The notes under the pieces: model-generated
The model's input: the letters and a program-made list of their open reading frames with translations, nothing else
The model's database searches: none
What the model was told of the DNA's origin: nothing
Position numbers and translations under genes: made by a program
Assembly: GCA_040285855.1 (NCBI GenBank)
Contig: JAUFOQ010000002.1
Location: 620,001-684,000, forward strand
Length of the DNA stretch: 64,000 bases
Direction of reading: 5' to 3'
From: Eukaryota sp. GEM-RC1
Taxonomy: Eukaryota
Shown here: positions 1-64,000 of the stretch, piece after piece
How positions within the stretch are numbered: position 1 is the first letter of the stretch
Layout of the letters: each line of letters opens with the position of its first letter

Positions 1-116
1 ATGAAAGAGTTTTATGGGTGTTCCGATTGTGCTTGAAGGCATAAAGATATGGATAAGAGAGGTTTGGAGGTTCTACAGAAATTGTTTTTCCAATCTTCTT
101 CTTTCCCAAATTCCTA

Positions 117-1064
117 ATGGAAAAAAATCTCTTCCATATTGAAATAATAGACTGTACACTCGAAGACCTGACTTTTAAACTTAAAGGAGTCAGCATCTCA
201 CTAGTCAATGCTCTACGTCGAATCATCTACTCAGAAGTTCCTACTATTGCTATAGAACTAGTTGAATTCACTCAAAACTCATCTGCACTTCCTGAAGAGT
301 TCATTGCTCATCGTCTTGGTCTCGTTCCTCTTCTCTACCCAGAATCTACCTCTATCAATAGCTTTGAAGACGTTTTCAACTATCATACTGACTGTGCATG
401 TGCTGGAGGCTGTCCCAAGTGTGAATTTACCTTCACTCTCAACGCTACAAACGACAGGTCCGAGGTCTACGTTGTCCGTTCAGATCAACTCTTCCCACGT
501 GCAGCACAAGATACATATGCTGGTCTAGTCCGTGTTGCAGACCTTGAACATCCCATAGTTTTATTCAAATTAGCTTCTAAACAGTCCGTCTCCCTCACAG
601 CCATTGCTAGGAAGGGGAAAGGAGCTGACCATGCTAAGTTCTCCCCAGTCTCCAACGCTACTTTCCGAATAACCCCTGATATTCAATTAAACTACGAATC
701 CCTTGCTCAGTTGTCTACTAGCGATAGAGAACAGCTTGTGTCATCGTGTCCTAGGAATGTGTATGAGCTAGATCCACTGACAAGGACTATTAGGATAGCT
801 CCAGGAGGTCAGGATCGTTGTATAATGTGTGGGGAATGTACTGAGCTTTCTAATCAGTATGCAGATCAATATGAAGTTCCTGCTCCTATTAAAATTCAAG
901 ACACTGATCCACCAGAGTTCACGTTTTTGATTGAATCTACTGGAGCAAAGACTGCTAGAGTGATACTGAAGGAGGCGGTGGATATTCTTTTGACTAAGAT
1001 GTGTTTTGTGAAGGAGATGTGGGAGAAGCAGAAGGCTTCGGGTATTACTGGATCCTATCATTGA
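117..1064 (+). CDS. RPB3: RNA polymerase II subunit RPB3
   Basis: NALRRIIYSEVPTIAI, EFIAHRLGLVPL, Zn motif CACAGGCPKC, GADHAKFSP, FLIESTG; also has an Fe-S-like CP...CIMCGEC insert. Confidence 0.92.
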   Translation: MEKNLFHIEIIDCTLEDLTFKLKGVSISLVNALRRIIYSEVPTIAIELVEFTQNSSALPEEFIAHRLGLVPLLYPESTSINSFEDVFNYHTDCACAGGCPKCEFTFTLNATNDRSEVYVVRSDQLFPRAAQDTYAGLVRVADLEHPIVLFKLASKQSVSLTAIARKGKGADHAKFSPVSNATFRITPDIQLNYESLAQLSTSDREQLVSSCPRNVYELDPLTRTIRIAPGGQDRCIMCGECTELSNQYADQYEVPAPIKIQDTDPPEFTFLIESTGAKTARVILKEAVDILLTKMCFVKEMWEKQKASGITGSYH

Positions 1065-1770
1065 GAGTTTTGAGATGTAACTTGTTATTGGTTTAGCCTC
1101 TCTTTTTAAAGATTGTTTTTAAAAAGAATAGGCTGGTATTACGAATGGTAAATGTCCAACTGATTGTTTAATATAAGTCGAGGAATGATCTTTGTTATAA
1201 GTAATAAAGTATTCCCATCTTTTCAGTTCCACTTTTTGTTGGTAACTATATTACTAGTAGTAGTATTGTTTACTATTCAAGTCATAGTGTGCCAAAACAA
1301 TGAGAGAACAGTGTCTTGTAAAACAATATTAACGATGAAGTTGAACCAGTTTTGAATCACCTTCAGAAAACGAATTTTCATATCAACAACAAGGGTATCT
1401 TCATGCAGCGTGGCTTAAATCCAGTCAATCATTAATGGAATTTACCATTATTGAATGTTTATAGTAAATCTTGTGTTGATAGGAAATTTCACTTCTTCTT
1501 TTAATATGTTAACAGCTGCTGGTAAACTAAACCAATGAAAATATGACTAGCAAGTTGAAGAATTAATTGGAAAATCATATTCCAAATTGGTGTTACAACC
1601 TTTTCATGTTTCTCCTTTTTGGATCGATTAGTCCTGCAAGTGGACAATTTTTCAAGGACTTTGAAGAACTGAATAAAGAAAAGAAGTGTAAGTGTAGAAA
1701 ATTGAAAAACTATTGTGTTTTCCATCCATCAAAATATATATTTTTCTATTTCCCTCGATTAGTGCGAGAC

Positions 1771-2012
1771 ATTCCAAGTTTGGTGTGAAGTCTTTTGTCC
1801 AAAACGTGGTACTTGTCTTAGTATTGTTTGTTTGTTCTTACAAAATCACATTTTGTAGGAAGGTTACCTTTTGGCTATCGAAGAAAGTTGTGTTTAGTTG
1901 AGGCTGTAATGATTGATAAAGTATAGCATTGGTGTAGAATAAATGAGATTGGATGACGTGATATAACAACTATACATCATAGTTAAGACCAAGAGAGAAC
2001 TCAAATCCAATT
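1771..2012. repeat. ~240-bp dispersed repeat, copy 1
   Basis: Direct near-identical copy at 2703-2940; partial inverted copy at ~33105-33166. Confidence 0.85.
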
Positions 2013-2402
2013 TTGATAGGTGTTTACAAAAATACTAACCTTGTTGCAATCCACATACTACAATGTAGTATCTGGACATAAACAATACACCAAAAAGGAA
2101 GGAACTAAAAACAATACGAAATCAATTTCTAACACTAGGTATTATAAAGATTCTATCTGTAAGAGTAGTGAGGAAGTCAACAATGTTCTTTTTTTAATTT
2201 GATCTGTCTAAAAGGACCATATTTCACCGACTTGGGCGAATCGGGGGAAGATATCGAACACACCCGATTGTAATGGAATTTCCCCTTTTTATATTTACAC
2301 TAACATATGGTTGAATTGTAGTTTGTTCAGACTTTTAAATTAGAAATAGAAGACAGTATGTGTTCCAATTGTTCATTGAAAAATATGTTCAAAGCGTTGG
2401 GA

Positions 2403-2715
2403 ATAAATTTACAGTAAATATCGATAGTATTTACTAAATACTGTTAAAAAATATGAATAATGGTTTTACGTTATGAATTCACAAAATACAAACTACTAGT
2501 GCTTAAAAGAGTCTTGCGCCAAAGAGTCTGATTAAAATTTTTCCTTTGATCACGGCACAATTTTGAAAAAGCATAAAAAAACATATATCCAGGAAATGTA
2601 CGATGAGAATTTTTTTATCAAGATGTACCACTAGCACAAGGCTTACATATGTAGTACAGTACAATGTACATCTTCTGTGGTTGAACTTTCTACATATTCT
2701 TTTTCCAAGTTTGGT
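2403..2715 (-). repeat. Orphan copy of the sequence downstream of Fanzor copy 1 (candidate element end/omegaRNA)
   Basis: Aligns with 3335-3630; 74-nt core 2501-2574 vs 3421-3494 differs at 2 positions. Confidence 0.75.
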
Positions 2716-2940
2716 GTGAAGTTTAATGTCCAAAACGTATTCTTAGTATTATTTGTTTGTTCTCACAAAATCACATTTTATAGGAAGGTTACCTTTTTCG
2801 GTATCGAATAAAGTTGTGTTTAGTTGATGCTGTAATGATTGATAAAGTATAGCATTGGTGTAGAATAAATGACATCAGATGATGTGATATAACAACTATA
2901 CATCATAGTTATTAAGACCAACAGAGAAATCAAATGCAAT
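2703..2940. repeat. ~240-bp dispersed repeat, copy 2
   Basis: Matches 1771-2012. Confidence 0.85.
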
Positions 2941-2942
2941 AA

Positions 2943-3335
2943 TATGTTCGCTAATTTTTTAATCGATTTGAAGGACAGTTCTTCAGTTGCTTTGATCAAC
3001 CAAATTCCTCAGATTTATGGTTTGTTGTTGAATGTCATCAATGGACTACAACATTCAGACTTCAATGTTTCTTGTAGGCCTCTAATTTACCTAATGATCT
3101 TCAATGTAAATGTGGTAAATCAGTTACTATTTCTCACCTTTTGAGTTGCAATCATTTCATTACTTATAGAACTTGCATTCGTGATGCTGTCAGAGATCAA
3201 ATTCATGTCATGTGTAAGTTCTACAAAATCGAATCTTTCGTTGAGCCACTGTTGCTGTCACTTGAAATCAATAATTTTAACAATAGTGATTCTGATAAGA
3301 CTTTTGGTAAAAGAAGAGCTGATGTCATACTTCCA
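2943..3335 (+). mobile_element. Fragment of RLE-type (CRE-like) non-LTR retrotransposon, cut off at KRRADVILP
   Basis: FANFLIDLK..ALINQIPQ.YGLL, SCNHFITYRTCIRDAVRD and KRRADV match 33390-34570. Confidence 0.8.
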
Positions 3336-3709
3336 TAAATTTGCCGTAAATACTTTTAAAAAATATGAATAATGGTTGTACGTTATTAATTAACAACATA
3401 TAAACTAATAAACTACTATTGCTTAAAAGAGTCTTGCGCCAAAGAGTCTGATTAATATTTTTCCGTTGATCACGGCACAATTTTGAAAAAGCATCAAAAA
3501 AAGAACAACTAGAATTTTTTTACATCAAGATGTAACACAAGGCTGACTACACGTACACGTACATGTACATGTACTAGTTGTACATTACATCTTCTATGGT
3601 TGGACATTCACATTAATTTCTCCCAACTGTGGTTTTCACATCAATTGCATAATTTAGGTCTTCCCTACAAATGATACCACCATTGATAATACTTCACAGA
3701 TCTCTACAT
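3335..3709 (-). ncRNA. Candidate omegaRNA/3' end of Fanzor copy 1 element
   Basis: Directly downstream of the Fanzor stop codon; has a second conserved copy at 2403-2715; ends sharply against LINE sequence. Confidence 0.4.
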
Positions 3710-6700
3710 TTACATGCAGACTTTCTTGCTCACACTTCTAAGAGGAGCTATATGAACTTTAGCACTACAGTCTTCTGTTGATCCTGTTCCGTTCTCTTTT
3801 GTCTTCTGTTGATCAACAGTTTTTCTGTTCATCGGACAGTTCCTTTTGTCATGACCTGTCTCATGACACATTGAACACTCTCTCAAAATCTTTGAAATCA
3901 TCTTCTTTTCTTTCTTCTTCTTAGAACAAGATCTAGAATTGTGACCGACTTCGCCGCAGTTTGTGCATTTTCTTTTCTTCTTAATCGCCATTCCGTTCTC
4001 GAATTCATTTGTTTGAGATTTTTCTCTCTCAAGAACGGAAGGTCTACTTCTACCTTGGATTGCTGCTTCAATAATACTGTGAATGTTGATACCAGAGTTA
4101 AAGTCTCTGTTCCAGTATGTTTCACACGTGGCGCATCGCACTAAGCCCCATGGTGAAACCTTTGCTTCCTGGAGTTTGCTTTTTAATCCATCCTTTTCTT
4201 TTTCCCATTCATATTTAAAGTTTCTCTGATCTTTACCCAACAGTAATTTTTGGTTATACTCAACAACCTCTTTCTGAAGTTTCTTCTTTTTACGATTTAA
4301 CTTAATTTTCCAATTAGGGTCTCGGACTTTGTCATCTTTTAGGTTCGAGCAAAAGCCTTCTGTTCCAAGCAATGTGCAACTCGAACAGCATTTGCTAGTT
4401 CGATACTCATCGACTAGAAAAACTTGGTATCCGAATTTTCGGAAAAGTTCCCTCATAGATTTGCCTTTTACAAATGATCGTTTTCCAGTTCGTTTGGCTT
4501 TTCTAGAATCAATCCAATCACCAAAACCAATAATTACTTCTCCTGGTGATCCGAACTTTTGAGCAAAACGATGAAGCATATTTTGCTGACTCCTCTGATT
4601 GTTCAAGTATCTCTTCAGTCTCTGGCGTCGGAAAGACTTTTCTTCGTAAAATGTGCCTATCATAGCCCCATAAGCTTCTGTTTCTGTCAGATACAAACTG
4701 TACTTATCTACAAAGTACTTCTATTCTTTTGGTTACCCCGCAGAAGTGGTTGCGGGGTAACCAAAATGACGTAACCAAAAGGGTACTTACTTATCTGGGG
4801 TAACCGAATTTACCTGGCCAGAGGATACTCTGGAGCTGAAATTATCAGCAATTTCCTTGCCAGTCATGTGACGACCATTTACTGTGGTTGTGAATTTCAG
4901 AAGCTTTGAGGTTTCATCGTCAGGCTCTCTGACTTGCTCATTTGGTTGCTTGTTCTTTTTCTTTTTCTTGATAAATCTGCCTCTCTGGTCAGCAGTTCGT
5001 TCACCAGCTGTGTACCGGAAAATTTTCCAGCTGTGGCTTTTTTCAATTTAACTTTGGTGATTTCTTTTTTTCTTTTTGTCTCTTCTTTGAGTCTTTTCTT
5101 CTCTTTTTTGAGTCTCTTCTTCTCTTTTTGTATCCCCCCTTTCTTTTTGCAATTAATTTGTGAAAGCTGTTTAGATCGAGTCTTATTTGACAGGTCAAAT
5201 CCCTCTTGAATTTTTTCGCTCTCAGTTTTCGGACTAACACAAAAGATTAAATCGTGTTGGTTAGGATCAATTGCTACGATTTTTTTTGCCTGTGAGATTT
5301 AATTTAGTAATTTCTTCCGTTGTCAGAGAGTCCACATAGCGCTCTTCTGCAGCCAAGTCATTTGCTGAAAGATTTTTTCTAGGATTTCCATGAGAGTCCA
5401 ACAAATCCTTTCTTGTCATGAGCAGGGAAGTAGAAACACCATCCGTTGTAATAGAGGTAAAAGCAAAGTCATAAGATAGGGAAGTTGGAACTGATTTTGG
5501 TTTAAGAACAGTATTCCATAATTCCTTCCTTATTGTATCCATTTCTCCCTTGAGATCTGGTAAGAATCTCAATTGAAACCAGTTAGAGTCCAGTCTCACG
5601 TGACCAGGAATTAGTGATGACGTCACTGGAAAGGGATTGGTGACGGAGACATTATCACAGAATTCCTCAATCAGTCTGTTCAGATAGATTGCATGTGAAA
5701 GGAACTTAAGAGGGTTTACTTTTTAAGCATAGTATAATCCCTTTGGCATTTTCTTGTTTAATTGACATGTCAAGTAAGTCCTAAAAGCAATAGTTAACCT
5801 AGAATTGGTGTGAAAAATAGTTTGATCCTAAAAATCAATTAAATCAATTTGTCCGTTGACAATCAACTCTCGGATGCTGTTAAGCCGCTGAAAAAATAGT
5901 TTTCGTTCATCTTCACACTCAATTTTCATGGCTCTAGATTTTTTCTCTGTTACTAAGTTGAAGACTCGAAAGACATAGGAGTGAAAGTGTTTTGCCATAT
6001 TATTCTTGTAACTGGTGGAGATCTCAGTGGCCATGTAATCAAGTAGTCTGGGTAAGTACAAATTACTGGGGAATTTTACCATTTGCTTACCAGCAACTAT
6101 AGCAGCAGCGTTCAAAAGAGGAAGGAACTTAGTGAGTAGATGATTAATAAGTCGAATTTTAAGCAGATTCAAAGAATTGGATTTTTTTGCGACCTTTTTC
6201 AGGTCTTCTTGGCGTTCAAGGACAATCTGGCTCAAATGGTCAGATGAGCCGTCCTTTTGATCGTCATCAAAGATAACAAAACCTTCAGAGGTTTCTGATC
6301 CAGAATTTTCGAGTAATTTGGCAAATTACAATGTGTTCCCATAGAATCTTTAAATTTCAAATATTCACAGTCAAATTCGTGAATCAAAAAATGTTTTAGG
6401 AAGTGAGTTCCTCGAACTCTAACGTGGTGACTTCTTTTCACACACGATTCGATAACTTTGATTTTTGATTTTGTCACAACTTTGGTGAGTCTTCTTTTAA
6501 TCACCTTCATTGGAGATTTTTCTCTGATTTTCTGCTTGTTTCCATCAAACAAGTCACAAGCAATGAATTTTAACAGATGCAGGCGATCAATTGCATTTTG
6601 GAGTAAACGGGGTATTGTTGATGAAGCCTTCCAAAGGTCATTGATTGTTTTTAGTTCACTAGAACTTGTTAACCTAAACAATTGCTTTGCAGATAGTGCA

Positions 6701-7518
6701 GAAACATTATTTTCCGCTTTGAAATTAGCGATAGCTTCATCAATATTATACAGAGGATTGGTTAGAATTCGTATTAATTCGGAATTTTTCCAATTTTTTT
6801 GATCATGTTCCAACATAATTTGAGTTACGTTTTCCAAAAAGCGACCACCTTTAAATTTGTACAAGGATTTGCAAACTGAGTTTAAATCCAGGCAGTGAAA
6901 TGGACCAAAAGAGGACGTTTTGCACCATCTCTTAAACCATGTGGGTACATATGGAGTATATCCGTCAAATTGAAAATTAACATCAATCATCAAATGGTTG
7001 CATCTTGAAATCAAAAATGGAAAAGTGAACTTGTCACAGTTATATCCAATCAAAAGCTGTGGACGCATAGCTTTGAGAAATTCAATCAGATTAATCAGCA
7101 TCAATGTTTCTGAACTAAATCCATTGATAGAACAATCTTGAATATATAGTTCATGGCAACCCCAAGTAAAGAGATAAGTGTCGCCTTGACACCCAAGAGA
7201 CGAGCAAAATTCCATTGATACAGAAACAATGGAATCGTTACTTCCATCATAGGAAAACTCGTGTATTAGGTCTTTCACTTGTGGCCCTTGACAGTCTTCA
7301 TCATCACTGTCATGTTCCTCAGCGACCTCTGGATTGAGGCGATGGTCTTCAGAGATAATAGCTCTGATTTCCATAAAGCAAAATAATTTATCCAATGTCT
7401 GGATGTTTTGTGCTTTCAATGGAGTTGGAGATAGTTCCATTGAAAGGCGTTTCACACCTCTCATTGGATGAGGAGAAACAGGACCTCTAGCGCAGTTCAC
7501 TGACGGAAAGGGATTCAT
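3710..7518 (-). pseudogene. Decayed Fanzor1-like nuclease with N-terminal PolB exonuclease-like domain and two C-terminal CCHC knuckles
   Basis: RuvC motifs IVAIDPNQHD (D 5266-5268), FGDW, VDEYRTSKCCSSC (E 4406-4408), CATC..WNRDFNS (D 4103-4105). Collinear with 53990-57800. In-frame stops at 5828-5830 and 5723-5725, frameshifts near 6255, 5280 and 5040, and an 87-bp insertion at 4701-4796. Confidence 0.88.
4701..4796. mobile_element. 87-bp palindromic insertion with 9-bp direct repeat TACTTATCT
   Basis: Direct repeat at 4701-4709 and 4788-4796; internal 16-bp inverted repeat TTTTGGTTACCCCGCA/TGCGGGGTAACCAAAA; removing it restores ...SVTPDKYSLYLTETE... Confidence 0.75.
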
Positions 7519-8546
7519 GAAACCAAGAATAGTCGGTGTCGGTAATGTGATTGATTTGTTCTTACTTTCCCCTCCATTGGATTCCGTTTCGTGATTTATA
7601 GTTCAATTTGATTTTGGAATGTTTTCCTTCATACTAATACTACAGTACAGTAAAACTTCTTCTAGTTCTTACACTCCTTTTCTTCTTGTTTTCTTCTTGT
7701 TATACCTTGTTGTACCTTGACTGTCCTTATAACTTTGTGTACTTTCAAGGACATTCTTGAAGCATTTGTCATAAATAAGCCACCTGCTGATGACTGAAAC
7801 TACTATTAATGTCTACCAAACACTTCTTTATCAAGTTGAAGATCTTCTCAATTCACATGAACATATCTTCTCAAAATTAACAACCCTGACCATTTGTCAC
7901 TCTCGCTGCTTTCCATAAAATACAGACCAAAATTCCGTAATGTTCCTCCTGACTTCTCCTTCCGTTTCTTCTTCTTAGTTCCTGTAGCTTCTCTTCATGT
8001 AGCTTATGTTTGAATCTCTTTCTCCCTCCGCGTTCACATCTCTTCCTCTCCTATTATATATATCGTATAAAACACAGTAATAAGGTCTTTTTATTTCGAA
8101 TCGTCCATAAACACTAAGCTAGAGGCATATGATGTTCTAGTGGTGGTGAATTTTTTTGAACACCACTCTTCCCGGGTTTTACGGGAAGAGATCGAATATC
8201 TTCGTGTGAAAGAAGAAGATCCCAAGTCAAACCCATTGCGATGTATAAAAAATCTTCAGGAACGGAAGAGAAGGCGAGGGAGATGAGGGAAGATGTTAGG
8301 TCTAAAATTGTACTGTAAAGGTCTAAAATGCGGATCAGACCTAGAGCTGGGCACAGACTGACTAGACTAGACTAAGACTACAACAACTGACTACCGACTA
8401 GACTACAGACTACACCAATAGACTATAGACTAGACTAAGACTACACCACCAGACTACGGACTAGACTAAGACGAGAGAAATACACTAAATAGTAGACTAA
8501 ATAGTTTTGTCCAAACATGAATTATAACAAGAAATTCTACTGAAAT

Positions 8547-9486
8547 TATAGATGGGAGCCGGCTCAAAATTTGATCACGGCTCAGCCGCAGGCATCAGCC
8601 AGCCGGCTGCGGCTTACAACACATTTTAGTTAGCTAAAGCCGGCTGAAGCCGGCTCATCCTCATCGAGTTTTGTTTCGAGTATTAAGGCTAACTGCTTAA
8701 AAGTGTTATTGACTTGTTGGTTGATATATCAGTAAAATGATACAGAACCATTGTTAATGACAACTACACCGAGTATCAAAACGACACAATACTGATATTG
8801 ATATCATTGATCAGTACATTCCAGTTTTCACAGATTTTACATGTCACTTATTTTTGTGGTTATCACTTATAAACTTGACGTTGATCAGTTAGATATTACG
8901 GAAATCTGTGAAACAACCGTAACACCACTATGGAATTGGTTGTCTGTCTAAAATAAGAAAACAGTATAGTAGTACTTTTGAGAAGGAGCTGAATTGGTCC
9001 TAAAGAAACACAGTCGTTGGCAGAAGATCTCTGACGGACTCCAGGTTTTTTATGTCTAAGAACACATATATATCCATTTTATATGGACGTAAAAGATGTA
9101 ATAAACATATCAAGTTTCAGAAATAGACACTGCGACAATGTACATAAGGCACTGAATGTACTATCAGTGCCCCCAAGAAAAACATTAGGGCAATTATTCG
9201 ACACAAATCAACTATATTCACCAATTCCATTGTTGCTCGAACGTTGATAAACATTAGTAGCCCTAAACTGTTCTGATAAGCGCTGTACATGATTATGTTC
9301 GATTTCTAAATAAATTAGTCGTTCTTTATTGGCTCTGTTTTCAGAGAACTTAAAATATTCGGCTTTGAGCCGGCTGAAACTATTTTTAGCCAGCCGGCTT
9401 GCAGATGGAAATATTTCTATTCTGGACCAGTCGGCTGGCTCGGTTAGCCGGCTAAGCCGGCTAAATTGAGCCGGCTCCCATCTCTA
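8547..9486. mobile_element. hAT-type MITE nested in the hAT element
   Basis: TIR TA(T/G)AGATGGGAGCCGGCTCAA; 8-bp TSD ACTGAAAT (8539-8546, 9487-9494); subterminal AGCCGGCT palindromes. Confidence 0.92.
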
Positions 9487-9501
9487 ACTGAAATACATGT
9501 A

Positions 9502-10149
9502 CTAGAAGTCGAATACCTCGAAGCCACCATCAGCCCAAGATTTTAAACAAACAAGCGCTCTCGGCGTTTCAGCTTCCATAGAAGCTCTTCGTAGAGCAAT
9601 TGTCTGACCTGCAAGAGAAAACAGTCGTTCACATGCCACGGATGTTCCTTGGCAACTAAGGAAATCCCTGGCAAGTCTTGCAAGTGTAGCAAATGTTGAT
9701 TCATTGCTCTTCCACCAAAGCAAAACGTCAGTTTTCCAACAGACATTGGGGTAACTCATATAGGTTTCCAATTCTGCGCTTTGGTTAGGCCTTTCCGACT
9801 GTTCCTGTGTTTCAAGAAATCCTTCACTATCAGATGATACAACAACAACATCAGATTCAGCTTTGTAATAAGTATCAATAACGATGTCCAGCATTTCTTT
9901 GAAATCCCGCGGAGTATCAAATCGATGTAGGTTAGCCAGCCTACATCTTGGATCCAAAACTGCACAGCCATATGCAGAAAAGTCATAAACATCACCTAGG
10001 TACTTAAGCAATACAGTTTCAATTTTGCTACATGCATTGGATAACCACTTATACATGTTGTGTGCATCGTCTGAATCCTGTAGAGAAAATCTGGGCAGTT
10101 TCTCAGGAGGTTCAGTCAATTGTGTTAAAAATAGTAGACTAATGATCAC
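9502..10149 (-). pseudogene. hAT transposase C-terminal (dimerisation domain) remnant
   Basis: AVLDPR, LLWWKSNESTFATLARLARDFLSCQGTSVACERLFS, LVCLKSW. Confidence 0.9.
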
Positions 10150-10356
10150 ACTAATTTATTGTGAACAGACTACAGACTAGACTACAGACTTAATGATCAG
10201 ACTACAGACTAGACTAAGACTAAGTGAGTAGACTAAGATTTAGACTAAAAGCTTAGTCTAGTCCGTAGTCAGTAGACTAGTCTAGTCGAATGCCCAGCTC
10301 TAATCAGACCTTTATGCAGTGAAATTACAAACCTCAAAACATTTATATTCTTCTTC

Positions 10357-11546
10357 ATGGGCTTATCTAACGATTCTCAAATCAAATGGTCTACCAGTCG
10401 TGACATCCAAGTTTTCCCCACCTTTCAGTCCATGAACCTTTCAGAAGATCTTCTTCGTGGAATTTTTGCCCTTGAAATACGTCGTCCTTCAGCTATCCAA
10501 CAACGTGCTCTTGTCCCTATTCTTAAATCTCGTCACGTCATTGCTCAAGCTCAATCAGGAACTGGTAAAACCACAATGTTTTCTATTGCGTCTCTTCAAT
10601 TGGTAGAAAAGTCTTCAAACGAACCTCAAGTCATCATTCTCTCTCCCACACGTGAACTTGCCCATCAAATCCATGATTCAGTAATTTCTTTTCCGATTTC
10701 ATGCATGTCTCTGCTGTTTGTCTCCGTGGAGGACAATCAATGAAGGAAGACTTCAAGAAGCTCGATAATGGATCTCAAGTCGTATCTGGAACTCCAGGAC
10801 GTGTTCTTGACATGATCTCTAAGGGAGTTTTAAGAACCCGTCATATTTCCACTTTAATTATTGACGAAGCTGACGAGATGTTAGAGCATGGCTTCAGAGC
10901 AAACTTAGACGATATCTTTAGAACCCTCCCTCCCTCTGTTCAAGTTGTTTTAGTTTCAGCTACACTTCCACCTGATGTTCTTGAGGTTTCTGAAAACTAT
11001 ATGAAAGATCCAGTCAAGATTCTAGTGAAAAGAGATGAACTTACATTAGACTTCATCCGTCAGTTCTATGTATCAGTTGAGAAGGAAGAGTGGAAGTTCG
11101 ACACTCTCTGTGATTTGTACGAGTCAATGGCAATCACCCAAGCAGTGATCTTTGTAAACTCGAGAAAGAAAGCCGATTGGCTTAGCTCTAGGCTTGGTGA
11201 GAGTAACTTTATTGTGGGAAGTATCAGAGGTGGTGGAGATGTTAAACAACAAGCTCGTGATGATGTGATGAAGAAGTTTAGAAGTGGGGAATTACGTGTT
11301 TTGATTGCTACTGATGTTATTGCTAGAGGTATTGATGTGTCTCAAGTGTCGCTGGTTATTAACTATGACGTTCCCTCATCACGTGAGACTTACCTTCACA
11401 GAATAGGAAGGTCTGGTCGTTTCGGTCGGAAGGGATTGGCTATCAACTTTGCAAAGGACGAGGATTTGTCATTGTTAAAGGATATTGAACAATTCTATGG
11501 GTGTACTGTTGATGAGTTACCATCAGATGTGTCGTCTCTTATTTAA
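10357..11546 (+). CDS. EIF4A3: DEAD-box helicase eIF4A-III
   Basis: [57 protein letters not shown]; one T missing in a run near 10690 joins the two ORFs. Confidence 0.88.
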
Positions 11547-11583
11547 AATATTTAAAATTTTGGACACTTTTCAAATTTTTGAT

Positions 11584-14500
11584 TTATTGTTCTACGGTGT
11601 GGCGTTTGGTTTTTTTGGAAATGGGGATTCTTGAATTTTTTCTTCTTTTGGTTTTTTTCTGAATCATCAATGTTACGCCAATGGTAATAGTTAAAGTAAT
11701 AATCATTATTACTAAAAACCAAGAATATTTCAATTTTGTCTCTTTTTCTAGTATGTTCTCGTCGATATTTAGTATTAAATTTCTATAAAAGTCTTCCTTT
11801 TCCACTCGAATTCTGTAACCAATCGTGAAATTACCTGGGAAATCGGAATAAATCACAATGCGACCTCGGCCGTCAATCACTCGACTGTTAACCGTTCTGA
11901 TTTTAGAACCAGGATCTCTTCCATTTACAGTCTGGAAAAAGCTCAATTCGGAAGGAATGTAGTCTGTAATCGTGATTGATTGGTGATTACGAGGGTCAAA
12001 ATGAGTATCGTCGAGAAGATTCACAGTCACATACTGATGGGCACGAACAGAGATTTTTAAATTTTTAACTGGGACAGGATTTGAAAGTGTTTTGAAAAAT
12101 AACAAAACGTATTGTAAATCATCAAAAGTACCAGAGTCGTCACCAAAATAATATGAAATAATTGAAAAATTTAAAACAGGTGGAACAAAATGTTGAGACG
12201 GAATAAAGACCAAATCATATATTTCAAAAATGTGGTATTTTTGACCTTCAACGACAGTTTTTTGATCTTTTGTTTGAACCATTCCTAAGTGATCTGGTGG
12301 CAACGAATTGAAGACAACAAAGATGCTCGACATTTCATAAGAGAATCGTTCAAAATTTGAAATATTGAAGAACGAAAGCTGTACTGACTGGGTATCCTTA
12401 ATGAGGTACTGAGAATAAGGCTGAGGTGCTGTTGACGTGATGAATTCAACATTTTTCAAATAATTGAAATATTCAAAAGATTGAGTTAGCATACTTGAAA
12501 CCGAACCTAAGAAAAGTTCTGACAAGAGCAAACTATTGTCATCTTGCAAGTTGTCCAAAATTTGAAAATTTGATACAATTCCGACAAAATGATTGGAAGT
12601 CAAATCTACAAAAGACTTTTTGATGAAAATAGCCAAATGAATAATTGGTTTGAGCTAACTTCATATCAACAAGGAAATTAATAACTTCGACATCGTTAAT
12701 CAAAATAGAGATCAGTTTGTAATCTGACTGAGGATCATTTTGAACCGAAACAACCATAAAAACCCATCTATGTAAAGGAAAAACGTAATCATTAGATGAA
12801 ATTTTTAAACAATCCCCATCATTTGAAATCACATTCAAAACCAATCGCCGATCATTCATTCCTTTACTATTTAAACTCAAAGAGAATCCACCAATGTCCA
12901 CGTCACATGTATGGCTGAATGAAGAAAGAAGAAGTTGAGATGAAGATGTGGATGAACTTTGTATCCAAAAGGAAAGAACAAAAGGACGATTATCACTCAG
13001 ATTCAGCAAGGAGAAGGACTTTGAAGAGAAAACAAGAGCTGAGGGGATTTGGAATCTCAACAGGGAGAAGAGAAGTGGAGATGTAGGTAGAGAAGAAGTA
13101 GAAAATGAGACATTGTTATTGAAGAGGTTGGTCAACTTCAGATCAATAGAAAAGTTGAAAGACGACAAATCAGCCAGTTGGTCACTGAAATTCAATTCGA
13201 ATCGATTTCGACCATCAAATACGGCTGGCAAAGGAAAAGTACTTGAATCATCGAAACGAATAAGGCAATCAAAGTCAAGATTATCTAGAGAAAGCAGCTC
13301 AAGACCAGTAACTTCAAAGGAATTAAATCCCAAAACTGAAAGATTTAAGACATAAACTTGAACAGGACCAATCGATTTTGATTGATTGTTGAGAGCAACA
13401 ACTGTAAGAGAAACTTCAGAGACATTTAAAATATTCGGAATCGGACATATCAACTCAGAACAAGACTTTACAAGACCAGTCGTTTGAAGCCCATTGAAAA
13501 AGCAAACAAACGAATCAGACAGATAAAAACCGGTTCCCTTGAAAGAAATGTCTTGAGTCGATGAAGTAACAATTTTGATATTTTGAGTCATGTTTACTGA
13601 AAACTCTGTTTCAAAATTGAATTGAATTTGACCTACAACGTCATCAAATCCATCAGTTAAAACAAATGATAGAGTTTCCGCTGCCAAACCACAATGGAAA
13701 TGAAAGGGAACGTAAATGATTGTAGGATCTTGACAGGAAGAAATAGTAAATGATTGGATTGATGACGTGGTGATTGACTTGATTGAGATCGGATCACGGT
13801 CAGGATCAAAATAGGTAGGTTTGATGATGGAATAACGGTCAAACTCTACAGTTACAGTCATGTTTTTGACTGATGGATTTTGATTGATTGTTTTGATTGA
13901 TGCCGAATAGGCAGCTGACGTACTAACAGCTCCATCAGAAAAGATTGATTGATATTCAAATTCAAAAATAGTGTCGATTGGCCATGATTGATTCATTTGT
14001 AACTGTCGGAAAGGCTCATAAAAGAGTTCACAACCGTCATCAGTCAGGTTTGATTTTGATCTATAGACGGGATACTGACAGTCCTGATCAATGTAAAACA
14101 ACCTTCCAAAAGAAGGCTGGTTAATAACCTTGATTGCATGAGTACAATCAGGAAATATCAATTGATTGCAACGATTTCTGATTGCAGTGAAGTTGATGTC
14201 AGTTGAAGGTACTGATTTGAATGACTCAAAATGACTGACACTTTTACAATGAATTGACTGATTTCCAAAACATAAAGAAACAGACGAATTTGGAAAGGAA
14301 ACGGGGTTTACTGTAGAAAAATCAGATTCACTGAAACAATCAATTATGATTGAATCTGTCTGGTTGACCAATGTGATGGCAGTCAGATTGTGGGATCCGA
14401 CGGAACAGAAAGGATGAAGACTTTGAAAGTATTGAAGGAAATCAAAGGACATTGAAATCAAGAAACAGGGAAAATCACAAGAATAGTCCACAGAAATAAC

Positions 14501-16240
14501 AGTGATTACGTCAATCATATCTGATTGCGATTGGATTAAGTGATCATGGGTTTGAAGTCGAAAAGTCCATTCACCTTCTAATTTAGGAGAATGACAACTA
14601 CCTCCAGAACTAGAAGGAATCAAATCTGATTGAATAACAATACCGTCACGAGTAAACACACATCCAAGATGGAGGTCATCACTCAAAGAGAAAACGATAT
14701 TAATAAAATCATCAGAGTCAAAAACGACTTTTAATTCAATCGAAATGGGAAAGTCATCATACGTAAACGTCACCATAATCGACACATTAGAGTGTGAATA
14801 TCCATCGGTAACTACGGCAATTACCTCAACCTTGGGAAGTGGAAAAACTGAAGGAGAAAACCTGAGAGAAATCGAGTGGAAATTGAGATTTGATTGATTG
14901 ACAGTCACGAAATTAGGATCATAGAAAAGATCAATCAGAGATAAAGGGTCGTTTTCCGGGTCAAAAACAAATTGGGAAAGATCTAGATTCATTACTTCCT
15001 GAATGGTAGCAATGAGCTCTATTTGATTGTGATAGGGAGAACCATTACGTGACTCAATCAATAGTGAGTGATTAACCACGTTCTTCCCATACAAATACAC
15101 CTCACAGACAACTTCCTCCCTGATATCTGGGCCTGACAGTGGAGGTTGATAAGTAACTTCATCATAGAGAGACAGATTAGTTCCAATCGGAGGGTTGAAG
15201 GTACCTGCAAGGAGAGAAGAAGATGAGAGAAGGAATGAAGAAGATTGGAGGTAGAGCTCAGTCAAAGTGGAGAGATTAAAAGAAAGTGATTGAGTGTGAT
15301 TGGTGTTCAGATGGAATTGATCTGAATCAGGAATAGAAATTTCAAATTTGACACAGCTTTGGTCCATTAACACATCATTTTTGGTAGAAACGCACAAACT
15401 GCCCACTCCAATGCTTACCATGGCAGGAAACACAAAAGAAGAAGACTTTGCATTGGGAAGAGGCTGTAGACGAAGTAAGTCAGAATCAATGGAGAGAGAA
15501 GCTTGTAGTAGATCATTTTGAAACAAGTTGTCCAAACCAATACCACTTAGTGAAACAACGCCACCTGTCATTGACAATGACGATGGAAAAGCATGAGAAA
15601 GTTCAAAAAGTTTAATGAAGATATTATCAGAAACGATTGTGTTATTAATGTAAACATCAACACATATTTTAGCTGAAAGATCACTAAAGTCGAAGAAGGA
15701 TAAGTGATATAAGGGATTTGGAATGGGGCATGATATTTGGACATGGTCAGAATGTCTGGAATATGAACCGGTAACGACATCACCGGTTGCTATGCAACCC
15801 AAACGACACGAAACATCACCAATGGGAACAGAAGTGGCAGGAAATACAACTTGGATTGCATCAGAATATAGAGCAGAAAGATAAGAAGAAACAGGCAGAG
15901 GAGATTCCACTATATGGAGAAGCGATGTTGTCCAGTACTCCATAAAAGTTCCATGATCAGAAACAATAACAAAAACAGGAGATGATGTGGGATTAGAAGT
16001 GATGCTGCACTTTATCAATGTCGAATTCAACAATAATGCTGGAAATGTCTGGCCTTTTATGGAACAAACTACTGAATCAACAGAAGTGGTCTGTTGCATT
16101 GGAATTTGACAGACCAGCTCTCCACCTGATGATGGTAGAATTGATGGACTGCAAGTTGCCTCTTTAGCGTGTGAAACCCAGAGCAGCGTAAGCAACACAG
16201 CTAAGACCGTGAATCTGACATTATAGTGAAGCAGTTGCAT
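11584..16240 (-). CDS. Large type-I membrane/surface protein with IPT/TIG-like, cadherin/Ig-like and LamG-like segments
   Basis: N-terminal signal peptide; C-terminal TM helix plus basic tail; SFWIQ...WVFMVV and DPDRDPISI motifs; two overlapping ORFs (~12540-12636) probably one gene. Confidence 0.6.
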
Positions 16241-17330
16241 TGAAAGATTGACGGATATCTACCCAATTTGTGCTTCTCTAAGATGATCATCAAGATTACT
16301 TGGATCGAGTGCATAGTGCAAAAATAGTAACGGCTTACGTGAGGACAATTACTTTTAACTTCCTTTGTTGCGTATATTTAGTAGAGTCGGTAACATCACT
16401 ACAAAGTTGTTCAAGTACATGAAGAGAACTAAACCTTTAACATTCTAGTCAGAGCGAAAACTCTGTAGGGGTTAGGTTAAATGGTTCAGTACAATTGGTT
16501 TTATACAAACCGATTCTCAGATCATCGTCAATTTTCAAGTGCGTCTTGTTCCCGTTCTCAAAGTATTTGTGAAGGGCCGATTTTTCGTTTACTGTGGGAA
16601 GGTACTAATTGCAAATAAGGGTGAGCAGCATGCTGACAGTGTTGTTGTTCGTTATAATTAACGTTTATATTTTAATATACCCTTTAATCATATTTGTAAA
16701 TTTCATACCACACGCAATAAAACCAGTCCGACCCCCGGTCATATTGGGAGGGTCGACTGTCTCGTACTAATGTGCAAAGTTTTGTGTCAAACGATATCTA
16801 CATCTACTCTTGAACAATTCAAATTACCTGGAACATTTCTATACATTATCAATACTGCACGATTGTGCCAAAAATATATGGTCAAAAAACTATTTCTTGA
16901 GCACGATCCAGACACAATTGACGGTTTAGTTAAGCAAATGAAGATGACATTATAACCTTCCTTCAGACAGACAGACACTATTTGTGCGTACAATGATTTA
17001 CATTATATCTGTACTGTAGCAATGATGATTGGTCCGACAACAGTTGAATAGTCATTGCGATTCTATTTTAATCAGTAAACTACAAATATGTATATTTATT
17101 ACAATTTCGTTTTCCAACACCTGCCTCCGGCTAAATGTAGCTGAATGACATGTGATGGTCGAAAAACAAATATAATAACGCAGTTGCTCGATAGACAAAA
17201 ATTCATAGCGTCATTCACACCGACACAGATGGGGTCGTACATTATACCAGTGATAACTTCCTCATCGAAGAAGTGCCAAGGTCGGTCACAACAATGAAGA
17301 AAGAACAACTTTCTCTCTACAAATTCTCCA

Positions 17331-18058
17331 ATGTTCAAATCAGTCTTTCTGTTGGCGGTTCTCGCCGTTGTCGTGTCTTGCAAGTCATGCAGCTTTGAAG
17401 TCAATGACAAATTCTATGATCTTTCGTCATTAAACAAGTTTGTTGATATCTCCTGTGGAACGCTAATTCCAGAAATGATCTTGTCTGGGATAAACCATAC
17501 AGTCAAACTCAGTGGTTTTTCCGCGCCTGTTCTCCAGTCTCAGAAAAGTGTGGATCTTACAAGAACGCCGCTCTTTGTGAGAAGGATGACAATGGTAATC
17601 ATCACAGTGGTGGAGGTTATGACAAGGCTACTGCTAAGGCTCTTCCCGAAAAGGATAAATCCGGTCTAGCAATTACTTATAAAGACGGTGATGTTGGTTG
17701 TGGTGGTGTTGCTCGCTCCACTACTGTTATGTGTTTCTGCGATGCCTCCAAGGAAGGAGAAATTGAAGACATGAACGAATACCCTCCATGCACCTACGAA
17801 ATGGCTGTTTACTCCAAACACTGTTGTGAAACTAGCAAACCATCCTCAATATTTCCCAAGATCCTTCTTGGTACTGTAATTGTCGTCATCCTTTACTTTG
17901 TTGGTGGATTCTTGTTTATGTTCTTCGTCAAGAAGGAACGTGGTGCAGCTGCAATTCCTAACGTTCAATTATGGCAATCTGTTGGTTCTTCCATTTCCGG
18001 ATTCTTCTCCTTCGTCGCAGCCAAAACCTTCAAGAGAAGTCAGTATACCCAGGTTTAA
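17331..18058 (+). CDS. MRH-domain (mannose-6-phosphate receptor/ATG27-like) membrane protein
   Basis: Signal peptide; YDLSSL; 35-nt intron 17438-17472 restores the frame; ITYKDGD.GC...RSTTV..FCD, EYPPCTY; TM helix; C-terminal YTQV sorting motif. Confidence 0.8.
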
Positions 18059-19182
18059 ATGCTTTAACTTATTTTTATGTATCTAGTATAATATCCCAGA
18101 ATAAACAGGTTTGTATACTACATACCAATATTCTAGAATAGGTTGTGTCGCCAAATGCTGCTTTACATCTACTAGTATCTTGATTATTTCAACTGCTTGC
18201 CACACCACTCCCAACTCTAGGCAGATTATATTGTAGTAGTAATGATTGTTCCATCAACAGTTGAACTGTTATTGTGATACTAATTTAATCAGTAGAACAA
18301 AGTCTATGATCATTCGTCATTGTGGCGGATATCGATACAGTAATGGATACGTCCAATTTACATTTGTTTACGTTCAAACTGCATAATCTAAACCATGGTT
18401 GTCATGTCACCACTCACATGTTTTGGGTGTATACATGTTAAACTCCACTCCCAACCGTGCCCAAAACATTTGAAATCTTCCGATGACAAGAAATGAAAAC
18501 TAAGAATGATTATCATTAAAACAGCATTATCAATTGTCATAGATAGCAATGCTCATGGTCATAATTTGTTATCAATTTACAATAGTTAATTTTTGCTTAA
18601 AGTGATTGATTCAAGGAAATTTTTGTGATAATGAGCAATCAAGTCAGTAGAAAGAGGATGAGTACATTGAGTGCTCACAAACAGTTTGCTAAATGCTCCT
18701 TCAATGTGTCACAATTTTAGGGATGACTCAACTGGAATCTAATCGATTAATATTGTAAAAAGAAATTTGTGATTGGAACAAGGTTCTATATTGTTTTCTC
18801 AAATTAAGAATCCTGATAAAAACTGGAACAACAAGCGTTTAAAGTCAGCAAACAGATTTCTTGTTATAGTTCAGAGCCATTAACAATGATATTTGAATTA
18901 TCGTTCATTTATTTGCTTTTCATTTCGTGTAGAGCTTACTCTGGTTTCTTCTTAAGACTGAACACTGCACCTAAACTCAATGATGAAGAATTAGAGAGAT
19001 TTCAATATAACGATTGCCGCTCATTTACAGTATCTCAGCAATTGAATTTGCAGATATTTAGGATTCAAGAGGTTTAAATAATTTAGTATACATGTTACGA
19101 AAAAATGGTAACATCTACTGTAGCCGTTCTTTTCAGTAAAATGAGAAGTTTGTTTGCAACAATTAAATTAACATATTACATG

Positions 19183-19340
19183 TAGAACTGTCAAACGGTT
19201 CGGATCAAGCCGTAAACCGAACGACTTGAGCCAAGTCATATCCAAATTTAGCTTGGCTTACTCAAATGGCTCAAGACAAAGCCGAACCAGTTTGGAATTC
19301 TACAAGCCAAACCATTCGGCTCAAGCCGTTGACAGCTCAA
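19183..19340. mobile_element. Degenerate small MITE
   Basis: Imperfect TIR TAGAACTGTCAAACGG/CCGTTGACAGCTCAA; internal CAAGCC repeats; no clear TSD. Confidence 0.45.
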
Positions 19341-19638
19341 TTTGGCAAACCAAAAACAGGGCAATGTAATTCCAAAAATGCTAACACTGTAGCAAGAAAG
19401 GAGATGTCAGTAAACTCATTACAACTGCAACGCTGCAAATGTCACTTTGTTTCATTCTGATAGAGTTCTGTAGATCATAGTTTCCTCCGAAACACATATC
19501 GGTCTATGTGACATACAGTATATTTGGTAAAATTTATGTGTTCTAGAAGAATAGTGACTGCGTACAGATAGTACCGTCTTCTTGGTTCATGTATTTAGAG
19601 GAGACAAAATGTGGAAAACAACAAAAACTAGATGTAAC

Positions 19639-20093
19639 TTAAGCATTACGGATCTTGACCTTGTCTTTACCCTAGGATGAGAAATATATATAAGCCATAC
19701 GCGGAACTTCTTCATTCTGTTCTTCTTTTGGCGGCGTTCAGATCGAGCAGCCCGTTGGGTGGTTTCGACTAATCCTTGACTAGCAAGTCTGTGGGTAGGT
19801 TCGATGCGCTTCATGACTTCCATATTGTCATAGATAAGAGCAAAACCAGTGGTTCGTCCACCACCAAACTTGGTGCGGAAACCAAAGGCAGAGATGAGTT
19901 TAGCATCAACATCGTACATTTTAGAGATGTGGGATCGAACATCGTCCTTAGAAACGTTTCCACGTCCGAAGTGGAAAATGTCAACGACCATTTGCTTTCT
20001 AGACAAGAGTCTGTTGGTCATGAACTTTCTGGTGCGGATAGAAACTAACATTAGAGAGGAAGAGGGAGTCATACCCTTGTTGACTTCACTCAT
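19639..20093 (-). CDS. RPS24: 40S ribosomal protein eS24
   Basis: IRTRKFMTNRLLSRKQMVVD, FGFRTKFGGGRTTGFALIYD; introns 20045-20074 and 19672-19700. Confidence 0.95.
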
Positions 20094-20184
20094 TATAAAG
20101 GGAAAAGGGAAAAGGAGGCCACTTACACCATTTCTCTTCAAATTTCCACTACTCAAAGCCTCCTCTCACTACCTACATCATCTC

Positions 20185-20727
20185 ATGGGATTCTTTAGTT
20201 TTCTTAAACGAGCTTTTGGAGTCTCTCCACCTCAAGGGAAAGTTCTTTTACTTGGATTAGACAATGCAGGCAAATCTACAATATTGAATTATATGAAGGA
20301 TGAAGTGAAAGACAACATTACAGTTCCTACAGTCGGTTATTCCTTAGAAGAGTTTACTTTTCAAGGTATTTCATTCAACTGCTATGACATGTCAGGGCAA
20401 CAGCGGTACCGTGATTTATGGGAACATTACATCAAAGACTGCCAGGCTATTATCTTTGTTATCGACGCTACTGATGCACTGAGGCTTTGTGTTGCCAAAG
20501 AGGAGCTGGGTTCTGTCATCAGTCATGAAGATCTCAAACCAGTTCCTATACTTATATTTGGAAACAAAATGGATCTTCCTGAAGCAGAGTCTCCTGCGGC
20601 AATTACTTCTAATCTTGAACTACCGCTGCTCCTCAAAGATTCAGATTATCACATTTGTGGCTCTTGTGCGCTTAATGGAGATGGTCTGGAAAATGGATTC
20701 TCATGGCTAGTTCAAAAACTTAAATAA
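20185..20727 (+). CDS. ARL6: ARF-like GTPase ARL6 (BBS3)
   Basis: MG N-terminus, GLDNAGKS, DMSGQQRYRDLWEHY, NKMD. Confidence 0.85.
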   Translation: MGFFSFLKRAFGVSPPQGKVLLLGLDNAGKSTILNYMKDEVKDNITVPTVGYSLEEFTFQGISFNCYDMSGQQRYRDLWEHYIKDCQAIIFVIDATDALRLCVAKEELGSVISHEDLKPVPILIFGNKMDLPEAESPAAITSNLELPLLLKDSDYHICGSCALNGDGLENGFSWLVQKLK

Positions 20728-21001
20728 ACCAACTGTACATTTATGTGGGTCAGTACATAGATAGAGAATTTGACACTATCATTTTTGTAAACTATTAGTG
20801 GTACTTTTGTCTCTTTGTATTGGTTATGAACAGTAATTGAGTGTGGCATGCATGCGATGAACCTATACTCCAATTACCATGTATCAGTATTAGTCTCCTT
20901 GATTCATGGTAATTGAACAAAAAGAACTAAAGTAACTAATCATGGCAACATGAACCATGACCAACTAGAAGTTCATTTGTCACCCAGACTAGTTTTTACA
21001 C

Positions 21002-21367
21002 ATGAAACTTCTTCTTTTTGTATTCTATCTCATTGCTCTTTGTCTGGCAGAAGACATTCCTGGCGGCTATTCAGAGAAATCCAAAGTTCATCTTGATGAC
21101 CCAAACGTCTTCCGCGCTGTGAGAGAATGTGTAAAGCACATCAATGATGTATACAACTCTACTTACAAAGTTAACGATTTTGAAGTTCTCAATGTCCAAA
21201 TGAAGGTTGTTGCAGGCATTGTTTACAAAATCCATCTAGCGGTTCCTCTACCTAACCACATGGGAAAGCATTTCAAAATGGAAGTTTTTAGGGATCTATC
21301 ATCGAACTATTCCGTTGAAACCGCTGAATATCTGGGAGAAGCACCTTTAAGACCCACATCTAAATAG
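21002..21367 (+). CDS. Secreted cystatin-like protein
   Basis: Signal peptide, PGG, KVVAG variant of QxVxG; paralog of 26534-26884. Confidence 0.75.
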   Translation: MKLLLFVFYLIALCLAEDIPGGYSEKSKVHLDDPNVFRAVRECVKHINDVYNSTYKVNDFEVLNVQMKVVAGIVYKIHLAVPLPNHMGKHFKMEVFRDLSSNYSVETAEYLGEAPLRPTSK

Positions 21368-21416
21368 ACACATTATCTGAATCAGAAGTATAAAAAATTG
21401 TACATATCTCAATTTA

Positions 21417-22295
21417 TCACAAGTGTTTCTGTAGGGCGTCAACAATGTCCTGATATTTAGGGCTGTCAAACTTTGTAATGATACTGTGAATTAAAGCATG
21501 CTGATCTGAAAACAGTTGATGATTGATCAAAGAGAAGTAGCTGAGCCCAGCTTCAACAATGTTCTGAAGATACAATCCTTCTGGATCCTCAGAAAACTGT
21601 AACAAGTAAATGGAAATTAAGTCAATCACACTATTGTATCTAATCTCGAACAAGTCTTGTAGTTCAGGATATTCAGCTTTAGCAAACGCAAGACTATTAA
21701 GAATAGTAAGGACACGAAAGAACAATCTTGGTGATGTATCCATAATAGTAAGTAAGGATGAAATTCCTTGTTGTCCGAAAGCCTGAATGTTGGGGGAATT
21801 GTGTTGCATTAGAGCTGATGCAAAAGAAGCCGCCCTTAGCTTAATCAAATCATTGGAATGCTTGAAAAAATGGATACATACAGACAATGCGTTATGATTG
21901 GACTGACAATGTTGTTGAAAAACAAAATTGTTGGAAGCGCAGGTTGTCAACAATATTAGAGATGATTCAACAATACTATCTCTGGAATCTTGTAGAAGTG
22001 TGGAAAATATAAAGGGAAGTGCTTCTATACGGATAAGATCATTGGCATTTTCCTGCTGGCATACAGTGTCCTGAAGCAGGTCTAAACAGTAGTTCAGAGT
22101 ATCTGAAGCATCTCCGTTCTCATAAGAGGTTCTAAGGCTAGAGAAAAGTTCGGAAAGGGTAAGACCGTCAGGTTTGAGAGCGTTTTCTAAGAATTCCATA
22201 TCAGAGGACGATAAACCCTGGCGTTGAACCTCTTGAAGGCGGTCAGGGTCAGAGTGAACCAGAGATTGTTTGAGCAAACGATTAAGGTCTTGCAT
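21417..22295 (-). CDS. Hsp70 nucleotide exchange factor Fes1/HSPBP1-like
   Basis: LNRLLKQSL N-terminus, LDLLQDTVCQQENANDL, CASNNFVFQ, ARM-like repeats. Confidence 0.7.
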   Translation of the reverse strand: MQDLNRLLKQSLVHSDPDRLQEVQRQGLSSSDMEFLENALKPDGLTLSELFSSLRTSYENGDASDTLNYCLDLLQDTVCQQENANDLIRIEALPFIFSTLLQDSRDSIVESSLILLTTCASNNFVFQQHCQSNHNALSVCIHFFKHSNDLIKLRAASFASALMQHNSPNIQAFGQQGISSLLTIMDTSPRLFFRVLTILNSLAFAKAEYPELQDLFEIRYNSVIDLISIYLLQFSEDPEGLYLQNIVEAGLSYFSLINHQLFSDQHALIHSIITKFDSPKYQDIVDALQKHL

Positions 22296-22489
22296 TCACG
22301 AAGGAGAAATAATTTAAATTGGTCAAACAATTTGGGTATATCATCATTCAGCCAAATGGTGTTTAACTTCTATAGAGATATACTATTAATCAAGGGTTCT
22401 ATATTGAACATATCAGGTCCAGCACATGAATACCATTAACTTAGACATCCTTAAAGAATGCTTATTCTGAAAACTTCCTCTTGGAACAT

Positions 22490-22800
22490 TTCTGAACAAG
22501 GCAAACAGAATAGGTACAAAAAACCATTGTTGGCTCTGGAAACAGGTAAAAGCATGTTGAAAATGATTTATGTCCTTTTACTGTTTCAATCTATGTCTCT
22601 TCAGGAAAAAGTGCACTCATTTTGTTTGTGATTTCGGAAAAATCGTAAAAAGTGAAAGAACATACTCTTTAATCATACTAGTATGTTATTGTTGAATCGT
22701 ATTGTTTTTGCTGTTTTAAAAACAGTTCCCCTAGTCATCTCCAGAGCTTTACTAGCTGTGACTTCCTTTTATGAAGACAAAGCTGTTGTTTTAATGATTT
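22490..22800 (+). mobile_element. 3' fragment of RLE non-LTR retrotransposon
   Basis: LNRIVFAVLKTVPLVISRALLAVTSFYEDKAVV matches the C-terminus of 33390-34031. Confidence 0.8.
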
Positions 22801-22834
22801 CAAATTTCAGTTTTTCAGTATATCACATTTATAT

Positions 22835-22903
22835 AAAAAACGGGGTTTATGATCAATCAGAGAAAAAATTGATTTTGCAAAAATAATAACTAACATACAC
22901 TAA
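22835..22903. repeat. Short dispersed repeat (A-run)CGGG(G/T)TTTATGATCAATCAG...ACATACACTAA
   Basis: Further copies at ~25391-25463 and, partially, ~47349-47385. Confidence 0.7.
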
Positions 22904-23866
22904 TGGAAAAATCTGAACTATTATCCTTCTGTCCTTCACCAAACAACTTACCTAAAATCCAATTATAATATCTGTGCATGGGACGAACAGCGCAAACGTT
23001 ATCCTACTCAACCATCAATTTTCGTCAAAAACTTTAGAACACAATATACCAAAAGAAGTTAAAAAACCCTGTGCATCTGGTCCAACATTACCGTACATCG
23101 ACTCCGCAAATGGTTGAAACACAAAAGATTTTTTTTAGATGATTTCTAGTTCAAAACAAATTGACTTACACACTTTTAAGCTAGAACTTTATGAAACACA
23201 GTTTAGATCAAGCCTAGCGCTCCTAGATAGTGCTTCTTCTTTGTCAATTGTTTCATCAATTGTGAATGTTACTGAAGGACATGTGCAAATACCACAGTTA
23301 CTTATAAAAAACAAATACCAAAAGAAAAGAGTGTAATGTAATCAAGTATTCTTGAAAAAGCACCAAAAATTCTGATTGTATTTGATGAGTCGTATCAATG
23401 TTTTGAACTAAATAGTTTGATGCTAAGACTGGAAGACAATAAGTGGATTGAGTAAGAAGATTGATTTAAACTGAATGTGTTGTGTGGTTTACTGGAATAA
23501 ATCAGTGTTGTTTTAAAATACAGTGATCAGCCGTACAATCGTTGTACAGAAGCATCCATTCAATTAAATTTTTTGTGTTGTCGTTCCACAACGCTCTTAG
23601 CAGTCTGTAACAGACTCTGTATTGGATTTCCATGTGTTCTTTTAGATGACTCATAATTTAGAGTAGTAGAATATTTAGTGTTATGCAGTACTTCTTATCA
23701 GTCCAAGAATTCTGTTACGACAATACGTGGTGTATATTCACCCACTACGTGTCAATTTTGAGTTGGAAGATCGAGGAACAATTCGAAGACAGTTGTATAC
23801 AGCAAGGACCGTTACAGCAAGTCAAACGAATTTTTCTCAAGAGTTTTCGTTTGCCTGCAACTTGCA

Positions 23867-24325
23867 ATGGACACAGTTTCTTCAACTCCATCGTCAATCA
23901 TAACGCCTAGTACTCGGTATGAGAGTTCCTCAATCGAACGAATTCCATCCCAAACTCGAATCATTCCAGCGAATCTCAGAATTTGTCATCACTTGCGTCA
24001 TATGAACCGTGTTCAACAGATGAAGGCAATCGACTTTTCGTCCAGTGAGGGTCCGTTCTTACTGATACTTCTCATTACTGTGAAAGAAGTAAACACTCAA
24101 TACTTGATTGTAACAGATGCATCTCAAAAACAATCAATGGACATCAATACCCAAATGTGTTCAACTGAAAACATTGTTGTTGGTTCAGAAGCAGTGATTG
24201 TAGTGAAACTAACAAAAACCCAACTCTTTGCTTTATTCGTCCGCCAAAACATCCTCCCCGTAGAAAGATTTCTCTTACGTGATTCGTGTAGATCAATAGA
24301 ACAAAAAATTCTCAACAGTCGATAG
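23867..24325 (+). CDS. Hypothetical protein
   Basis: 152-aa ATG-initiated ORF with host-like composition; no family recognised. Confidence 0.5.
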   Translation: MDTVSSTPSSIITPSTRYESSSIERIPSQTRIIPANLRICHHLRHMNRVQQMKAIDFSSSEGPFLLILLITVKEVNTQYLIVTDASQKQSMDINTQMCSTENIVVGSEAVIVVKLTKTQLFALFVRQNILPVERFLLRDSCRSIEQKILNSR

Positions 24326-24414
24326 GCATATATATATTTTTAATTAAAACTAAATTCTATGGAACAGGAAGAGTTGGAAGTGATGCTGTATGACCCGGAT
24401 GCTGTATCGAATAC

Positions 24415-25241
24415 TTAAGTAGAGGGGGAAGTTGACGACGAGTTTGACACGCCTTGCTGCTCCAGAGCACGAATCTTGGCACGTTTGCGTTTCCTTATAG
24501 TATAAAACACTAAAAGATACAGCAAAATCAGTTGTTGAACTGCTGACGTGAAATACGAACCCCATGTGGATATACCTGCACCACTCAAGATGAGAAAAAC
24601 TAGCATAAGTGCAGATCCTGGAGCTTGGAACGCAATCATTGCAATGGAAAGCGCGCCAGAACCCTTTCGTTTATATGTAATCAATATTTGTGGGATCCAC
24701 TGCCAGAGATTTATAACAGTAGATGCTAATCCTGTAGCATACGCGAGTTCAAGCACAAGGAAGTGACATCGATTATAGAAGTAGACAAGCACACACACAA
24801 CAGCAATGACTATTACAGCGTAAGTAAGAAATGATAGAAAGGCCCACAGACAAATTGAATAAGACCGAGCGCGCTTGTTATCGCGTTTTTCAAAGTAAAC
24901 TAGAAACAGAACAAGAACTGGGAAAAACGTAATGAAGCCAATCATTAACGTTATGAAGGAGAGAATACTGGGGAAGCACCCCCAGAATCCGACAATTGAA
25001 CAAGCCTTGAAGCGGACGATATTAAGCACCACGGAATTAAAGGCAACATTAAAATGGTTAAGATTAGCCAACAATAATGTTACCCCAGAAAGACCTTTGG
25101 AAGTCCTCTTTTAATAATTCTAAGGTATTGAGGTACATGACTGATAGCTAAACCAATACATAGCCCTATACCAATCAAGAGAGAGAAGAAAGAGAGATGG
25201 ATAAGAGAGTCTACCGGATTGGAATTTGGGTCACATACCAT
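24415..25241 (-). CDS. PQ-loop repeat membrane protein
   Basis: HVPQYLRII..TSKGLS and WIPQILITYKRKGSGALS repeats; upstream ATG at 25241 joins if one A is added near 25110. Confidence 0.85.
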
Positions 25242-25808
25242 GGAGGTTAACTATCGGTCTGGAAGAGAAGAGGTTAGTCAAATAGCAGAGAAGGAAATTT
25301 TGTTTGTTGAATCGTAATCTAGAATGAATGGTTGCGGATCTACTACTAATAGTACTGTAACATTCTTCTACGTGTAGAAATACTAGCAAGAAAAAAAAAC
25401 GGGTTTTATGATCAATCAGTGAAATAAATGCATTTGTAGAAATAAATAACTTACATACACTAACTAAAGTATATAGACTAGCAAGTAATATCGAATACCG
25501 AATTTGTACTGGATATACTAGATGTAAAGTTTACATTTACATCTGTTTTACAATGACTAGAAACAAAAATTCAAGACAATATCTAGATGTAAATATCAAT
25601 TAATACCGGACTCTATTATTCCTCCATTTGTAGCCTTTCAACAATCACAATTGTTCCACACTTATAACGAAATTTCGAACAAAAATGACAGATACCGCAG
25701 TCTACTTTATTTAATATTCATTTGACGAACTGCTCCAATTTTCTTAATGAGACTGAATTGGATTTACACCTGGAGAAGGGATTGTATGAGAACTGTAAAG
25801 ATAAAAAC

Positions 25809-26270
25809 CTATTGCTGAACAACAACACGAAGAGCAATCTGATCAATTTCGGCTTGTCCCTTGCTGGTGATCTTTCGGCCACCTTCAGGGGTAAGTTCGA
25901 CAAGACTAGCGGCTTCCAATTGCTTAAGGATGTTTCTGGCAATTGAACCGGAGGAAAGAGCGAAATGGTTGGGTCTGCTACCATTACGTTTGTTACCACC
26001 GTAGATTTTGCGGAATCTACCAACACCCATACCAGGACAGAGATATATTTTGCGTGCCATAGAAGCTGAAATCAGTCACATGTAAATCGACATACCGGCT
26101 CTAATAAAGAACCAATCGGGATCAATGGGAGCAAGATCCTTGAAAGTAGCGGTCTTGACAAGGTCAACCCACTCAGGAGCTTTGACACTCTGAGAAGCCT
26201 TTAGTTGTTGGGCATAGGCCTGAATGAATCTGGAACTTTCCACGTCTTTTAGGGTGACAGCAGGGGCCAT
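25809..26270 (-). CDS. RPS19: 40S ribosomal protein eS19
   Basis: [29 protein letters not shown]; 30-nt intron 26066-26095. Confidence 0.95.
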
Positions 26271-26533
26271 TTTGAAAAGAAAGAAGAGGACTCTTAAATT
26301 CCATTTCCACCTACGCAAGAGGTTTTCTGCTAAATACACATCAATTCCACTCCAATGAGTCCTTCGTTACAATGCACTTAAGGCGGTGACCTGATTTTCT
26401 GATATTACATTGTCAAATTGTTCCTTTTGTATTTTCAACATTCACTGACCTTCACAATCACCATGTACATTATTATCAACGCATTATGACAAATATAAAG
26501 AGAAATATCTGGGAAAATGTATTTACAAAAAAT

Positions 26534-26884
26534 TTACTGGTGTATGGGAAGCATACCAATATACTTAGCTTGCTCAACGGAAAAATGACCAGAGAGATCC
26601 CTAAAGACCTGCATTTCAAAATGTTTGCCAATAGCGTCATGGTCTGGCACTGCCAAATGAATCTTGTATATCATTCCAGCAACAACCTGTGTTTTTACAC
26701 TAATTACATGTACATCATCAAGGGTAAGTGATTCTCCATTGATGGAATTGATGTGAGATATGGAATGCGTAAGGGCTTCGACAATATCCGGGTCATTGAA
26801 CTCAGTGTTAGTATGGAAGCCACCGAGAGACTCAGCTGCCAAGCAATAAAGTGCAAGAGAGAGGAAAACAGTGATTAGTCGCAT
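26534..26884 (-). CDS. Secreted cystatin
   Basis: Signal peptide, LGG, canonical TQVVAG. Confidence 0.8.
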
Positions 26885-26923
26885 AGGAGGAAGAATTGCT
26901 TCCCGCTTTTTATACTATCTTTC

Positions 26924-27491
26924 ATGGGTCTTCTTGCTCTTCTACGTAAATTACGACGTTCCGAAAAGGAAGTACGTATCCTTCTTCTCGGCTTGGATAA
27001 TGCTGGAAAAACCACTATTCTTTCTCAACTGGCTGATGACGATATCTCTCACATCATGCCTACTCAAGGATTCAACATAAAATCTCTCTCAAAAAACAAC
27101 TTCCGTCTCAATATGTGGGACATAGGCGGTTTGCATCGTCTCATGCCTCACCTTAGGTCAAAAAGTTATCCGAAGTTACTGGAAGAACTACACAGAAAAC
27201 ACCGATGGACTTATCTTTGTTGTTGACGCTGCAGACCGTCGCCGTATCGAAGAGTGTGCCCACGAACTAACGCAATTGCTAGAAGACGATACTCTGGTTG
27301 GAGTCCCTACTCTAGTCTTTGCTAATAAACAAGATCTTATGCAGGCTCAGCCCGCTTCTGAGATCGCTAACCTCTTGGATTTGGATCTGATTCGTGATCG
27401 CTCATGGCATATTCAAGGATGTTCTGCTAAGGACGGTACTGGGTTAGAGGATGGTCTACAATGGATGCTTCAGTCTATCTCTAGGAAGTGA
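26924..27491 (+). CDS. ARL3: ARF-like GTPase ARL3
   Basis: [36 protein letters not shown] across 28-nt intron 27129-27156, NKQDL. Confidence 0.92.
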
Positions 27492-27621
27492 AAATGTTTA
27501 TCGATTGTGCACATGTATTGTAGAAATTTTAAATTAAGTGATGATTTTTGAATAAAAACCTAGACAGAATACAAAATATAATAAATGAATAATAAATGAG
27601 GATTTTGAAAGTCCTAAATTA

Positions 27622-30600
27622 TTAAAGACTGTCGATGAACTGAGTGAACTTATTTTTGAATGATTCAGCTTGCATCTTTAATGACTCCATACATGTGATG
27701 AATTCAGAAGTTCTTGGTTGTAAGGAGGACAACAATTGGTCAAGCAGAGAAGCACAGTTTAGGATAACTAAGTGCTGAAGTTCTCTGTCCTGAGACGATG
27801 CTTGAGATAAGGAAATGGAATAGTCATCAGTTCCATCAATCGCAGGCAACGTGATATTGAGCTCTTTCCACTGAATTTCATTGACTTTAGGCTGCTTTGT
27901 GTCGAGTTTAAAAGACTGAATCGTCTGTTGTTGTTCTCTTTCCAATAAAACTTGTTTGATTGACTTCTTTGGAACTTTACTTTTGGCCGTCGACTTCTCC
28001 TTCAACTCTGCTTCACAAATTAAATTATCAAGTACTAACAACAACCAAGCTCTACTGTTTGAAATCAAGGAAGAGAATTCCTTAGAGAACGTGCTTACAA
28101 GGGGAGTCAAATGTATCAACATGAGATTGAATTAAGCTTTCCGAGGAAGTAACACGTGTGGATTCCATTGATTTTAAATTTTCCAACTCTTTTTAAACTT
28201 TTCAAACGCTAACATTGGATGACAGCGGTCCATGACTGTTTTAGACTGAGATTTCATATCCTCTAGAGATTTTTGGGCGGCTACTAAGCTTCCACTAACG
28301 TCAGAGACAAAAGATTTTTCCAGTAGTGCCACACTTAGACTAATGAATTCAGGAATAAACAACTTCAATTGATCTGAATAATCTTTAACAAGGTTCGTGT
28401 ACTGAATTCTAAAGGACTGTAGATGATCATTAAGATTTGAAATTTGTTCTTTTTAAAAGTTTCCAAATTATTCTGGAGCTCAGGAAGGGTTTTTGGAATA
28501 AACTCACGAAGAGGTGCAGTCTTGCCAAATGTAGAAGTAAAAGAATTAGTTAACTGACCAACAAGAGACGTGTATTCATCCTCAATCAAACGCGGGATTG
28601 ATTGAAGCTGATTGTCTGAGACAACTTCATCAACAGGGTCAAAATCAAACAGTTTCGGATCAAAGAACTCCCACTTTTGAAGACTCTTTGATTCCAATAA
28701 CAAATCCAATCTGGAACCAATCCTCCAACTTCTAATACCGATAAAGTAGAGCAAATGAACAATTTGATCAAAAGAAAAAAGACGGTTGATGAGACTGAAA
28801 GGGATTAAAGAGTTGGTCAACTCGAGACAAAGTGCCATCTAAAAGTACTTTGAAGTTTTGAACAGAAGAATCGATTTTGGAGGAGAATAACAACTTCTTG
28901 CTCTGAAATTGAGAATAAAACTCTAATTCTTTAACATGCAGGGTTAAAACTTCTGAATCTAACTGAAATGTGGCAATCAATTCCTTAGTTGCCTTGACAT
29001 GACCTTCAAGAGTAGTAATTGTTTCAGAGAGACAATTTTCCAATATTCCTTTTTCTTCAAATAACTTTTGATCCACGTCAGCAGAAATGAGCTCTAAATG
29101 AATCTCAGAAACAACTTGATCAGAGGAAATTTTGAAGGAATTTAAAAAAGTAGTATTTGATAAACGAAGAGTATCTAAATGTTTTGAAACTGAAGCTTCT
29201 ATACGCTTGATCTCGTCAGAGATGTACAGTAAAAATTGATTGAGGGACAGTTGACGTTTCTTAACTCTTTGCTTTAAAGAAGAGATCAGCTTCAAGTCTA
29301 AGAGCTCAGAACAGAAGAACTTTTCACCATCACTGTGAATTTCTTTGGCTTTTCTCTCCAACTCAGCGACTTTAATCAGAATTGATTCTTTTGCCAAAGA
29401 TGATTTTGACCTAATGATCCCCACATGACGTGATATCTTCTTATTAATTTTAGAAAGTGCCTCCCTGCGCTTTTCCACGTGATGAAGCTCTAAATTAAAC
29501 AGTCTGGGTCTGAGTTTTTGAAAAGAGTAGATACGGTGATAGGTATCGACTTAGATCGTGATCTATGATCGTTTGATAATTGATTGAGGGATTCTGATCG
29601 TTGTTGATAGAAAAATCGGATTAAATTTGATTGAACAGACGATAGGTCAAAAATGGCATCAGGGATTATGGAATTATGAGCTAACGTCACGTGTCCTTCA
29701 CGAGGGACTTCAATCTGCAAAGAAAACTTTTGCTCAGGATAAGTAGATGTAAATGACTTTTCAGATCCGTCGATTGTGATCGTAATTGATTGTGAATTAT
29801 CATCAGCACTTTCTTTTCTAAAACTTCCTTTGATTTCTTGTCTTTTGACTTCTTAGCAGGGGTTGCAGGTTTCTGGTTTTGAGCAGATTTTGGTTGAAAA
29901 AGATCAGAAAACACTAAGAGATTGTCCTCAAAAAGGATTTCATCAAATCTTCTTGGTTTCCTGATTGGTCAACCAGCAACTTGCCAAAGTCAGTCAGCGA
30001 TTGGCCTATCATTTGAATGACAGTTTTCCCATCAGAGTACAATCGTTCTAGTTCGAGTTCAGAGGGAGCAACAGCGATTTCCTGAAGAATATTTAAATAT
30101 TCGGTTTCAAACTCTCCTAATGTTGACGTTGAATCGGCCAGAATTAAAGAAAGAGACGAAGTAAAACAGCTGAGTAACTGAGTCAGATTTGAATTGAACT
30201 TATTTAAATTATTCGAAATTTTTCCAAAAAATGACAAATAATAATCAACTTGCTTATTTGCTTCATCATCCATAGAGGAGTAGAAATTTGAAATATTTTC
30301 TGTAAATTTAATAAATGTTTCCTCCGACGCTGCAACACACTTCTTGCCATGATCATCAACTTTTGAAATTTCTGAATCTGGAGTTCCAATACTTTTTAAA
30401 TAATTTAAATTTTGGCCAAGTTGTTCACCTAGTTCATTTAAAATTTCACTATGGACAGACTTAATAAGTTCAACGAAATTACCATGCTCTTCACGAGTTA
30501 AATTTAAAATATTCTGCAATTCTTGATGAATCTGTTGATAAAAGTCAGTGGTAAATTCAGTTGGAGAACAATCAAAAAGTTGTTGTAGAAGAACAAATTT

Positions 30601-31543
30601 CTTTCCAGATTGGGAAGTCTCAAACTTGATTGATTTCATGAACACTTCTAATCGTTTTGTTGACCGAAGTATATCATCACTTTCAGAAAGCTTTTGAAAA
30701 TTCGTCATCAACACACCTGTACAGTTTAATAACCACGATTCTTTGATTGAGTCTAATTCAGAAGACACTTCAGTTTCTCGTGTTTCAACCGAATTTTTTA
30801 AATTTTGAATTATTTGATTAATATCCGACTTATTCTTAAGCAAAGTCGAATTTAGATCGTCAATTGCTGGTTGAAGTTCTAGCTCAATGGCTTCCGGTGG
30901 TTTAAAACCAACATCTGCAAGTGAAAGCAAGGACGATTTAGTTTGATTGATGATTGCTTGATGTCGATCAGAGTCAAAGTCAGTAAGTTTATGATTGAAC
31001 AACGTGATAATTTCTCTACGGGTAGAGAATTGCGATAACAAATCACTAAATGCGGATTCGACTTCAGACAAGCTTCCCTTCCCCCTCACCAAAATGATTT
31101 TTAAAGTAGTCTAGTTGGTCTTTAAGAGCACTGTCTAATTGATTGAACCTAGTTGAGAGTTCAGAGCAAGCTTGGGAAGTAAGAGACGAGAAATTGGAGT
31201 GGATGGAGTTAACTGAAGTTACAAAGGTAGATATGTTGTTGTCATGTTTGATTTTTAGCCGTGCTTTGAGTTGATGGACTTTCTCATTGGCAGTGGTAGT
31301 GGAAAAAGCCTTGAAATCGCCAACGAAGCCACTGCTCGGTGGAAGATCAGTTGAATAAGAACCAGTTGACTTAGGAACTGTGGAATTGGTCAGAGCGGTA
31401 GGAGTTGAAGAATGAAGAAGTGGAGTAGACTTGTTATGAGAAGTTTCCAGATGTCGAGAAAGATTTGTTGTAGTCTCAAAAACCTTAGGGTGAGTCCCAC
31501 GTGGAGGTTGGAAGTTATCAGATGTGTATAGTAAACGAGACAT
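27622..31543 (-). CDS. Long coiled-coil protein, possibly CCDC180/CFAP76-like (several frameshifts)
   Basis: Chain of abutting helical ORFs over ~3.9 kb; K-rich PAKKSKDKK segment; CHPMLAF...KELENL resembles the CCDC180 C-terminal region. Confidence 0.5.
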
Positions 31544-31589
31544 ATTTATCAATGCATCACTTGAGAAAAACTGAAAACATTCTTTTCCG

Positions 31590-31990
31590 TTTTCTTTTTT
31601 TTTAAATAACAAGTTTTATTGACAACAACACTACAGTGTACATACATCTAATAATCAATATCCTCAAAGTCCAGATTGCCTAACTGGAAATTTTCACCCA
31701 CCTTATCCTCATAATGTCTGCCAAGAGATAATAAAGCGCTAGATACAGAAGTCACCATACTTTTAAAGATAGCAAACACGATTCGATTTTTCCAAAATCT
31801 AAGATCAAATGTCCTAGATGTTTTTTCCTTTACAAACTTCACAAAGATTTCAAGTAATTATGTTGCAGATTCACCTAAAGAACCGTACAGTGAAAATACA
31901 AAAGGGTACAACAAGTAATTCGAGTGTGAAGCCGAATTCAATAATTTCAATTTAGCACAGTATTATTGCATTTTTCCGTTTTCTACATAC
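31590..31990 (-). mobile_element. 3' end of RLE non-LTR retrotransposon with A-rich tail
   Basis: PFVFSLYGSLG, FDLRFWKNRIVFAIFK; AATAAA followed by an A-run; inverted copy at 34655-34800. Confidence 0.8.
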
Positions 31991-32639
31991 CAAGTTTAGA
32001 TCGAGATTTCTACAAAAGAGCAACAACCTATAGACCAGGTTTAAGTAAAGCTTTTTCCCATGTTTGAGCACAGTATATCAAATAGAACTTAAACGGAAAT
32101 TGTAAAAATTCATTTTCAGAAATTTAATTGTATGGTCTTTACTTAAAAAAAAATTAGGAGAAGGCTAGAGTGATGCTTTGAAAGTCAAATGCAAAGTTAA
32201 TTTTAGTCATACTGTATGATTGTAGTGAGTGGAGATGAAGGTGTCTAATATATTGTTACTGAACCGTGTGAACTTCAACACGAATGTGTTGTCAGCGTTT
32301 TGACCAACAAAACAATGCATGGGTCCGTTTTTCCCACCAAAACACTCTGCGTTATCCTACTCAATCAAACAAAATTGAAAACTGTACACACAATTTACCG
32401 AAAGAAGTTAAAAGTTATTTCGCAAATGGTGGAAACGGAAAAAATAATGTCCAAAAATCCACATTCAGACAGTTAAATGACAGTGACTTGTATTTTTTTT
32501 CATGTTTTTGGAAATTGACCTTGAATTACAGGAATCAAAATTAGTGAAATCCATGAAATTCTCTGACAAGATAACCAAGGACCAAAAAAATCAAGACATT
32601 TTTAATAATTGATTTCATAGCCCAATACATGAAGATTAT

Positions 32640-33050
32640 ATATAACCATACATTTTCCAGTGAATATCTTTGAGGTTTGGGGTTTACATCTTCTAAATTG
32701 TGGGCTAAAACAGCCTTCATTGGTGGTGGAAAGAATTTTGTATTCGAGTTTTGTAATCGATATCCATCAAGAACTTCTCTACTTGAAAGTACTTGCAGCT
32801 TTTATCCTGTCTCCGTGGTGAAATAGGAAATCTTTCTCCTGAGTTTTGGTCATCCTGCTGTCCTGTTGATATCAAAGAAATTCCATGTCGAAATATTGTG
32901 TCCTTAAAATTTGCTTCAAAGAAGCTATATTAAAATATTTTGAAAGTTTAGATCATACAGTCCATCGTAGCTCGGCTAAGGAAAATAATCCAGTTTAGCT
33001 AATTGTTTAATTGATTTAAAGGAGAGTTCTGCTGTGGTATTAATTCATCA
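32640..33050 (+). mobile_element. Degenerate retrotransposon fragment
   Basis: Inverted match to 34160-34570. Confidence 0.8.
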
Positions 33051-33389
33051 AATTATTATCAAATGATGACCAAAATATATAAATAAAACTTATTCGGTAC
33101 CCAATACGGTAACCTTCCTACAAAACTATCCTTCAAGTTGCAAAAACAGACGAATAATACTAAGATTAAATCCAAACGACTTTATTATTTTATTGTATTT
33201 GTTTGTGTCTAAGTCTGGACATCAAGTTGCTGCATTGAATTCACGAAGACACAATAAAATCGTCTTTCAGCTTATTGCAGTTTCTATGTGTGCAAATTTC
33301 GGTTCTTCTACCAAGGAGTTTTTTGAAAATTTGTGTTCAGAATTTTTTTATGCAAATTGGTTTTATTATAAATGTAATAGATCAAACAA

Positions 33390-34570
33390 CTAAAATTTGA
33401 TATCATTAAAACAACACCCGTCGCTATCAAACCTTACAACAGCTTTGTCCTCATAAAAGGTACTCACTGTTAAAAAAGCTTTGGAAATGATTAGGGGAAC
33501 TGTTTTAAAAACAGTAAAAACGATCCGATTCAACCATAGCATATGATCAAAACGTTTGTTCATCCTGTTTTTTAAGATTTTTCCGAAATCGTTTAAGAAA
33601 ATCAATGCACTTTTTCCTAAGCGTCCGTAAATTGAAACAGCAAAAGGACATAATTGGTATTCAACGTGTTTTACATGTTTTAAAGCCATCAAAGGTTTCT
33701 TGTACTTATCCTGTTTGGCCTGTTCAGAAATGTCTAAAGGAGAAGTTTCAGACGAAGCGTTCTTTAAAGATGTCTTTTTACAAACATCCACTGACACTAC
33801 ATCAACAACAAACAATTTGTCTAAAGAAGAAGGGACAACAACATCTGCTCTTCTTTTACCAAAAAAATTCTTCTGTTTCTCGACATTACAATTATTACTT
33901 GGTTCTAAAGATCTTAGAAGTGGTTCAACAAATGACTCAATTTTATAAGACTTACACATAGCATGTATTTGGTCTCTTATAGCATCATGTATACACGTTC
34001 GATAAGTTATGTAGCGATTGCAACTTAACAAATGAGAAAACGTTAATTGTTGTCAACAGCTACATTGAAGATCATTTGGCAAATTATATGGCCATAAATA
34101 ACAACGAAGTCTCATTGTAGTGGTCCATAGATGATTTAATAACAAACCATATACTTGTGGAATTTGATTAATTAATGCCACAGCAGAACTCTCCTTTAAA
34201 TCAATTAAAAAATTAGCAAAAGCTGGATTTTTTTCCTTAGCCGAGCTAAGACGGACTGTAAAATCTAAACTTTCAAAATATTTTGATAAATGATTTTGTA
34301 ACTTTTTTAAAGCAAACTTTAAAGACAAAATGTTTCGACATGGAATTTCTTTGATATCAACAGGAAAGCAAGTTGACCATAGCTCAGGAGAAAGATTTCC
34401 AATTTCATCACGGAGATTATTAAGATAAAAGCTGCTACACTTGTAGTAATTTCAAGAAGAGAAGTTCTTGATGGATATCGATTACAAAACTCAAATACAA
34501 CATTCTTTCCACCACCAATAAAAGCTGCTTTAGTCCACCATTTAGAAGATGTAAATCCCAAACCTCCAAA
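33390..34570 (-). mobile_element. 5'-truncated RLE-type (CRE-like) non-LTR retrotransposon: Zn knuckle plus restriction-like endonuclease
   Basis: CSC..HLLSC, RTCIHDAIRD, RADV..VVDV, EQAKQDKY, PFAVSIYGRLG. Confidence 0.85.
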
Positions 34571-34654
34571 TCAGAATTTGGCAAGAAGTTTAACAGATCG
34601 TACTGGAAGACTAAATTTGCTTTTTCGATTTTTAGGTATATGTATAGATATGTG

Positions 34655-34800
34655 TAGCGCTTTATTATCTCTTGGCAGACTTTATGAGGTTAAGGTAGGT
34701 GAGAATTTCCAGTTAGGCAATCTGGAATTTGAGGATATTGATTATTAGATGTATGTACACTGTAGTGTTGTTGTCAATAAAACTTGTCAATTAAAAAAAA
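34655..34800 (+). mobile_element. Severely 5'-truncated retrotransposon 3' end with poly(A)
   Basis: Near-identical reverse complement of 31595-31742. Confidence 0.8.
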
Positions 34801-34862
34801 AGAATTGACAAATTGGAGGTTTAACGCAGAATAAGAGATTTAACTTATCAATTAGGCATAAC

Positions 34863-35563
34863 TAGGGATGGGCGAACTCCAACTCGACTTCGCTCCACTC
34901 GTAGAAACTATAGAACTCCAACTCGACTTCACTCCAAACAATAAATTTTACAAGTGAACTTCACTCCAACTTCACTTCACTTCAACTCAAGTTACTTGTA
35001 GACTTCGCTTCACACAAACTTGTTAAATTTTTGTCTTTATAAAACTCCTCTCAATTGACGAGTTTGGCACTTATTCCAGGTATACACAATGTCAATGTGT
35101 CTCGATTCGTACTAAAACAAACACTGTTAGACATCCACCGTGATGAGGTCATCAGAATGAATCTTTCTAATTATTTATGAAAATTTCAGTGGTTACTAAA
35201 GAAGAGTTTCAGAAGTAATTTCAACAACTGTGTTCACAATTTGGTAAGAAGTTTGAACAGGTCTTGTAGGACGATAGTTTTAACTTTTTGGCCCTTTAAA
35301 CGAAAACATAGATAAGTTTATTTCTTTTTGGTCAATGATAACTACAAATAGTGTAACTTCTCTTGGTATAGGAGTTTTTTGTATTTTATGTACATGTACA
35401 TTACTTTCTTAGGAATGCTAATGAAATAGCAAGTTTCACTCCAACTCGACTTACTCGTAAAACTTTGACAGAACTCCAACTCGACTCCAACTCGTAGAAA
35501 TTTGGAGTGAAGTGGAGTTTGGAGTCTTGGAGTAGAACTCGAGTGGAGGTTTGCCCATCACTA
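34863..35563. mobile_element. hAT-type MITE
   Basis: TIR TAG(G/T)GATGGGC; 8-bp TSD GGCATAAC/GGTATAAC; subterminal ACTCCAACTCGACT arrays. Confidence 0.88.
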
Positions 35564-35790
35564 GGTATAACCGTTTGATTTTTTCTTTGTTCGATGCATC
35601 TAGCTGATTTTATTAAATCAATTTTCCCAAAGTTGTATAAAAGCTGTGCATTGATGTACACACTACTGTACTCTGTACTGTTGACTAGGAATTTTCCCGC
35701 CAAAACACTAAACACCGTGTGGAAGAATTGTGTTGACTTCATAACATCCTCTCTGGGACTTTTCGTTCTGTACTCTTCCTAGTTATTTAA

Positions 35791-37319
35791 ATGCCTTTAG
35801 TTAGTAAGATAGCCGTCGCTGGTGATCATTGTTCTGATTCTGGTGATCACATCGTCTCAAAGTTTTCCTATCAGAAACCTGTTGTCTCCTGCCAGGATGG
35901 AAGCGCTACAGTCGAAATCCGAAATCATAACATTGTTGTTACCACTGAAAGAGAATCCCCAAAGTTGGTGTTCTTCTTGTTGGTCTGGGTGGTAATAATG
36001 GTACCACATTACTCGGAGCTCATCTAGCAAACAAACATAAAATGGAATGGGAAACCCCAGGTGGAACCCAACAGGCTAACTGGTATGGTTCTTTGATGCA
36101 ATGTGGGACTTCTATCCTGTCACATTCATCTAACGGTCCTGTGTCTGTTCGATTTGCGGACATGCTACCAACACTCTCTCCTGACGAGTTAGTCATCCAT
36201 GGATGGGATATCTCCGCACTGAACATGTATGAAGCTATGCGCAGAGCTGCAGTTTTTCCTGTTGTCCTCCAAGACAAGTTAAAGTCCCATATGGAATCCA
36301 TTGTTCCTCTCAAGGCTGCATTCATCCCTGACTTTGTTGCTGCCAATCAAAGTACTCGTGCGGACAACACCCTCGAAGGAGACCGCAAGGAATTGATCAC
36401 CCAACTGCGCAAACAAATCCGTGACTTCAAGTCTGGCAACAAATTGGACAAGGTTATTGTTCTTTGGTCCGCAAACACCGAACGTACCGTTGAAATCGAA
36501 GAATGTCATACTTCTAAAGACGCTCTGCTTAAAGCCATCAAGGAAAACGATTCCCGAGTAGCTGCCTCTGTTCTGTATGCTGTTGCTGCTATTGAAGAAA
36601 AGTGTGCTTTTATCAATGGTAGTCCTCAGAACACATTAGTTCCCGGTCTTGTACAATACGCTTATGAACAAGGCGTGTACATTGCTGGTGACGATTTCAA
36701 AACTGGTCAAACAAAGGTAAAGTCTGTGTTAGTCGATTTTCTGGTTGGTGCAGGAATTAAGCCTCGCTCAATTGTCTCCTACAACCATTTAGGTAACAAT
36801 GATGGCTATAATTTATCTGCACCTCAACAGTTTAGAAGCAAGGAACTCTCCAAAAGTAACGTTATTGACGATGCTGTTGATGGAAATCCTGTGTTATATC
36901 CTGATGGTAAGAAACCCGACCACACTGTCGTTATCAAATACGTTCCTTTTGTCGGTGACTCCAAGCGTGCCATGGATGAGTATATTTCTTCCTTGATGTG
37001 TGGTGGATTCAATACCATGATCTTACATAACACATGTGAAGATTCACTACTCGCTGCTCCCCTCGTTCTTGATTTAATTTTATTTACTGAGTTGTTTCAG
37101 AGAATTTCTGTTCAAGTCGATGATAAGAATTCTGCCGGTTTCGATTCAATTTTGTCCCTTCTTTCTTTCTTTTTGAAAGCCCCTACTGTCCCTGAAAGAG
37201 CCCCTGTTATTAATTCTCTTTGGAGACAACGGTTAGCCTTGGAAAATTTCTTTAGAATCGCCATTGGACTTCCTGTAGAAACTTGTCTATCTTTGGAAGA
37301 CAGAATTCCCTTTGAGTAG
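35791..37319 (+). CDS. INO1: Inositol-3-phosphate synthase
   Basis: VGLGGNNGTT, LWSANTER, FINGSPQNT, GDDFKTGQTK, SYNHLGNNDG, CEDSLLA; homopolymer frameshift near 35960. Confidence 0.95.
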
Positions 37320-37478
37320 ATGACTTTTTAAGTGTTAATAAATTAGTGTTTTTGGTTCTGACTTCTGTTTATGGAAGGATCACGTGTTTGACGTGTTCGC
37401 TCCTGACTTTCAAAGACTCTAACAATTGGATAGATCATCCCCATTTACAATTTTCTATGCCTTACATCTACAACAGAA

Positions 37479-38500
37479 ATGTCACACGAAGATAAACCTC
37501 TTGTACACTCACAAAATGTACACAATCCACACAGACTATACCCATCTTTGTCGCCCGATCCTCCTCATCCCCGATCCCCACTTTTTGCTTCAAGGCGATT
37601 CTGCCTATGTTCATTCATCTCTTCTCTTCTCTGCTGTTTTCTGACTTGCTTTCGAACATCCAGTGGAGAAGCTCGAAGTTCGATCCAAAACACTTTCTAC
37701 CCATTACTACCTCCACTGCTTCCTTGTTCACCGAAAAAACATTGGTTCTAGATCTAGATGAAACTCTAGTTCATGTATGCACATTTACTCTCTAACTCAA
37801 GTCTTCACCACGTCGTAATTCTCCAAATCATGATTTTGCTTTTCGTTTCCTCCACGATGATGGTACATACAGACAGGCTTATGTCAATAAGCGACCTTTT
37901 GTTGACGAATTCCTCATTTCCATGAGCCAACTATTCGAGATTGTCGTTTTCACCGCTGCATCTGCATCTTATGCTGACCCTCTTATTTCTATATTGGATA
38001 GGCATCGTTGTGTATCCCACAGACTGTATAGAGATTCGTGCATTCTGACCAAAAAATGTCTTGTCAAGGATTTAGATCTATTAGGTCGCGATCTCAACCA
38101 CGTCGTAATTATTGACAATTCACCATGCTCTTATATTTTCCATGAAGCCAATGCAATTCCTATTAATGACTTTACTGTTTCAAAACTTGATAAGTCACTG
38201 TGCAAACTTATTCCAGTGATGGAGAAAATAGCCGCATCTGATTCGGTACCTGAAATTCTCCGCCACTATAAGTGGAATACTTTCTTTAAGCGATGTACAC
38301 CTCGAAAGACCAATGGGTGCGTTGTTAAATTTGTACATAGTAATAGTATCAACTGCAGTGATGCCACCAATTCAGAAAATATTGCCACTCCTCATGTGTA
38401 CTGTACCAAAGTTCTTGATGATGAACCACTTTTGGATAAACTGGACGATGACCCACAGATATTGGACCTACCGTCGATATATCCCATTAATAAACTTTAA
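37479..38500 (+). CDS. SCP/NIF-family small CTD phosphatase
   Basis: LVLDLDETLVH, KRPFVDEF, VFTA, RLYRDSC, VKDL, IIDNSP; intron 37775-37801; A-run frameshift near 37735. Confidence 0.9.
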
Positions 38501-38524
38501 TAATACATTTATTGTACATTTGGG

Positions 38525-39002
38525 CTAATCGTCTTCTGAAACATACAATTCTTCCTCGCACATTTGACAAGCCTCGGATGGATCCATACCTTCAGATATG
38601 ACCTTTTTAAGTCCAGGCCAATACTTATCCACTACACAAACATTTCGTTCTATGAGATTGGAAACTACGGGTAACAGATTGTCAATATGCTCAGCATCTA
38701 CTGCAGTTCGAAAACGAAATTCACCATCTTCCATATCGAGCTCAAAAAAATCCAACTGTTAGACCAAAGTTGGCACAAGTAACAAACTTCGCAACTGAAG
38801 GTAACAGTGGTGTTTTTATGAAGGGAAGTTGACTGTACACAATAATCTCATCTCGCTCCTCTTGGACTCGTATACGAAGAATCCATTCCAAGCTGTCAGT
38901 TTTGGATAAGCAATAGATTTCATTAGAATATTCAGGGTTAAACTCAAAGTGGGCATTCTTGCCTTCGAGATACTTTTGTATAGATTTAAGGTAGTTTCTC
39001 AT
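38525..39002 (-). CDS. YbjN-domain protein
   Basis: ANFGLTVGFFELDMEDGEFRFRT after removing one T from the run at ~38745-38750. Confidence 0.65.
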
Positions 39003-39075
39003 TCAGATGTAGTGAGAGATAATTCAAGTCTTCAAGTTTTGAAGGTGATAAAGAAATGTACTCCAAAATATTGTT

Positions 39076-39522
39076 ATGTCTTCGGTCTCCACAGTAGATA
39101 ATCTTATCTCATCTTTAATCTCGCATTGTGACCCTCTTCCTGTTCTTGATGCAGCTCTCTCTAAAGTTACAACCACAACCGACAGCTACCTAACTCGTCT
39201 AGACGAGTTAACGGTTCATATAAACACTGTTTGTGACACCAAATTCTCATCATAGTGTCAACATAATCGAGGTACAGTAGCTCAGCGATGGATTGACCTT
39301 TCTGCATCAGCAGATCAGCTGAATGAACTTTTTGAGCTAATTGATTCCATAGAGAGTGCTATTTTAGGCACATCAGCGATGGTCAATCAATTGGACAAAA
39401 CTGTCACCGTTTTTCACAACAGACATCAAGATGTCATTAAGGGTAAATCAAATCCCAATGAAAGCATTATTCCTCCGGAAATACCAAAGTTAGAGTCAGT
39501 GCTCTCACAATCAAGTTCCTGA
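39076..39522 (+). CDS. Probable BLOC-1 subunit 4 (cappuccino)-like coiled-coil protein, absent from the ORF track
   Basis: MSSVSTVD...YLTRLDEL, 27-nt intron 39229-39255, then LNELFELIDSIE; spliced frame is open to TGA. Confidence 0.6.
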
Positions 39523-39731
39523 GTTTTGTCTGTTCTAGTATTCTATTTGTAAATCATGTCGTTTAGATTTCTGATGTTAACTATTTGTTCAATTGTATCA
39601 ACTTTACTAAAGTCAGTGTGTATAACATCAATGTAGATCATCCATCATAGTGGTATATTATAGAGTTTTTAAGTCGTGCTGACCAGAAAAATGAACTTCC
39701 TTTTTTCTCCACATTTTCCTCGGATTTTTCA

Positions 39732-40564
39732 ATGCCTAGCAAGGAAACTAAGGATCAGTATCTAGCTCGCGTTGAGGAGCTTTTTTGCACCTACAGCAAA
39801 ATTATGATGGTTGGTCTGGACAACGTTACTTCCAACCAAATCCAGAAGATCAGAATGGCTCTCCGTGGAAGGCAGTGATGCTCTGTGGTAAGAACGTATG
39901 ATTCATTTCGATCTCACCCCAGACCAGAATCAGTGTTGCCGTCAAGCGTGCTGCTAAGAAGTTCGAGTCTATCAACAAGTTGTTACCCTATTTGTACGGT
40001 AATGTTGCCTTCATCTTTTCCGATGGAGATCTAGTTGAAATCCGTGATATCATTCTCTCTAACAAGGTAGAAGCCCCAGCCCGTGTTGGTGTTATCGCTC
40101 CCGATGATGTGCACATTCCTGCTGGACCTACCGGTCTCGAACCTACACAAACTTCATTCTTACAGGCTCTCAACATCGCAACCAAGATTGCTAAAGGACA
40201 AGTCGAAATCATTAATCCTGTTCATTTAATCCGTAAAGGAAGCAAGGTTACTCAGTCTGAAGTTGCTCTTTTGCAAAAGCTGAACATCAAGCCTTTCTAC
40301 TATGGAATGGAACTTTTCCGTATCCTCGATGAAGGGTCTATGTACACTCCAGTTGTGCTCGATATTACTCAAGATGATATCCTAGACTTCGTTAGAGCTG
40401 GTGTCAATAACATTGCTGCTGTCTCCATGGAAGCTGGAATTGCTAATGCCGCTTCTATTCCTCATTTGGTTATCAATGGAGTCCGCAACTTGTTGAAAAT
40501 CGCCGCTGCCACCGATATTTCTTTCACTGAAGCTGAAGATCTCAAAGAACAATTATCTGCATAA
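39732..40564 (+). CDS. RPLP0: 60S ribosomal protein uL10/P0 lacking the acidic tail
   Basis: DNVTSNQIQKIR, GKN|T, GNVAFIF, APARVG, TGLEPTQTSFLQALNIATKI; intron 39896-39922; one A missing near 39870. Confidence 0.92.
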
Positions 40565-40839
40565 TTATTTAGCCACGGTTTATGATAAATTCTTTAGTTC
40601 TGTTGAAAAACATGTTTTTCTGTAGTTTGCTGTCTAACGCCTCACTGTCGTTCATAAATGTTCTTGTTAAAATCAGCAGCTGTTTTATTGGTATTTGAAA
40701 GTTACAGGATAAATGAGGTCATTTATATTCAGCGAGGACAAAACCTGAATCGATTGAAAGCCTTGTATAATCGATAACAAATCAATCGCGCCCACAGTGA
40801 ACTAACCGGTCATTCAAAAGCACTATATTAATATCACTG

Positions 40840-41301
40840 CTAACACATGTTCAATCGCAGCCTAAATGCATCATTACCATTAAGATAATATTTTGGTAAC
40901 AATTGTTCCCTAAGAAAACCATATTTCTGATATACCCGTAGAGAAGCAGGATTTGTCACCTCTGTTTCCAAAATAACATCGGAAAACCCGTCAGCTTTGA
41001 ACCGGTTTAGTTCTTCCTTAATCAAAAGTTGTGCTATTCCCTGATTTCGGTAACTTGGATCTACCGCAACCATACCAATATAACCATGAGATCCGATGCT
41101 TTGATCAAAATCAACACGTCCAATGATACAACCAACAAGTCGGCTTGTCACAGAATCCACTGCCAGAATGCAATATTGAGGAAATTCACCCACAAAATAT
41201 CTATAAGTCCACCGAGAATAAGGTTCACTTAGAATGTCGCCAAGAAATACCATGATGTCATTGAGATTGGCTTCACTCTCATAATCTCTTACAGAAATCA
41301 T
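40840..41301 (-). CDS. NAA30: N-alpha-acetyltransferase 30 (NatC catalytic subunit, Mak3)
   Basis: LSEPYS..TYRYF, GYIGMVAV, LETEVTN, YYLNGNDAFRL. Confidence 0.88.
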   Translation of the reverse strand: MISVRDYESEANLNDIMVFLGDILSEPYSRWTYRYFVGEFPQYCILAVDSVTSRLVGCIIGRVDFDQSIGSHGYIGMVAVDPSYRNQGIAQLLIKEELNRFKADGFSDVILETEVTNPASLRVYQKYGFLREQLLPKYYLNGNDAFRLRLNMC

Positions 41302-42099
41302 CAACGGTAATGTTCCAGAATGGAAAGCGTCAGGAACAGTAACGTCAAAGGTTTTCAATCTTTGAAACGAAAAGCAAGTACAGTATTGGGTTGGGAACTG
41401 TTTTAATTTCTTTTAGATAGATAACCACCTTTCTGGTATGTACCAATAGTATGTAGTAGTCCATTGTATAATTGTGTTGAATAACGACGGTCGTACCAGA
41501 ACTACGACGGTCTGAAAAACGAACCTACATTACAATTGATACCTTACTGAATCATGAATCTCACCTCTAAAAATAATAAAACAAACAGTTAAAATTCATT
41601 AAATAGGAAAGTGTTTGGTTGGGTAAACTAAACTGGTCATACAATGATTGGCCTCATAGACACTGATTTATGACCTAGTTTCAACATTAAATATGCATAA
41701 TTTAGTTTCACTGAGACTAATTGCTATGTATTTGAAAACTTCAATTATACATTTTTTCGTATTCCCAATAGACAAAGAGCAATCGAAGTAACGTTATTTA
41801 ATCACCACTAGATATAACTCATATCTAGTGGTGATTTAAATAGTCATTGAAATACGTGAAGAGTACTTAGCAACGATCAAAGTAAGTATCCAGAACAGCT
41901 TCTGGTTTCTTACTGTTCACTACACAGACTGCTTTCGCTTTCAATCATAATTTTCATCAACCACAAATTGTCACTAGCTATTAAAAACAATCAATACAAA
42001 ATTGTGTATATCTGTTTATAAACTGTTTTTATCGAGGAAGGGCCAAGAAAAGATATCATAATAAAGCTACGAAACACTAGACACAGAAAATTCCTGGTC

Positions 42100-43029
42100 A
42101 ACAGTACCACAGCTCTTATTCAACTGTTTGATAATTGATTTTAAAAACCTAGGCATCGCACGGAACAAAGAACAAATCAAACCGTTTTGCCAAGTTGATC
42201 AGTTAAATCTTGTATTCTGAGACTTACGCACAGATCCAAAATCAGTTAGACTGTGAAGTAAGCCGTAAACATATGTTTGAGCACATGGATCTACTGTTGT
42301 AACATCAGAGATAATTTGACTAGAATCAATAAAAGGACCATGTAAATCACCTCGACGAGATCTTATCTATTATATTGATTACTATATGTATGTACAATGT
42401 AGTGTTGTTGTCAATCACGACAAGATCTGTTCATTAAATCCAGACCCAATTTACTAAATTTGGGTTCAACTTTGGCTTGAAATCCGTGAGCTGTAAACAT
42501 TTCAAATGTAACATCTTTGACATCATTATGAAGAACTGAACGAAATTGAATAAATTTGGGACAATTAGTTTCGTGTCTAAAAGTTGCTCTGCGATCATGA
42601 CTACATACACATTCAGAATTGTTGAGCCATTCACAAACCTAAACGAAATCGCTTATTTAATTTCCTAGCCTCATCAGACACATGCAAAACAAAAGGATGC
42701 GGTTGTTGAGTGATCAAACAAGTTGAATTCATAATATAATTTAAGAAAGTAGTTAAAACGGGATTATTGATTTTAGAAACACTAAAACCATTTTCAAAAT
42801 TCAGGTTTTCAAATGCCTTCAAAAAGCTTATTTTGAGGTCTAACCACAAACAACAGCAGAGACAATAGAGATTTTTCAGGAGTACTTGGTAAATGAGAAG
42901 GAAAACAGCAGTTCCAAACAAAACGAATAGGTCAATATTATTCAATTGTTTACTAATTTTGGAACTGAGATTATACATATATTGTGGACAAAGATACTAT
43001 TAGTATGACCAGTGCATTGAATTTGTGAG
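42100..43029 (-). mobile_element. Degenerate RLE retrotransposon fragment (divergent subfamily)
   Basis: RRGDL.....IISDVTTVDPC near 42290-42360; multiple stops; abuts a MITE. Confidence 0.55.
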
Positions 43030-43031
43030 TA

Positions 43032-43909
43032 CAGTAAACTCTCTCTAATTGCAACCTCTGTAATTGAAAACTCTCTGAATTTGCAACAAAAACCCATGCC
43101 ACCGGGTAAAACAATACCAAATTGAAAATTGAAACAATTGAAACACTTTTTGAGACCTAATTGAAACATTGAAGTCAAAGTTATGCTGTATTCTAGTTGT
43201 CGCATCTATAGCTAGCTGCCATATATTGATGTTAGTGTGGAGAAAGAGGAAGACGTTGTCGTTTTTCATAAATCCTACAGTACTCTTCTGGTTTTTCCCA
43301 TCATCAACTTCAATATACCGTACACAGTACTGAACATCAACCAAAAGTCAAATACAAAAGCATGCTCGTCAATATTTTAATGATGATGAAAATACAGAAA
43401 CTGTAACTGCAGAACCGTTCCTCAAAAACAGAACTGAATCATTGTTTGAGAATTTTCTCCAATTGTGTTCAAATACATTAGTTTAATGACTTCACTGCTC
43501 TAAATCAAGTGATGATAGATCTTCCAGTAGTGCTGGGGAAAAGAGGGAGAAACATTGGTTCATTTTTTTGTCACCCTTACGAAATATCAACGACACACTG
43601 TCTGTGTACCATTGTATAATGAGTACTGTCGATATTAAGTAAAAGTCTTTTTTAAAAAGCGGGATGATTAATTTGAGTCAAACTAATAACATTTGTTTAA
43701 GTCCGAGCATTCTTGGTAGTTGTTTTGTGGATCAGACATGTTAATTTGCTCTTGCACACTAATTAATAACATATTTGATGTTCTGGAATACGTGTGGATG
43801 TTGTATTTAGTTTAGGGTAGATTTATAGGAACTCTCTGTAATTGAAAACTCTCCGTAATTGAAACGAAACTCCATTCACCAAGTCGTTTCAATTAGAGAG
43901 AGTTTACTG
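43032..43909. mobile_element. pogo/Tc1-mariner-type MITE
   Basis: 20-bp TIR CAGTAAACTCTCTCTAATTG flanked by TA on both sides. Confidence 0.9.
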
Positions 43910-43956
43910 TAGCAGAAATTGTCCCTCTCCAAAAACCATTAGTTCCTTCTTTTCTT

Positions 43957-44696
43957 ATGGAGACCACTTCCAGTTTGGAAAAGCTCATTGAACTGTTTCC
44001 TTCTTATGAACGTCAAGTATCTCAATTAATGCCTACAATAACTCAACTTGAAACCGATTTGCGACACAAAGAAAGTCAACTGCAGCAACTTCGTGAACAA
44101 ATGCAACAAAAGGACCATCAGCTTCAACATGCACAAGAACAACTCAAACTTAAGGATGACCAATTACTAAAATTACAATCTCATGTGGTTTCAAGAGACG
44201 ATGATTTGAACAGAGCACTTTCCAAGATAGACAGGCTGCAAAAGAGCTGGATTCAACAGACATCAGTACTAAAGAGCTTCACCATGCTTTCAATGAACAA
44301 AAGCAACTGCGGCGGCATTACCAACAACTCTTCCACCAAAGTCAAACCAAACTAGATGAAGTTTCCTTCATAATGCAACGATTAGGCTTCCTGTTTCATA
44401 CAACCTGGAATCCTCTTGTTTGCACTGTTAGATCTGTTGATCACAGCAGAGATTTGTTCAAGTTTTCCCTGTCCATTGTTCCTAATCAACACAAACCCCA
44501 AGATGCTGATGATTCCGAGGACTGGCTCCTGTATGAAGTTGTTGAGGTGTATGATGATGACGTTGCCAGGTCTATCACTCCTTTTACTTCAATACCATTC
44601 AAGATATCCATAACCCAAGTGGGGGGTCTGTTTTATGCCATTCTTGAGGGTATAATGCGAGGGTTTAAGGCTGGTGATGTTCAACAATGTGATTGA
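43957..44696 (+). CDS. Coiled-coil protein with globular C-terminus, possibly Csm1/Titan9 (monopolin)-like
   Basis: One A added near 44240 joins both ORFs; FKFSL...WLLYEV...FKISITQVGGLFYAI resembles Csm1 RWD domains. Confidence 0.45.
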
Positions 44697-45696
44697 TCTC
44701 TTTTTAACAGTATGATTGATCACTTGATTGACAGTTTTTGTGTAACTTTATTATTTTTTATTGTGTATTTTTATTTGGTTAATTTAACCTTTTATATGGT
44801 TTCAAGGGTGATTACGTTGTTCCTTGTCTTTCAAAAGACCCGTACTTTCTTTGTAAGGAGGGAGATGAACGGGAAATAAACAGATCAATGTTTATGGGGT
44901 GTTAAGTTTGTATTTTATGTTGGAAGATTTGAATCATGGAATTGTGGACTTTCCTCAGTAATTTTTCAAATTTTCTGCAGTTTTAATCTGGAAATGCGAG
45001 GTCACTTTAGAAAAACACAAATCCTCGATGTATAGTACGGTGACGATATACTGTAGTTTGACTGCCCGAGAGTACAATAGGACACGGTGCTTAAAATATT
45101 TGCTTTGAATTAATTTTTATTGCTTTAGGTACTGCAACTTTGTATCATCGAAGTACGGGTATTCTTGGATTAGTAGTCCATACGACCAACGGTATGATGG
45201 TCAATGTACTGGTGCCAATACAGTGGATCTGAAACTAAACTGAAATAATTCAACACATTTCAACCATCGAAAGTGTCCCTAAATAAACAAGCTCTAGTCT
45301 TGTGCAATCTTATTTCTGGAAATTACTGCAGGATGTGACGGACATGATTGTTTTGAGTTCTATAGTAGGGAATAATAGAACAATTCAGTTTCATTAATGA
45401 AACATAACTGTTGTACCTTCTTCAAGATTTACTGTCAGCCGATGTTTGATCTAGAAATTGATGACTTATCGATAGGAGTATTTTATTGTCCTTGCATAAT
45501 TCTACATACATGTATTACATTTTCAAACATTGCATGAATGATGATTACAACAAGAAACTCGTCTTCATAATACATTCCAAGGGTCAGTAAAAAGTTGGAA
45601 ATGTAGACTATAAGTGCCATAAGAAAGCGGAAGTGTTAGTTCAAAGACTTCTAGCAGTAGTCCATCAATCAATCAATTAAATTCAACAACACTTTG

Positions 45697-46669
45697 ATGA
45701 AGGGCGGCGGAAATCTCCCCAAGAAGAACCAAAAGGGAGTCTGTGTTAGTATGTAGCTATCTGAGTCTCAGTTCAGCCTGCTGTACATGCTGCTGCTGTG
45801 TTTTACTCATCATCATCCTTGCCGTAATGGTTTTTAGATCCGCAGCTTGTTCAAATCTAGAAACTGAAAGAGTAGTAGAGTTCACACACGCCCAATGGAT
45901 GAACTCTGTTACCATAAAAGCACACAGAGGTGATATTTTATTTGACCGCTCCTCAAGCTATACGGAAGCAAAAATCATCATAACAGTCCGCAATAATCGT
46001 AAAGAACGTCTTCCTATGGACTATGAGACCACGAAGGACGACTTCTCTGGATTTTTGTTCTTTGTTACATAGGATGGATCCTCAGATGTACAAAACTGCT
46101 TTACTGTTCGAGTGAAAGTTGAACTTCCCGATGAGTTTACCTCTGATTTGTTCAACTTCAACGTTGAATTCACAACCGCTACAACCGCTGTTAGCAACAA
46201 ACCTGTGAAGTTCGGAAATAATCAGCTCGTATTGCATAATTCAAAGATAGTCGCGAAATCCGGAACAGTAACAGGAATTGTCAAGTTCAAGGGCCACAAC
46301 ACATTGGAGGCCACAACAGACATTGAAGCAATTATGGACAGTTATACTGAACAATCCACTCTCACTATCATCACAGTCTCTGGAGAACAAAAGCTGATAC
46401 TTAAGAATGATGGAATGCATCATGATTACGAGGTAACCCAACAAACTGAGAGAGGTAACATCATCACTATCTTCCCTGAAGAGTTTAGTGGGTCAATTAC
46501 TCGCGGATACTCCACTTCTAATGTGCAAATCAAGGTGAAAGGTACTAATGGTGTTGAGTGTTCAATAGGAAATACTCAATGGGGATCTGGTGCACCTATA
46601 TTGACGATATTCAGATCTACGAACTCTGGAACTTCTGCAGTTAGTCTTAACCAGCCAATTTCGTGTTAA
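45697..46669 (+). CDS. Type-II membrane protein with Cys-rich anchor and beta-rich ectodomain (in-frame TAG at 46070)
   Basis: Intron 45749-45776 gives ...VTCCTCCCCVLLIII...; the two ORFs are in the same frame, separated by one TAG. Confidence 0.55.
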
Positions 46670-47207
46670 AATCACTGTGTTTAGTGTCATTTTCGATGTC
46701 GGTCGAATTATGTATATCTTTTTGATCTGCGATATGTTACTTGAACAACACGGTTGTATAATTGAACTCCGTAAATTAGGAGACGACCCAAATACAGTTA
46801 AACAGAAGGCAACTAAATGTATACAACTAAATATTCAAAACTGACTAAATAAACCAACACCATTCATTTTACTCTGGGTCAAAAGCTGCAGATTGCCATA
46901 AAAATCTGAAACCAGAGATTAATTTCCATAGTGTTTTAGTTCTGTAAATTTGTTTTTGTAATTATTTTATCGTAATTCATAGAACCAAAATTGAAAATTA
47001 ATCGGGGCATTAACTTTTAGATAGCCATGGTTCAAACTTCAAACGACCATTGTCAAAATCATCAGGACGGTTTTCCCCTGTCTGATTGAGATTGATGTCT
47101 GTCAATAAGCAATTTTTCCTCGATTTAGCGTGACCCTTGATTAAAGGTCTAAAAAAAGGTGACAGTTAATCGTGGAACAATTGTATGAACATGTACGGTG
47201 CTTAAAA

Positions 47208-47865
47208 CAGGGATGTTAAAAAATATATTTAAATAAATATAATATTGTGTGGGTTTACAATAAATATATTGATATTGTCAAATTTGACAATAAATAAATA
47301 AATTTATTGCCAATATCTCTTCGGTAACTCTAGTACTAGTATAATGTAGAAAAACGGGATCTATGATCAATCAAAGAAAAAAATTCTAATGAAGTGATAC
47401 AGTCTATTCTTCGTCCATTACATCCCCATTTTGGTGCAACAAATCTGGACTGGAGAAAAATTCTTCGAGTAGTATTTTCATGTCAAAGTTGCGAATTGTA
47501 CAGTAAAAGTAACTGTTTCTCAAGGCTTGAAGGGTGCAAACGTGATCGAAGAGTGCCAGTAGTAAGCATTGTACGACTGAACAATCTTTCGAACAACTAA
47601 AATCATTAGTCATTTTGATTCATAACAGTATGATCAACTGTTTGTATCATATTTTACAAAATTGAGACAACGTTGTACGAATTGTTTGAAGAAAGTTCGA
47701 TATTTGCAAATGAAAACACGACAATTTGGCATGACAATATAGTGTCACAATATTGAAATATATTGAAATACTATTGCATATTACCGATTGAGACAATAAA
47801 TATATTGGTGATCCAACTGTTGACAATAAATAAATAAATAAAAAATATATTTTTTAACATCCCTG
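47208..47865. mobile_element. hAT-type MITE
   Basis: TIR CAGGGATGTTAAAAAATATATTT; 8-bp TSD GCTTAAAA (47200-47207, 47866-47873). Confidence 0.92.
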
Positions 47866-48115
47866 GCTTAAAATATATGTTTAAGCTGCTCTATTTCTAG
47901 TACAGCACTGCCATATATGTTTTCTGATTCTACATTAGAATTGTCTCAAAACACCTACAGTTAAACAGAATGCAATCGTACAATGATTATCTGACTTGAA
48001 AAGAAAAGCAGTTATTTGTACAATAATGATTAGAGACAATACACACAGAATATGATTCGATTGGAGGAATGCTGTTTGTTGCTCAAGTCAAATTTTCTTA
48101 CCAAACACTTCGTTA

Positions 48116-48490
48116 ATGTCGTCTGACGAAGACGCTCCTTTCAAACTTGTTTTCAAAGATGCTTCTCAAAGAGAACAACACTCAAAACCCGTAACTCATT
48201 TCTCTTCTGACAGTTCACGTCACTCCTCCAACTATTCTGTACTGAAAATAGCACTGGATGATCAAGGAATCTCAACGCCTTCTACTTTAGAACCGTCTAT
48301 ACCAAATGACGATGACGATGATGAACAGCAGGCATATTCCGCTTGGCGTTTTCGCGAATTACAACGTCTCGCTGAAACCATTGCTATCAATGCTGATACT
48401 CCATCCAGGAAGCAATCTTCACTTCTCAAAGAGATCCACCTAGATCAGGAATTATCAACACCAAAGAAAAAGTCTATACTGGACCGTTGA
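48116..48490 (+). CDS. Short MFAP1/Spp381-like splicing factor
   Basis: FKLVFKDASQR and DDDDEQQAYSAWRFRELQRL resemble MFAP1 conserved motifs. Confidence 0.6.
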   Translation: MSSDEDAPFKLVFKDASQREQHSKPVTHFSSDSSRHSSNYSVLKIALDDQGISTPSTLEPSIPNDDDDDEQQAYSAWRFRELQRLAETIAINADTPSRKQSSLLKEIHLDQELSTPKKKSILDR

Positions 48491-49958
48491 CATATGTTTC
48501 TCCAATGTGTTGATTAGGTTTCTGTTGGAGGACCAATGTACCATTTGTAAACGGACGAACTTTATCTGGTCACGTGATGCTGGTCACGTGGTTCTGCTGG
48601 TCACGTGGTTCTAGTGTAGTCTCAGAATCTGTCTGGTTTCAATATTTTCGTGATAATTGGGTTACCTTACATTAATTTGGTTTCAGCTTGAACTTTTGTT
48701 AAACAAACTGGCGATTCTGTATTATTAAGTTAACTCTAATACTTTTTAATCTAAATTAGATCTATTTTGTAGGGTTGTACAAAATACGTCACGTTCTGCT
48801 CCATGACGACACTTTTTTTGAACACTTTTATTTTCAAGGACAAAGTTTATTTCCGCCACTAAATGTATTTCTGCCAACGACGTTTCATATATATAACTCT
48901 ACCATCTTTATATTAACAGTGGTATAAAAACACTGATCAAATGGTTCTACTGGAACTTGTATCTTCGATCTTCTTAAAGAACAAGGTTCTGGTGAGTTTA
49001 GTTATTCATTCATAATAAATCCTGATGAAGTTGATGGACTGTTGAAAGAGCTAATGATTTGGTGTTTTTACATTATAGATCACGAAAGTTTGTTAAGAAA
49101 GAACCACTTATTTACAGCTCGTCCAGGGTATTACGTCGTACTGATTACTTCCATCTGTTGAATTTTAGGTTGCAGTTCTGCGTGCAGTAAGGATATTTAC
49201 AGTACGTAAATATCGCTTATAATATGCTTTTAATAATCAATTTCTGGTAACAGCAAAGGGCCAAAACATATGCGATAGTTAGATTGCAATCTAAAGAACT
49301 CTAGGCACAAGATACATCTCAGACTGCTACCGGATGTTTGGCGGAGACATCTCGTCACATCGCATTTTAATAATTTGAAATCGTCTTAATTACTTGTAAA
49401 GTAATTACTATTATGTGTATTTAGCTATGATCATTGTCAGTTTTAGTGGAATTTCTTTACAGAAACTCTCAAATTGACCAATGTGAGACTTCCAAGGAGC
49501 AATTTGATTTAGGTACCTTTTCTGCAAAAGTTGTGGATCCGACAATGTATCTTAAACCGTTAGTGATCTATTCCGAAGGCCACTGCTACACATCACCTTT
49601 TTGAAATAATCTTTTCAAGTATGGCTTAGAGAATGAAAGTTCAAACCGAAATCGCCAACGCCTGTTTTTACGATTTTATGGACCATAAGTAGGATGTCAC
49701 AGTGAAAAGCTCACCCAGGGTAACCCTGCAAGTTAATCAATGGTCTCAATCAAGTTAAACAAACAAGCATGTAACAACTGTAAACGTAAATGAAACTGTG
49801 TACAACTAGTTTCAATAACATCAGTGATTCTACATGTACCCTCCCGATAGATTAAAGAAGAACTTCCTGTACATAATAATCGACTGTTAGAACGATCCCT
49901 CTTTAATAACATACACATTATACATTCAATAAATCATTTATTCAAATCTCATATACAT

Positions 49959-52545
49959 CTAGTCCGACTTCTTCCTTTCCTCCACGTCGTCACTAATTTC
50001 AGAAGGACTTTCGTAGTTTTCAAGATCTGGACTTGATGATCTTTCTTCAGGACTCTCCTGGACATCTCCAGGACTTTTGACGACTTCTTCACTCTCACTT
50101 GATACTATTTCTTCTTGACTAAACTCAGGAAGACCTAGAGATTCCGCCAATCGAGGGTTCCCCTTCCACAAAGAACCTCTCCAATTCTCCACACATTCTT
50201 CTACCTTAGAGGGAACAAAGGTTCTAGCAAAGAAAGAAGCTTCGGCATAGAGGTTATTCTTAACAAACAGATCTAAACAACCATCGACGTCTGAAGAAAC
50301 AAACTTGGAAATGAAGGATAAATGAAAGTTATTGAATTCATGAGCTCTACTTTTGACAGAATTCACTAGTTCCTGGTCATCTAGGGCAACTCCCAGCACT
50401 AACAAGGAGGGAAGATCATTGGCTTTGGAAAGCATTTCCTTAGCAACATCAAATTTACCAATTTTCATTGCAGCTGTTCCGATTGACTTGAAGAGCTCAG
50501 GGTCATCAACATGATTGGCAAGATCACATGCACGGTCAAAATCATTAATCTTCAACGACAATTCCAACTTTTTCGTTACATCAGTTGTCAACTCAATTGC
50601 CTTTTCACTCAGCCCTAGATTCTCCAATTCAATCGCAATCTGAGAAGCAGCAAAAGATCCTTTAATTCTAGGAACGAGTTCATCTAAAAGCTCAAATTTC
50701 TGATGCAGCAATGCTTCAAAGGACAGTATCAAATCCTTTTTCAAAGTCATTGGGTATATAGAACCATTAGCATCAATAGTTAAATAAAACTCGACATCTT
50801 GTAGGTAGCCCAATATATAGTGACTACAAGTAAGTTTCTCTAATTGAGTGGGTGAGAACTCTCCGCACCAATACATTAGCTTAAAGTCAGGAGAAGTCAA
50901 ACTGAAAATGATTGAATCACGTGAGACCCAGACTACACTTTCAACAGAAGTAAAGGTCAAATCTCCCTTGACTTGGAAAGAATCTTCGTCTTCAGCAACA
51001 TCCTCTAGATAATCTAACAAAAACAAACCATCGGATCCATATATTACAACGCTGGTACCTTCAGAATTCCATTGAATTCCTCTAACTGACACGTCAATCC
51101 TCTGTACAAGATCTCCACTATCCCAGTCGTAGAAACAAGCAAAGGCCTCAGTACAAGCACAGAACAAGGGTCCAGAGAAGACAAACGAAGGGACAAAGCC
51201 TAGGGAAACCGTCAGAATGGTGGAAAAGTCCTTCTGACCTGTTTGTTTACAATGAACATAGAACTTAGATCCAGAGGAAATACCAAAGATGATCCCGGGT
51301 TTACCCACTGCCCAGCAGAACCCGTCACCTTTACCAGACTCCTGAGGAGCCAAGGCGAGAGAAGAGAATAGTGACCACTTGCCACTTCCAGCAACTGCCA
51401 CGTAACGACCCTCAGGACGATGAATGATACTGTCAACAGTGAAGTCAATGCCTTTGGACCTCGTCGGTTCAAGAGAGATTTGTTGGTTTTCTTTGATAGT
51501 TAATCCTTTACGTAGAACTCTCTTAGGTTCTAGTAAAGCCAATTCTCCTTCCTTATACATGACTACTCTACCATCAGTACCATAACTAGCCACAGGGGTG
51601 TCCTTAGCTAACTTAAGTACCACACAACCATCATCAGCACCAATTGCCAATACAGAGGAGTTCGGGGGAGCAGCAAGAGACCAGACTCTGTTCATCCCAT
51701 AGGACAGGGTGTTAATGGAATCGAAGGAGGGAACTTCCAAGAGAGAGACGGAGCCGTCCTCAGCTCCAGTGGCAAGAATGGGAAGGTGGGGGTGGAAGAG
51801 AACGGCAGATACGTTGTTGGTGTGGTGGTCTAGAGTTCGAACACAGGTACGATTGTTGAGATCCCAGATCTTAACGGTGTGGTCGTCGGCAGAGGTAGCA
51901 AGGTAGGGAAGATCAGCATGTGCACAATAGGAAACACAGTCCAAGCCCTTAGAGTGACCAGTGAGAGTGAAGAGGGTCTCCTTGTGTTTTAGTGACCAAA
52001 CTTTAGCGGTGTTATCTAGAGAAGCACTAGCGAATTGAGCGGGATCATTGGGGTTGAAAGTAATGGCCATGACGTAATGACCGTGGCCTTCAAAAGTGGC
52101 AGTGAGAGAGGTTTCTCCAGATGACTGCCATGTATATGCACGAATGAGGGTGTCATCACCAGACACTAAGAAGATGGGTTCAGTGGGATGTACAGTGATT
52201 GCTCGAAGATAATCTCCAGAAACGTTGATTTGTTGGACTTTTTCGGAGGTATTTGTATTGAAGATTCTTACAAAACCGTCATCAGAAGCAGTAACGATCC
52301 ATGACATTCCATGATGTGAAGGAATCCATCGAGCTGCTCGAACTGATATTAGTGAGAAAAGAATATATACCTGGATCACTGGAAACGACGATATTGGATA
52401 CAATTGATTGTGTAATGTAGTTGTAGATTGTGACTGAGCCATCATAAATTGAGCAAAGGACAAAGGGTTGTGTATCATGGAAATCGACACACTTAACACG
52501 TTTAGATTCAGCGACAAAGAGTCGTTGAATAGAAGAAGATGGCAT
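49959..52545 (-). CDS. COPB2: Coatomer subunit beta' (Sec27)
   Basis: SKRVKCVDFH, FEGHGHYVM, FASASLD, WD40 repeats, YAEASFFARTF; intron 52343-52370. Confidence 0.95.
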
Positions 52546-52600
52546 TTAGAGAAGGATCGAGTGAAGAGTGAATGGAAGAATATCTACCTCACACATCTTC

Positions 52601-53317
52601 ATGGACGACTCAGCCTTCTCCTTCTCCTTAACTACATTCTCTCCTTCAGGTAAACTTGTACAGATCGAACATGCTCTTGCTGCTGTATCCGGTGGATCGA
52701 CTTCTATGGGAATACGAGCCGTTGATGGCACTGTGATCGCAGCAGAGAAGAAAATCCCTGGTCCCCTTCTTGATGAAGAATCCATCCAAAAAGTTGTTCG
52801 AATTTCCACAACTGTGGGTCTTGTATATTCCGGACTTGCTCCAGATTCACGGGTGTTGATCAACGCTGGTCGTAAAGCTGCCGTTGCATATGAACAGAAA
52901 TACGGTGAAGCTATGCCGACACGTCTTGTTGCACGTAGACTTGCAGAAGTTATGCAAGAATACACACAGAGTGGAGGAGTTCGCCCCTTTGGAGTCTCTC
53001 TACTTGTTTGTGGTTACGACGATGCTGGTCCTCAATTATTCCAGGTTGATCCTTCTGGTTCTTTTTGGGCATGGAAAGCCACAGCAATTGGAAAATCACA
53101 GTTGAACGGAAAGACCTTTTTAGAAAAACGGTATAAGCCTACTATACAGATTGAAGACGCTATTTTTACGGTTTTGCTGGCACTGAAAGAAGTTTATGAT
53201 GGTCCAGTGACGAATAAGAACATTGAGGTTGGAATAGTTATGGAACAAAACGGAAAGATTCAATTCAACAAGCTCACACCAGAACAACTTTCTGAATATC
53301 TAGCACAAATTGAATAA
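52601..53317 (+). CDS. PSMA2: Proteasome subunit alpha-2
   Basis: SFSLTTFSPSGKLVQIEHAL, QEYTQSGGVRPFGVS, AWKATAIGK, FLEKRY. Confidence 0.95.
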   Translation: MDDSAFSFSLTTFSPSGKLVQIEHALAAVSGGSTSMGIRAVDGTVIAAEKKIPGPLLDEESIQKVVRISTTVGLVYSGLAPDSRVLINAGRKAAVAYEQKYGEAMPTRLVARRLAEVMQEYTQSGGVRPFGVSLLVCGYDDAGPQLFQVDPSGSFWAWKATAIGKSQLNGKTFLEKRYKPTIQIEDAIFTVLLALKEVYDGPVTNKNIEVGIVMEQNGKIQFNKLTPEQLSEYLAQIE

Positions 53318-53734
53318 GGCTATTTGGGCTAATAAAGTACAATTCTATGTGACTTTGAGTTCAATTTCATTTTCAGGGTGGGATACTAGTAGCATCTAAT
53401 TACAACAATAGAGTCCTAATTATACTAATCCAGCACACACTACAACAAGAACAAACCGTATTTATCAACACAAATCTGCAACTACTTGATGTGAAAATTG
53501 GTCTTGACAGTAGTACATCTTCATACTCACTACTCTTACAGCCAATTACTGCAAAATAGTAGTGTAAATTACTTAATGTACTTCAAATGTCTGTTTAGTT
53601 AATTCACGATCAATAGATGGACATTTCACATAATCAACATTACCACTTCGAAGAACTACATAAACAGACAACCAACTCTACACCTAAAACGAACTACAAA
53701 TTTCCACCAAACAGTTTGATCAAAAGCAATCATG

Positions 53735-53989
53735 ACAAGATTCTAAAGACTCTTTAGTATCGAGGGAAATGTTAGCCTTCTCTTTAGTTAAAAGAAGGCT
53801 AAGATGTCCTTTATATTCCAATTATTTTCAACTAAATTATTGTTTACTATTTTTTTCTTTATGCTTCTACTACTGTGAATTTCATTCCAAATGCATAAGG
53901 GCATAACCCTTCAGCATTTTCATGAGATAAACCACAGTTGACAAAGTCCTCATTCGCAAAGTCTTTTAAAACGAGCTAACTTCATAGAT
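53735..53989 (-). ncRNA. Candidate omegaRNA of Fanzor copy 2
   Basis: Three stem-loops (53743-53757, 53772-53802, 53889-53919) just downstream of the Fanzor stop codon; boundaries unknown. Confidence 0.45.
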
Positions 53990-56900
53990 TCAAGATTCCT
54001 GATCTTTCTGGTTTACGTGTGAGTCCTTGGGTACATCTTTCTTAGGCTTATTTGGACAAGTTGTTTTGTTATGTCCAGGTTGAGAACATATACGACACTT
54101 GTTAGGACCTCTGACAGTTGTTGGAGGACGTTTTGCCTTACCCTTACCCTTACTCACAGTCTTTTTCTTAGGAATCTGATCTGTATTCCCGCCATCCACG
54201 ACAGGTGTTGTTTGAGATTTTGGTCTCTCGAGGATGGCAGGTCTACCTTGACCTTGAATGGTTCCATTTACAATATTGTAAATATTGATAGCAGAATTGA
54301 AGTCTCTATTCCAGAGGACATGACATTTAGCACATTCAACTAAGCCCCATGGTGAGACTTTGTTGTTCTTCAATCTTTCTTTCGAAAATGGCAACTGGTC
54401 AGTCCATTCTTCATCAAAGTTACGCTCCACAATATTGTCTAAGTGATTGTGTTCCATAATTTCCTTTTTTAATTCTTTCTCTTCCTTCTGTAACTTCTTC
54501 TTCCAATGAGGATCAGTGACTTTTATCCTTTCAGGATTGGAACAGATACCTTCGTCGTTTGTGGAAACACATGCAGAGCAACATTTGCTGGTCTTAAATT
54601 CATCAACTAGGAACACTTTAAATCCAAATTTTCTCAATAATTTCCGAATTGAAGCACCTTTTACAGTCGATGCTTTACCTCTTCTTCGACGAAAAGCAGT
54701 GTCGTTCCAGTCTCCATACCCAACAACGACTTCATCTGGGTTTCCAAACTGGAGAGCAAATCTGTGAAGCATGTTTTTCTCACTTCGTTCCTTTCTTGAA
54801 TACTGTGTGAGACGATTCCGTCTAAACCACTTTTCTTCGTAAATTCCTTCTGTAGTTCTTTGATCAGTAGTGGGTGATCGTAGTAAAGAACAGGTAATTT
54901 CTTTACCAAGAACAAAAGCAGAATACTGAGTCAATTCACAAGATTTACTACCTGGCGAGTTAGAGCCCCATTGATCTAAAATTTGTTGCCCATTTATGTC
55001 AATGCGTCTGCCATCTGGAATGTGAATAAATTGGGTAGAGTATTGTTGTAACCGTTCAGATTCAGATAAACGGTGGAGATTATATCGTCTTATTTTCTTC
55101 TCCAGCTTCCTCTTCTTTCTCTTAGCTCTTTTTCTTTCCTTCCTTGTTTTTTTCTTTTTCCATGGAGACTTTTTAATATCGGCATTGCGTTCCCCAGCAG
55201 TGTATCTGAATACTTTCCAATTGTCTCGATTTTTCAACTTGACAGTTGATGGTTTGTCAATAGTGGGTGCGTCTTTCCAATCCTTCAATTCCTTTTTTAA
55301 TTTTTTCAAGCTTCCTTTTTTCTTTGACGATTTTGGACAAATCTTTCTTCTTCTGAGATTGGCTGATGTATCGAAACCTTCGATTTCCTTTTCCTCCTTA
55401 GATTTTAAAGAAGCACAATACATCAAATCATGCTGATTAGGATCAATAGCAACAATTCTTTTTGATTTCAAATTTAAGTTTTGAATTTCTGTGGAACTCA
55501 AAGAATCAATGTACCTTTCAGTAGCTGTGTAGTCAACAGCTTTCACCTTCTTATGAGGATTTCCTTTCCCATCAAGCAGATCTTTCCGCATCATTATTAA
55601 ACTACAACTAACTCCATCTGTAGAAATAGAACTGTATTTGAAGTCATGAGACAATGACTTTGGAAGACACTTTGGTTTCAAAACTGAGTGCCAAATATCT
55701 TTTCGAACGTCATCAAAGCTTCCTTTAATTTCTGATGCATAAACTTCTTTAAACCATGTAGTATCCAATCTGATATGATTAGGAATCAATGATTTTGTTA
55801 GAGGAAAAGGATTATTGGCAGTAACACCAGGACAAGAGTCTTCAACAAGACGTTTCAAATACACTGCATGACTTAAGAATTTCAAAGGATCTACTTTTTC
55901 AGCATAATAGATTGATTTCTCCATTTTACCTTCAAAAAAAGTAAACAAATAGTTAAAAAATAGTAAACTCAGTCTAGACTTGGGATCAGGAAACACTTCA
56001 ACATCTTGAAAATTAATTTTTGAAACTTCCCCATTAATGATCAACTGTCTGATTTCATTAAGCTTTGTACACAACTCTTGTCGTTGATTCTTATCACTAA
56101 GCTTGTTAAGTCTATCTTTTTCAGGGTAACCAAATTAAATACTTGAAAAACATATTCGTGAAAGTGTTCACACATGTTGGTCTTGTAATTTGTAATAATT
56201 TCTGTTCCCATGTAATGCAATATACGAGATAAACGATGACTACTGGGAAACACAATCCTATCAAGTCCAACGGAATCAGCAGCTAGTTCTAAACGAGGAA
56301 TGTAATGCATCAAGAAGTGTTGAGCAAACTGATTTTGAGTTGAGCCATCATTTGTGTTAGAAATTATGTTTTCTAAAGATTCTTGTACAGTCCTAATATG
56401 ATTCTGATTGTTTACAAGTTTGTAGTCCCTAATCGTCATCATAGACAACACTTGTTCCATTGATTTCAACGTAAAAAAATTGTTCCAGTCTGACAATTCA
56501 ATTTTGTAAGTTTGAATTCTAGTCCAAAGGTCAGGTTCAGGTTCACCACTCGCATCTTCAATATTTTCTAATTTAATAGGAGGAGTAGCAGCATCGATAG
56601 ACTCTGAATGTACATCTGTTTCTTCTTCAGTTGACTCATCTGTATCAGAATTCATTTCTTCCTTAACAGTTACATTTGGAACAGTAGCAGGCAGTAACTT
56701 CTGAATGTAACCTAAAATACCTGAATGTTGAAAATTATGAACAAAAAAATGTTTCAAAAGAGAGAACCACGGACTCTTACTTGATGAGCTCTCTTAACAC
56801 GAGATTCAATAAATTTAACCTTCGCTTTGGATACAACATTGTCTAGTCGTTTCTTAACCACTTTCATTGGTGACTTTGAACGTAATGTTTGCTTTTTGGG

Positions 56901-59033
56901 ATCCAATAGGTCAGCCAACAAGTATTCAATCAGAGGTAATTGTTGAATTGAGTTCATCAACAATAGCGGTCTTGTCGATTCCTTGGCCCAAAGTTCATTT
57001 ACTTTCTCCAAATTTTTTACAAATTTCTTTTTAATCTTATCGACCTTCACTTTGGGATTGTCTGGAACTAAAACATTAATACTGTCAATTATGCCATGCA
57101 AGTTTTGGACATTATTGACCAATTGAACTTCATCAGGATCAGAGTCATGATTAAGATCTTCCAAGCGTTTGACAGTTTCATTTTTAGAAAAATTATTCAT
57201 TTCAAGAAAAATTTGAACAACATTTTCCAAAAAACGGCCACCAGTAAAGACATAAAAATTCTTCAGTACAGCATTCAAATCAAGACTAAAAAACGGACCA
57301 AAAGTTGTTTCCTTACACCATTTGTTGAACCAAAAGGGAATGTAGGGTTTAAATTCTGGAAAAGTAAACGTTGTATTGATTTTGAGGACTTGACAACGTG
57401 ATACAAGAAAGGGAAATGTATCTAAGTGAAAGTCATAACTCACAAACAATCGTGGACAATGTTGAGTAATGAAGGAAATGAAGTTTTTAAGCATACTGGA
57501 TTCACTATCTGAAATATGTAAAGTACACAAATCCAAGTTTGTAGTATCAAAATTGCCATGAGAAAATAAATGCTTTTCATTAAACTCATTGTGATCAATG
57601 ATCTGGATGGAAATTGATACAATCGGATCAACAGAAGAATCACGTTTAACTTCTAATTGATCTTCAGCTTCACCTTCAACAGTTTCAATGTCATCATCAT
57701 CTTGAACAAGTTGAACATTTTTGCCATTAATTCTTTCTGAATTGTCAAAATCACTTTGAACGTCAATCAAACAAAAAGCTGGAAGATTATTCCAAAGTAG
57801 AGGGGATTTAAGAAAGTCTTGAATTTGTATTTCTTGTTCGATAGGCTCAGTGTGTAGATTTACTTCCATTTTATGGATTTCTTCTTGAATTGGTGATGGA
57901 TACGACATAATGGAGGCATGTGATTTTGGTGGTAGTTCAGATGGTGGTACTTCAGATGGTGATGGAGCTAATTCAGATGATGGTACTTCAGATGATTCCA
58001 ATGTGGACATACGGCGGTGAGTCTTTCGTATTGGAGTGTCACCAGTTGAAACAAGGGAGCTGGTAGTTCTAAATTTATTTCGTTGAATTAAAGGTGAACC
58101 TCGTGGTGATGGAATATCAGAAATTTTGGGCTTACTTTTTTTAGTGCTAAAACCAGTAGATGTTTTAGTGCTAGCAAGACGTGAACCTGTGAGAGGAATT
58201 GAAGTGGTTGGATGTTCTTTACCGGCAGGAGGTTGAATGGGTAACGATGGTTCAATAGGAGCTACTGTGGTTTGACGTTGTTGTAGATAAAGTGTCCTTT
58301 GTTGAGACAATACATCCCGAATTTTTTCACGAAATATGTCTGCTTGAAGTTCATTGTTCACTTGGACCAAATAAGTTTCCAAATACATCAGAGACGGAAC
58401 ATACGTGAGTCTTTTAAAAAGTTCAACATATTTTTGAATATACGCAATGACATAAACTCCACAGTCGTTAGCAGACTGTGTTTTAGTCACAGGCACATAA
58501 CGGAAAACATACCCCCATGGCACAAGTACTTCGGATAATATGTCTACAGCTGATTTTACCATAGACTTACTCATATCTTCGCTAGTTAACATTGGATCAA
58601 TGAAGATCCAATCCTTTTCAGAACAGTCTATAATGGCTAAACCCCAATGATAACCAGTGACACCTTCTCTGGAATAATTAGCATTTCTAGTCATGGTATC
58701 ACTAAGGGGAACAAAGAGATATTTGGAGTTTGTTCTTTGATTTCGCTGAATTTTCGTCAACAACCATTGATCTAGCGGGGCATCTGGTGAAACAATATAT
58801 TGAAGCAATGTGGTCGGATGGATAAACATGCTTTCAAAGTCTAACTCTGCTTCTTGAAATATCACTTTACAGTACTCCACTATCGCTTCGTCATCAACCC
58901 ATTGATGAGGATAAACTGAGTTTATGGCTTCTTGAGTTACGGGTCCTGGATTGGATTCAATATCACCATCAGCGGTGAGGTCTTTTGGGAACGGAGGATG
59001 GGAAGGGATAAACAGGGGAGACGAGTACTTCAT
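53990..59033 (-). CDS. Giant multidomain Fanzor1-like protein: 2A - Ulp1 protease - degenerate PolB exonuclease - Fanzor - CCHC knuckle (~1,680 aa)
   Basis: IVAIDPNQHD (D 55442-55444), YGDW, VDEFKTSKCCSAC (E 54599-54601), CAKC..WNRDFNSAINI (D 54302-54304), CRICSQPGHNKTTC. Adding one base to homopolymers near 56757 and 56118 joins three ORFs and restores alignment with copy 1; no in-frame stops. Confidence 0.88.
58941..58964 (-). other. 2A-like ribosomal skip (StopGo) motif DIESNPG-P
   Basis: KDLTADGDIESNPGP exactly matches D(V/I)ExNPGP. Confidence 0.85.
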
Positions 59034-59070
59034 GGCAACAAATGTATGTGTTGATAAAACACAGAATGAA

Positions 59071-59443
59071 CTGTCCTTATCTAAACTCAACTGAGCCCGA
59101 AACCGTGCAATGGAAACAGTCACAAGTTGAGTCAGATAAGGACAGGATGGCGGCATTATCGAAGCAACAGAAGTGGAGGCAGTGGAGGGAAAGAACTGTC
59201 CTTATCTAAACTCAACTGAGCCCGAAACCGTGCAATGGAAACAGTCACAAGTTGAGTCAGATAAGGACAGAATGGCGGCATCATCACAGCAACGGCAGTG
59301 GGGAAAGCAACGGCATTCATCACAGCAACGGCAGTAGAGGGAGAAGCAACGGCAGTGGAGGGAAAGAACTGTCCTTATCTAAACTCAACTGAGCCCGAAA
59401 CCGTGCAATGGAAACAGTCACAAGTTGAGTCAGATAAGGACAG
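59071..59443. repeat. Three identical 75-nt hairpins
   Basis: Units at 59071-59145, 59196-59270 and 59369-59443; stems CTGTCCTTATCT/AGATAAGGACAG and ACTCAACT/AGTTGAGT; linkers built of GCAACGGCAGTGG-like repeats. Confidence 0.93.
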
Positions 59444-59598
59444 GATGGCGGACAACATCTGTTTGGATGCAGAACAAACGACATTTATACTGTAGGAGGA
59501 AGGAAAATGAAATCCCACACAGACTGTAATGGACATGTGTGTGTGAATTCACGTGTTAAAAAACGAAATCTGTAATAAAGTCTATACCAGAATTTCCC

Positions 59599-61124
59599 AT
59601 GTCCTACTCAATCTTCAAACTCAGAAATACTTCTGAACAAGAAAGTCGTTCCCGTACCATCAAAACATATATGAAACTTGTTGTAAAGCTTGCTGATAAG
59701 CATGCAGTTAATTTGTCACTTGTTCTTCTTCCTTATGGAACATACAATTCATGGAGAACTAAATCCATCCACATAACGGAAGTGTCAACATCTGACTTAC
59801 CAGATGATCTTAAAAAGGGTACCATGGATTTTTGCCTCAGCTACAAATCAGCCGTTGCCATTGTGCTAGATGTTGATCTAGAAACTGTTCATCTCTTTCC
59901 TTTTGATGGTTCTTATGAGAAGCGTGACATATCTCTTCCACTTCCTTCAACAACTTCAACTCTAAATCATCTTAAGGATCTACTCAAAGACGTTAAAGGA
60001 GATACAATTGCTCTTTCCCCTCCTCCTCCTCAGCCTCAATCTCCTGCTCTTTTACATGATTGTGACATTACTCGCATTGACGATACTCCATCTCAAGTCG
60101 TTTTTCCTTCACCAAAACGTCGTATTGATAACTTCGCAATCAATCATATTCATTCTATTTTCTCTGAACCATCTGAAATAGTTCCTGTTCCAGTCAGTGA
60201 TAATGCTAATTTATCTAAACCTATGAAACGCAAAAAACAACGTAACCCGTTGATTCTTTCTGTAGATTTAATCAGTGATCAGTTTTACATAAATTCAAAA
60301 TTAAAATTTGAATTTAGTGATATTGAGAAAATGTTGACAAAGGATGATAGGGAAGGTAAAACACAACTCTTGTTGAGTTCTGAACTTGATTTCATTGTGA
60401 TGCTTGCATTCCAAAAATTTAAATCAAGTAGGTACAAGTTCCTGCAATCTCAAGAAACTCAACAGTTGGTTGGTGATCCAATATGCTATGCCTTACATTC
60501 TGGTAAGGCTATTGTCGATACACTAAAATCAGGAAAAGAATTCTTGCCCCATTATGTTTGGTGAAAGAACATGTTCCTGGTGATGCAGGATCTGGTCATT
60601 GGATTCTTATTGAATTGTTTCTTAATGAAGCAAATGTTTTATTATTCAATATTTATGATTCTTTGGATTATTCATTAACCACAGAATTAATCGTTAATCC
60701 TTTTAGAACTGTTTATGGATGTGGGGAAACAAATCTGTTTGCAAGATTACCAGAGTATAAGGTGGACTACTATATACCTTTTGCACAGTCAACATCGTCT
60801 CTTATCTGTGGATGGATTGTCTGTTTGAATGTTACTTTAATTTTACAAGGATTAATGGTTGATGCACGTCAGGAACAAAATCAGACAAAATTATACACTA
60901 ACAGATCAAGAAAAAATCTATGTCTTGTTATGTATGATCTACTTCAGAGTGTACAACCTGATTTGGTGACAGAACAAAATGTAATTGATGGTTCAACAAC
61001 AAAATTTGATAACAAATCGTTGAAGACAGAAGACGAAAATGAAGTTTTAGGGAAAAAAACAGGAAAACGAAGAATTAAAACCACTGCAAGTGCTTTTGGA
61101 ATCAAAAAGACTTTAAAAAAATGA
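59599..61124 (+). CDS. Ulp1/SENP (C48)-like cysteine protease
   Basis: One T added near 60545 gives FFAPLCL...GHWILIEL...IYDSL...AQS...ICGWIVC. Confidence 0.7.
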
Positions 61125-61582
61125 ATTGACAGTGATAGAGAATAAATAGTACAATATAGATGTATTTATAATTTTGTAAAACATATAAGAATAACACAGC
61201 AAATAAACAATAATAATTGTACAATATTACAATGTTCAATTTTGCAGTTTGAACTGTGTCAGACGTAGTCTGAATACCAATGTTTTGTTACATAGTTATT
61301 ACACACAGAACAATCCGTGAATTTCATCCACCTGAAATCTGACAGAAATTTGTTACAGATTTAGTATGTCAGAAAATGTGACATATAAAACCAGACCAAT
61401 TTGTTACATATTCAGTGTAGATGTGGTAGCATAGTTTATGTGAAAAATCATGGTATAAATTATAAATTTAGACCAGATAAACCCAATCAATCAACTTCTT
61501 CGTTGATTGATAAATAAAGAAAAAATTGTAATAAAGTATATTGTTCTACATAATAAAAAAACATCAATGAATTATTGAAAGA

Positions 61583-63904
61583 CTATATAAAATCAAGTGC
61601 TTGCAATCCTGAGGGTCTAAAGAAGTGTTTTTCCAAATTTTGCTTTTTGTCCTTATCACTGATAGAATCGTAAAAGACAACGATTTTTTGATTATGTTCA
61701 TACAAATTGTAAACATTTCTGGCATCATTTGGCAGATCAAAGATTATACAAAGATCAGCCCGAACAGAATGGTTAACCGCTAATTGAGTAGTACTGATCA
61801 ATAAAACAGGACCAGTCTGTTCATCGAATGTTTTCAGACTTGATGTAATCTTTCGTGGTTTTCCACCCTCTAGTGACACAACTTTAAAAGAAATCTCAGG
61901 ACGAAGCCTTGAAAGTTTCCTTACTTTGTCAACTGAATCAGTTGTAATTACAACTTTTGTAACTCAAATATAGTCAACAAATGCTTCACCTTGTTGATTT
62001 TTTCATCAACACTCCATCTAGATGAAAGAAACTGAAGTCTTTTCGTCGTATCAATGTCGATGGGATGAGCACTTTCTTCAACAACAGGAATCTCAACTTG
62101 TTGAACTTGTTGAGTCGATTGAACAGTTAAAGCATGTAGTTCAAGACTTCGTTGTTCGTAAATATTTTTTGAATCACAAGAGCGAACATCATGAACTTCT
62201 AATGGTACACCAGAAATACCAATCACAGATAATGCTGAAAGCATTAACAGTGTTCCATCCTTTTCAGAACAATGAAAGAATTTAAATCATTGCAAAAATC
62301 GATTTTTAACAGTTGACCTGTTAACTCACCACTTGAACAATCAATAATAAATTGAATCTGTTTCTTTGGTAGTTTCAAACCGAAACCAACACAGAACCCA
62401 AATTCCGTGATGTACATTATTGTGTCATAATGCTTAACATACACTGCATCTATAATTCTGTCATCTTTGTGACAGGAGCAAAATTCCCATACAGGTTGTT
62501 CACCAAGCAGCTCCCTTTCATACAAGTCTAACTTTCGGATGGAACAAGTGCCGACAACTAGAACGAAATCGTCATAGCACTTCAAACTTTTGAATTCTTC
62601 ATCACGATCAATTTCAGACATGTTTAAATCCATTAATGTTGAAAAATCTGAACAATCAACACAATTTTTTTCATCTTCCTGCACAAAAATAATCAACAAC
62701 AGAGTCTTCGTTGCGACAACAAAACAATTTTTGCAGCAGCCATGTCAATACATTGAGAATCAAAACTGTCTCTGGCCAACGGCAACGGTAATACTCGTCG
62801 AATAGTCTTTTGTTTGTCTGTTTTTGGCTTGTATTGAATCATAAATATGGGCCCTTCAAAAGCAATCAGTATGGCCTGGTTAAGCAATTGATGATGAAGT
62901 GCAAACATAGTCAATTGATTGTCAAATGGTTTACACTGTGGTCTATCTTGATCAATACTGCGACTGAACCTTCGGAGTTCTTTATCAATGTTGTAGACTA
63001 CAAATCGTAATGTAACATTCAACACAGGAGTAGGAGTAGGAGTAATAGCAGAAAAAAATTCTGTATGGAGAGTTTCGACAACGTTGTTGTCTATATTCAA
63101 CGTTCCAATGGCAATTTTTGATTCAAATGAAAAAACAACATAGAAAGTTCTCATTTCTTCACGTGTAAAATTTAAGATTTGAACATTTTGTCCTAAATAT
63201 TTAGCAGTATGAGAAGAGGCAGTACAATACGACTTAGTCCAAGATGACAAATCCAAAGTACTTGTAGCTACTGGTGACTGGGGCAATGCAGTAGTTTCAC
63301 TAATCATGGGTTCAGGAAGGTCAGCGTTTTCGGGGATCATAGGTTCTTCAACCTTGTGTTGGGCTAAGGTAATTTCAGAATTTACTACTTCATTAAGTGT
63401 AGTACATGATGATGCACATAAAGGACACGCAGGATCAAAGCACATCAACAGGTCCTGTTCATCATTGACTTGGAAATTTAGTAACTGGAAATGATGTTTC
63501 CTTCCATTGACATAATCCACGGTAACTGGTGGACTGTTACTTTTCAGTAAGTTGAAATCAAGAATAATAATGTTGTCATACCATGATTTCAACACAGTTA
63601 TGGGAACCTCACCTTGTTCCGTTAAATATACCAAAATACGTAATCGATTGATACATCCAAAGGTGGATTCGATTGGTAACTCATGATAAGGCCAGTAAAC
63701 ATTCCAGACACGTTTTACCTCAAAAGATCCATGAATATCCAGCTCATTACTGTATACAATTAATTGTTTGAACCTCGAATCTTGACAATGCATTGGTGTA
63801 CCAACCTTGATAGATGGCTTTGCCATTTCCGAAACCAAATTGATATTGAAGTTCATGAGCCATACGATGAACAAGTATTGAAAAGAAGAAGGAATATGAG
63901 ACAA
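61583..63904 (-). CDS. Uncharacterised ~770-aa protein with degenerate C-terminal DEAD-box RecA2-like domain (frameshifted)
   Basis: Four abutting ORFs, two joins being single-A homopolymer losses (~62260, ~61955); C-terminus QKVVI..FKVVSLEG..LKTF..VLLISTTQLA..CIIFDLP. Confidence 0.5.
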
Positions 63905-64000
63905 GAATTGTGGAAACTTATCACCAACAGAAATACCATTATGATAACCTAGATCTGTAGGTACAGGGAACAGTGATTTGGCACATTTAACTTCCTTGGA

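Follow-up and report, generated by a model that had tools for sequence, protein, structure and literature searches.

In the DNA analysed here, a window of 64,000 nucleotides from Eukaryota sp. GEM-RC1, the minus strand at positions 53990-59201 carries what on balance appears to be a mobile Fanzor1 gene, likely a single reading frame containing assembly errors, with a product predicted to be an RNA-guided cutter joined to three captured helper modules. The domain order of this gene, termed here copy 1, is that of a 2A motif, a C48 protease, a PolB-type exonuclease domain, a Fanzor1 core, and a zinc knuckle. That order, which catalytic residues are kept or instead lost, and the existence of a family of several copies built to this plan are direct observations. 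The fused layout is a new variant within Fanzor1 and, going by the sequences compared, the architecture is that of a family rather than a one-off. No such Fanzor fusion was found described in the literature. The clade also takes Fanzors into a lineage new to the papers found, none having come up on Fanzor in metamonads.

Gene layout

Copy 1 consists of three minus-strand open reading frames (ORFs), i.e., 56754-59201, 56041-56793, and 53990-56134, which overlap in successive -1 frames. The initial annotation had claimed that these are one frame of about 1,680 amino acids, given one added base in each of two homopolymers, and the joined chain, as read with an X at each of the two single-base breaks, indeed comes to 1,681 amino acids from the ATG at 59033. 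That start is in frame, but an earlier in-frame ATG, at 59156, had been overlooked, and the chain from there is 1,722 amino acids. ORF A (56754..59156, with in-frame ATGs at 59156 and 59033) encodes a leader, the 2A motif, the C48 protease, a Ser/Pro/Thr linker, the exonuclease-like domain, and some 40 residues from the start of the Fanzor core. ORF B (56041..56793) supplies an acidic insertion along with the REC part of that core (Fanzor1 profile E 5e-8). ORF C (53990..56134), which is open for 714 codons with all catalytic residues kept, encodes REC/WED, RuvC I-III, a C4 zinc finger, lysine-rich insertions, and a C-terminal CCHC knuckle (54056-54097).

Pfam families matched by copy 1 are Peptidase_C48 (E 1.3e-5, aa 98-204), DNA_pol_B_exo1 (E 3.6e-7, aa 448-556), and Cas12f1-like_TNB (E 4.7e-8). 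The zinc knuckle, as had also been claimed, is present, its Pfam match being weak (E 0.03) and its CxxC-x4-H-x4-C pattern plain in the sequence. NCBIfam gave no match for the window's ORFs. The exonuclease domain runs into the Fanzor core nearly without a linker. Taken by themselves, the last 60 residues of ORF A match the Fanzor profile no better than shuffled sequences (69 of 1,000 shuffles reach their score), the exonuclease-Fanzor link being supported instead by longer open frames, that is, copy 2 (E 0.001), P0095 (E 1e-4), and P0046.

The Fanzor1 core

Copy 1 displays the Fanzor1 motif order, D...[TS][TS]xx-C4 zinc finger...RD with three RuvC acids, as IDP (55447), GDW (54715), VDExxTS (54607), CxxC/CxxC, and WNRD (54313), i.e., D1198, E1479, TS1482, CxxC at 1486-1489, CxxC at 1568-1571, and RD at 1577-1578. 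All three acids and the CxxC/CxxC zinc finger, as originally listed, are therefore found. Between D and TS lie 283 residues (published, 125-275), and 78 separate the Cys pairs, insertions having widened both of these spacings. The best solved matches by sequence are SpuFz1 (E 2e-15) and PpFz1 (E 1e-10), and all 7 of the fold-search matches with E <0.001 are Fanzor1 chains, with Fanzor2 found at E 0.012; the Fanzor-core model behind that search is of poor global packing (pLDDT 63, TM about 0.3). Sequence and fold thus both bear out the Fanzor1 identity that had been proposed, and the C-terminal part, as set against TnpB/Fanzor profiles, likewise matches Fanzor1 as well as Cas12f1-like_TNB (E 4.7e-8). 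By these sequence and model comparisons the copy 1 core has Fanzor1 as its nearest kin, ahead of Fanzor2, TnpB, and Cas12, and its product is a predicted RNA-guided DNA cutter. The flanking genes are eukaryotic, with GT-AG introns of 27-30 nt. The element is multi-copy, with two copies in the window and with 30 GEM-RC1-named or window-encoded proteins covering the site of break 1.

Two frame breaks

At break 1, in a T run (56756..56759, minus strand), the frame changes by -1, and 6 of 13 same-subfamily proteins read through this site. A neighbouring T run breaks 6 of 13 such proteins, with 6 reading through. At break 2, in an A run (56117..56121, minus strand), the frame again changes by -1; 0 of 8 same-subfamily proteins but 25 of 25 other-subfamily proteins read through it. 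As judged from sequence, both most likely are homopolymer assembly errors since copy 2, also within the window, reads through both sites in one frame and since two nearby housekeeping genes show the same fault. Of these genes, that for eIF4A-III is also split (contiguous PDB coverage of 23-127 and 129-410, with no spare DNA), while that for uL10 changes frame directly before a short intron. The named relatives, from GEM-RC1 and TZLM3-RCL, come from R9.4/R9.5 nanopore assemblies (PMC11316075). P0054, P0002, P0035, and P0038 span both break sites, and P0046, a single chain of 1,182 aa, carries everything from the exonuclease domain up to RuvC-II; such sequences support the view that one long frame is the rule in this family.

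Copy 2 (3710..7518, minus strand) had been put forward as support for the repaired frame. It does cross both break sites, but is itself a decayed pseudogene with two in-frame stops, several frameshifts, and a palindromic insertion. It belongs to another subfamily (about 40-50% aa identity) and has an exonuclease-like domain, Fanzor, and two knuckles, but neither 2A nor protease. Introns behind the breaks were considered and rejected, as the only GT-AG pair that could bridge break 1 covers 60 nt and leaves the wrong frame in place, and as an intron there would also remove a motif kept in all subfamilies. A changed genetic code was rejected as well, a proteasome gene ending at TAA where expected.

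The description of copy 1 as an intact Fanzor holds in terms of its RuvC acids, all of which are kept, and an unbroken frame is likely, but against that one-frame reading, 7 of 8 same-subfamily proteins share break 2 and the tail that follows from it, and none of the 8 reads through. Such recurrence within a subfamily is also what would be expected from a shared real mutation. It is rather unlikely, if worth weighing, that break 2 is real and inherited, such that this subfamily lost the link between front half and nuclease and copy 1 is non-autonomous or decaying, with only its layout ancestral. Besides the shared out-of-frame tail, no same-subfamily protein covering ORF C is found among 34 matches, and copy 2 is an example of a copy that has decayed. 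ORF C, however, is open over all of its 714 codons with every catalytic residue in place; the eighth protein, P0124, has a different tail, one fitting a longer A run (as inferred from protein only); the protein set is biased in that its cluster gathers fragments ending at break 2; and the window's housekeeping genes show the same type of break. Very unlikely is that break 2 is instead a programmed -1 ribosomal frameshift, by which the front half would be made in quantity and the full-length nuclease only sparingly. Its site and direction are identical in 7 of 8 copies and its run, G AAA AAG, resembles slippery sites, but that run does not fit the X XXY YYZ heptamer pattern, the sequence downstream forms no stable structure (z -0.19), and the other-subfamily proteins, 25 of 25, read straight through. 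Assembly error remains the preferred reading of both breaks.

2A motif, leader, and 5' repeats

The 2A-like motif GDIESNPGP (58941..58967, minus strand) fits the GD(V/I)ExNPGP motif of PMC3708506, and its activity is predicted; the motif alone is insufficient for skipping, which requires upstream context (PMC3708506). Exact or one-residue variants are found in 37 of the 144 proteins collected, two unrelated matches having been excluded. A 2A skip as part of a virus-like polyprotein had been claimed by the initial annotation and the motif indeed is there, but it lies just 23-64 residues from the start of the copy 1 chain, near the start as in non-LTR retrotransposons (PMC3708506). Skipping would thus shed a short leader only and not give rise to separate functional proteins, and the polyprotein label therefore is overstated.

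Upstream of the gene are three tandem 113-nt units (family D1; 59064..59474, minus strand), each with a long hairpin (one unit, z -3.2), which had gone unnoticed. These repeats are likely the element's 5' region; of the 37 2A-bearing relatives, 16 likewise possess repeats, which are translated as part of the leader. Rfam at gathering score returned nothing in the window, there being only chance hairpin matches at the ends, and no known ribozyme in the 5' repeats.

Protease domain

The clan CE / C48 cysteine protease domain (58300..58940, minus strand) has, in copy 1, a His (58649), Asp (~58598), Cys (~58463) triad along with an oxyanion Gln, and an alignment of 8 element-borne copies has the same triad in all of them. 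A profile of those 8 copies, with SENP8-like host proteins left out, matches SENP8 (E 4e-15), Ulp1 (6e-13), and SENP1 (1e-10), SENP8 and Ulp1 scoring only 7 bits apart, and more weakly the viral clan-CE protease S273R (E 0.02). The 'SUMO-protease-like' designation is upheld to the extent that this is a clan-CE protease with an intact triad, but its SUMO part is unsettled as SENP8, a NEDD8 protease, scores slightly higher. Elements possess zero, one, or two copies of this domain.

PolB-type exonuclease domain

In the family-B polymerase 3'-5' exonuclease-like domain (56900..57775, minus strand), ExoI D-x-E is incomplete, the ExoII Asp has become Thr, and the ExoIII Tyr/Asp have become Asn/Gln. 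Copy 1 reads N/E at ExoI, or D/Q if the alternative register is taken, with D/T at ExoII and N/Q at ExoIII, and copy 2 has E/H, N/T, and N/R at those positions, so that neither window copy has the active DEDDy set (ExoI D-x-E, ExoII N-x3-F-D, ExoIII Y-x3-D). The catalytic acids are lost in all four subfamilies of the window and GEM-RC1. A dead PolB exonuclease in copy 1, as had been called, is supported by this alignment. Between subfamilies, the dead core equals part of the Fanzor core in conservation (46-57% and 52-68%, respectively).

All three Exo motifs are present, by contrast with the window copies, in 7 of 10 TZLM3-RCL proteins, the other 3 being fragments. These intact motifs in relatives had been missed. 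In P0120 and P0088, D-x-E, N-x3-F-D, and Y-x3-D align with those of a phage PolB from L001, for which the BLAST match (E 3e-9) spans ExoII to ExoIII. The TZLM3-RCL relatives, with this full DEDDy motif set, are predicted exonucleases. Fold matches are to PolB exonuclease domains (Foldseek E 9e-6; VIA with Z 10.9, rmsd 4.0, and 133 aligned), as obtained with a low-confidence model (mean pLDDT 53; ExoIII region <50). In the ESM Atlas, PolB exonuclease clusters were matched at 0.87, which is no more than a lead, and the divergent gene had no match.

3' stem-loop and element ends

At 45-120 nt after the stop is a nested stem-loop ending in CACAGT (53870..53945, minus strand; -26.4 kcal/mol, z -5.2 for a window chosen by eye), with 1 of 892 GC-matched windows folding better. 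This structure, not remarked upon previously, is a candidate omega-RNA scaffold, in which case the flanking sequence below 53872 would act as guide. The corresponding segment of copy 2 (3625..3700, minus strand) has the same CACAGT end, shares the 3' half of the copy 1 stem-loop, and is drawable as the same nested stem, though at z -0.4 its stability does not exceed that of shuffled sequences. Directly beyond that segment begins homology to a flanking repeat that is unrelated. The comparison is of two DNA copies only, and a 27-nt 3' pattern, the two matches of which are circular as it was built from both copies, has no third copy within the window. For copy 1, neither a transposase nor terminal inverted repeats nor a target-site duplication could be identified, the end comparison yielding only 7-mer matches; some described Fanzor1 families also are without terminal inverted repeats (PMC3627910).

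Relatives and alternative roles

A search for further copies found that public GEM-RC1 and TZLM3-RCL proteins form one exonuclease-fused Fanzor clade, with 8 of 8 exonuclease-fused rows of a tree on one side of a 100/100 branch versus 17 stand-alone Fanzor1 rows. Among the TZLM3-RCL proteins, 6 of 10 are unbroken at 1,394-1,494 residues, with 2A, three intact exonuclease motifs, and full RuvC, but no protease. No longer relative of ORF C was present among 7,981 candidates, a search that also missed these known 1,394-1,494-aa relatives. Metagenome contigs yielded no relative, and viral contigs one ordinary phage PolB locus with no Fanzor fusion. No Pfam family of polymerase palm, capsid, integrase, or reverse transcriptase occurs in the three ORFs, whole relatives, or scanned neighbouring ORFs. 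A Polinton, virus, or non-LTR retrotransposon was rejected given the lack of their hallmark Pfam families and of a relative in viral contigs.

Copy 1 could yet be a true polyprotein, if improbably so, with the clan-CE protease, following the 2A skip, freeing itself and the exonuclease-like domain and thereby leaving a normal-sized Fanzor. Viral clan-CE proteases such as S273R process polyproteins, proteases of that type are among the weak matches (E 0.02), the triad is intact, and a long low-complexity linker is found behind the protease. Whole TZLM3-RCL proteins without the protease nevertheless keep the same exonuclease-Fanzor fusion, the domains to be separated adjoin with almost no linker, and the top profile matches are ubiquitin-like-protein proteases. 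Similarly improbable is that the exonuclease domain trims the 3' end of guide precursor RNA rather than DNA ends. DEDD-fold enzymes include RNA trimmers, of which RNase T, 3'hExo, and ERI2 are among the fold matches (Z 5.4-6.0), and guides, 14-15 nt in SpuFz1 (PMC10432273), need cutting from read-through transcripts; but the top sequence and fold matches all are DNA polymerase proofreading domains, and ordinary Fanzors manage guide maturation with no domain of this kind. The handling of DNA ends is the preferred role.

Comparison with known systems

Fanzors as known to date are compact stand-alone nucleases. Copy 1 resembles Fanzor1 (SpuFz1, PpFz1, GtFz1; PMC3627910, PMC10432273, PMC10530073) in its split RuvC D, E, D, its C4 zinc finger, GDW, and WNRD, and in being multi-copy within a eukaryotic host with a structured non-coding segment right after the stop. 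At about 1,700 amino acids, however, it is almost three times as long as usual (Fanzor1 mean, 620 aa; PMC10530073), with 2A, protease, and exonuclease in front and a CCHC knuckle behind, its RuvC-I is DPN, insertions stretch the published motif spacings, and no terminal inverted repeats or transposase were found.

Transposon Ulp1/OTU proteases (Ginger1, Mutator, Helitron; PMC2836005) similarly involve a C48 protease fused to an element's nuclease, but their partner is a DDE transposase or RepHel, whereas that of copy 1 is an RNA-guided nuclease and its protease leans toward SENP8. The N-terminal 2A of non-LTR retrotransposons (L1Tc, Ingi, CR1, Crack; PMC3708506) likewise is GD(V/I)ExNPGP ~20-80 residues into one long ORF, though copy 1 has no reverse transcriptase or APE domain; DNA transposons are nowhere mentioned in the text of PMC3708506. 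With family-B polymerase proofreading domains (Pol delta, ASFV, archaeal, T4-like PolB) are shared the fold and ExoI-III, intact in TZLM3-RCL, but here no polymerase domain follows and the domain is joined instead to Fanzor. Engineered fusions (TREX1, TREX2, T5 on MmeFz2; PMC12923547) also tether an exonuclease to an RNA-guided cutter; the present fusion by contrast is natural, polymerase-derived, and conserved across a clade, whereas the engineered Fanzor2 fusions reduced editing.

Proposed mechanism and implications

Translation would begin from a variable upstream ATG, with 2A shedding the leader such that the protein starts at the protease whatever 5' repeats are present. The guide RNA would consist of the 3' stem-loop plus flanking DNA. 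RuvC would then cut an empty site, repair of which from an element-bearing template would keep or spread the element (cf. TnpB). The exonuclease domain may handle the 3' DNA ends of that cut, i.e., trimming them where its acids are kept and only binding them in the window lineage. The protease may free host proteins located at the cut of their NEDD8 or SUMO, thus tilting repair or silencing toward the element; occurring as it does in zero, one, or two copies per element, it presumably is optional.

More tentatively, this could be a protist Fanzor clade with a built-in proofreading exonuclease, in which the RNA-guided domain cuts and the fused DEDDy domain trims the 3' ends, after which host repair copies the element in without a transposase. 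The TZLM3-RCL proteins would then be live two-nuclease enzymes, with the window lineage possessing instead a DNA-end clamp plus deneddylase or deSUMOylase. Against the mechanism proposed above stands that engineered exonuclease fusions lowered the activity of a Fanzor2 (PMC12923547). The clade also provides a natural model for exonuclease-nuclease editors, a purpose for which those engineered fusions failed (PMC12923547). Fusion to an exonuclease and a ubiquitin-like-protein protease points to post-cut needs in the form of end processing and a hold over host repair, and unbroken natural proteins, P0120 among them, make this testable. TZLM3-RCL relatives with kept exonuclease residues, the most valuable lead, would be natural cut-and-trim enzymes.

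Domain Order and Fanzor1 Identity

The element considered here, copy 1, consists of three overlapping minus-strand open reading frames, ORF A (56754-59156), ORF B (56041-56793), and ORF C (53990-56134), lying in successive -1 frames, with break 1 at a T run (56756-56759) and break 2 at an A run (56117-56121). Joined with an X at each break, these give a chain of 1,681 aa from the ATG at 59033, or 1,722 aa from that at 59156, in line with the single frame of about 1,680 aa that the initial annotation had proposed across two homopolymers. This X-read chain carries, in order, a 2A motif (residue 23), a C48 protease domain (Pfam E 1.3e-5), a Ser/Pro/Thr linker, a PolB exonuclease domain (Pfam E 3.6e-7) ending only a few residues ahead of a Fanzor core that starts at about residue 720, and a CCHC knuckle (residue 1647). 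Mean Fanzor length, as reported in PMC10530073, is 620 aa.

The C-terminal part is indeed a Fanzor, as had been claimed. That is, positions 12-642 of a 654-position profile, built from 29 stand-alone Fanzor1 proteins, align in order with residues 723-1612 (E 2e-74). The closest solved structures are SpuFz1 and PpFz1 by sequence and, by fold, seven Fanzor1 chains (model pLDDT 63).

An Inactivated Exonuclease

By sequence, the exonuclease domain matches Pol delta and archaeal or T4-like PolB. In Foldseek its low-confidence model (pLDDT 53) hits PolB exonuclease domains (E 9e-6). In VIA, 133 residues of the model align with one such domain (Z 10.9, rmsd 4.0), and 18 chains reach Z 8 or more, nearly all of them DEDD folds. 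Aligned with the ordinary phage PolB of locus L001, the equivalent domain of Eukaryota sp. TZLM3-RCL has all three motifs intact (D-x-E, N-x3-F-D, and Y-x3-D). In the same alignment both window copies, as well as the public proteins P0046 and P0054, lack the acids of ExoII and ExoIII, which bears out the earlier description of copy 1's exonuclease as dead. Between subfamilies the dead core is 46-57% identical versus 52-68% for a Fanzor segment, i.e., it is nearly as conserved, and on this comparison the domain apparently is retained for some function other than catalysis. TZLM3-RCL also has another exonuclease type, P0071 (only 29% identity to the main type), with ExoI and ExoII intact, the sequence being truncated before ExoIII.

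Protease and 2A Motif

The C48 catalytic triad is invariant in 8/8 aligned element-borne domains. The 'SUMO-protease-like' label therefore holds as to family, but less so as to SUMO, as a profile of these eight scores best on SENP8, with Ulp1 and SENP1 next. Ulp1-type domains are likewise mobile-element cargo in Ginger1 and Mutator, for which a repair-steering role has been proposed (PMC2836005).

The 2A motif agrees with the published consensus, though such a motif is described as insufficient by itself for skipping; an N-terminal 2A is given as typical of non-LTR retrotransposons (PMC3708506) and of eukaryotic 2A generally (PMC12338488). As the predicted skip would shed just 30-70 residues, the product resembles a fusion protein that drops its leader more than it does the virus-like polyprotein first suggested.

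A Family of Exonuclease-Fused Fanzors

ORF C best matches five Eukaryota sp. GEM-RC1 proteins (41-67% identity), followed by 29 ordinary Fanzor1 proteins of 550-730 aa. The 35 matches to ORF A are mostly GEM-RC1 fragments, plus P0088 from TZLM3-RCL. Both organisms probably belong to the metamonad genus Skoliomonas, as the isolates GEMRC and RCL of PMC11316075.

Four subfamilies are seen on the GEM-RC1 side. P0046 is a single 1,182-aa chain with exonuclease domain and Fanzor as far as RuvC-II, and P0095, P0097, and P0060 pair a 2A motif and an exonuclease domain with a single or double protease domain. Leaders, 2A, and protease types occur in mixed combinations across subfamilies, which suggests, from sequence comparison, module exchange. 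In two TZLM3-RCL clusters, 6/10 proteins are whole (1,394-1,494 aa; gene predictions, at the protein level only), each bearing a 2A motif, the exonuclease, and the complete set of RuvC motifs; none of these six has a C48 protease. Both isolates also have other proteins that join 2A to a protease (P0075, P0081, P0085, P0128, P0134, P0142), the protease domain being doubled in some; these may lead into a Fanzor or into some different element.

In a Fanzor-core tree (25 rows, 556 columns), whose outgroup is the matches of one search only, a 100/100 branch separates the eight rows with a fused exonuclease from all the others. With midpoint rooting the TZLM3-RCL pair diverges first among them, at a point where long branches meet.

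Assembly Error or Real Breaks

Both breaks probably are assembly errors. Copy 2, a decayed Fanzor of another subfamily (3710-7518, minus strand) without 2A or protease, passes both sites in frame, upholding the support for the joined frame that had been drawn from it. Nearby genes gauge the window's assembly noise: a T run splits eIF4A-III (10276-11546, plus strand), whose two parts cover the human protein contiguously (23-127, then 129-410) with no spare DNA between them, and uL10 (39651-40564, plus strand) shifts frame within a short A run. Among 13 same-subfamily proteins reaching break 1, six pass through, six are broken at the following T run, two codons further on, and one breaks as the window does; the same homopolymer thus fails in many copies. 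The named relatives' assemblies are described as R9.4/R9.5 nanopore, with Nanopolish and Illumina reads used for polishing (PMC11316075). These counts come from 144 proteins gathered by similarity and cluster look-up, which is not a census, and the closest public copies, perhaps from the window's own assembly, are not counted as independent sequencing.

Break 2 argues otherwise. None of eight same-subfamily proteins reads through it, seven (one the window's own) sharing an identical out-of-frame tail and one having another, versus 25/25 read-throughs in three other subfamilies. A real, inherited break nevertheless seems unlikely, and programmed frameshifting less likely still; folding revealed no RNA structure downstream of break 2. 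Assembly error remains the preferred reading.

Ends and Setting of the Element

Three 113-nt hairpin repeats lie 5' of copy 1, and exact repeats occur within the leaders of 16/37 2A-bearing relatives. On the 3' side, 53870-53945 forms a nested stem with terminal CACAGT (z -5.2), bettered by 1/892 GC-matched windows. This candidate guide RNA sits where SpuFz1 has its 75-nt scaffold, with 14-15 nt of flank as guide (PMC10432273). Copy 2 has the 3' half of the stem sequence, its own 3' segment not folding significantly. Directly after that half begins a stretch homologous to an unrelated flanking repeat, a boundary that would fit an element end. Two more hairpins (53739-53809), past the candidate guide-RNA end of copy 1, could be a further end, or flank. 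Searches for TIR, TSD, and transposase found none for the element.

The window is eukaryotic given its genes for proteasome alpha-2, COPI beta', Arf, eIF4A-III, and ribosomal proteins, along with inositol-phosphate synthase; spliceosomal GT-AG introns of 27-30 nt occur in RPS19, Arf, and uL10 (26026-27488 and 39875-39925). The element is flanked by a convergent proteasome gene (end 53317) and a divergent gene (59599-61124, plus strand). The latter, broken near 60530 and unmatched in Pfam or ESM Atlas, may be part of the element; its second part has His, Asp, Gln, and Cys in the order of a Ulp1-like protease (weak profile match, P 0.015).

Other repeats are present. A palindromic insertion of about 60-70 nt (4720-4800) interrupts copy 2, whose 3' end adjoins a tandem unit of about 920 bp at 1772-3633. 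This unit, which recurs inverted at 22471-22839 and 31592-34804, carries CxC/His/Cys and RAD-like motifs, presumably like those of restriction-like endonuclease retroelements. A hAT remnant (8342-10303), with another element nested in it at about 8545-9485, has 12-nt terminal inverted repeats and an 8-bp target duplication (ends by eye), along with subterminal repeats of the GACTA type.

Novelty and Possible Mechanism

In mainly open-access literature on Fanzor with protease, exonuclease, N-terminal or domain fusions, metamonad, or Ulp1, or on TnpB with DEDD, no natural fusion of this kind was found. Nor is one mentioned in the portions covered of Bao and Jurka (PMC3627910), PMC6338049, Yoon et al. 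(10.1101/2023.08.09.552727), and Jiang et al., or, by term search, in supplements of Jiang et al. and Saito et al. Fanzor supplement tables give sizes and database names rather than domains, and extra domains are the subject of figure S1B of Jiang et al., so an earlier listing is possible. By the literature covered, the giant element is a Fanzor1 with a previously undescribed fusion layout. Extrapolating from TnpB, for which cutting of vacant sites and then homologous repair are described (PMC10690162), such a Fanzor element would cut vacant sites, with homologous repair following.

What the first reader, a model, noticed from the sequence alone, without database searches (positions are those of the whole stretch)
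58941..59033. 2A-like StopGo peptide at the N-terminus of a Fanzor
Seen: gccATG at 59033 opens MKYSSPLFIPSHPPFPKDLTADGDIESNPG|P directly before the protease domain. Established: D(V/I)ExNPGP causes co-translational skipping in RNA viruses and occurs at the N-terminus of some non-LTR retrotransposon ORFs. Inference: a ~30-aa leader is released, leaving a Pro-initiated nuclease polyprotein, which could control stability, localisation or translation. Copy 1 shows no such motif.
Basis: partly seen in the sequence, partly recalled or inferred. Interest (0 to 1): 0.82.

Follow-up and report, generated by a model that had tools for sequence, protein, structure and literature searches.

The report
Virus-type 2A peptide heads Fanzor polyprotein
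A multicopy gene of a free-living anaerobic protist, likely part of a DNA transposon, carries an RNA-virus-type ribosome-skipping (2A) sequence right in front of a protease that is likely fused to an RNA-guided Fanzor nuclease, and the 2A likely cuts off a variable leader encoded by upstream repeats so that the enzyme starts at a fixed proline.

Summary
The motif is real: ATG 59033(-) gives MKYSS...KDLTADGDIESNPG|P, chance expectation 3e-5 in the window. It is a class-A, motif-4 (DLTxDG) StopGo peptide, 13 of 14 residues identical to an iflavirus 2A reported at about 99% skipping. It sits at the edge of a SENP8/NEDP1-like protease, followed by a linker, a likely dead PolB exonuclease-like domain and a Fanzor1 with intact D-E-D, across two 1-nt frame breaks. 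Of 112 family proteins, 51 carry it directly before the protease, from three Skoliomonas-named genomes. Across nine subtypes the 14-mer is 71-93% identical, the protease 19-40% and the leader about 6%. The 2A travels with the protease; copy 1 and another Fanzor subfamily lack both. Best reading: ribosomes translate through the repeats and the 2A discards that leader. Skipping, expression and start site are untested. I found no paper on 2A in Fanzors or DNA transposons. The scan noted a 2A-OTU Helitron on other DNA before (e1-8595353, unchecked).

The parts
58941..58985 (-). StopGo/2A peptide KDLTADGDIESNPG|P (class A, upstream motif 4); predicted skip between G (58946-58944) and P (58943-58941)
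   Evidence: Sequence; motif class from PMC12846837; conservation
58986..59033 (-). Short leader from ATG 59033. The aromatic residue at -16 (F15) is kept as F or W in 8 of 9 subtypes; the Met is not conserved
59064..59474 (-). Three copies of a 113-nt repeat, each a long hairpin (-35 to -37 kcal/mol, z -4.7 and -5.9 for the two folded). Of the three frames, only the one read into the 2A is stop-free within the unit. In-frame ATG at 59156
59482..59492 (-). Candidate first start codon (ATG 59484) after a pyrimidine-rich stretch and tataa. The 197-aa leader of sister protein P0011 starts at the matching Met and tiles onto 59484-58935 with two frame slips
58266..58943 (-). Clan CE (C48/Ulp1) cysteine protease, closest fold NEDD8 protease NEDP1/SENP8; H129, D146 and C191 present; begins at the 2A proline
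   Evidence: Pfam PF02902; alignment; AF2 pTM 0.79; Foldseek top hit 2bkq, E 7e-9
57780..58265 (-). Ser/Thr/Pro-rich low-complexity linker
   Evidence: Translation; short repeats
56946..57779 (-). PolB 3'-5' exonuclease-like domain, likely inactive (ExoII Asp aligns to Thr); shared by all Fanzor subfamilies here that cover the region, including copy 1
   Evidence: PF03104 aa 448-556, E 3.6e-7
53990..56945 (-). Fanzor1, with 1-nt frame breaks near 56755 (T run) and 56120 (A run); RuvC D (55444), E (54601), D (54304) present; C-terminal zinc-knuckle-like tail
   Evidence: phmmer to SpuFz1 8gkh E 2.7e-15 and PpFz1 9cf0 E 1e-10; PF07282; continuity in relatives
53860..53995 (-). Candidate omegaRNA scaffold and right end (structured 3' region); end not mapped
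   Evidence: Fold z -3.0; the matching region of copy 1 does not fold above chance (z 0.06) and aligns poorly

Best explanation
A virus-type StopGo/2A peptide stands directly before a SENP8-like protease that heads a likely single protease-exonuclease-like-Fanzor1 reading frame, and it likely makes the ribosome release a variable leader, predicted to be translated from in-frame upstream repeats, so that the enzyme would begin at a fixed proline on the protease's domain edge. Shown: the motif, its class, its position at the fold boundary, its conservation against divergent flanks, leader variability, the hairpins in this copy, and a reading frame from 2A into the Fanzor N-terminal part in sister copies. 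Inferred: transcription starts upstream of the repeats; the ribosome starts at an early ATG (59484) because 35 kcal/mol hairpins would hinder scanning but not elongation; StopGo occurs on this host's ribosome; the leader peptide is a by-product; both frame breaks are long-read homopolymer errors.
For: Exact fit to motif 4 (WV(R/K)DLTx[acidic]G, D, S at p15), reported at almost 100% StopGo in reticulocyte lysate; DLTADG is labelled Motif-4 in that paper's dataset. 13 of 14 residues match the Perina nuda and Ectropis obliqua virus 2A DLTQDGDIESNPGP, listed at about 99%. 51 of 112 family proteins carry a 2A-like end directly before the protease; 48 of the 51 keep the strict core and 40 keep motif 4 plus core. 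Over 36 pairs of 9 subtypes: 14-mer 71-93% (mean 82), protease 19-40% (mean 27), upstream window mean 6%. Changes fall mostly at tolerated positions (x, I/V). Present in proteins named for GEM-RC1, TZLM3-RCL and TZLM1-RC. Internal second protease domains lack it. Leaders are open tandem repeats with units of 23, 27, 27, 28, 31-35, 33, 38, 42-58 and 76 aa; a random array is open and in frame with chance 0.04-0.10. One Leu and viral-type -16/-14/-13 residues fit the clean-skipping class, not the Leu-rich 'reduction' class. P0014 reads without a break from 2A through protease and exonuclease-like domain into the Fanzor N-terminal part; P0157, P0083 and P0145 read on through the core.
Against: No skipping, transcript or start-site data. 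Motif match does not guarantee activity: 81% of cells in a viral class-A library fell in the inactive gate. The HPPFP prolines may break the helix expected at -19 to -10. Ascertainment: the phmmer query contained the 2A, the N-lobe HMM was built from the 51 2A-bearing rows, and leaders come from automated gene models that only show open repeats. In leader type A, 7 of 13 models span an in-frame array and 6, including the window's, start in the last repeat. Here the repeat spacings are 173 and 125, one short of a multiple of three. Identical 2A peptides on unlike proteases partly reflect module swapping (P0004, P0031, P0160 are mosaics). The second frame break is shared by all 4 same-subfamily proteins that reach it (P0008, P0010, P0014, P0017), so it may be real; no single full-length protein over 1329 aa was found (weak evidence). 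For the most distant 2A-proteases (P0042, P0066, P0054, P0060) linkage to a Fanzor was not shown. Hairpins were shown only for this leader type.
Confidence: 0.6

Rival explanations
1. The 2A works, but on a short leader: transcription starts just after the last hairpin, translation starts at 59033, and the purpose is to give a Pro N-terminus or to pause and ration a toxic protease-nuclease.
For: ATG 59033 has gccATG context and lies 31 nt downstream of the last repeat copy, which ends at 59064. N-terminal 2As in non-LTR elements sit 40-80 aa from the start, and most tested retrotransposon 2As reduce protein output.
Against: The Met is absent in other leader types; the nearest Met lies 28-137 aa upstream. 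The peptide has one Leu, unlike the 3-6 Leu reduction class. It does not explain why unrelated repeats stay open in the 2A frame.
Confidence: 0.17
2. The leader is itself a product (a signal-like, membrane or Cys-rich peptide), and the 2A makes two proteins from one message or splits targeting.
For: Several leaders end in a hydrophobic stretch (best 11-aa Kyte-Doolittle mean 2.2-2.7 in P0007, P0029, P0055, P0057). The repeat units of leader types A and B share 13 of 30 residues. Unchecked earlier notes describe signal-plus-2A leaders.
Against: Leaders are unrelated between most subtypes (mean 6% identity) and vary in repeat number. The window's type scores only 1.5. The A/B identity clusters at the positions of the hairpin arms, so it may be kept at the DNA level.
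Confidence: 0.12
3. The motif does not skip here: it is a relic captured from an RNA virus or retroelement and spread by recombination between copies, or it serves as a structural cap of the protease.
For: Mosaic copies show module swapping at or near the junction. Decayed cores exist (3 of 51: P0038, P0045, P0067). No test in a metamonad was found among the 12 titles listed.
Against: Kept over protease branches of 0.6-1.8 changes per site and in three named genomes, with changes mostly at tolerated sites. Cellular SENP8-like proteins and internal protease copies lack it, and the model leaves it unfolded.
Confidence: 0.11

Closest known systems
Class A viral StopGo peptides with upstream motif 4 (DLTxDG), e.g. 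Perina nuda and Ectropis obliqua iflavirus 2A (PMC12846837: four of seven text parts and supplement rows read; PMC2885027 and PMC8623073: passages; PMC12338488: passages and supplement rows)
   Same: Core D(V/I)ExNPGP, G at p11, S at p15, (R/K)DLTxD upstream, aromatic residue at -16; 13 of 14 residues identical to the iflavirus peptide.
   Different: Lies in a chromosomal multicopy gene with no RdRp or RT; F-P instead of W-V upstream; N-terminal position.
N-terminal 2A-like peptides of APE-type non-LTR retrotransposons (L1Tc, Ingi, CR1, Crack, L2; PMC3708506 passages), including ORF2p forms that also carry Josephin or OTU deubiquitinase domains (bioRxiv 10.64898/2026.06.17.732966, sections 5, 12, 13, 16 read)
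   Same: 2A near the N-terminus of a mobile-element enzyme; a ubiquitin-like protease in the same polyprotein in some lineages.
   Different: No RT or APE domain here; payload is a Fanzor1; the peptide is viral-type, not Leu-rich; the protease is clan CE.
Fanzor1 (SpuFz1 8gkh, PpFz1 9cf0; PMC10530073 passages)
   Same: RuvC D-E-D, zinc finger, structured 3' region, many copies.
   Different: About 700 extra N-terminal residues (protease, linker, exonuclease-like domain) plus 2A; no such fusion in the passages seen; no transposase or ends identified.
SENP8/NEDP1/DEN1 deneddylase and Ulp1-type proteases carried by DNA transposons
   Same: Fold and H-D-C triad. Ulp1 cargo in transposons is known (search listing; details recalled).
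   Different: The short N-terminal segment of the cellular enzymes is replaced by the 2A; substrate unknown; some subtypes carry two protease domains.

Membership tests
Class A StopGo/2A peptide | Core D(V/I)ExNPG|P | tested here: met
   DIESNPGP; 48 of 51 family copies keep it
Class A StopGo/2A peptide | Supporting upstream motif (motif 4, DLTx[acidic]G) | tested here: met
   KDLTADG; labelled Motif-4 in the PMC12846837 dataset; 40 of 51 copies
Class A StopGo/2A peptide | In frame with a downstream protein, at a domain boundary | tested here: met
   ORF; AF2 fold starts at about aa 31; alignment to cellular proteases
Class A StopGo/2A peptide | Co-translational skipping of the Gly-Pro bond | not testable with these tools
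   Needs a reporter or proteomics. The peptide's core string was not in the supplements held for PMC13405545, and occurred once, unclassified and untested, in PMC12338488
Fanzor1 | TnpB-like RuvC with D-E-D and similarity to solved Fanzor1 | tested here: met
Fanzor1 | One reading frame from 2A to RuvC | tested here: inconclusive
   Two 1-nt breaks in the window. The first is absent in P0014, P0025, P0008, P0017; the second is present in those of this subfamily that reach it but absent in sister subfamilies
Fanzor1 | omegaRNA at the right end | tested here: inconclusive
   3' region folds, z -3.0; no meaningful Rfam match; weak likeness to copy 1
Fanzor1 | RNA-guided DNA cleavage with a TAM | not testable with these tools
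   Biochemistry needed
DNA transposon (any named superfamily) | Transposase, defined ends, target-site duplication | tested here: inconclusive
   Multicopy on many contigs, but no transposase domain in the ORFs scanned next to copy 2, no terminal repeat found, and no genome was held to compare flanks
C48/Ulp1 (SENP8-like) protease | Clan CE fold with His-Asp-Cys triad | tested here: met
C48/Ulp1 (SENP8-like) protease | NEDD8, SUMO or ubiquitin specificity | not testable with these tools
   18-20% identity to NEDP1 does not fix the substrate
APE-type non-LTR retrotransposon with 2A | APE endonuclease and reverse transcriptase downstream of the 2A | tested here: not met
   Pfam finds C48, PolB exo and TNB only

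The most novel reading that the evidence does not exclude
Skoliomonad mobile elements use a virus-derived 2A as a translate-through-and-discard device. Freely exchangeable repeat or hairpin arrays sit inside the message and are held in frame and stop-free so that elongating ribosomes can cross them. The 2A throws the resulting peptide away and launches a deneddylase-like protease fused to an RNA-guided Fanzor nuclease, a virus-style polyprotein that could both disarm host ubiquitin-like defences and cut DNA.
Probability: 0.35. Interest if true: 0.85.

Novelty: new variant of a known kind. Interest (0 to 1): 0.66.

Why it matters
Natural StopGo is described in RNA viruses, retroelements and a few cellular genes. 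My searches found no report in a Fanzor or a DNA transposon, and none in metamonads. The purpose of N-terminal 2As in mobile elements is an open question. This family is a natural experiment: dozens of copies, at least nine leader types, exonuclease-Fanzor subfamilies with and without the cassette, and three host genomes. It also shows a Fanzor architecture of about 1,700 aa with a ubiquitin-like protease and a polymerase-derived domain, which was not in the Fanzor passages read.

Tried and rejected
No genome was held, so copies could be compared only as predicted proteins: no dN/dS, flanks or ends. No sequencing run was listed, which is no evidence on expression. A search for longer proteins found none at E 0.001 among 4580 candidates (weak). 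Pattern scans with the 2A-protease alignment gave 26 viral and 26 metagenome loci; the protease HMM hit 0 of 52, so they share the 2A only. A ribozyme in the repeats (as in L1Tc, recalled): Rfam gave 4 sub-threshold chance matches and none in the repeats. An intron at 56780 to join the frames: rejected, because relatives read straight through. Self-cleavage at di-Gly: no conserved GG or GxG in the linkers of 7 proteins. A protease tree (21 rows) separates the GEM-RC1 proteases from cellular ones but leaves P0054 among the cellular rows on a long branch, so a single origin is not shown; P0060 was left out as truncated. The + strand ORF as a second C48 protease: not supported. The protein atlas did not answer. 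bioRxiv supplements of 10.64898/2026.09.24.754024 were not seen and could hold similar peptides. The held supplements of PMC13405545 (4 files) may not be complete.

Full report
Observation. The - strand from 59033 to 58941 reads MKYSSPLFIPSHPPFPKDLTADGDIESNPGP. It is the only NPGP in the six frames of the window. The expectation from the window's own residue frequencies is 3.1e-5 for the core and 6e-12 with the DLTxDG hexamer. The frame is open upstream to a stop at 59204 and holds another ATG at 59156, so 59033 is a candidate start, not the only one.

What follows the motif. Pfam finds a C48/Ulp1 protease (aa 98-204, E 1.3e-5) and a PolB exonuclease domain (aa 448-556, E 3.6e-7) in this ORF, and TNB in the downstream frame. 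An AlphaFold model of aa 1-260 (pTM 0.79) leaves aa 1-27 unfolded and folds from about aa 31; its best Foldseek matches are NEDD8 protease NEDP1/DEN1 (E 7e-9, 18-20% identity). H129, D146 and C191 are present. In the alignment the 2A takes the place of the short N-terminal segment of cellular SENP8-like proteins. The exonuclease-like domain has Thr where archaeal PolB has the ExoII Asp, so it is likely inactive. The downstream frame matches SpuFz1 (E 2.7e-15) and PpFz1 (E 1e-10) with the three RuvC acids in place. Two single-base breaks in homopolymer runs, near 56755 and 56120, separate the frames. A host eIF4A-like gene in the window also changes frame near 10680, which may be a similar slip or a short intron. 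The first break is absent in P0014, P0025, P0008 and P0017. The second is present in all four same-subfamily proteins that reach it, but absent in sister subfamilies such as P0083, P0157 and P0145. The named relatives come from Nanopore assemblies corrected with Illumina reads (PMC11316075, section 6 and passages). I infer one frame of about 1,700 aa with systematic homopolymer errors; an inherited break or a programmed shift at the second site is not excluded.

Class of the peptide. PMC12846837 (parts 1-4 of 7 read, plus supplement rows) defines upstream motif 4 as WV(R/K)DLTx[acidic]G before D(V/I)ExNPGP, with S at p15, and reports almost 100% StopGo for a representative in reticulocyte lysate. 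DLTADG is labelled Motif-4 in its dataset. The iflavirus peptide DLTQDGDIESNPGP differs at one of 14 positions and is listed at about 99%. Against this, a library of viral class-A peptides gave 81% of cells in the inactive gate (bioRxiv 10.64898/2026.09.24.754024, sections 27 and 31 read), and the prolines at -19 to -15 may break the helix seen in active peptides. The single Leu and the -16, -14 and -13 residues resemble viral skipping peptides, not the Leu-rich eukaryotic class that lowers output.

Conservation. Protein searches returned 7 close relatives, all named Eukaryota sp. GEM-RC1, 31 cluster members, and 33 representatives at the 50% level. Of those 33, 5 are cellular SENP8-like proteins and 4 share only 2A motifs; these 9 and the metagenome Fanzors were left out of the family count. 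Names were looked up for 27 query proteins; they also include TZLM3-RCL and TZLM1-RC. PMC11316075 names GEM-RC and TZLM3-RCL as Skoliomonas, free-living metamonads; that TZLM1-RC is a third skoliomonad is recalled. Of 112 family proteins, many of them fragments, 51 have a 2A-like end; 48 of the 51 keep the strict core and 40 keep motif 4 plus core. An HMM of the protease N-lobe, built from those 51, gave 57 family hits: the 51, and 6 without 2A, which are internal second domains, fragments or one weak off-target hit. Across nine subtypes (36 pairs) the 14-mer is 71-93% identical, the protease 19-40%, and a window upstream 6% on average. Protease branches reach 0.6-1.8 changes per site. Caveats: the phmmer query contained the 2A, and mosaic copies show that modules are swapped near the junction.

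The 2A goes with the protease. Copy 1 matches ORF1 only from aa 379 and has no protease or 2A. Six proteins of the P0145 subfamily start at the same Met about 50 aa before the exonuclease-like domain. The cassette is joined to the exonuclease-Fanzor in the window's subtype (P0014), in the two-protease subtype (P0160, P0029), and probably in P0038, whose tail matches the start of P0157. For the most distant 2A-proteases the downstream partner is unknown. None of 52 viral or metagenome loci had the protease.

The leader. Leaders are mostly open tandem repeats with unrelated units of 23 to 76 aa. In the window three 113-nt repeats lie at 59064-59474. Each forms a hairpin of -35 to -37 kcal/mol (z -4.7 and -5.9), and only the frame read into the 2A is stop-free within the unit. 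The 197-aa leader of P0011 tiles onto 59484-58935 with two frame slips, matching spacings of 173 and 125 that are each one short of the 58- and 42-aa periods of sister copies. A random array would be open and in frame with chance 0.04-0.10. Gene models favour open leaders, however, and within this type 7 of 13 models span an array while 6 start in the last repeat, so this support is moderate.

Mechanism. Most likely the message starts upstream of the repeats, the ribosome starts early and elongates through hairpins that would hinder scanning, and the 2A releases this variable peptide and restarts at the proline that begins the protease. The sequence facts are shown; transcription start, initiation site, skipping and the fate of the leader are inferred. 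I put about 0.85 on the peptide skipping at all and 0.6 on this purpose. The rivals are a short regulatory leader (0.17), a functional leader peptide (0.12) and a non-skipping relic (0.11).

Comparison and novelty. N-terminal 2As are known in APE-type non-LTR elements (PMC3708506 passages), some in proteins with deubiquitinase domains (bioRxiv 10.64898/2026.06.17.732966). Full-text searches for Fanzor with 2A peptide gave 4 unrelated papers by title and abstract. StopGo with DNA transposon gave 0. Two broader searches listed none on this topic among 18 of 18 and 20 of 194 shown, and none of the 18 contained the word Fanzor. The library lacks most subscription papers. Supplements held for PMC12338488 and PMC13405545 do not name these organisms. 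Earlier unchecked notes of this scan describe a 2A-OTU-Rep Helitron and signal-plus-2A leaders on other DNA; they agree in pattern but are not support. Verdict: a real and conserved StopGo peptide in a new setting, a new variant of a known kind, interest 0.66.

Noticed in passing
window 56946-57779 (-) and 6400-7473 (-): Both Fanzor1 copies, and the related subfamilies that cover the region, carry an N-terminal PolB exonuclease-like domain without its catalytic acids, fused to the Fanzor. Not seen in the Fanzor passages read; may deserve its own study.
   Followed up: partly
window about 56120 (-): The same A-run frame break occurs in all four same-subfamily proteins that reach it, while the downstream frame stays open for 708 codons: systematic read error, inherited break or programmed -1 shift.
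   Followed up: partly
window 59599-61124 (+): Divergent ORF pair, joined by a likely 1-nt slip near 60560, directly upstream of the repeats. It has HW and CG motifs by eye, but no Pfam hit and no profile match to the proteases. Whether it belongs to the element is unknown.
   Followed up: partly
window 8320-10330: hAT dimerisation-domain fragment (9502-10056) between GACTA-rich terminal arrays, interrupted by an insertion at about 8555-9490 with inverted ends.
   Followed up: no
window 3710-7600 (-): Copy 1 is a degraded Fanzor1 (several stops and frame breaks), with an insertion near 4730-4800 and two C-terminal zinc knuckles.
   Followed up: partly
window 10357-11546 (+): Host eIF4A-like helicase gene with a frame change near 10680: a 1-nt assembly error or a short intron.
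   Followed up: partly
proteins P0078, P0029, P0040: Some subtypes carry two tandem C48 domains; the second domain in the P0029 type has Ser in place of Cys and looks inactive.
   Followed up: no
window 31592-34804 and 1772-3501: Large nested inverted repeats and a roughly 920-bp tandem duplication of a non-coding repeat family.
   Followed up: no

Follow-up and report, generated by a model that had tools for sequence, protein, structure and literature searches.

Described Systems Related to the Locus

Fanzor1 (SpuFz1, PDB 8GKH; PpFz1, PDB 9CF0) and the gene family described here have in common a RuvC D-E-D triad, a eukaryotic host, occurrence in multiple copies, and an open reading frame (ORF) without a transposase. 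Members of the present family are larger, at approximately 1,400-1,500 aa in the TZLM3-RCL genome, and longer with a protease in GEM-RC1, compared to 423-728 aa for the Fanzor relatives listed in our searches. They add to the Fanzor1 plan an N-terminal 2A-like peptide, an optional Ulp1-type protease, a family-B DNA polymerase (PolB) exonuclease domain, and a 79-aa insert in the zinc finger, and the two copies studied here also have a CCHC knuckle tail. The exonuclease domain shares its fold and motif order with that of the DNA-primed family-B polymerases (Pol delta, Pol epsilon, and the archaeal and giant-virus PolB enzymes), and the motifs are intact in TZLM3-RCL. It differs from these enzymes by the lack of a polymerase domain, by an acidic insert of approximately 45 aa after ExoI, by the family-specific motifs W..RW...GPF and FKGGR, and, in the two copies studied here, by a probable loss of activity.

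Engineered Cas9-TREX2 has a comparable anatomy, in which an RNA-guided endonuclease is joined to a DEDD 3'-5' exonuclease; the TREX2-SpCas9 fusion is said to chew the ends of the cut and to block their re-ligation. The present family, in contrast, is natural and eukaryotic, is built on a TnpB/Fanzor scaffold, and carries an exonuclease derived from PolB. In homing of the T4 td intron (I-TevI), the 3'-5' proofreading exonuclease of the family-B phage polymerase (43Exo) was reported to affect homing efficiency after the endonuclease cut (PMC2988022), but there the exonuclease acts in trans from the phage polymerase, whereas here it is fused in cis. Non-LTR retrotransposons (Ingi, L1Tc, L2, CR1, and Rex1) were described as carrying a 2A-like motif close to the beginning of a single long ORF (PMC3708506); the present family differs from them in that its ORF has no APE or reverse transcriptase domain by Pfam. 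DnaQ-like accessory domains are mentioned only in LTR retrotransposons in the portion of PMC6338049 that was consulted.

Look-ups in the main texts of seven publications (bioRxiv 2023.08.09.552727, PMC10530073, PMC3627910, PMC10432273, PMC13565253, PMC10691335, and PMC11423790) gave neither a mention of an exonuclease nor a natural Fanzor fusion; supplementary tables may list these proteins. Among the titles and opening lines of abstracts listed in literature searches, there was no description of such a fusion. The family is a Fanzor1 with a new domain architecture, for which no report was found in the literature searched.

The Window and Its Source Organisms

The window, which is the whole 64,000-nucleotide stretch of GEM-RC1 DNA that was analyzed, contains two Fanzor-like loci on the minus strand, at 53990-59156 (copy 2) and 3710-7518 (copy 1). 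A Pfam scan of 18 window sequences, a selection of the ORFs, identified the host genes Rpb3, coatomer beta', INO1, and a proteasome alpha subunit, indicating that the DNA is eukaryotic, and an eIF4A3-like helicase was identified from its sequence. GEM-RC1 and TZLM3-RCL are Skoliomonas metamonads from soda lakes, and their assemblies, built from Nanopore reads and corrected with Illumina reads, were reported to be 48% and 28% repetitive, respectively (PMC11316075). Two of five conserved host genes inspected, the eIF4A3-like gene (~10690, plus strand) and INO1 (~35960, plus strand), each lack a single base in a short homopolymer, a sign that the assembly still contains indel errors.

Several other elements of the window were observed. 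An ORF of 1,233 aa at 12539-16240 (minus strand), with weak TIG/Ig-like matches, probably encodes a surface protein. Long nested inverted repeats, with arms that are 88-95% complementary, lie at 31590-34800 and 22470-22890, where the repeat family to which they belong is also present in additional copies. Two pairs of short inverted repeats, of 29 and 26 nt and with 600-830 nt between the members of a pair, are present at 47202-47871 and 43030-43916 and are MITE-like.

Identity of the Exonuclease Domain

Both window copies carry a 3'-5' exonuclease domain of the family-B DNA polymerase type, with the DnaQ fold, and this identity, proposed in the first-pass annotation, is now confirmed. The domain was mapped to 56886..57785 in copy 2 (minus strand), by Pfam, the ESM Atlas, alignment, AlphaFold, and structure searches, and to 6520..7389 in copy 1 (minus strand), by Pfam and alignment; the two are 37% identical. 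The Pfam model DNA_pol_B_exo1 scored 30.1 bits with copy 2 (E 4e-7) and 40.2 bits with copy 1 (E 3e-10), compared to a cut-off of 23. In the ESM Atlas, every row listed was a PF03104 cluster, and the first match was to PF03104 at 0.95. The copy 2 domain had been placed correctly at 56930..57790, but reaches approximately 45 nt beyond the lower of these bounds, to ~56886. The motifs that had been quoted for both copies were found at their site in copy 2, but the literal strings belong to copy 2 only, and their counterparts in copy 1 read DSIVSVSM, ETLMLINLIEFL, GYNCDKFTFPFLISRC, and LDLN..LENV.

Structural comparisons gave the same answer as the profile matches. An AlphaFold model of the domain, made with a 31-row alignment, had a pLDDT of 82 and a pTM of 0.83; this alignment held 23 PolB domains, so that the model leans towards the PolB fold, and the pLDDT was 36 when the two window copies were used alone. 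VIA-align superimposed the model on residues 309-685 of human Pol delta with a Z score of 17.7 and an rmsd of 3.1 Å over 194 residues. Among 48,161 chains, 18 PolB chains ranked first (Z 17.7-13.2), followed by other DEDD nucleases at Z 12 or less, and the top Foldseek match of the domain model was yeast Pol delta (E 6e-7). The outcome that the first-pass annotation had named as refuting its reading, no DnaQ or PolB-exonuclease match by profile or structure, thus did not occur. The polymerase domain PF00136 was absent after the exonuclease in P0003, P0023, and P0024.

Catalytic Residues

All 23 PolB sequences in the alignment have D/E, N/D, and Y/D at the six columns of ExoI, ExoII, and ExoIII. 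In copy 2, these columns read D/Q in ExoI (codon starts D57764 and Q57758, minus strand), D/T in ExoII (D57434 and T57419), and N/Q in ExoIII (N56954 and Q56942), with one of the four metal-binding acids kept. In copy 1 they read E/R, N/T, and N/R; the first acid is a Glu and the other three are lost. The ExoI Asp of the window's copy 2 is itself atypical, as 11 of the 12 copy-2-type proteins that span this column have His there. Two other motif assignments were considered and rejected. The sequence DIET (~57692, copy 2), which was chosen as ExoI by HMMER and by one MAFFT run, sits in the acidic insert, and was discarded because the strand FCLIDVQS is homologous to FVSFDVET in all subfamilies. 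The sequence YLLAD, 10 residues downstream of ExoIII and favored as ExoIII by one alignment run, was ruled out by spacing, since an ungapped distance of 30 residues to the KxVK strand fixes the ExoIII register at N...Q.

The census of relatives revealed the same loss throughout GEM-RC1. Twenty-eight of its proteins were examined and 25 span a motif; the ExoI Glu was kept in 0 of 20, the ExoII Asp in 0 of 22, and the ExoIII Tyr/Asp in 0 of 13, and the lost acids were often replaced by Arg or Lys. In TZLM3-RCL, 11 of the 12 proteins examined span at least one exonuclease motif, eight span all three, and the motifs were intact (DxE, N..D, and Y...D) in all 11. None of the six motif residues has been lost in either of two TZLM3-RCL subfamilies, although these are only 35% identical in the exonuclease core. 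The motif columns and the census thus bear out the claim that catalytic residues were lost, and from its sequence the window domain is, with high confidence, predicted to be catalytically dead.

Fusion to Fanzor1 and State of the Window Genes

The region downstream of the exonuclease in copy 2 (53990..56873, minus strand) was identified as Fanzor1 by Pfam, a PDB search, and motifs. It begins with an N-terminal strand at 56873, has its RuvC residues at 55444 (Asp), 54601 (Glu), and 54304 (Asp), and contains a C4 zinc finger, split by the 79-aa insert, and the C-terminal CCHC knuckle. In the PDB search with the C-terminal part, SpuFz1 (E 2e-15) and PpFz1 (E 1e-10) were the only matches below E 0.01, and the TnpB zinc-finger model PF07282 scored 33.5 bits (cut-off 26.3). 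The RuvC D-E-D residues were found in copy 2 and in TZLM3-RCL proteins within IDPNQ, DEFKTSKCC, and WNRDFN, and the Glu lies six residues before the zinc finger, where it is placed in Fanzor1 (PMC13565253). All residues of the Bao and Jurka motif, D-X(125,275)-[TS][TS]-XX-C4-X(5,50)-RD, are present; with 283 aa, however, the first spacer exceeds by 8 the upper limit of the published range of 125-275 (PMC3627910). The Fanzor1 of copy 1 (3710..6516, minus strand), identified by sequence and alignment, still has legible RuvC motifs.

The joint between exonuclease and Fanzor is in frame in both window copies, and both are broken further downstream. Copy 2 has two frame shifts, each one base short, at a T run (~56760) and an A run (~56120). 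Copy 1 has three one-base breaks in A runs (~6255, 5285, and 5040), two in-frame stops (~5829 and 5724), and an 87-nt hairpin insertion; because of these defects, and since neither a 2A motif nor a protease was found when every frame upstream was searched, it is a pseudogene. The insertion itself (4710-4796, minus strand) forms an 18-bp hairpin (z -5.4), has a 9-nt direct repeat at its ends, and represents a very small mobile element.

The one-base breaks of the window copies are likely homopolymer assembly errors, given the same shortfall in the eIF4A3-like and INO1 host genes and given that GEM-RC1 protein P0015 passes the first break of copy 2 in frame. At the second break of copy 2, the frame was lost in all five copy-2-type sequences that reach the A run, whereas the sister GEM-RC1 subfamily reads through this site in four of four (P0109, P0110, P0112, and P0114), and P0110 spans from the end of the exonuclease to RuvC-I. 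A systematic base-calling error is the likely cause of the ~56120 shift, and some room is left for an inherited or programmed -1 shift. Introns were rejected as the cause of the breaks, as GT-AG choices tried by eye fail to restore the frame, and so was stop-codon reassignment, as host genes terminate in TGA, TAA, and TAG.

Relatives provide further evidence for the fusion. The distance from the ExoIII Tyr column to the KxVK strand of Fanzor is exactly 30 residues in 6/6 proteins checked, across subfamilies, indicating that the joint is constrained. The match to a profile made from 95 stand-alone Fanzors starts at profile position 7-10, exactly at the end of the exonuclease. P0023 and P0024 of TZLM3-RCL (1,473 and 1,491 aa) contain PF03104 and PF07282 in one chain, and in six of the 12 TZLM3-RCL proteins examined a single ORF of 1,394-1,494 aa includes the complete set of Exo motifs together with the complete set of RuvC motifs. 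The fusion is, therefore, almost certainly real, as had been claimed; the window supplies the in-frame joint, and it is the relatives, rather than the window alone, that show single ORFs extending to RuvC.

Upstream Domains and Flanking Sequences

Three copies of a 113-nt unit with a strong hairpin (fold z -5.8 and -5.2) lie on the 5' side of copy 2 (59064..59474, minus strand). The units differ in number and sequence between relatives and are partly translated as a variable leader in the relatives' gene models, in which leader lengths differ across P0006-P0021. The 2A consensus is D(V/I)ExNPGP, and a 2A-like ribosomal skipping motif, GDIESNPGP, was found in copy 2 at 58941..58997 (minus strand); TZLM3-RCL proteins have DVEANPGP or DIEKNPGP at the same place, and the six complete TZLM3-RCL ORFs all contain the peptide. 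In the copy-2 subfamily, as in both TZLM3-RCL subfamilies, the motif lies ahead of the enzymatic part, and a skip at this position is predicted to free a fixed N-terminus from the variable leader.

The 2A-like motif is followed by a cysteine protease of the Ulp1/C48 type (approximately 58290..58934, minus strand; Pfam match 58742-58422), with the residues His170, Asp187, and Cys232. The Peptidase_C48 model PF02902 scored 25.4 bits (cut-off 20.7) with copy 2, and the protease is present with an intact triad in copy-2-type proteins, while Pfam found no match to it in P0023 or P0024 of TZLM3-RCL. A low-complexity linker rich in Ser and Pro (57786..58289, minus strand) leads to the exonuclease. 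In P0053, a family member from GEM-RC1, the exonuclease is preceded by two segments that resemble proteases, and the second of them contains DLTADG, like the start of the 2A region. A gene at 59599-61124 (plus strand), head-to-head with copy 2 and split at ~60530, may belong to the same element; its second piece is Ulp1/C48-like in the ESM Atlas (0.93, with recognition below threshold) and has no Pfam match.

Approximately 250 nt past the stop of copy 2 (53740..53995, minus strand) fold better than shuffled sequences (z -3.0 and -3.4), and this structured region is a candidate omegaRNA scaffold. It showed no similarity to the 3' flank of copy 1, and more generally the non-coding flanks of the two copies share no similarity. 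An Rfam scan returned two weak matches, neither of them relevant, and left the hairpin units and the 3' region unmatched. The 25 longest pairs listed included no terminal inverted repeats that would enclose copy 1 or copy 2, and no Rep or helicase of the Helitron type was matched by Pfam in the 18 window sequences scanned. The hairpins on either side and a CTAA 13 nt past the 3' hairpin are only suggestive of a Helitron/Helitron2 trait.

Around copy 1, two related units lie approximately 920 nt apart downstream of the gene (1770-3600), and their middle part matches a repeat at 33841-34220. A duplicated 155-nt piece after copy 1 was considered as a guide array and rejected, being poorly folded (z 0.7 and -0.1) and part of a larger repeat with a spacing of approximately 920 nt. 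Directly upstream (8320-10290) is a hAT-like fragment flanked by 31-nt tandem repeats (8360-8500 and 10160-10250), in which 9502-10155 resembles by motif what we take to be the C-terminus of a hAT transposase, and an inner element at ~8550-9480 has GAGCCGGCT-rich ends.

Relatives, Phylogeny, and Selection

A profile built from the two window copies found three matches among 5,356 candidates (511-2,000 aa), all from GEM-RC1 and 95-98% identical over the domain, with clusters of 11, 6, and 1 members. A search with the Fanzor part found two matches among 4,367 candidates (1,251-3,570 aa), P0023 and P0024, both from TZLM3-RCL. No full-length GEM-RC1 protein was found in the profile and Fanzor-part searches, nor among the matches listed in a search with Fanzor at near length. 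A HMMER search of 1.84 billion representatives gave 57 matches, of which the top eight (E 6e-17 or better) came from GEM-RC1 and TZLM3-RCL, and the other 49 had E values of 2e-9 or worse. Pfam scans of 46 of these 49 revealed the exonuclease in 46, the polymerase domain in 38, and the TnpB model in none. In the near-length Fanzor search, 120 of 239 matches were listed, eight from GEM-RC1 or TZLM3-RCL and 112 others of 423-728 aa; among the matches listed, PF03104 was on record in none of the 112. No related DNA loci were found in the viral contigs and metagenome contigs searched.

Many copies of the family are 94-96% identical and lie on different contigs. The dead-exonuclease lineage has expanded, with clusters of 11, 6, 5, and 26 members, and at least five members of the copy 1 subfamily were listed. 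The window copies are thus members of a Fanzor1 gene family that occurs in multiple copies in Skoliomonas-type metamonads. In a tree computed from the core on the RuvC side (289 columns and 105 sequences, without a Fanzor2 or TnpB outgroup; two GEM-RC1 fragments and 12 other matches were dropped for lack of anchors or length), the five Skoliomonas sequences fell into one clade (FastTree 0.999). The suggestion of a distinct Fanzor subfamily was therefore supported, but the defining feature of the subfamily is not the dead domain, since the ancestral form, which still exists in TZLM3-RCL, is intact.

In the exonuclease tree (42 sequences, 188 columns; 13 of 49 PolB matches dropped), the four dead forms were united (UFBoot 93) and nested with the intact P0116 (100), with the intact P0023 outside. 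As the dead clade is nested among intact forms, the simplest history is a single capture with a single later loss. The attachment of the family to a donor PolB was unsupported in this tree (39 and 34).

In the exonuclease core (144 codons), copies 1 and 2 differ with a pN of 0.40 and a pS of 0.83, a ratio of 0.48 [0.38-0.59] in which synonymous sites are saturated; the shuffled baseline for pN was 0.72. The Fanzor regions gave pN/pS values of 0.42 and 0.42. When the ExoI insert, the second insert, and the ExoIII helix were taken alone, the intervals reached 1 and the ratios were not significant. The idea that the domain has been retained under selection is borne out by the ratio of the core, which is near that of the Fanzor regions, and since both window copies lie inside the dead clade, we infer that the selection between them acted on a dead domain.

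Proposed Function and Alternatives

By homology to SpuFz1 and PpFz1, the Fanzor part would make an RNA-guided cut, and the many near-identical copies on different contigs suggest that the element is mobile. The cut made by SpuFz1 was mapped after base 16-17 on the non-target strand and after base 20-21 on the target strand (PMC10432273), so that Fanzor1 cuts 16-21 nt from the TAM. Restorative homing has been proposed as the process that such systems drive (PMC13565253). With the element right after the TAM, the 3' end on the TAM side would carry approximately 16 nt that are unpaired with the element-containing donor. This tail would have to go before synthesis, and an intact exonuclease would trim it, so that the element could be copied from the trimmed end into the empty site. 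Analogies for such trimming come from family-B proofreading domains, namely the T4 43Exo in intron homing and yeast Pol delta, which was reported to resect as much as 40 nt of a 3' end after its invasion; counting against the proposal, the pol3-01 mutant showed no change in correction bias in that assay (PMC10868807). The dead form was probably kept as an end-binding or structural module, and Arg or Lys at the former metal positions would fit direct phosphate contact.

We give a probability of roughly 0.55 to the reading that the ancestral, intact fusion trims a 3' tail for homing, and that in the window lineage, after a single loss of catalysis, the domain still serves to bind ends or as part of the structure. 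The cut-and-trim mechanism, with an intact fusion and a retained dead module, is held at between somewhat below and slightly above even odds. More tentative is the version in which a natural eukaryotic cut-and-trim Fanzor1 applies its captured proofreading domain in cis to its own RNA-guided break and so biases repair in favor of copying the element, and one lineage later turned the domain into a metal-free end clamp and gained a SUMO-type protease. Catalysis is not needed for spread, as all 112 of the 112 listed non-Skoliomonas relatives are stand-alone and the dead lineage has expanded.

The exonuclease folds of Pol alpha and Pol zeta are inactive, and by analogy the domain might, in every lineage, serve the Fanzor N-terminus only as a structural appendage or scaffold, the intact residues of TZLM3-RCL being unused at the cut. 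The fixed 30-residue joint, the success of the dead lineage, and the conservation of the core after catalytic loss, nearly at Fanzor's own level, would all follow from such a role. However, the six motif residues kept by two TZLM3-RCL subfamilies that are only 35% identical are hard to explain without selection on catalysis, and this makes the appendage an improbable account of the family as a whole.

Alternatively, the exonuclease might make the cut destructive, by chewing the ends, blocking re-ligation, and leaving the targets (empty alleles, rival elements, or viruses) mutated or deleted. PolB exonucleases act on single-stranded DNA 3' ends, and the anatomy is the same as that of the engineered Cas9-TREX2 fusions. 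This is judged less probable still, as selfish spread accounts better than defence for an arrangement that is multi-copy and has expanded recently.

A further proposal, to which we give little credence, is that the domain acts on RNA, trimming the 3' end of a read-through transcript to the mature omegaRNA guide, and binding the guide when dead. Fanzor guides were reported to be 3' extensions of 14-15 nt (PMC13565253), and among proteins with DEDD folds are RNases as well as dead forms that bind RNA, which were listed at the lower Z of 9-10. The 18 best structural matches are, however, all PolB DNA exonucleases (Z 13-18), and other Fanzors mature their guides without an exonuclease domain. Hardly credible is a passenger role, as a functionless polymerase fragment or, were the ~56120 break real, an adjoining gene usually untranslated with Fanzor, for although that break recurs in all five copy-2-type sequences and copy 1 is a pseudogene, the exonuclease core is under purifying selection, TZLM3-RCL has single ORFs, the sister GEM-RC1 subfamily reads through in four of four, and the eIF4A3 and INO1 host genes show a one-base shortfall of the same kind.

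Implications for Fanzor Biology

Homing is the leading idea of what Fanzors do for their elements in eukaryotes. The fusion makes this idea directly testable, because nature offers both an intact version of the exonuclease, in TZLM3-RCL, and a dead one, in the window. If ancestral trimming for homing, followed by a single loss of catalysis in the window lineage, is true, these proteins would be a natural counterpart of the Cas-exonuclease fusions made by engineering, and editors that change the outcome of repair might be derived from them.
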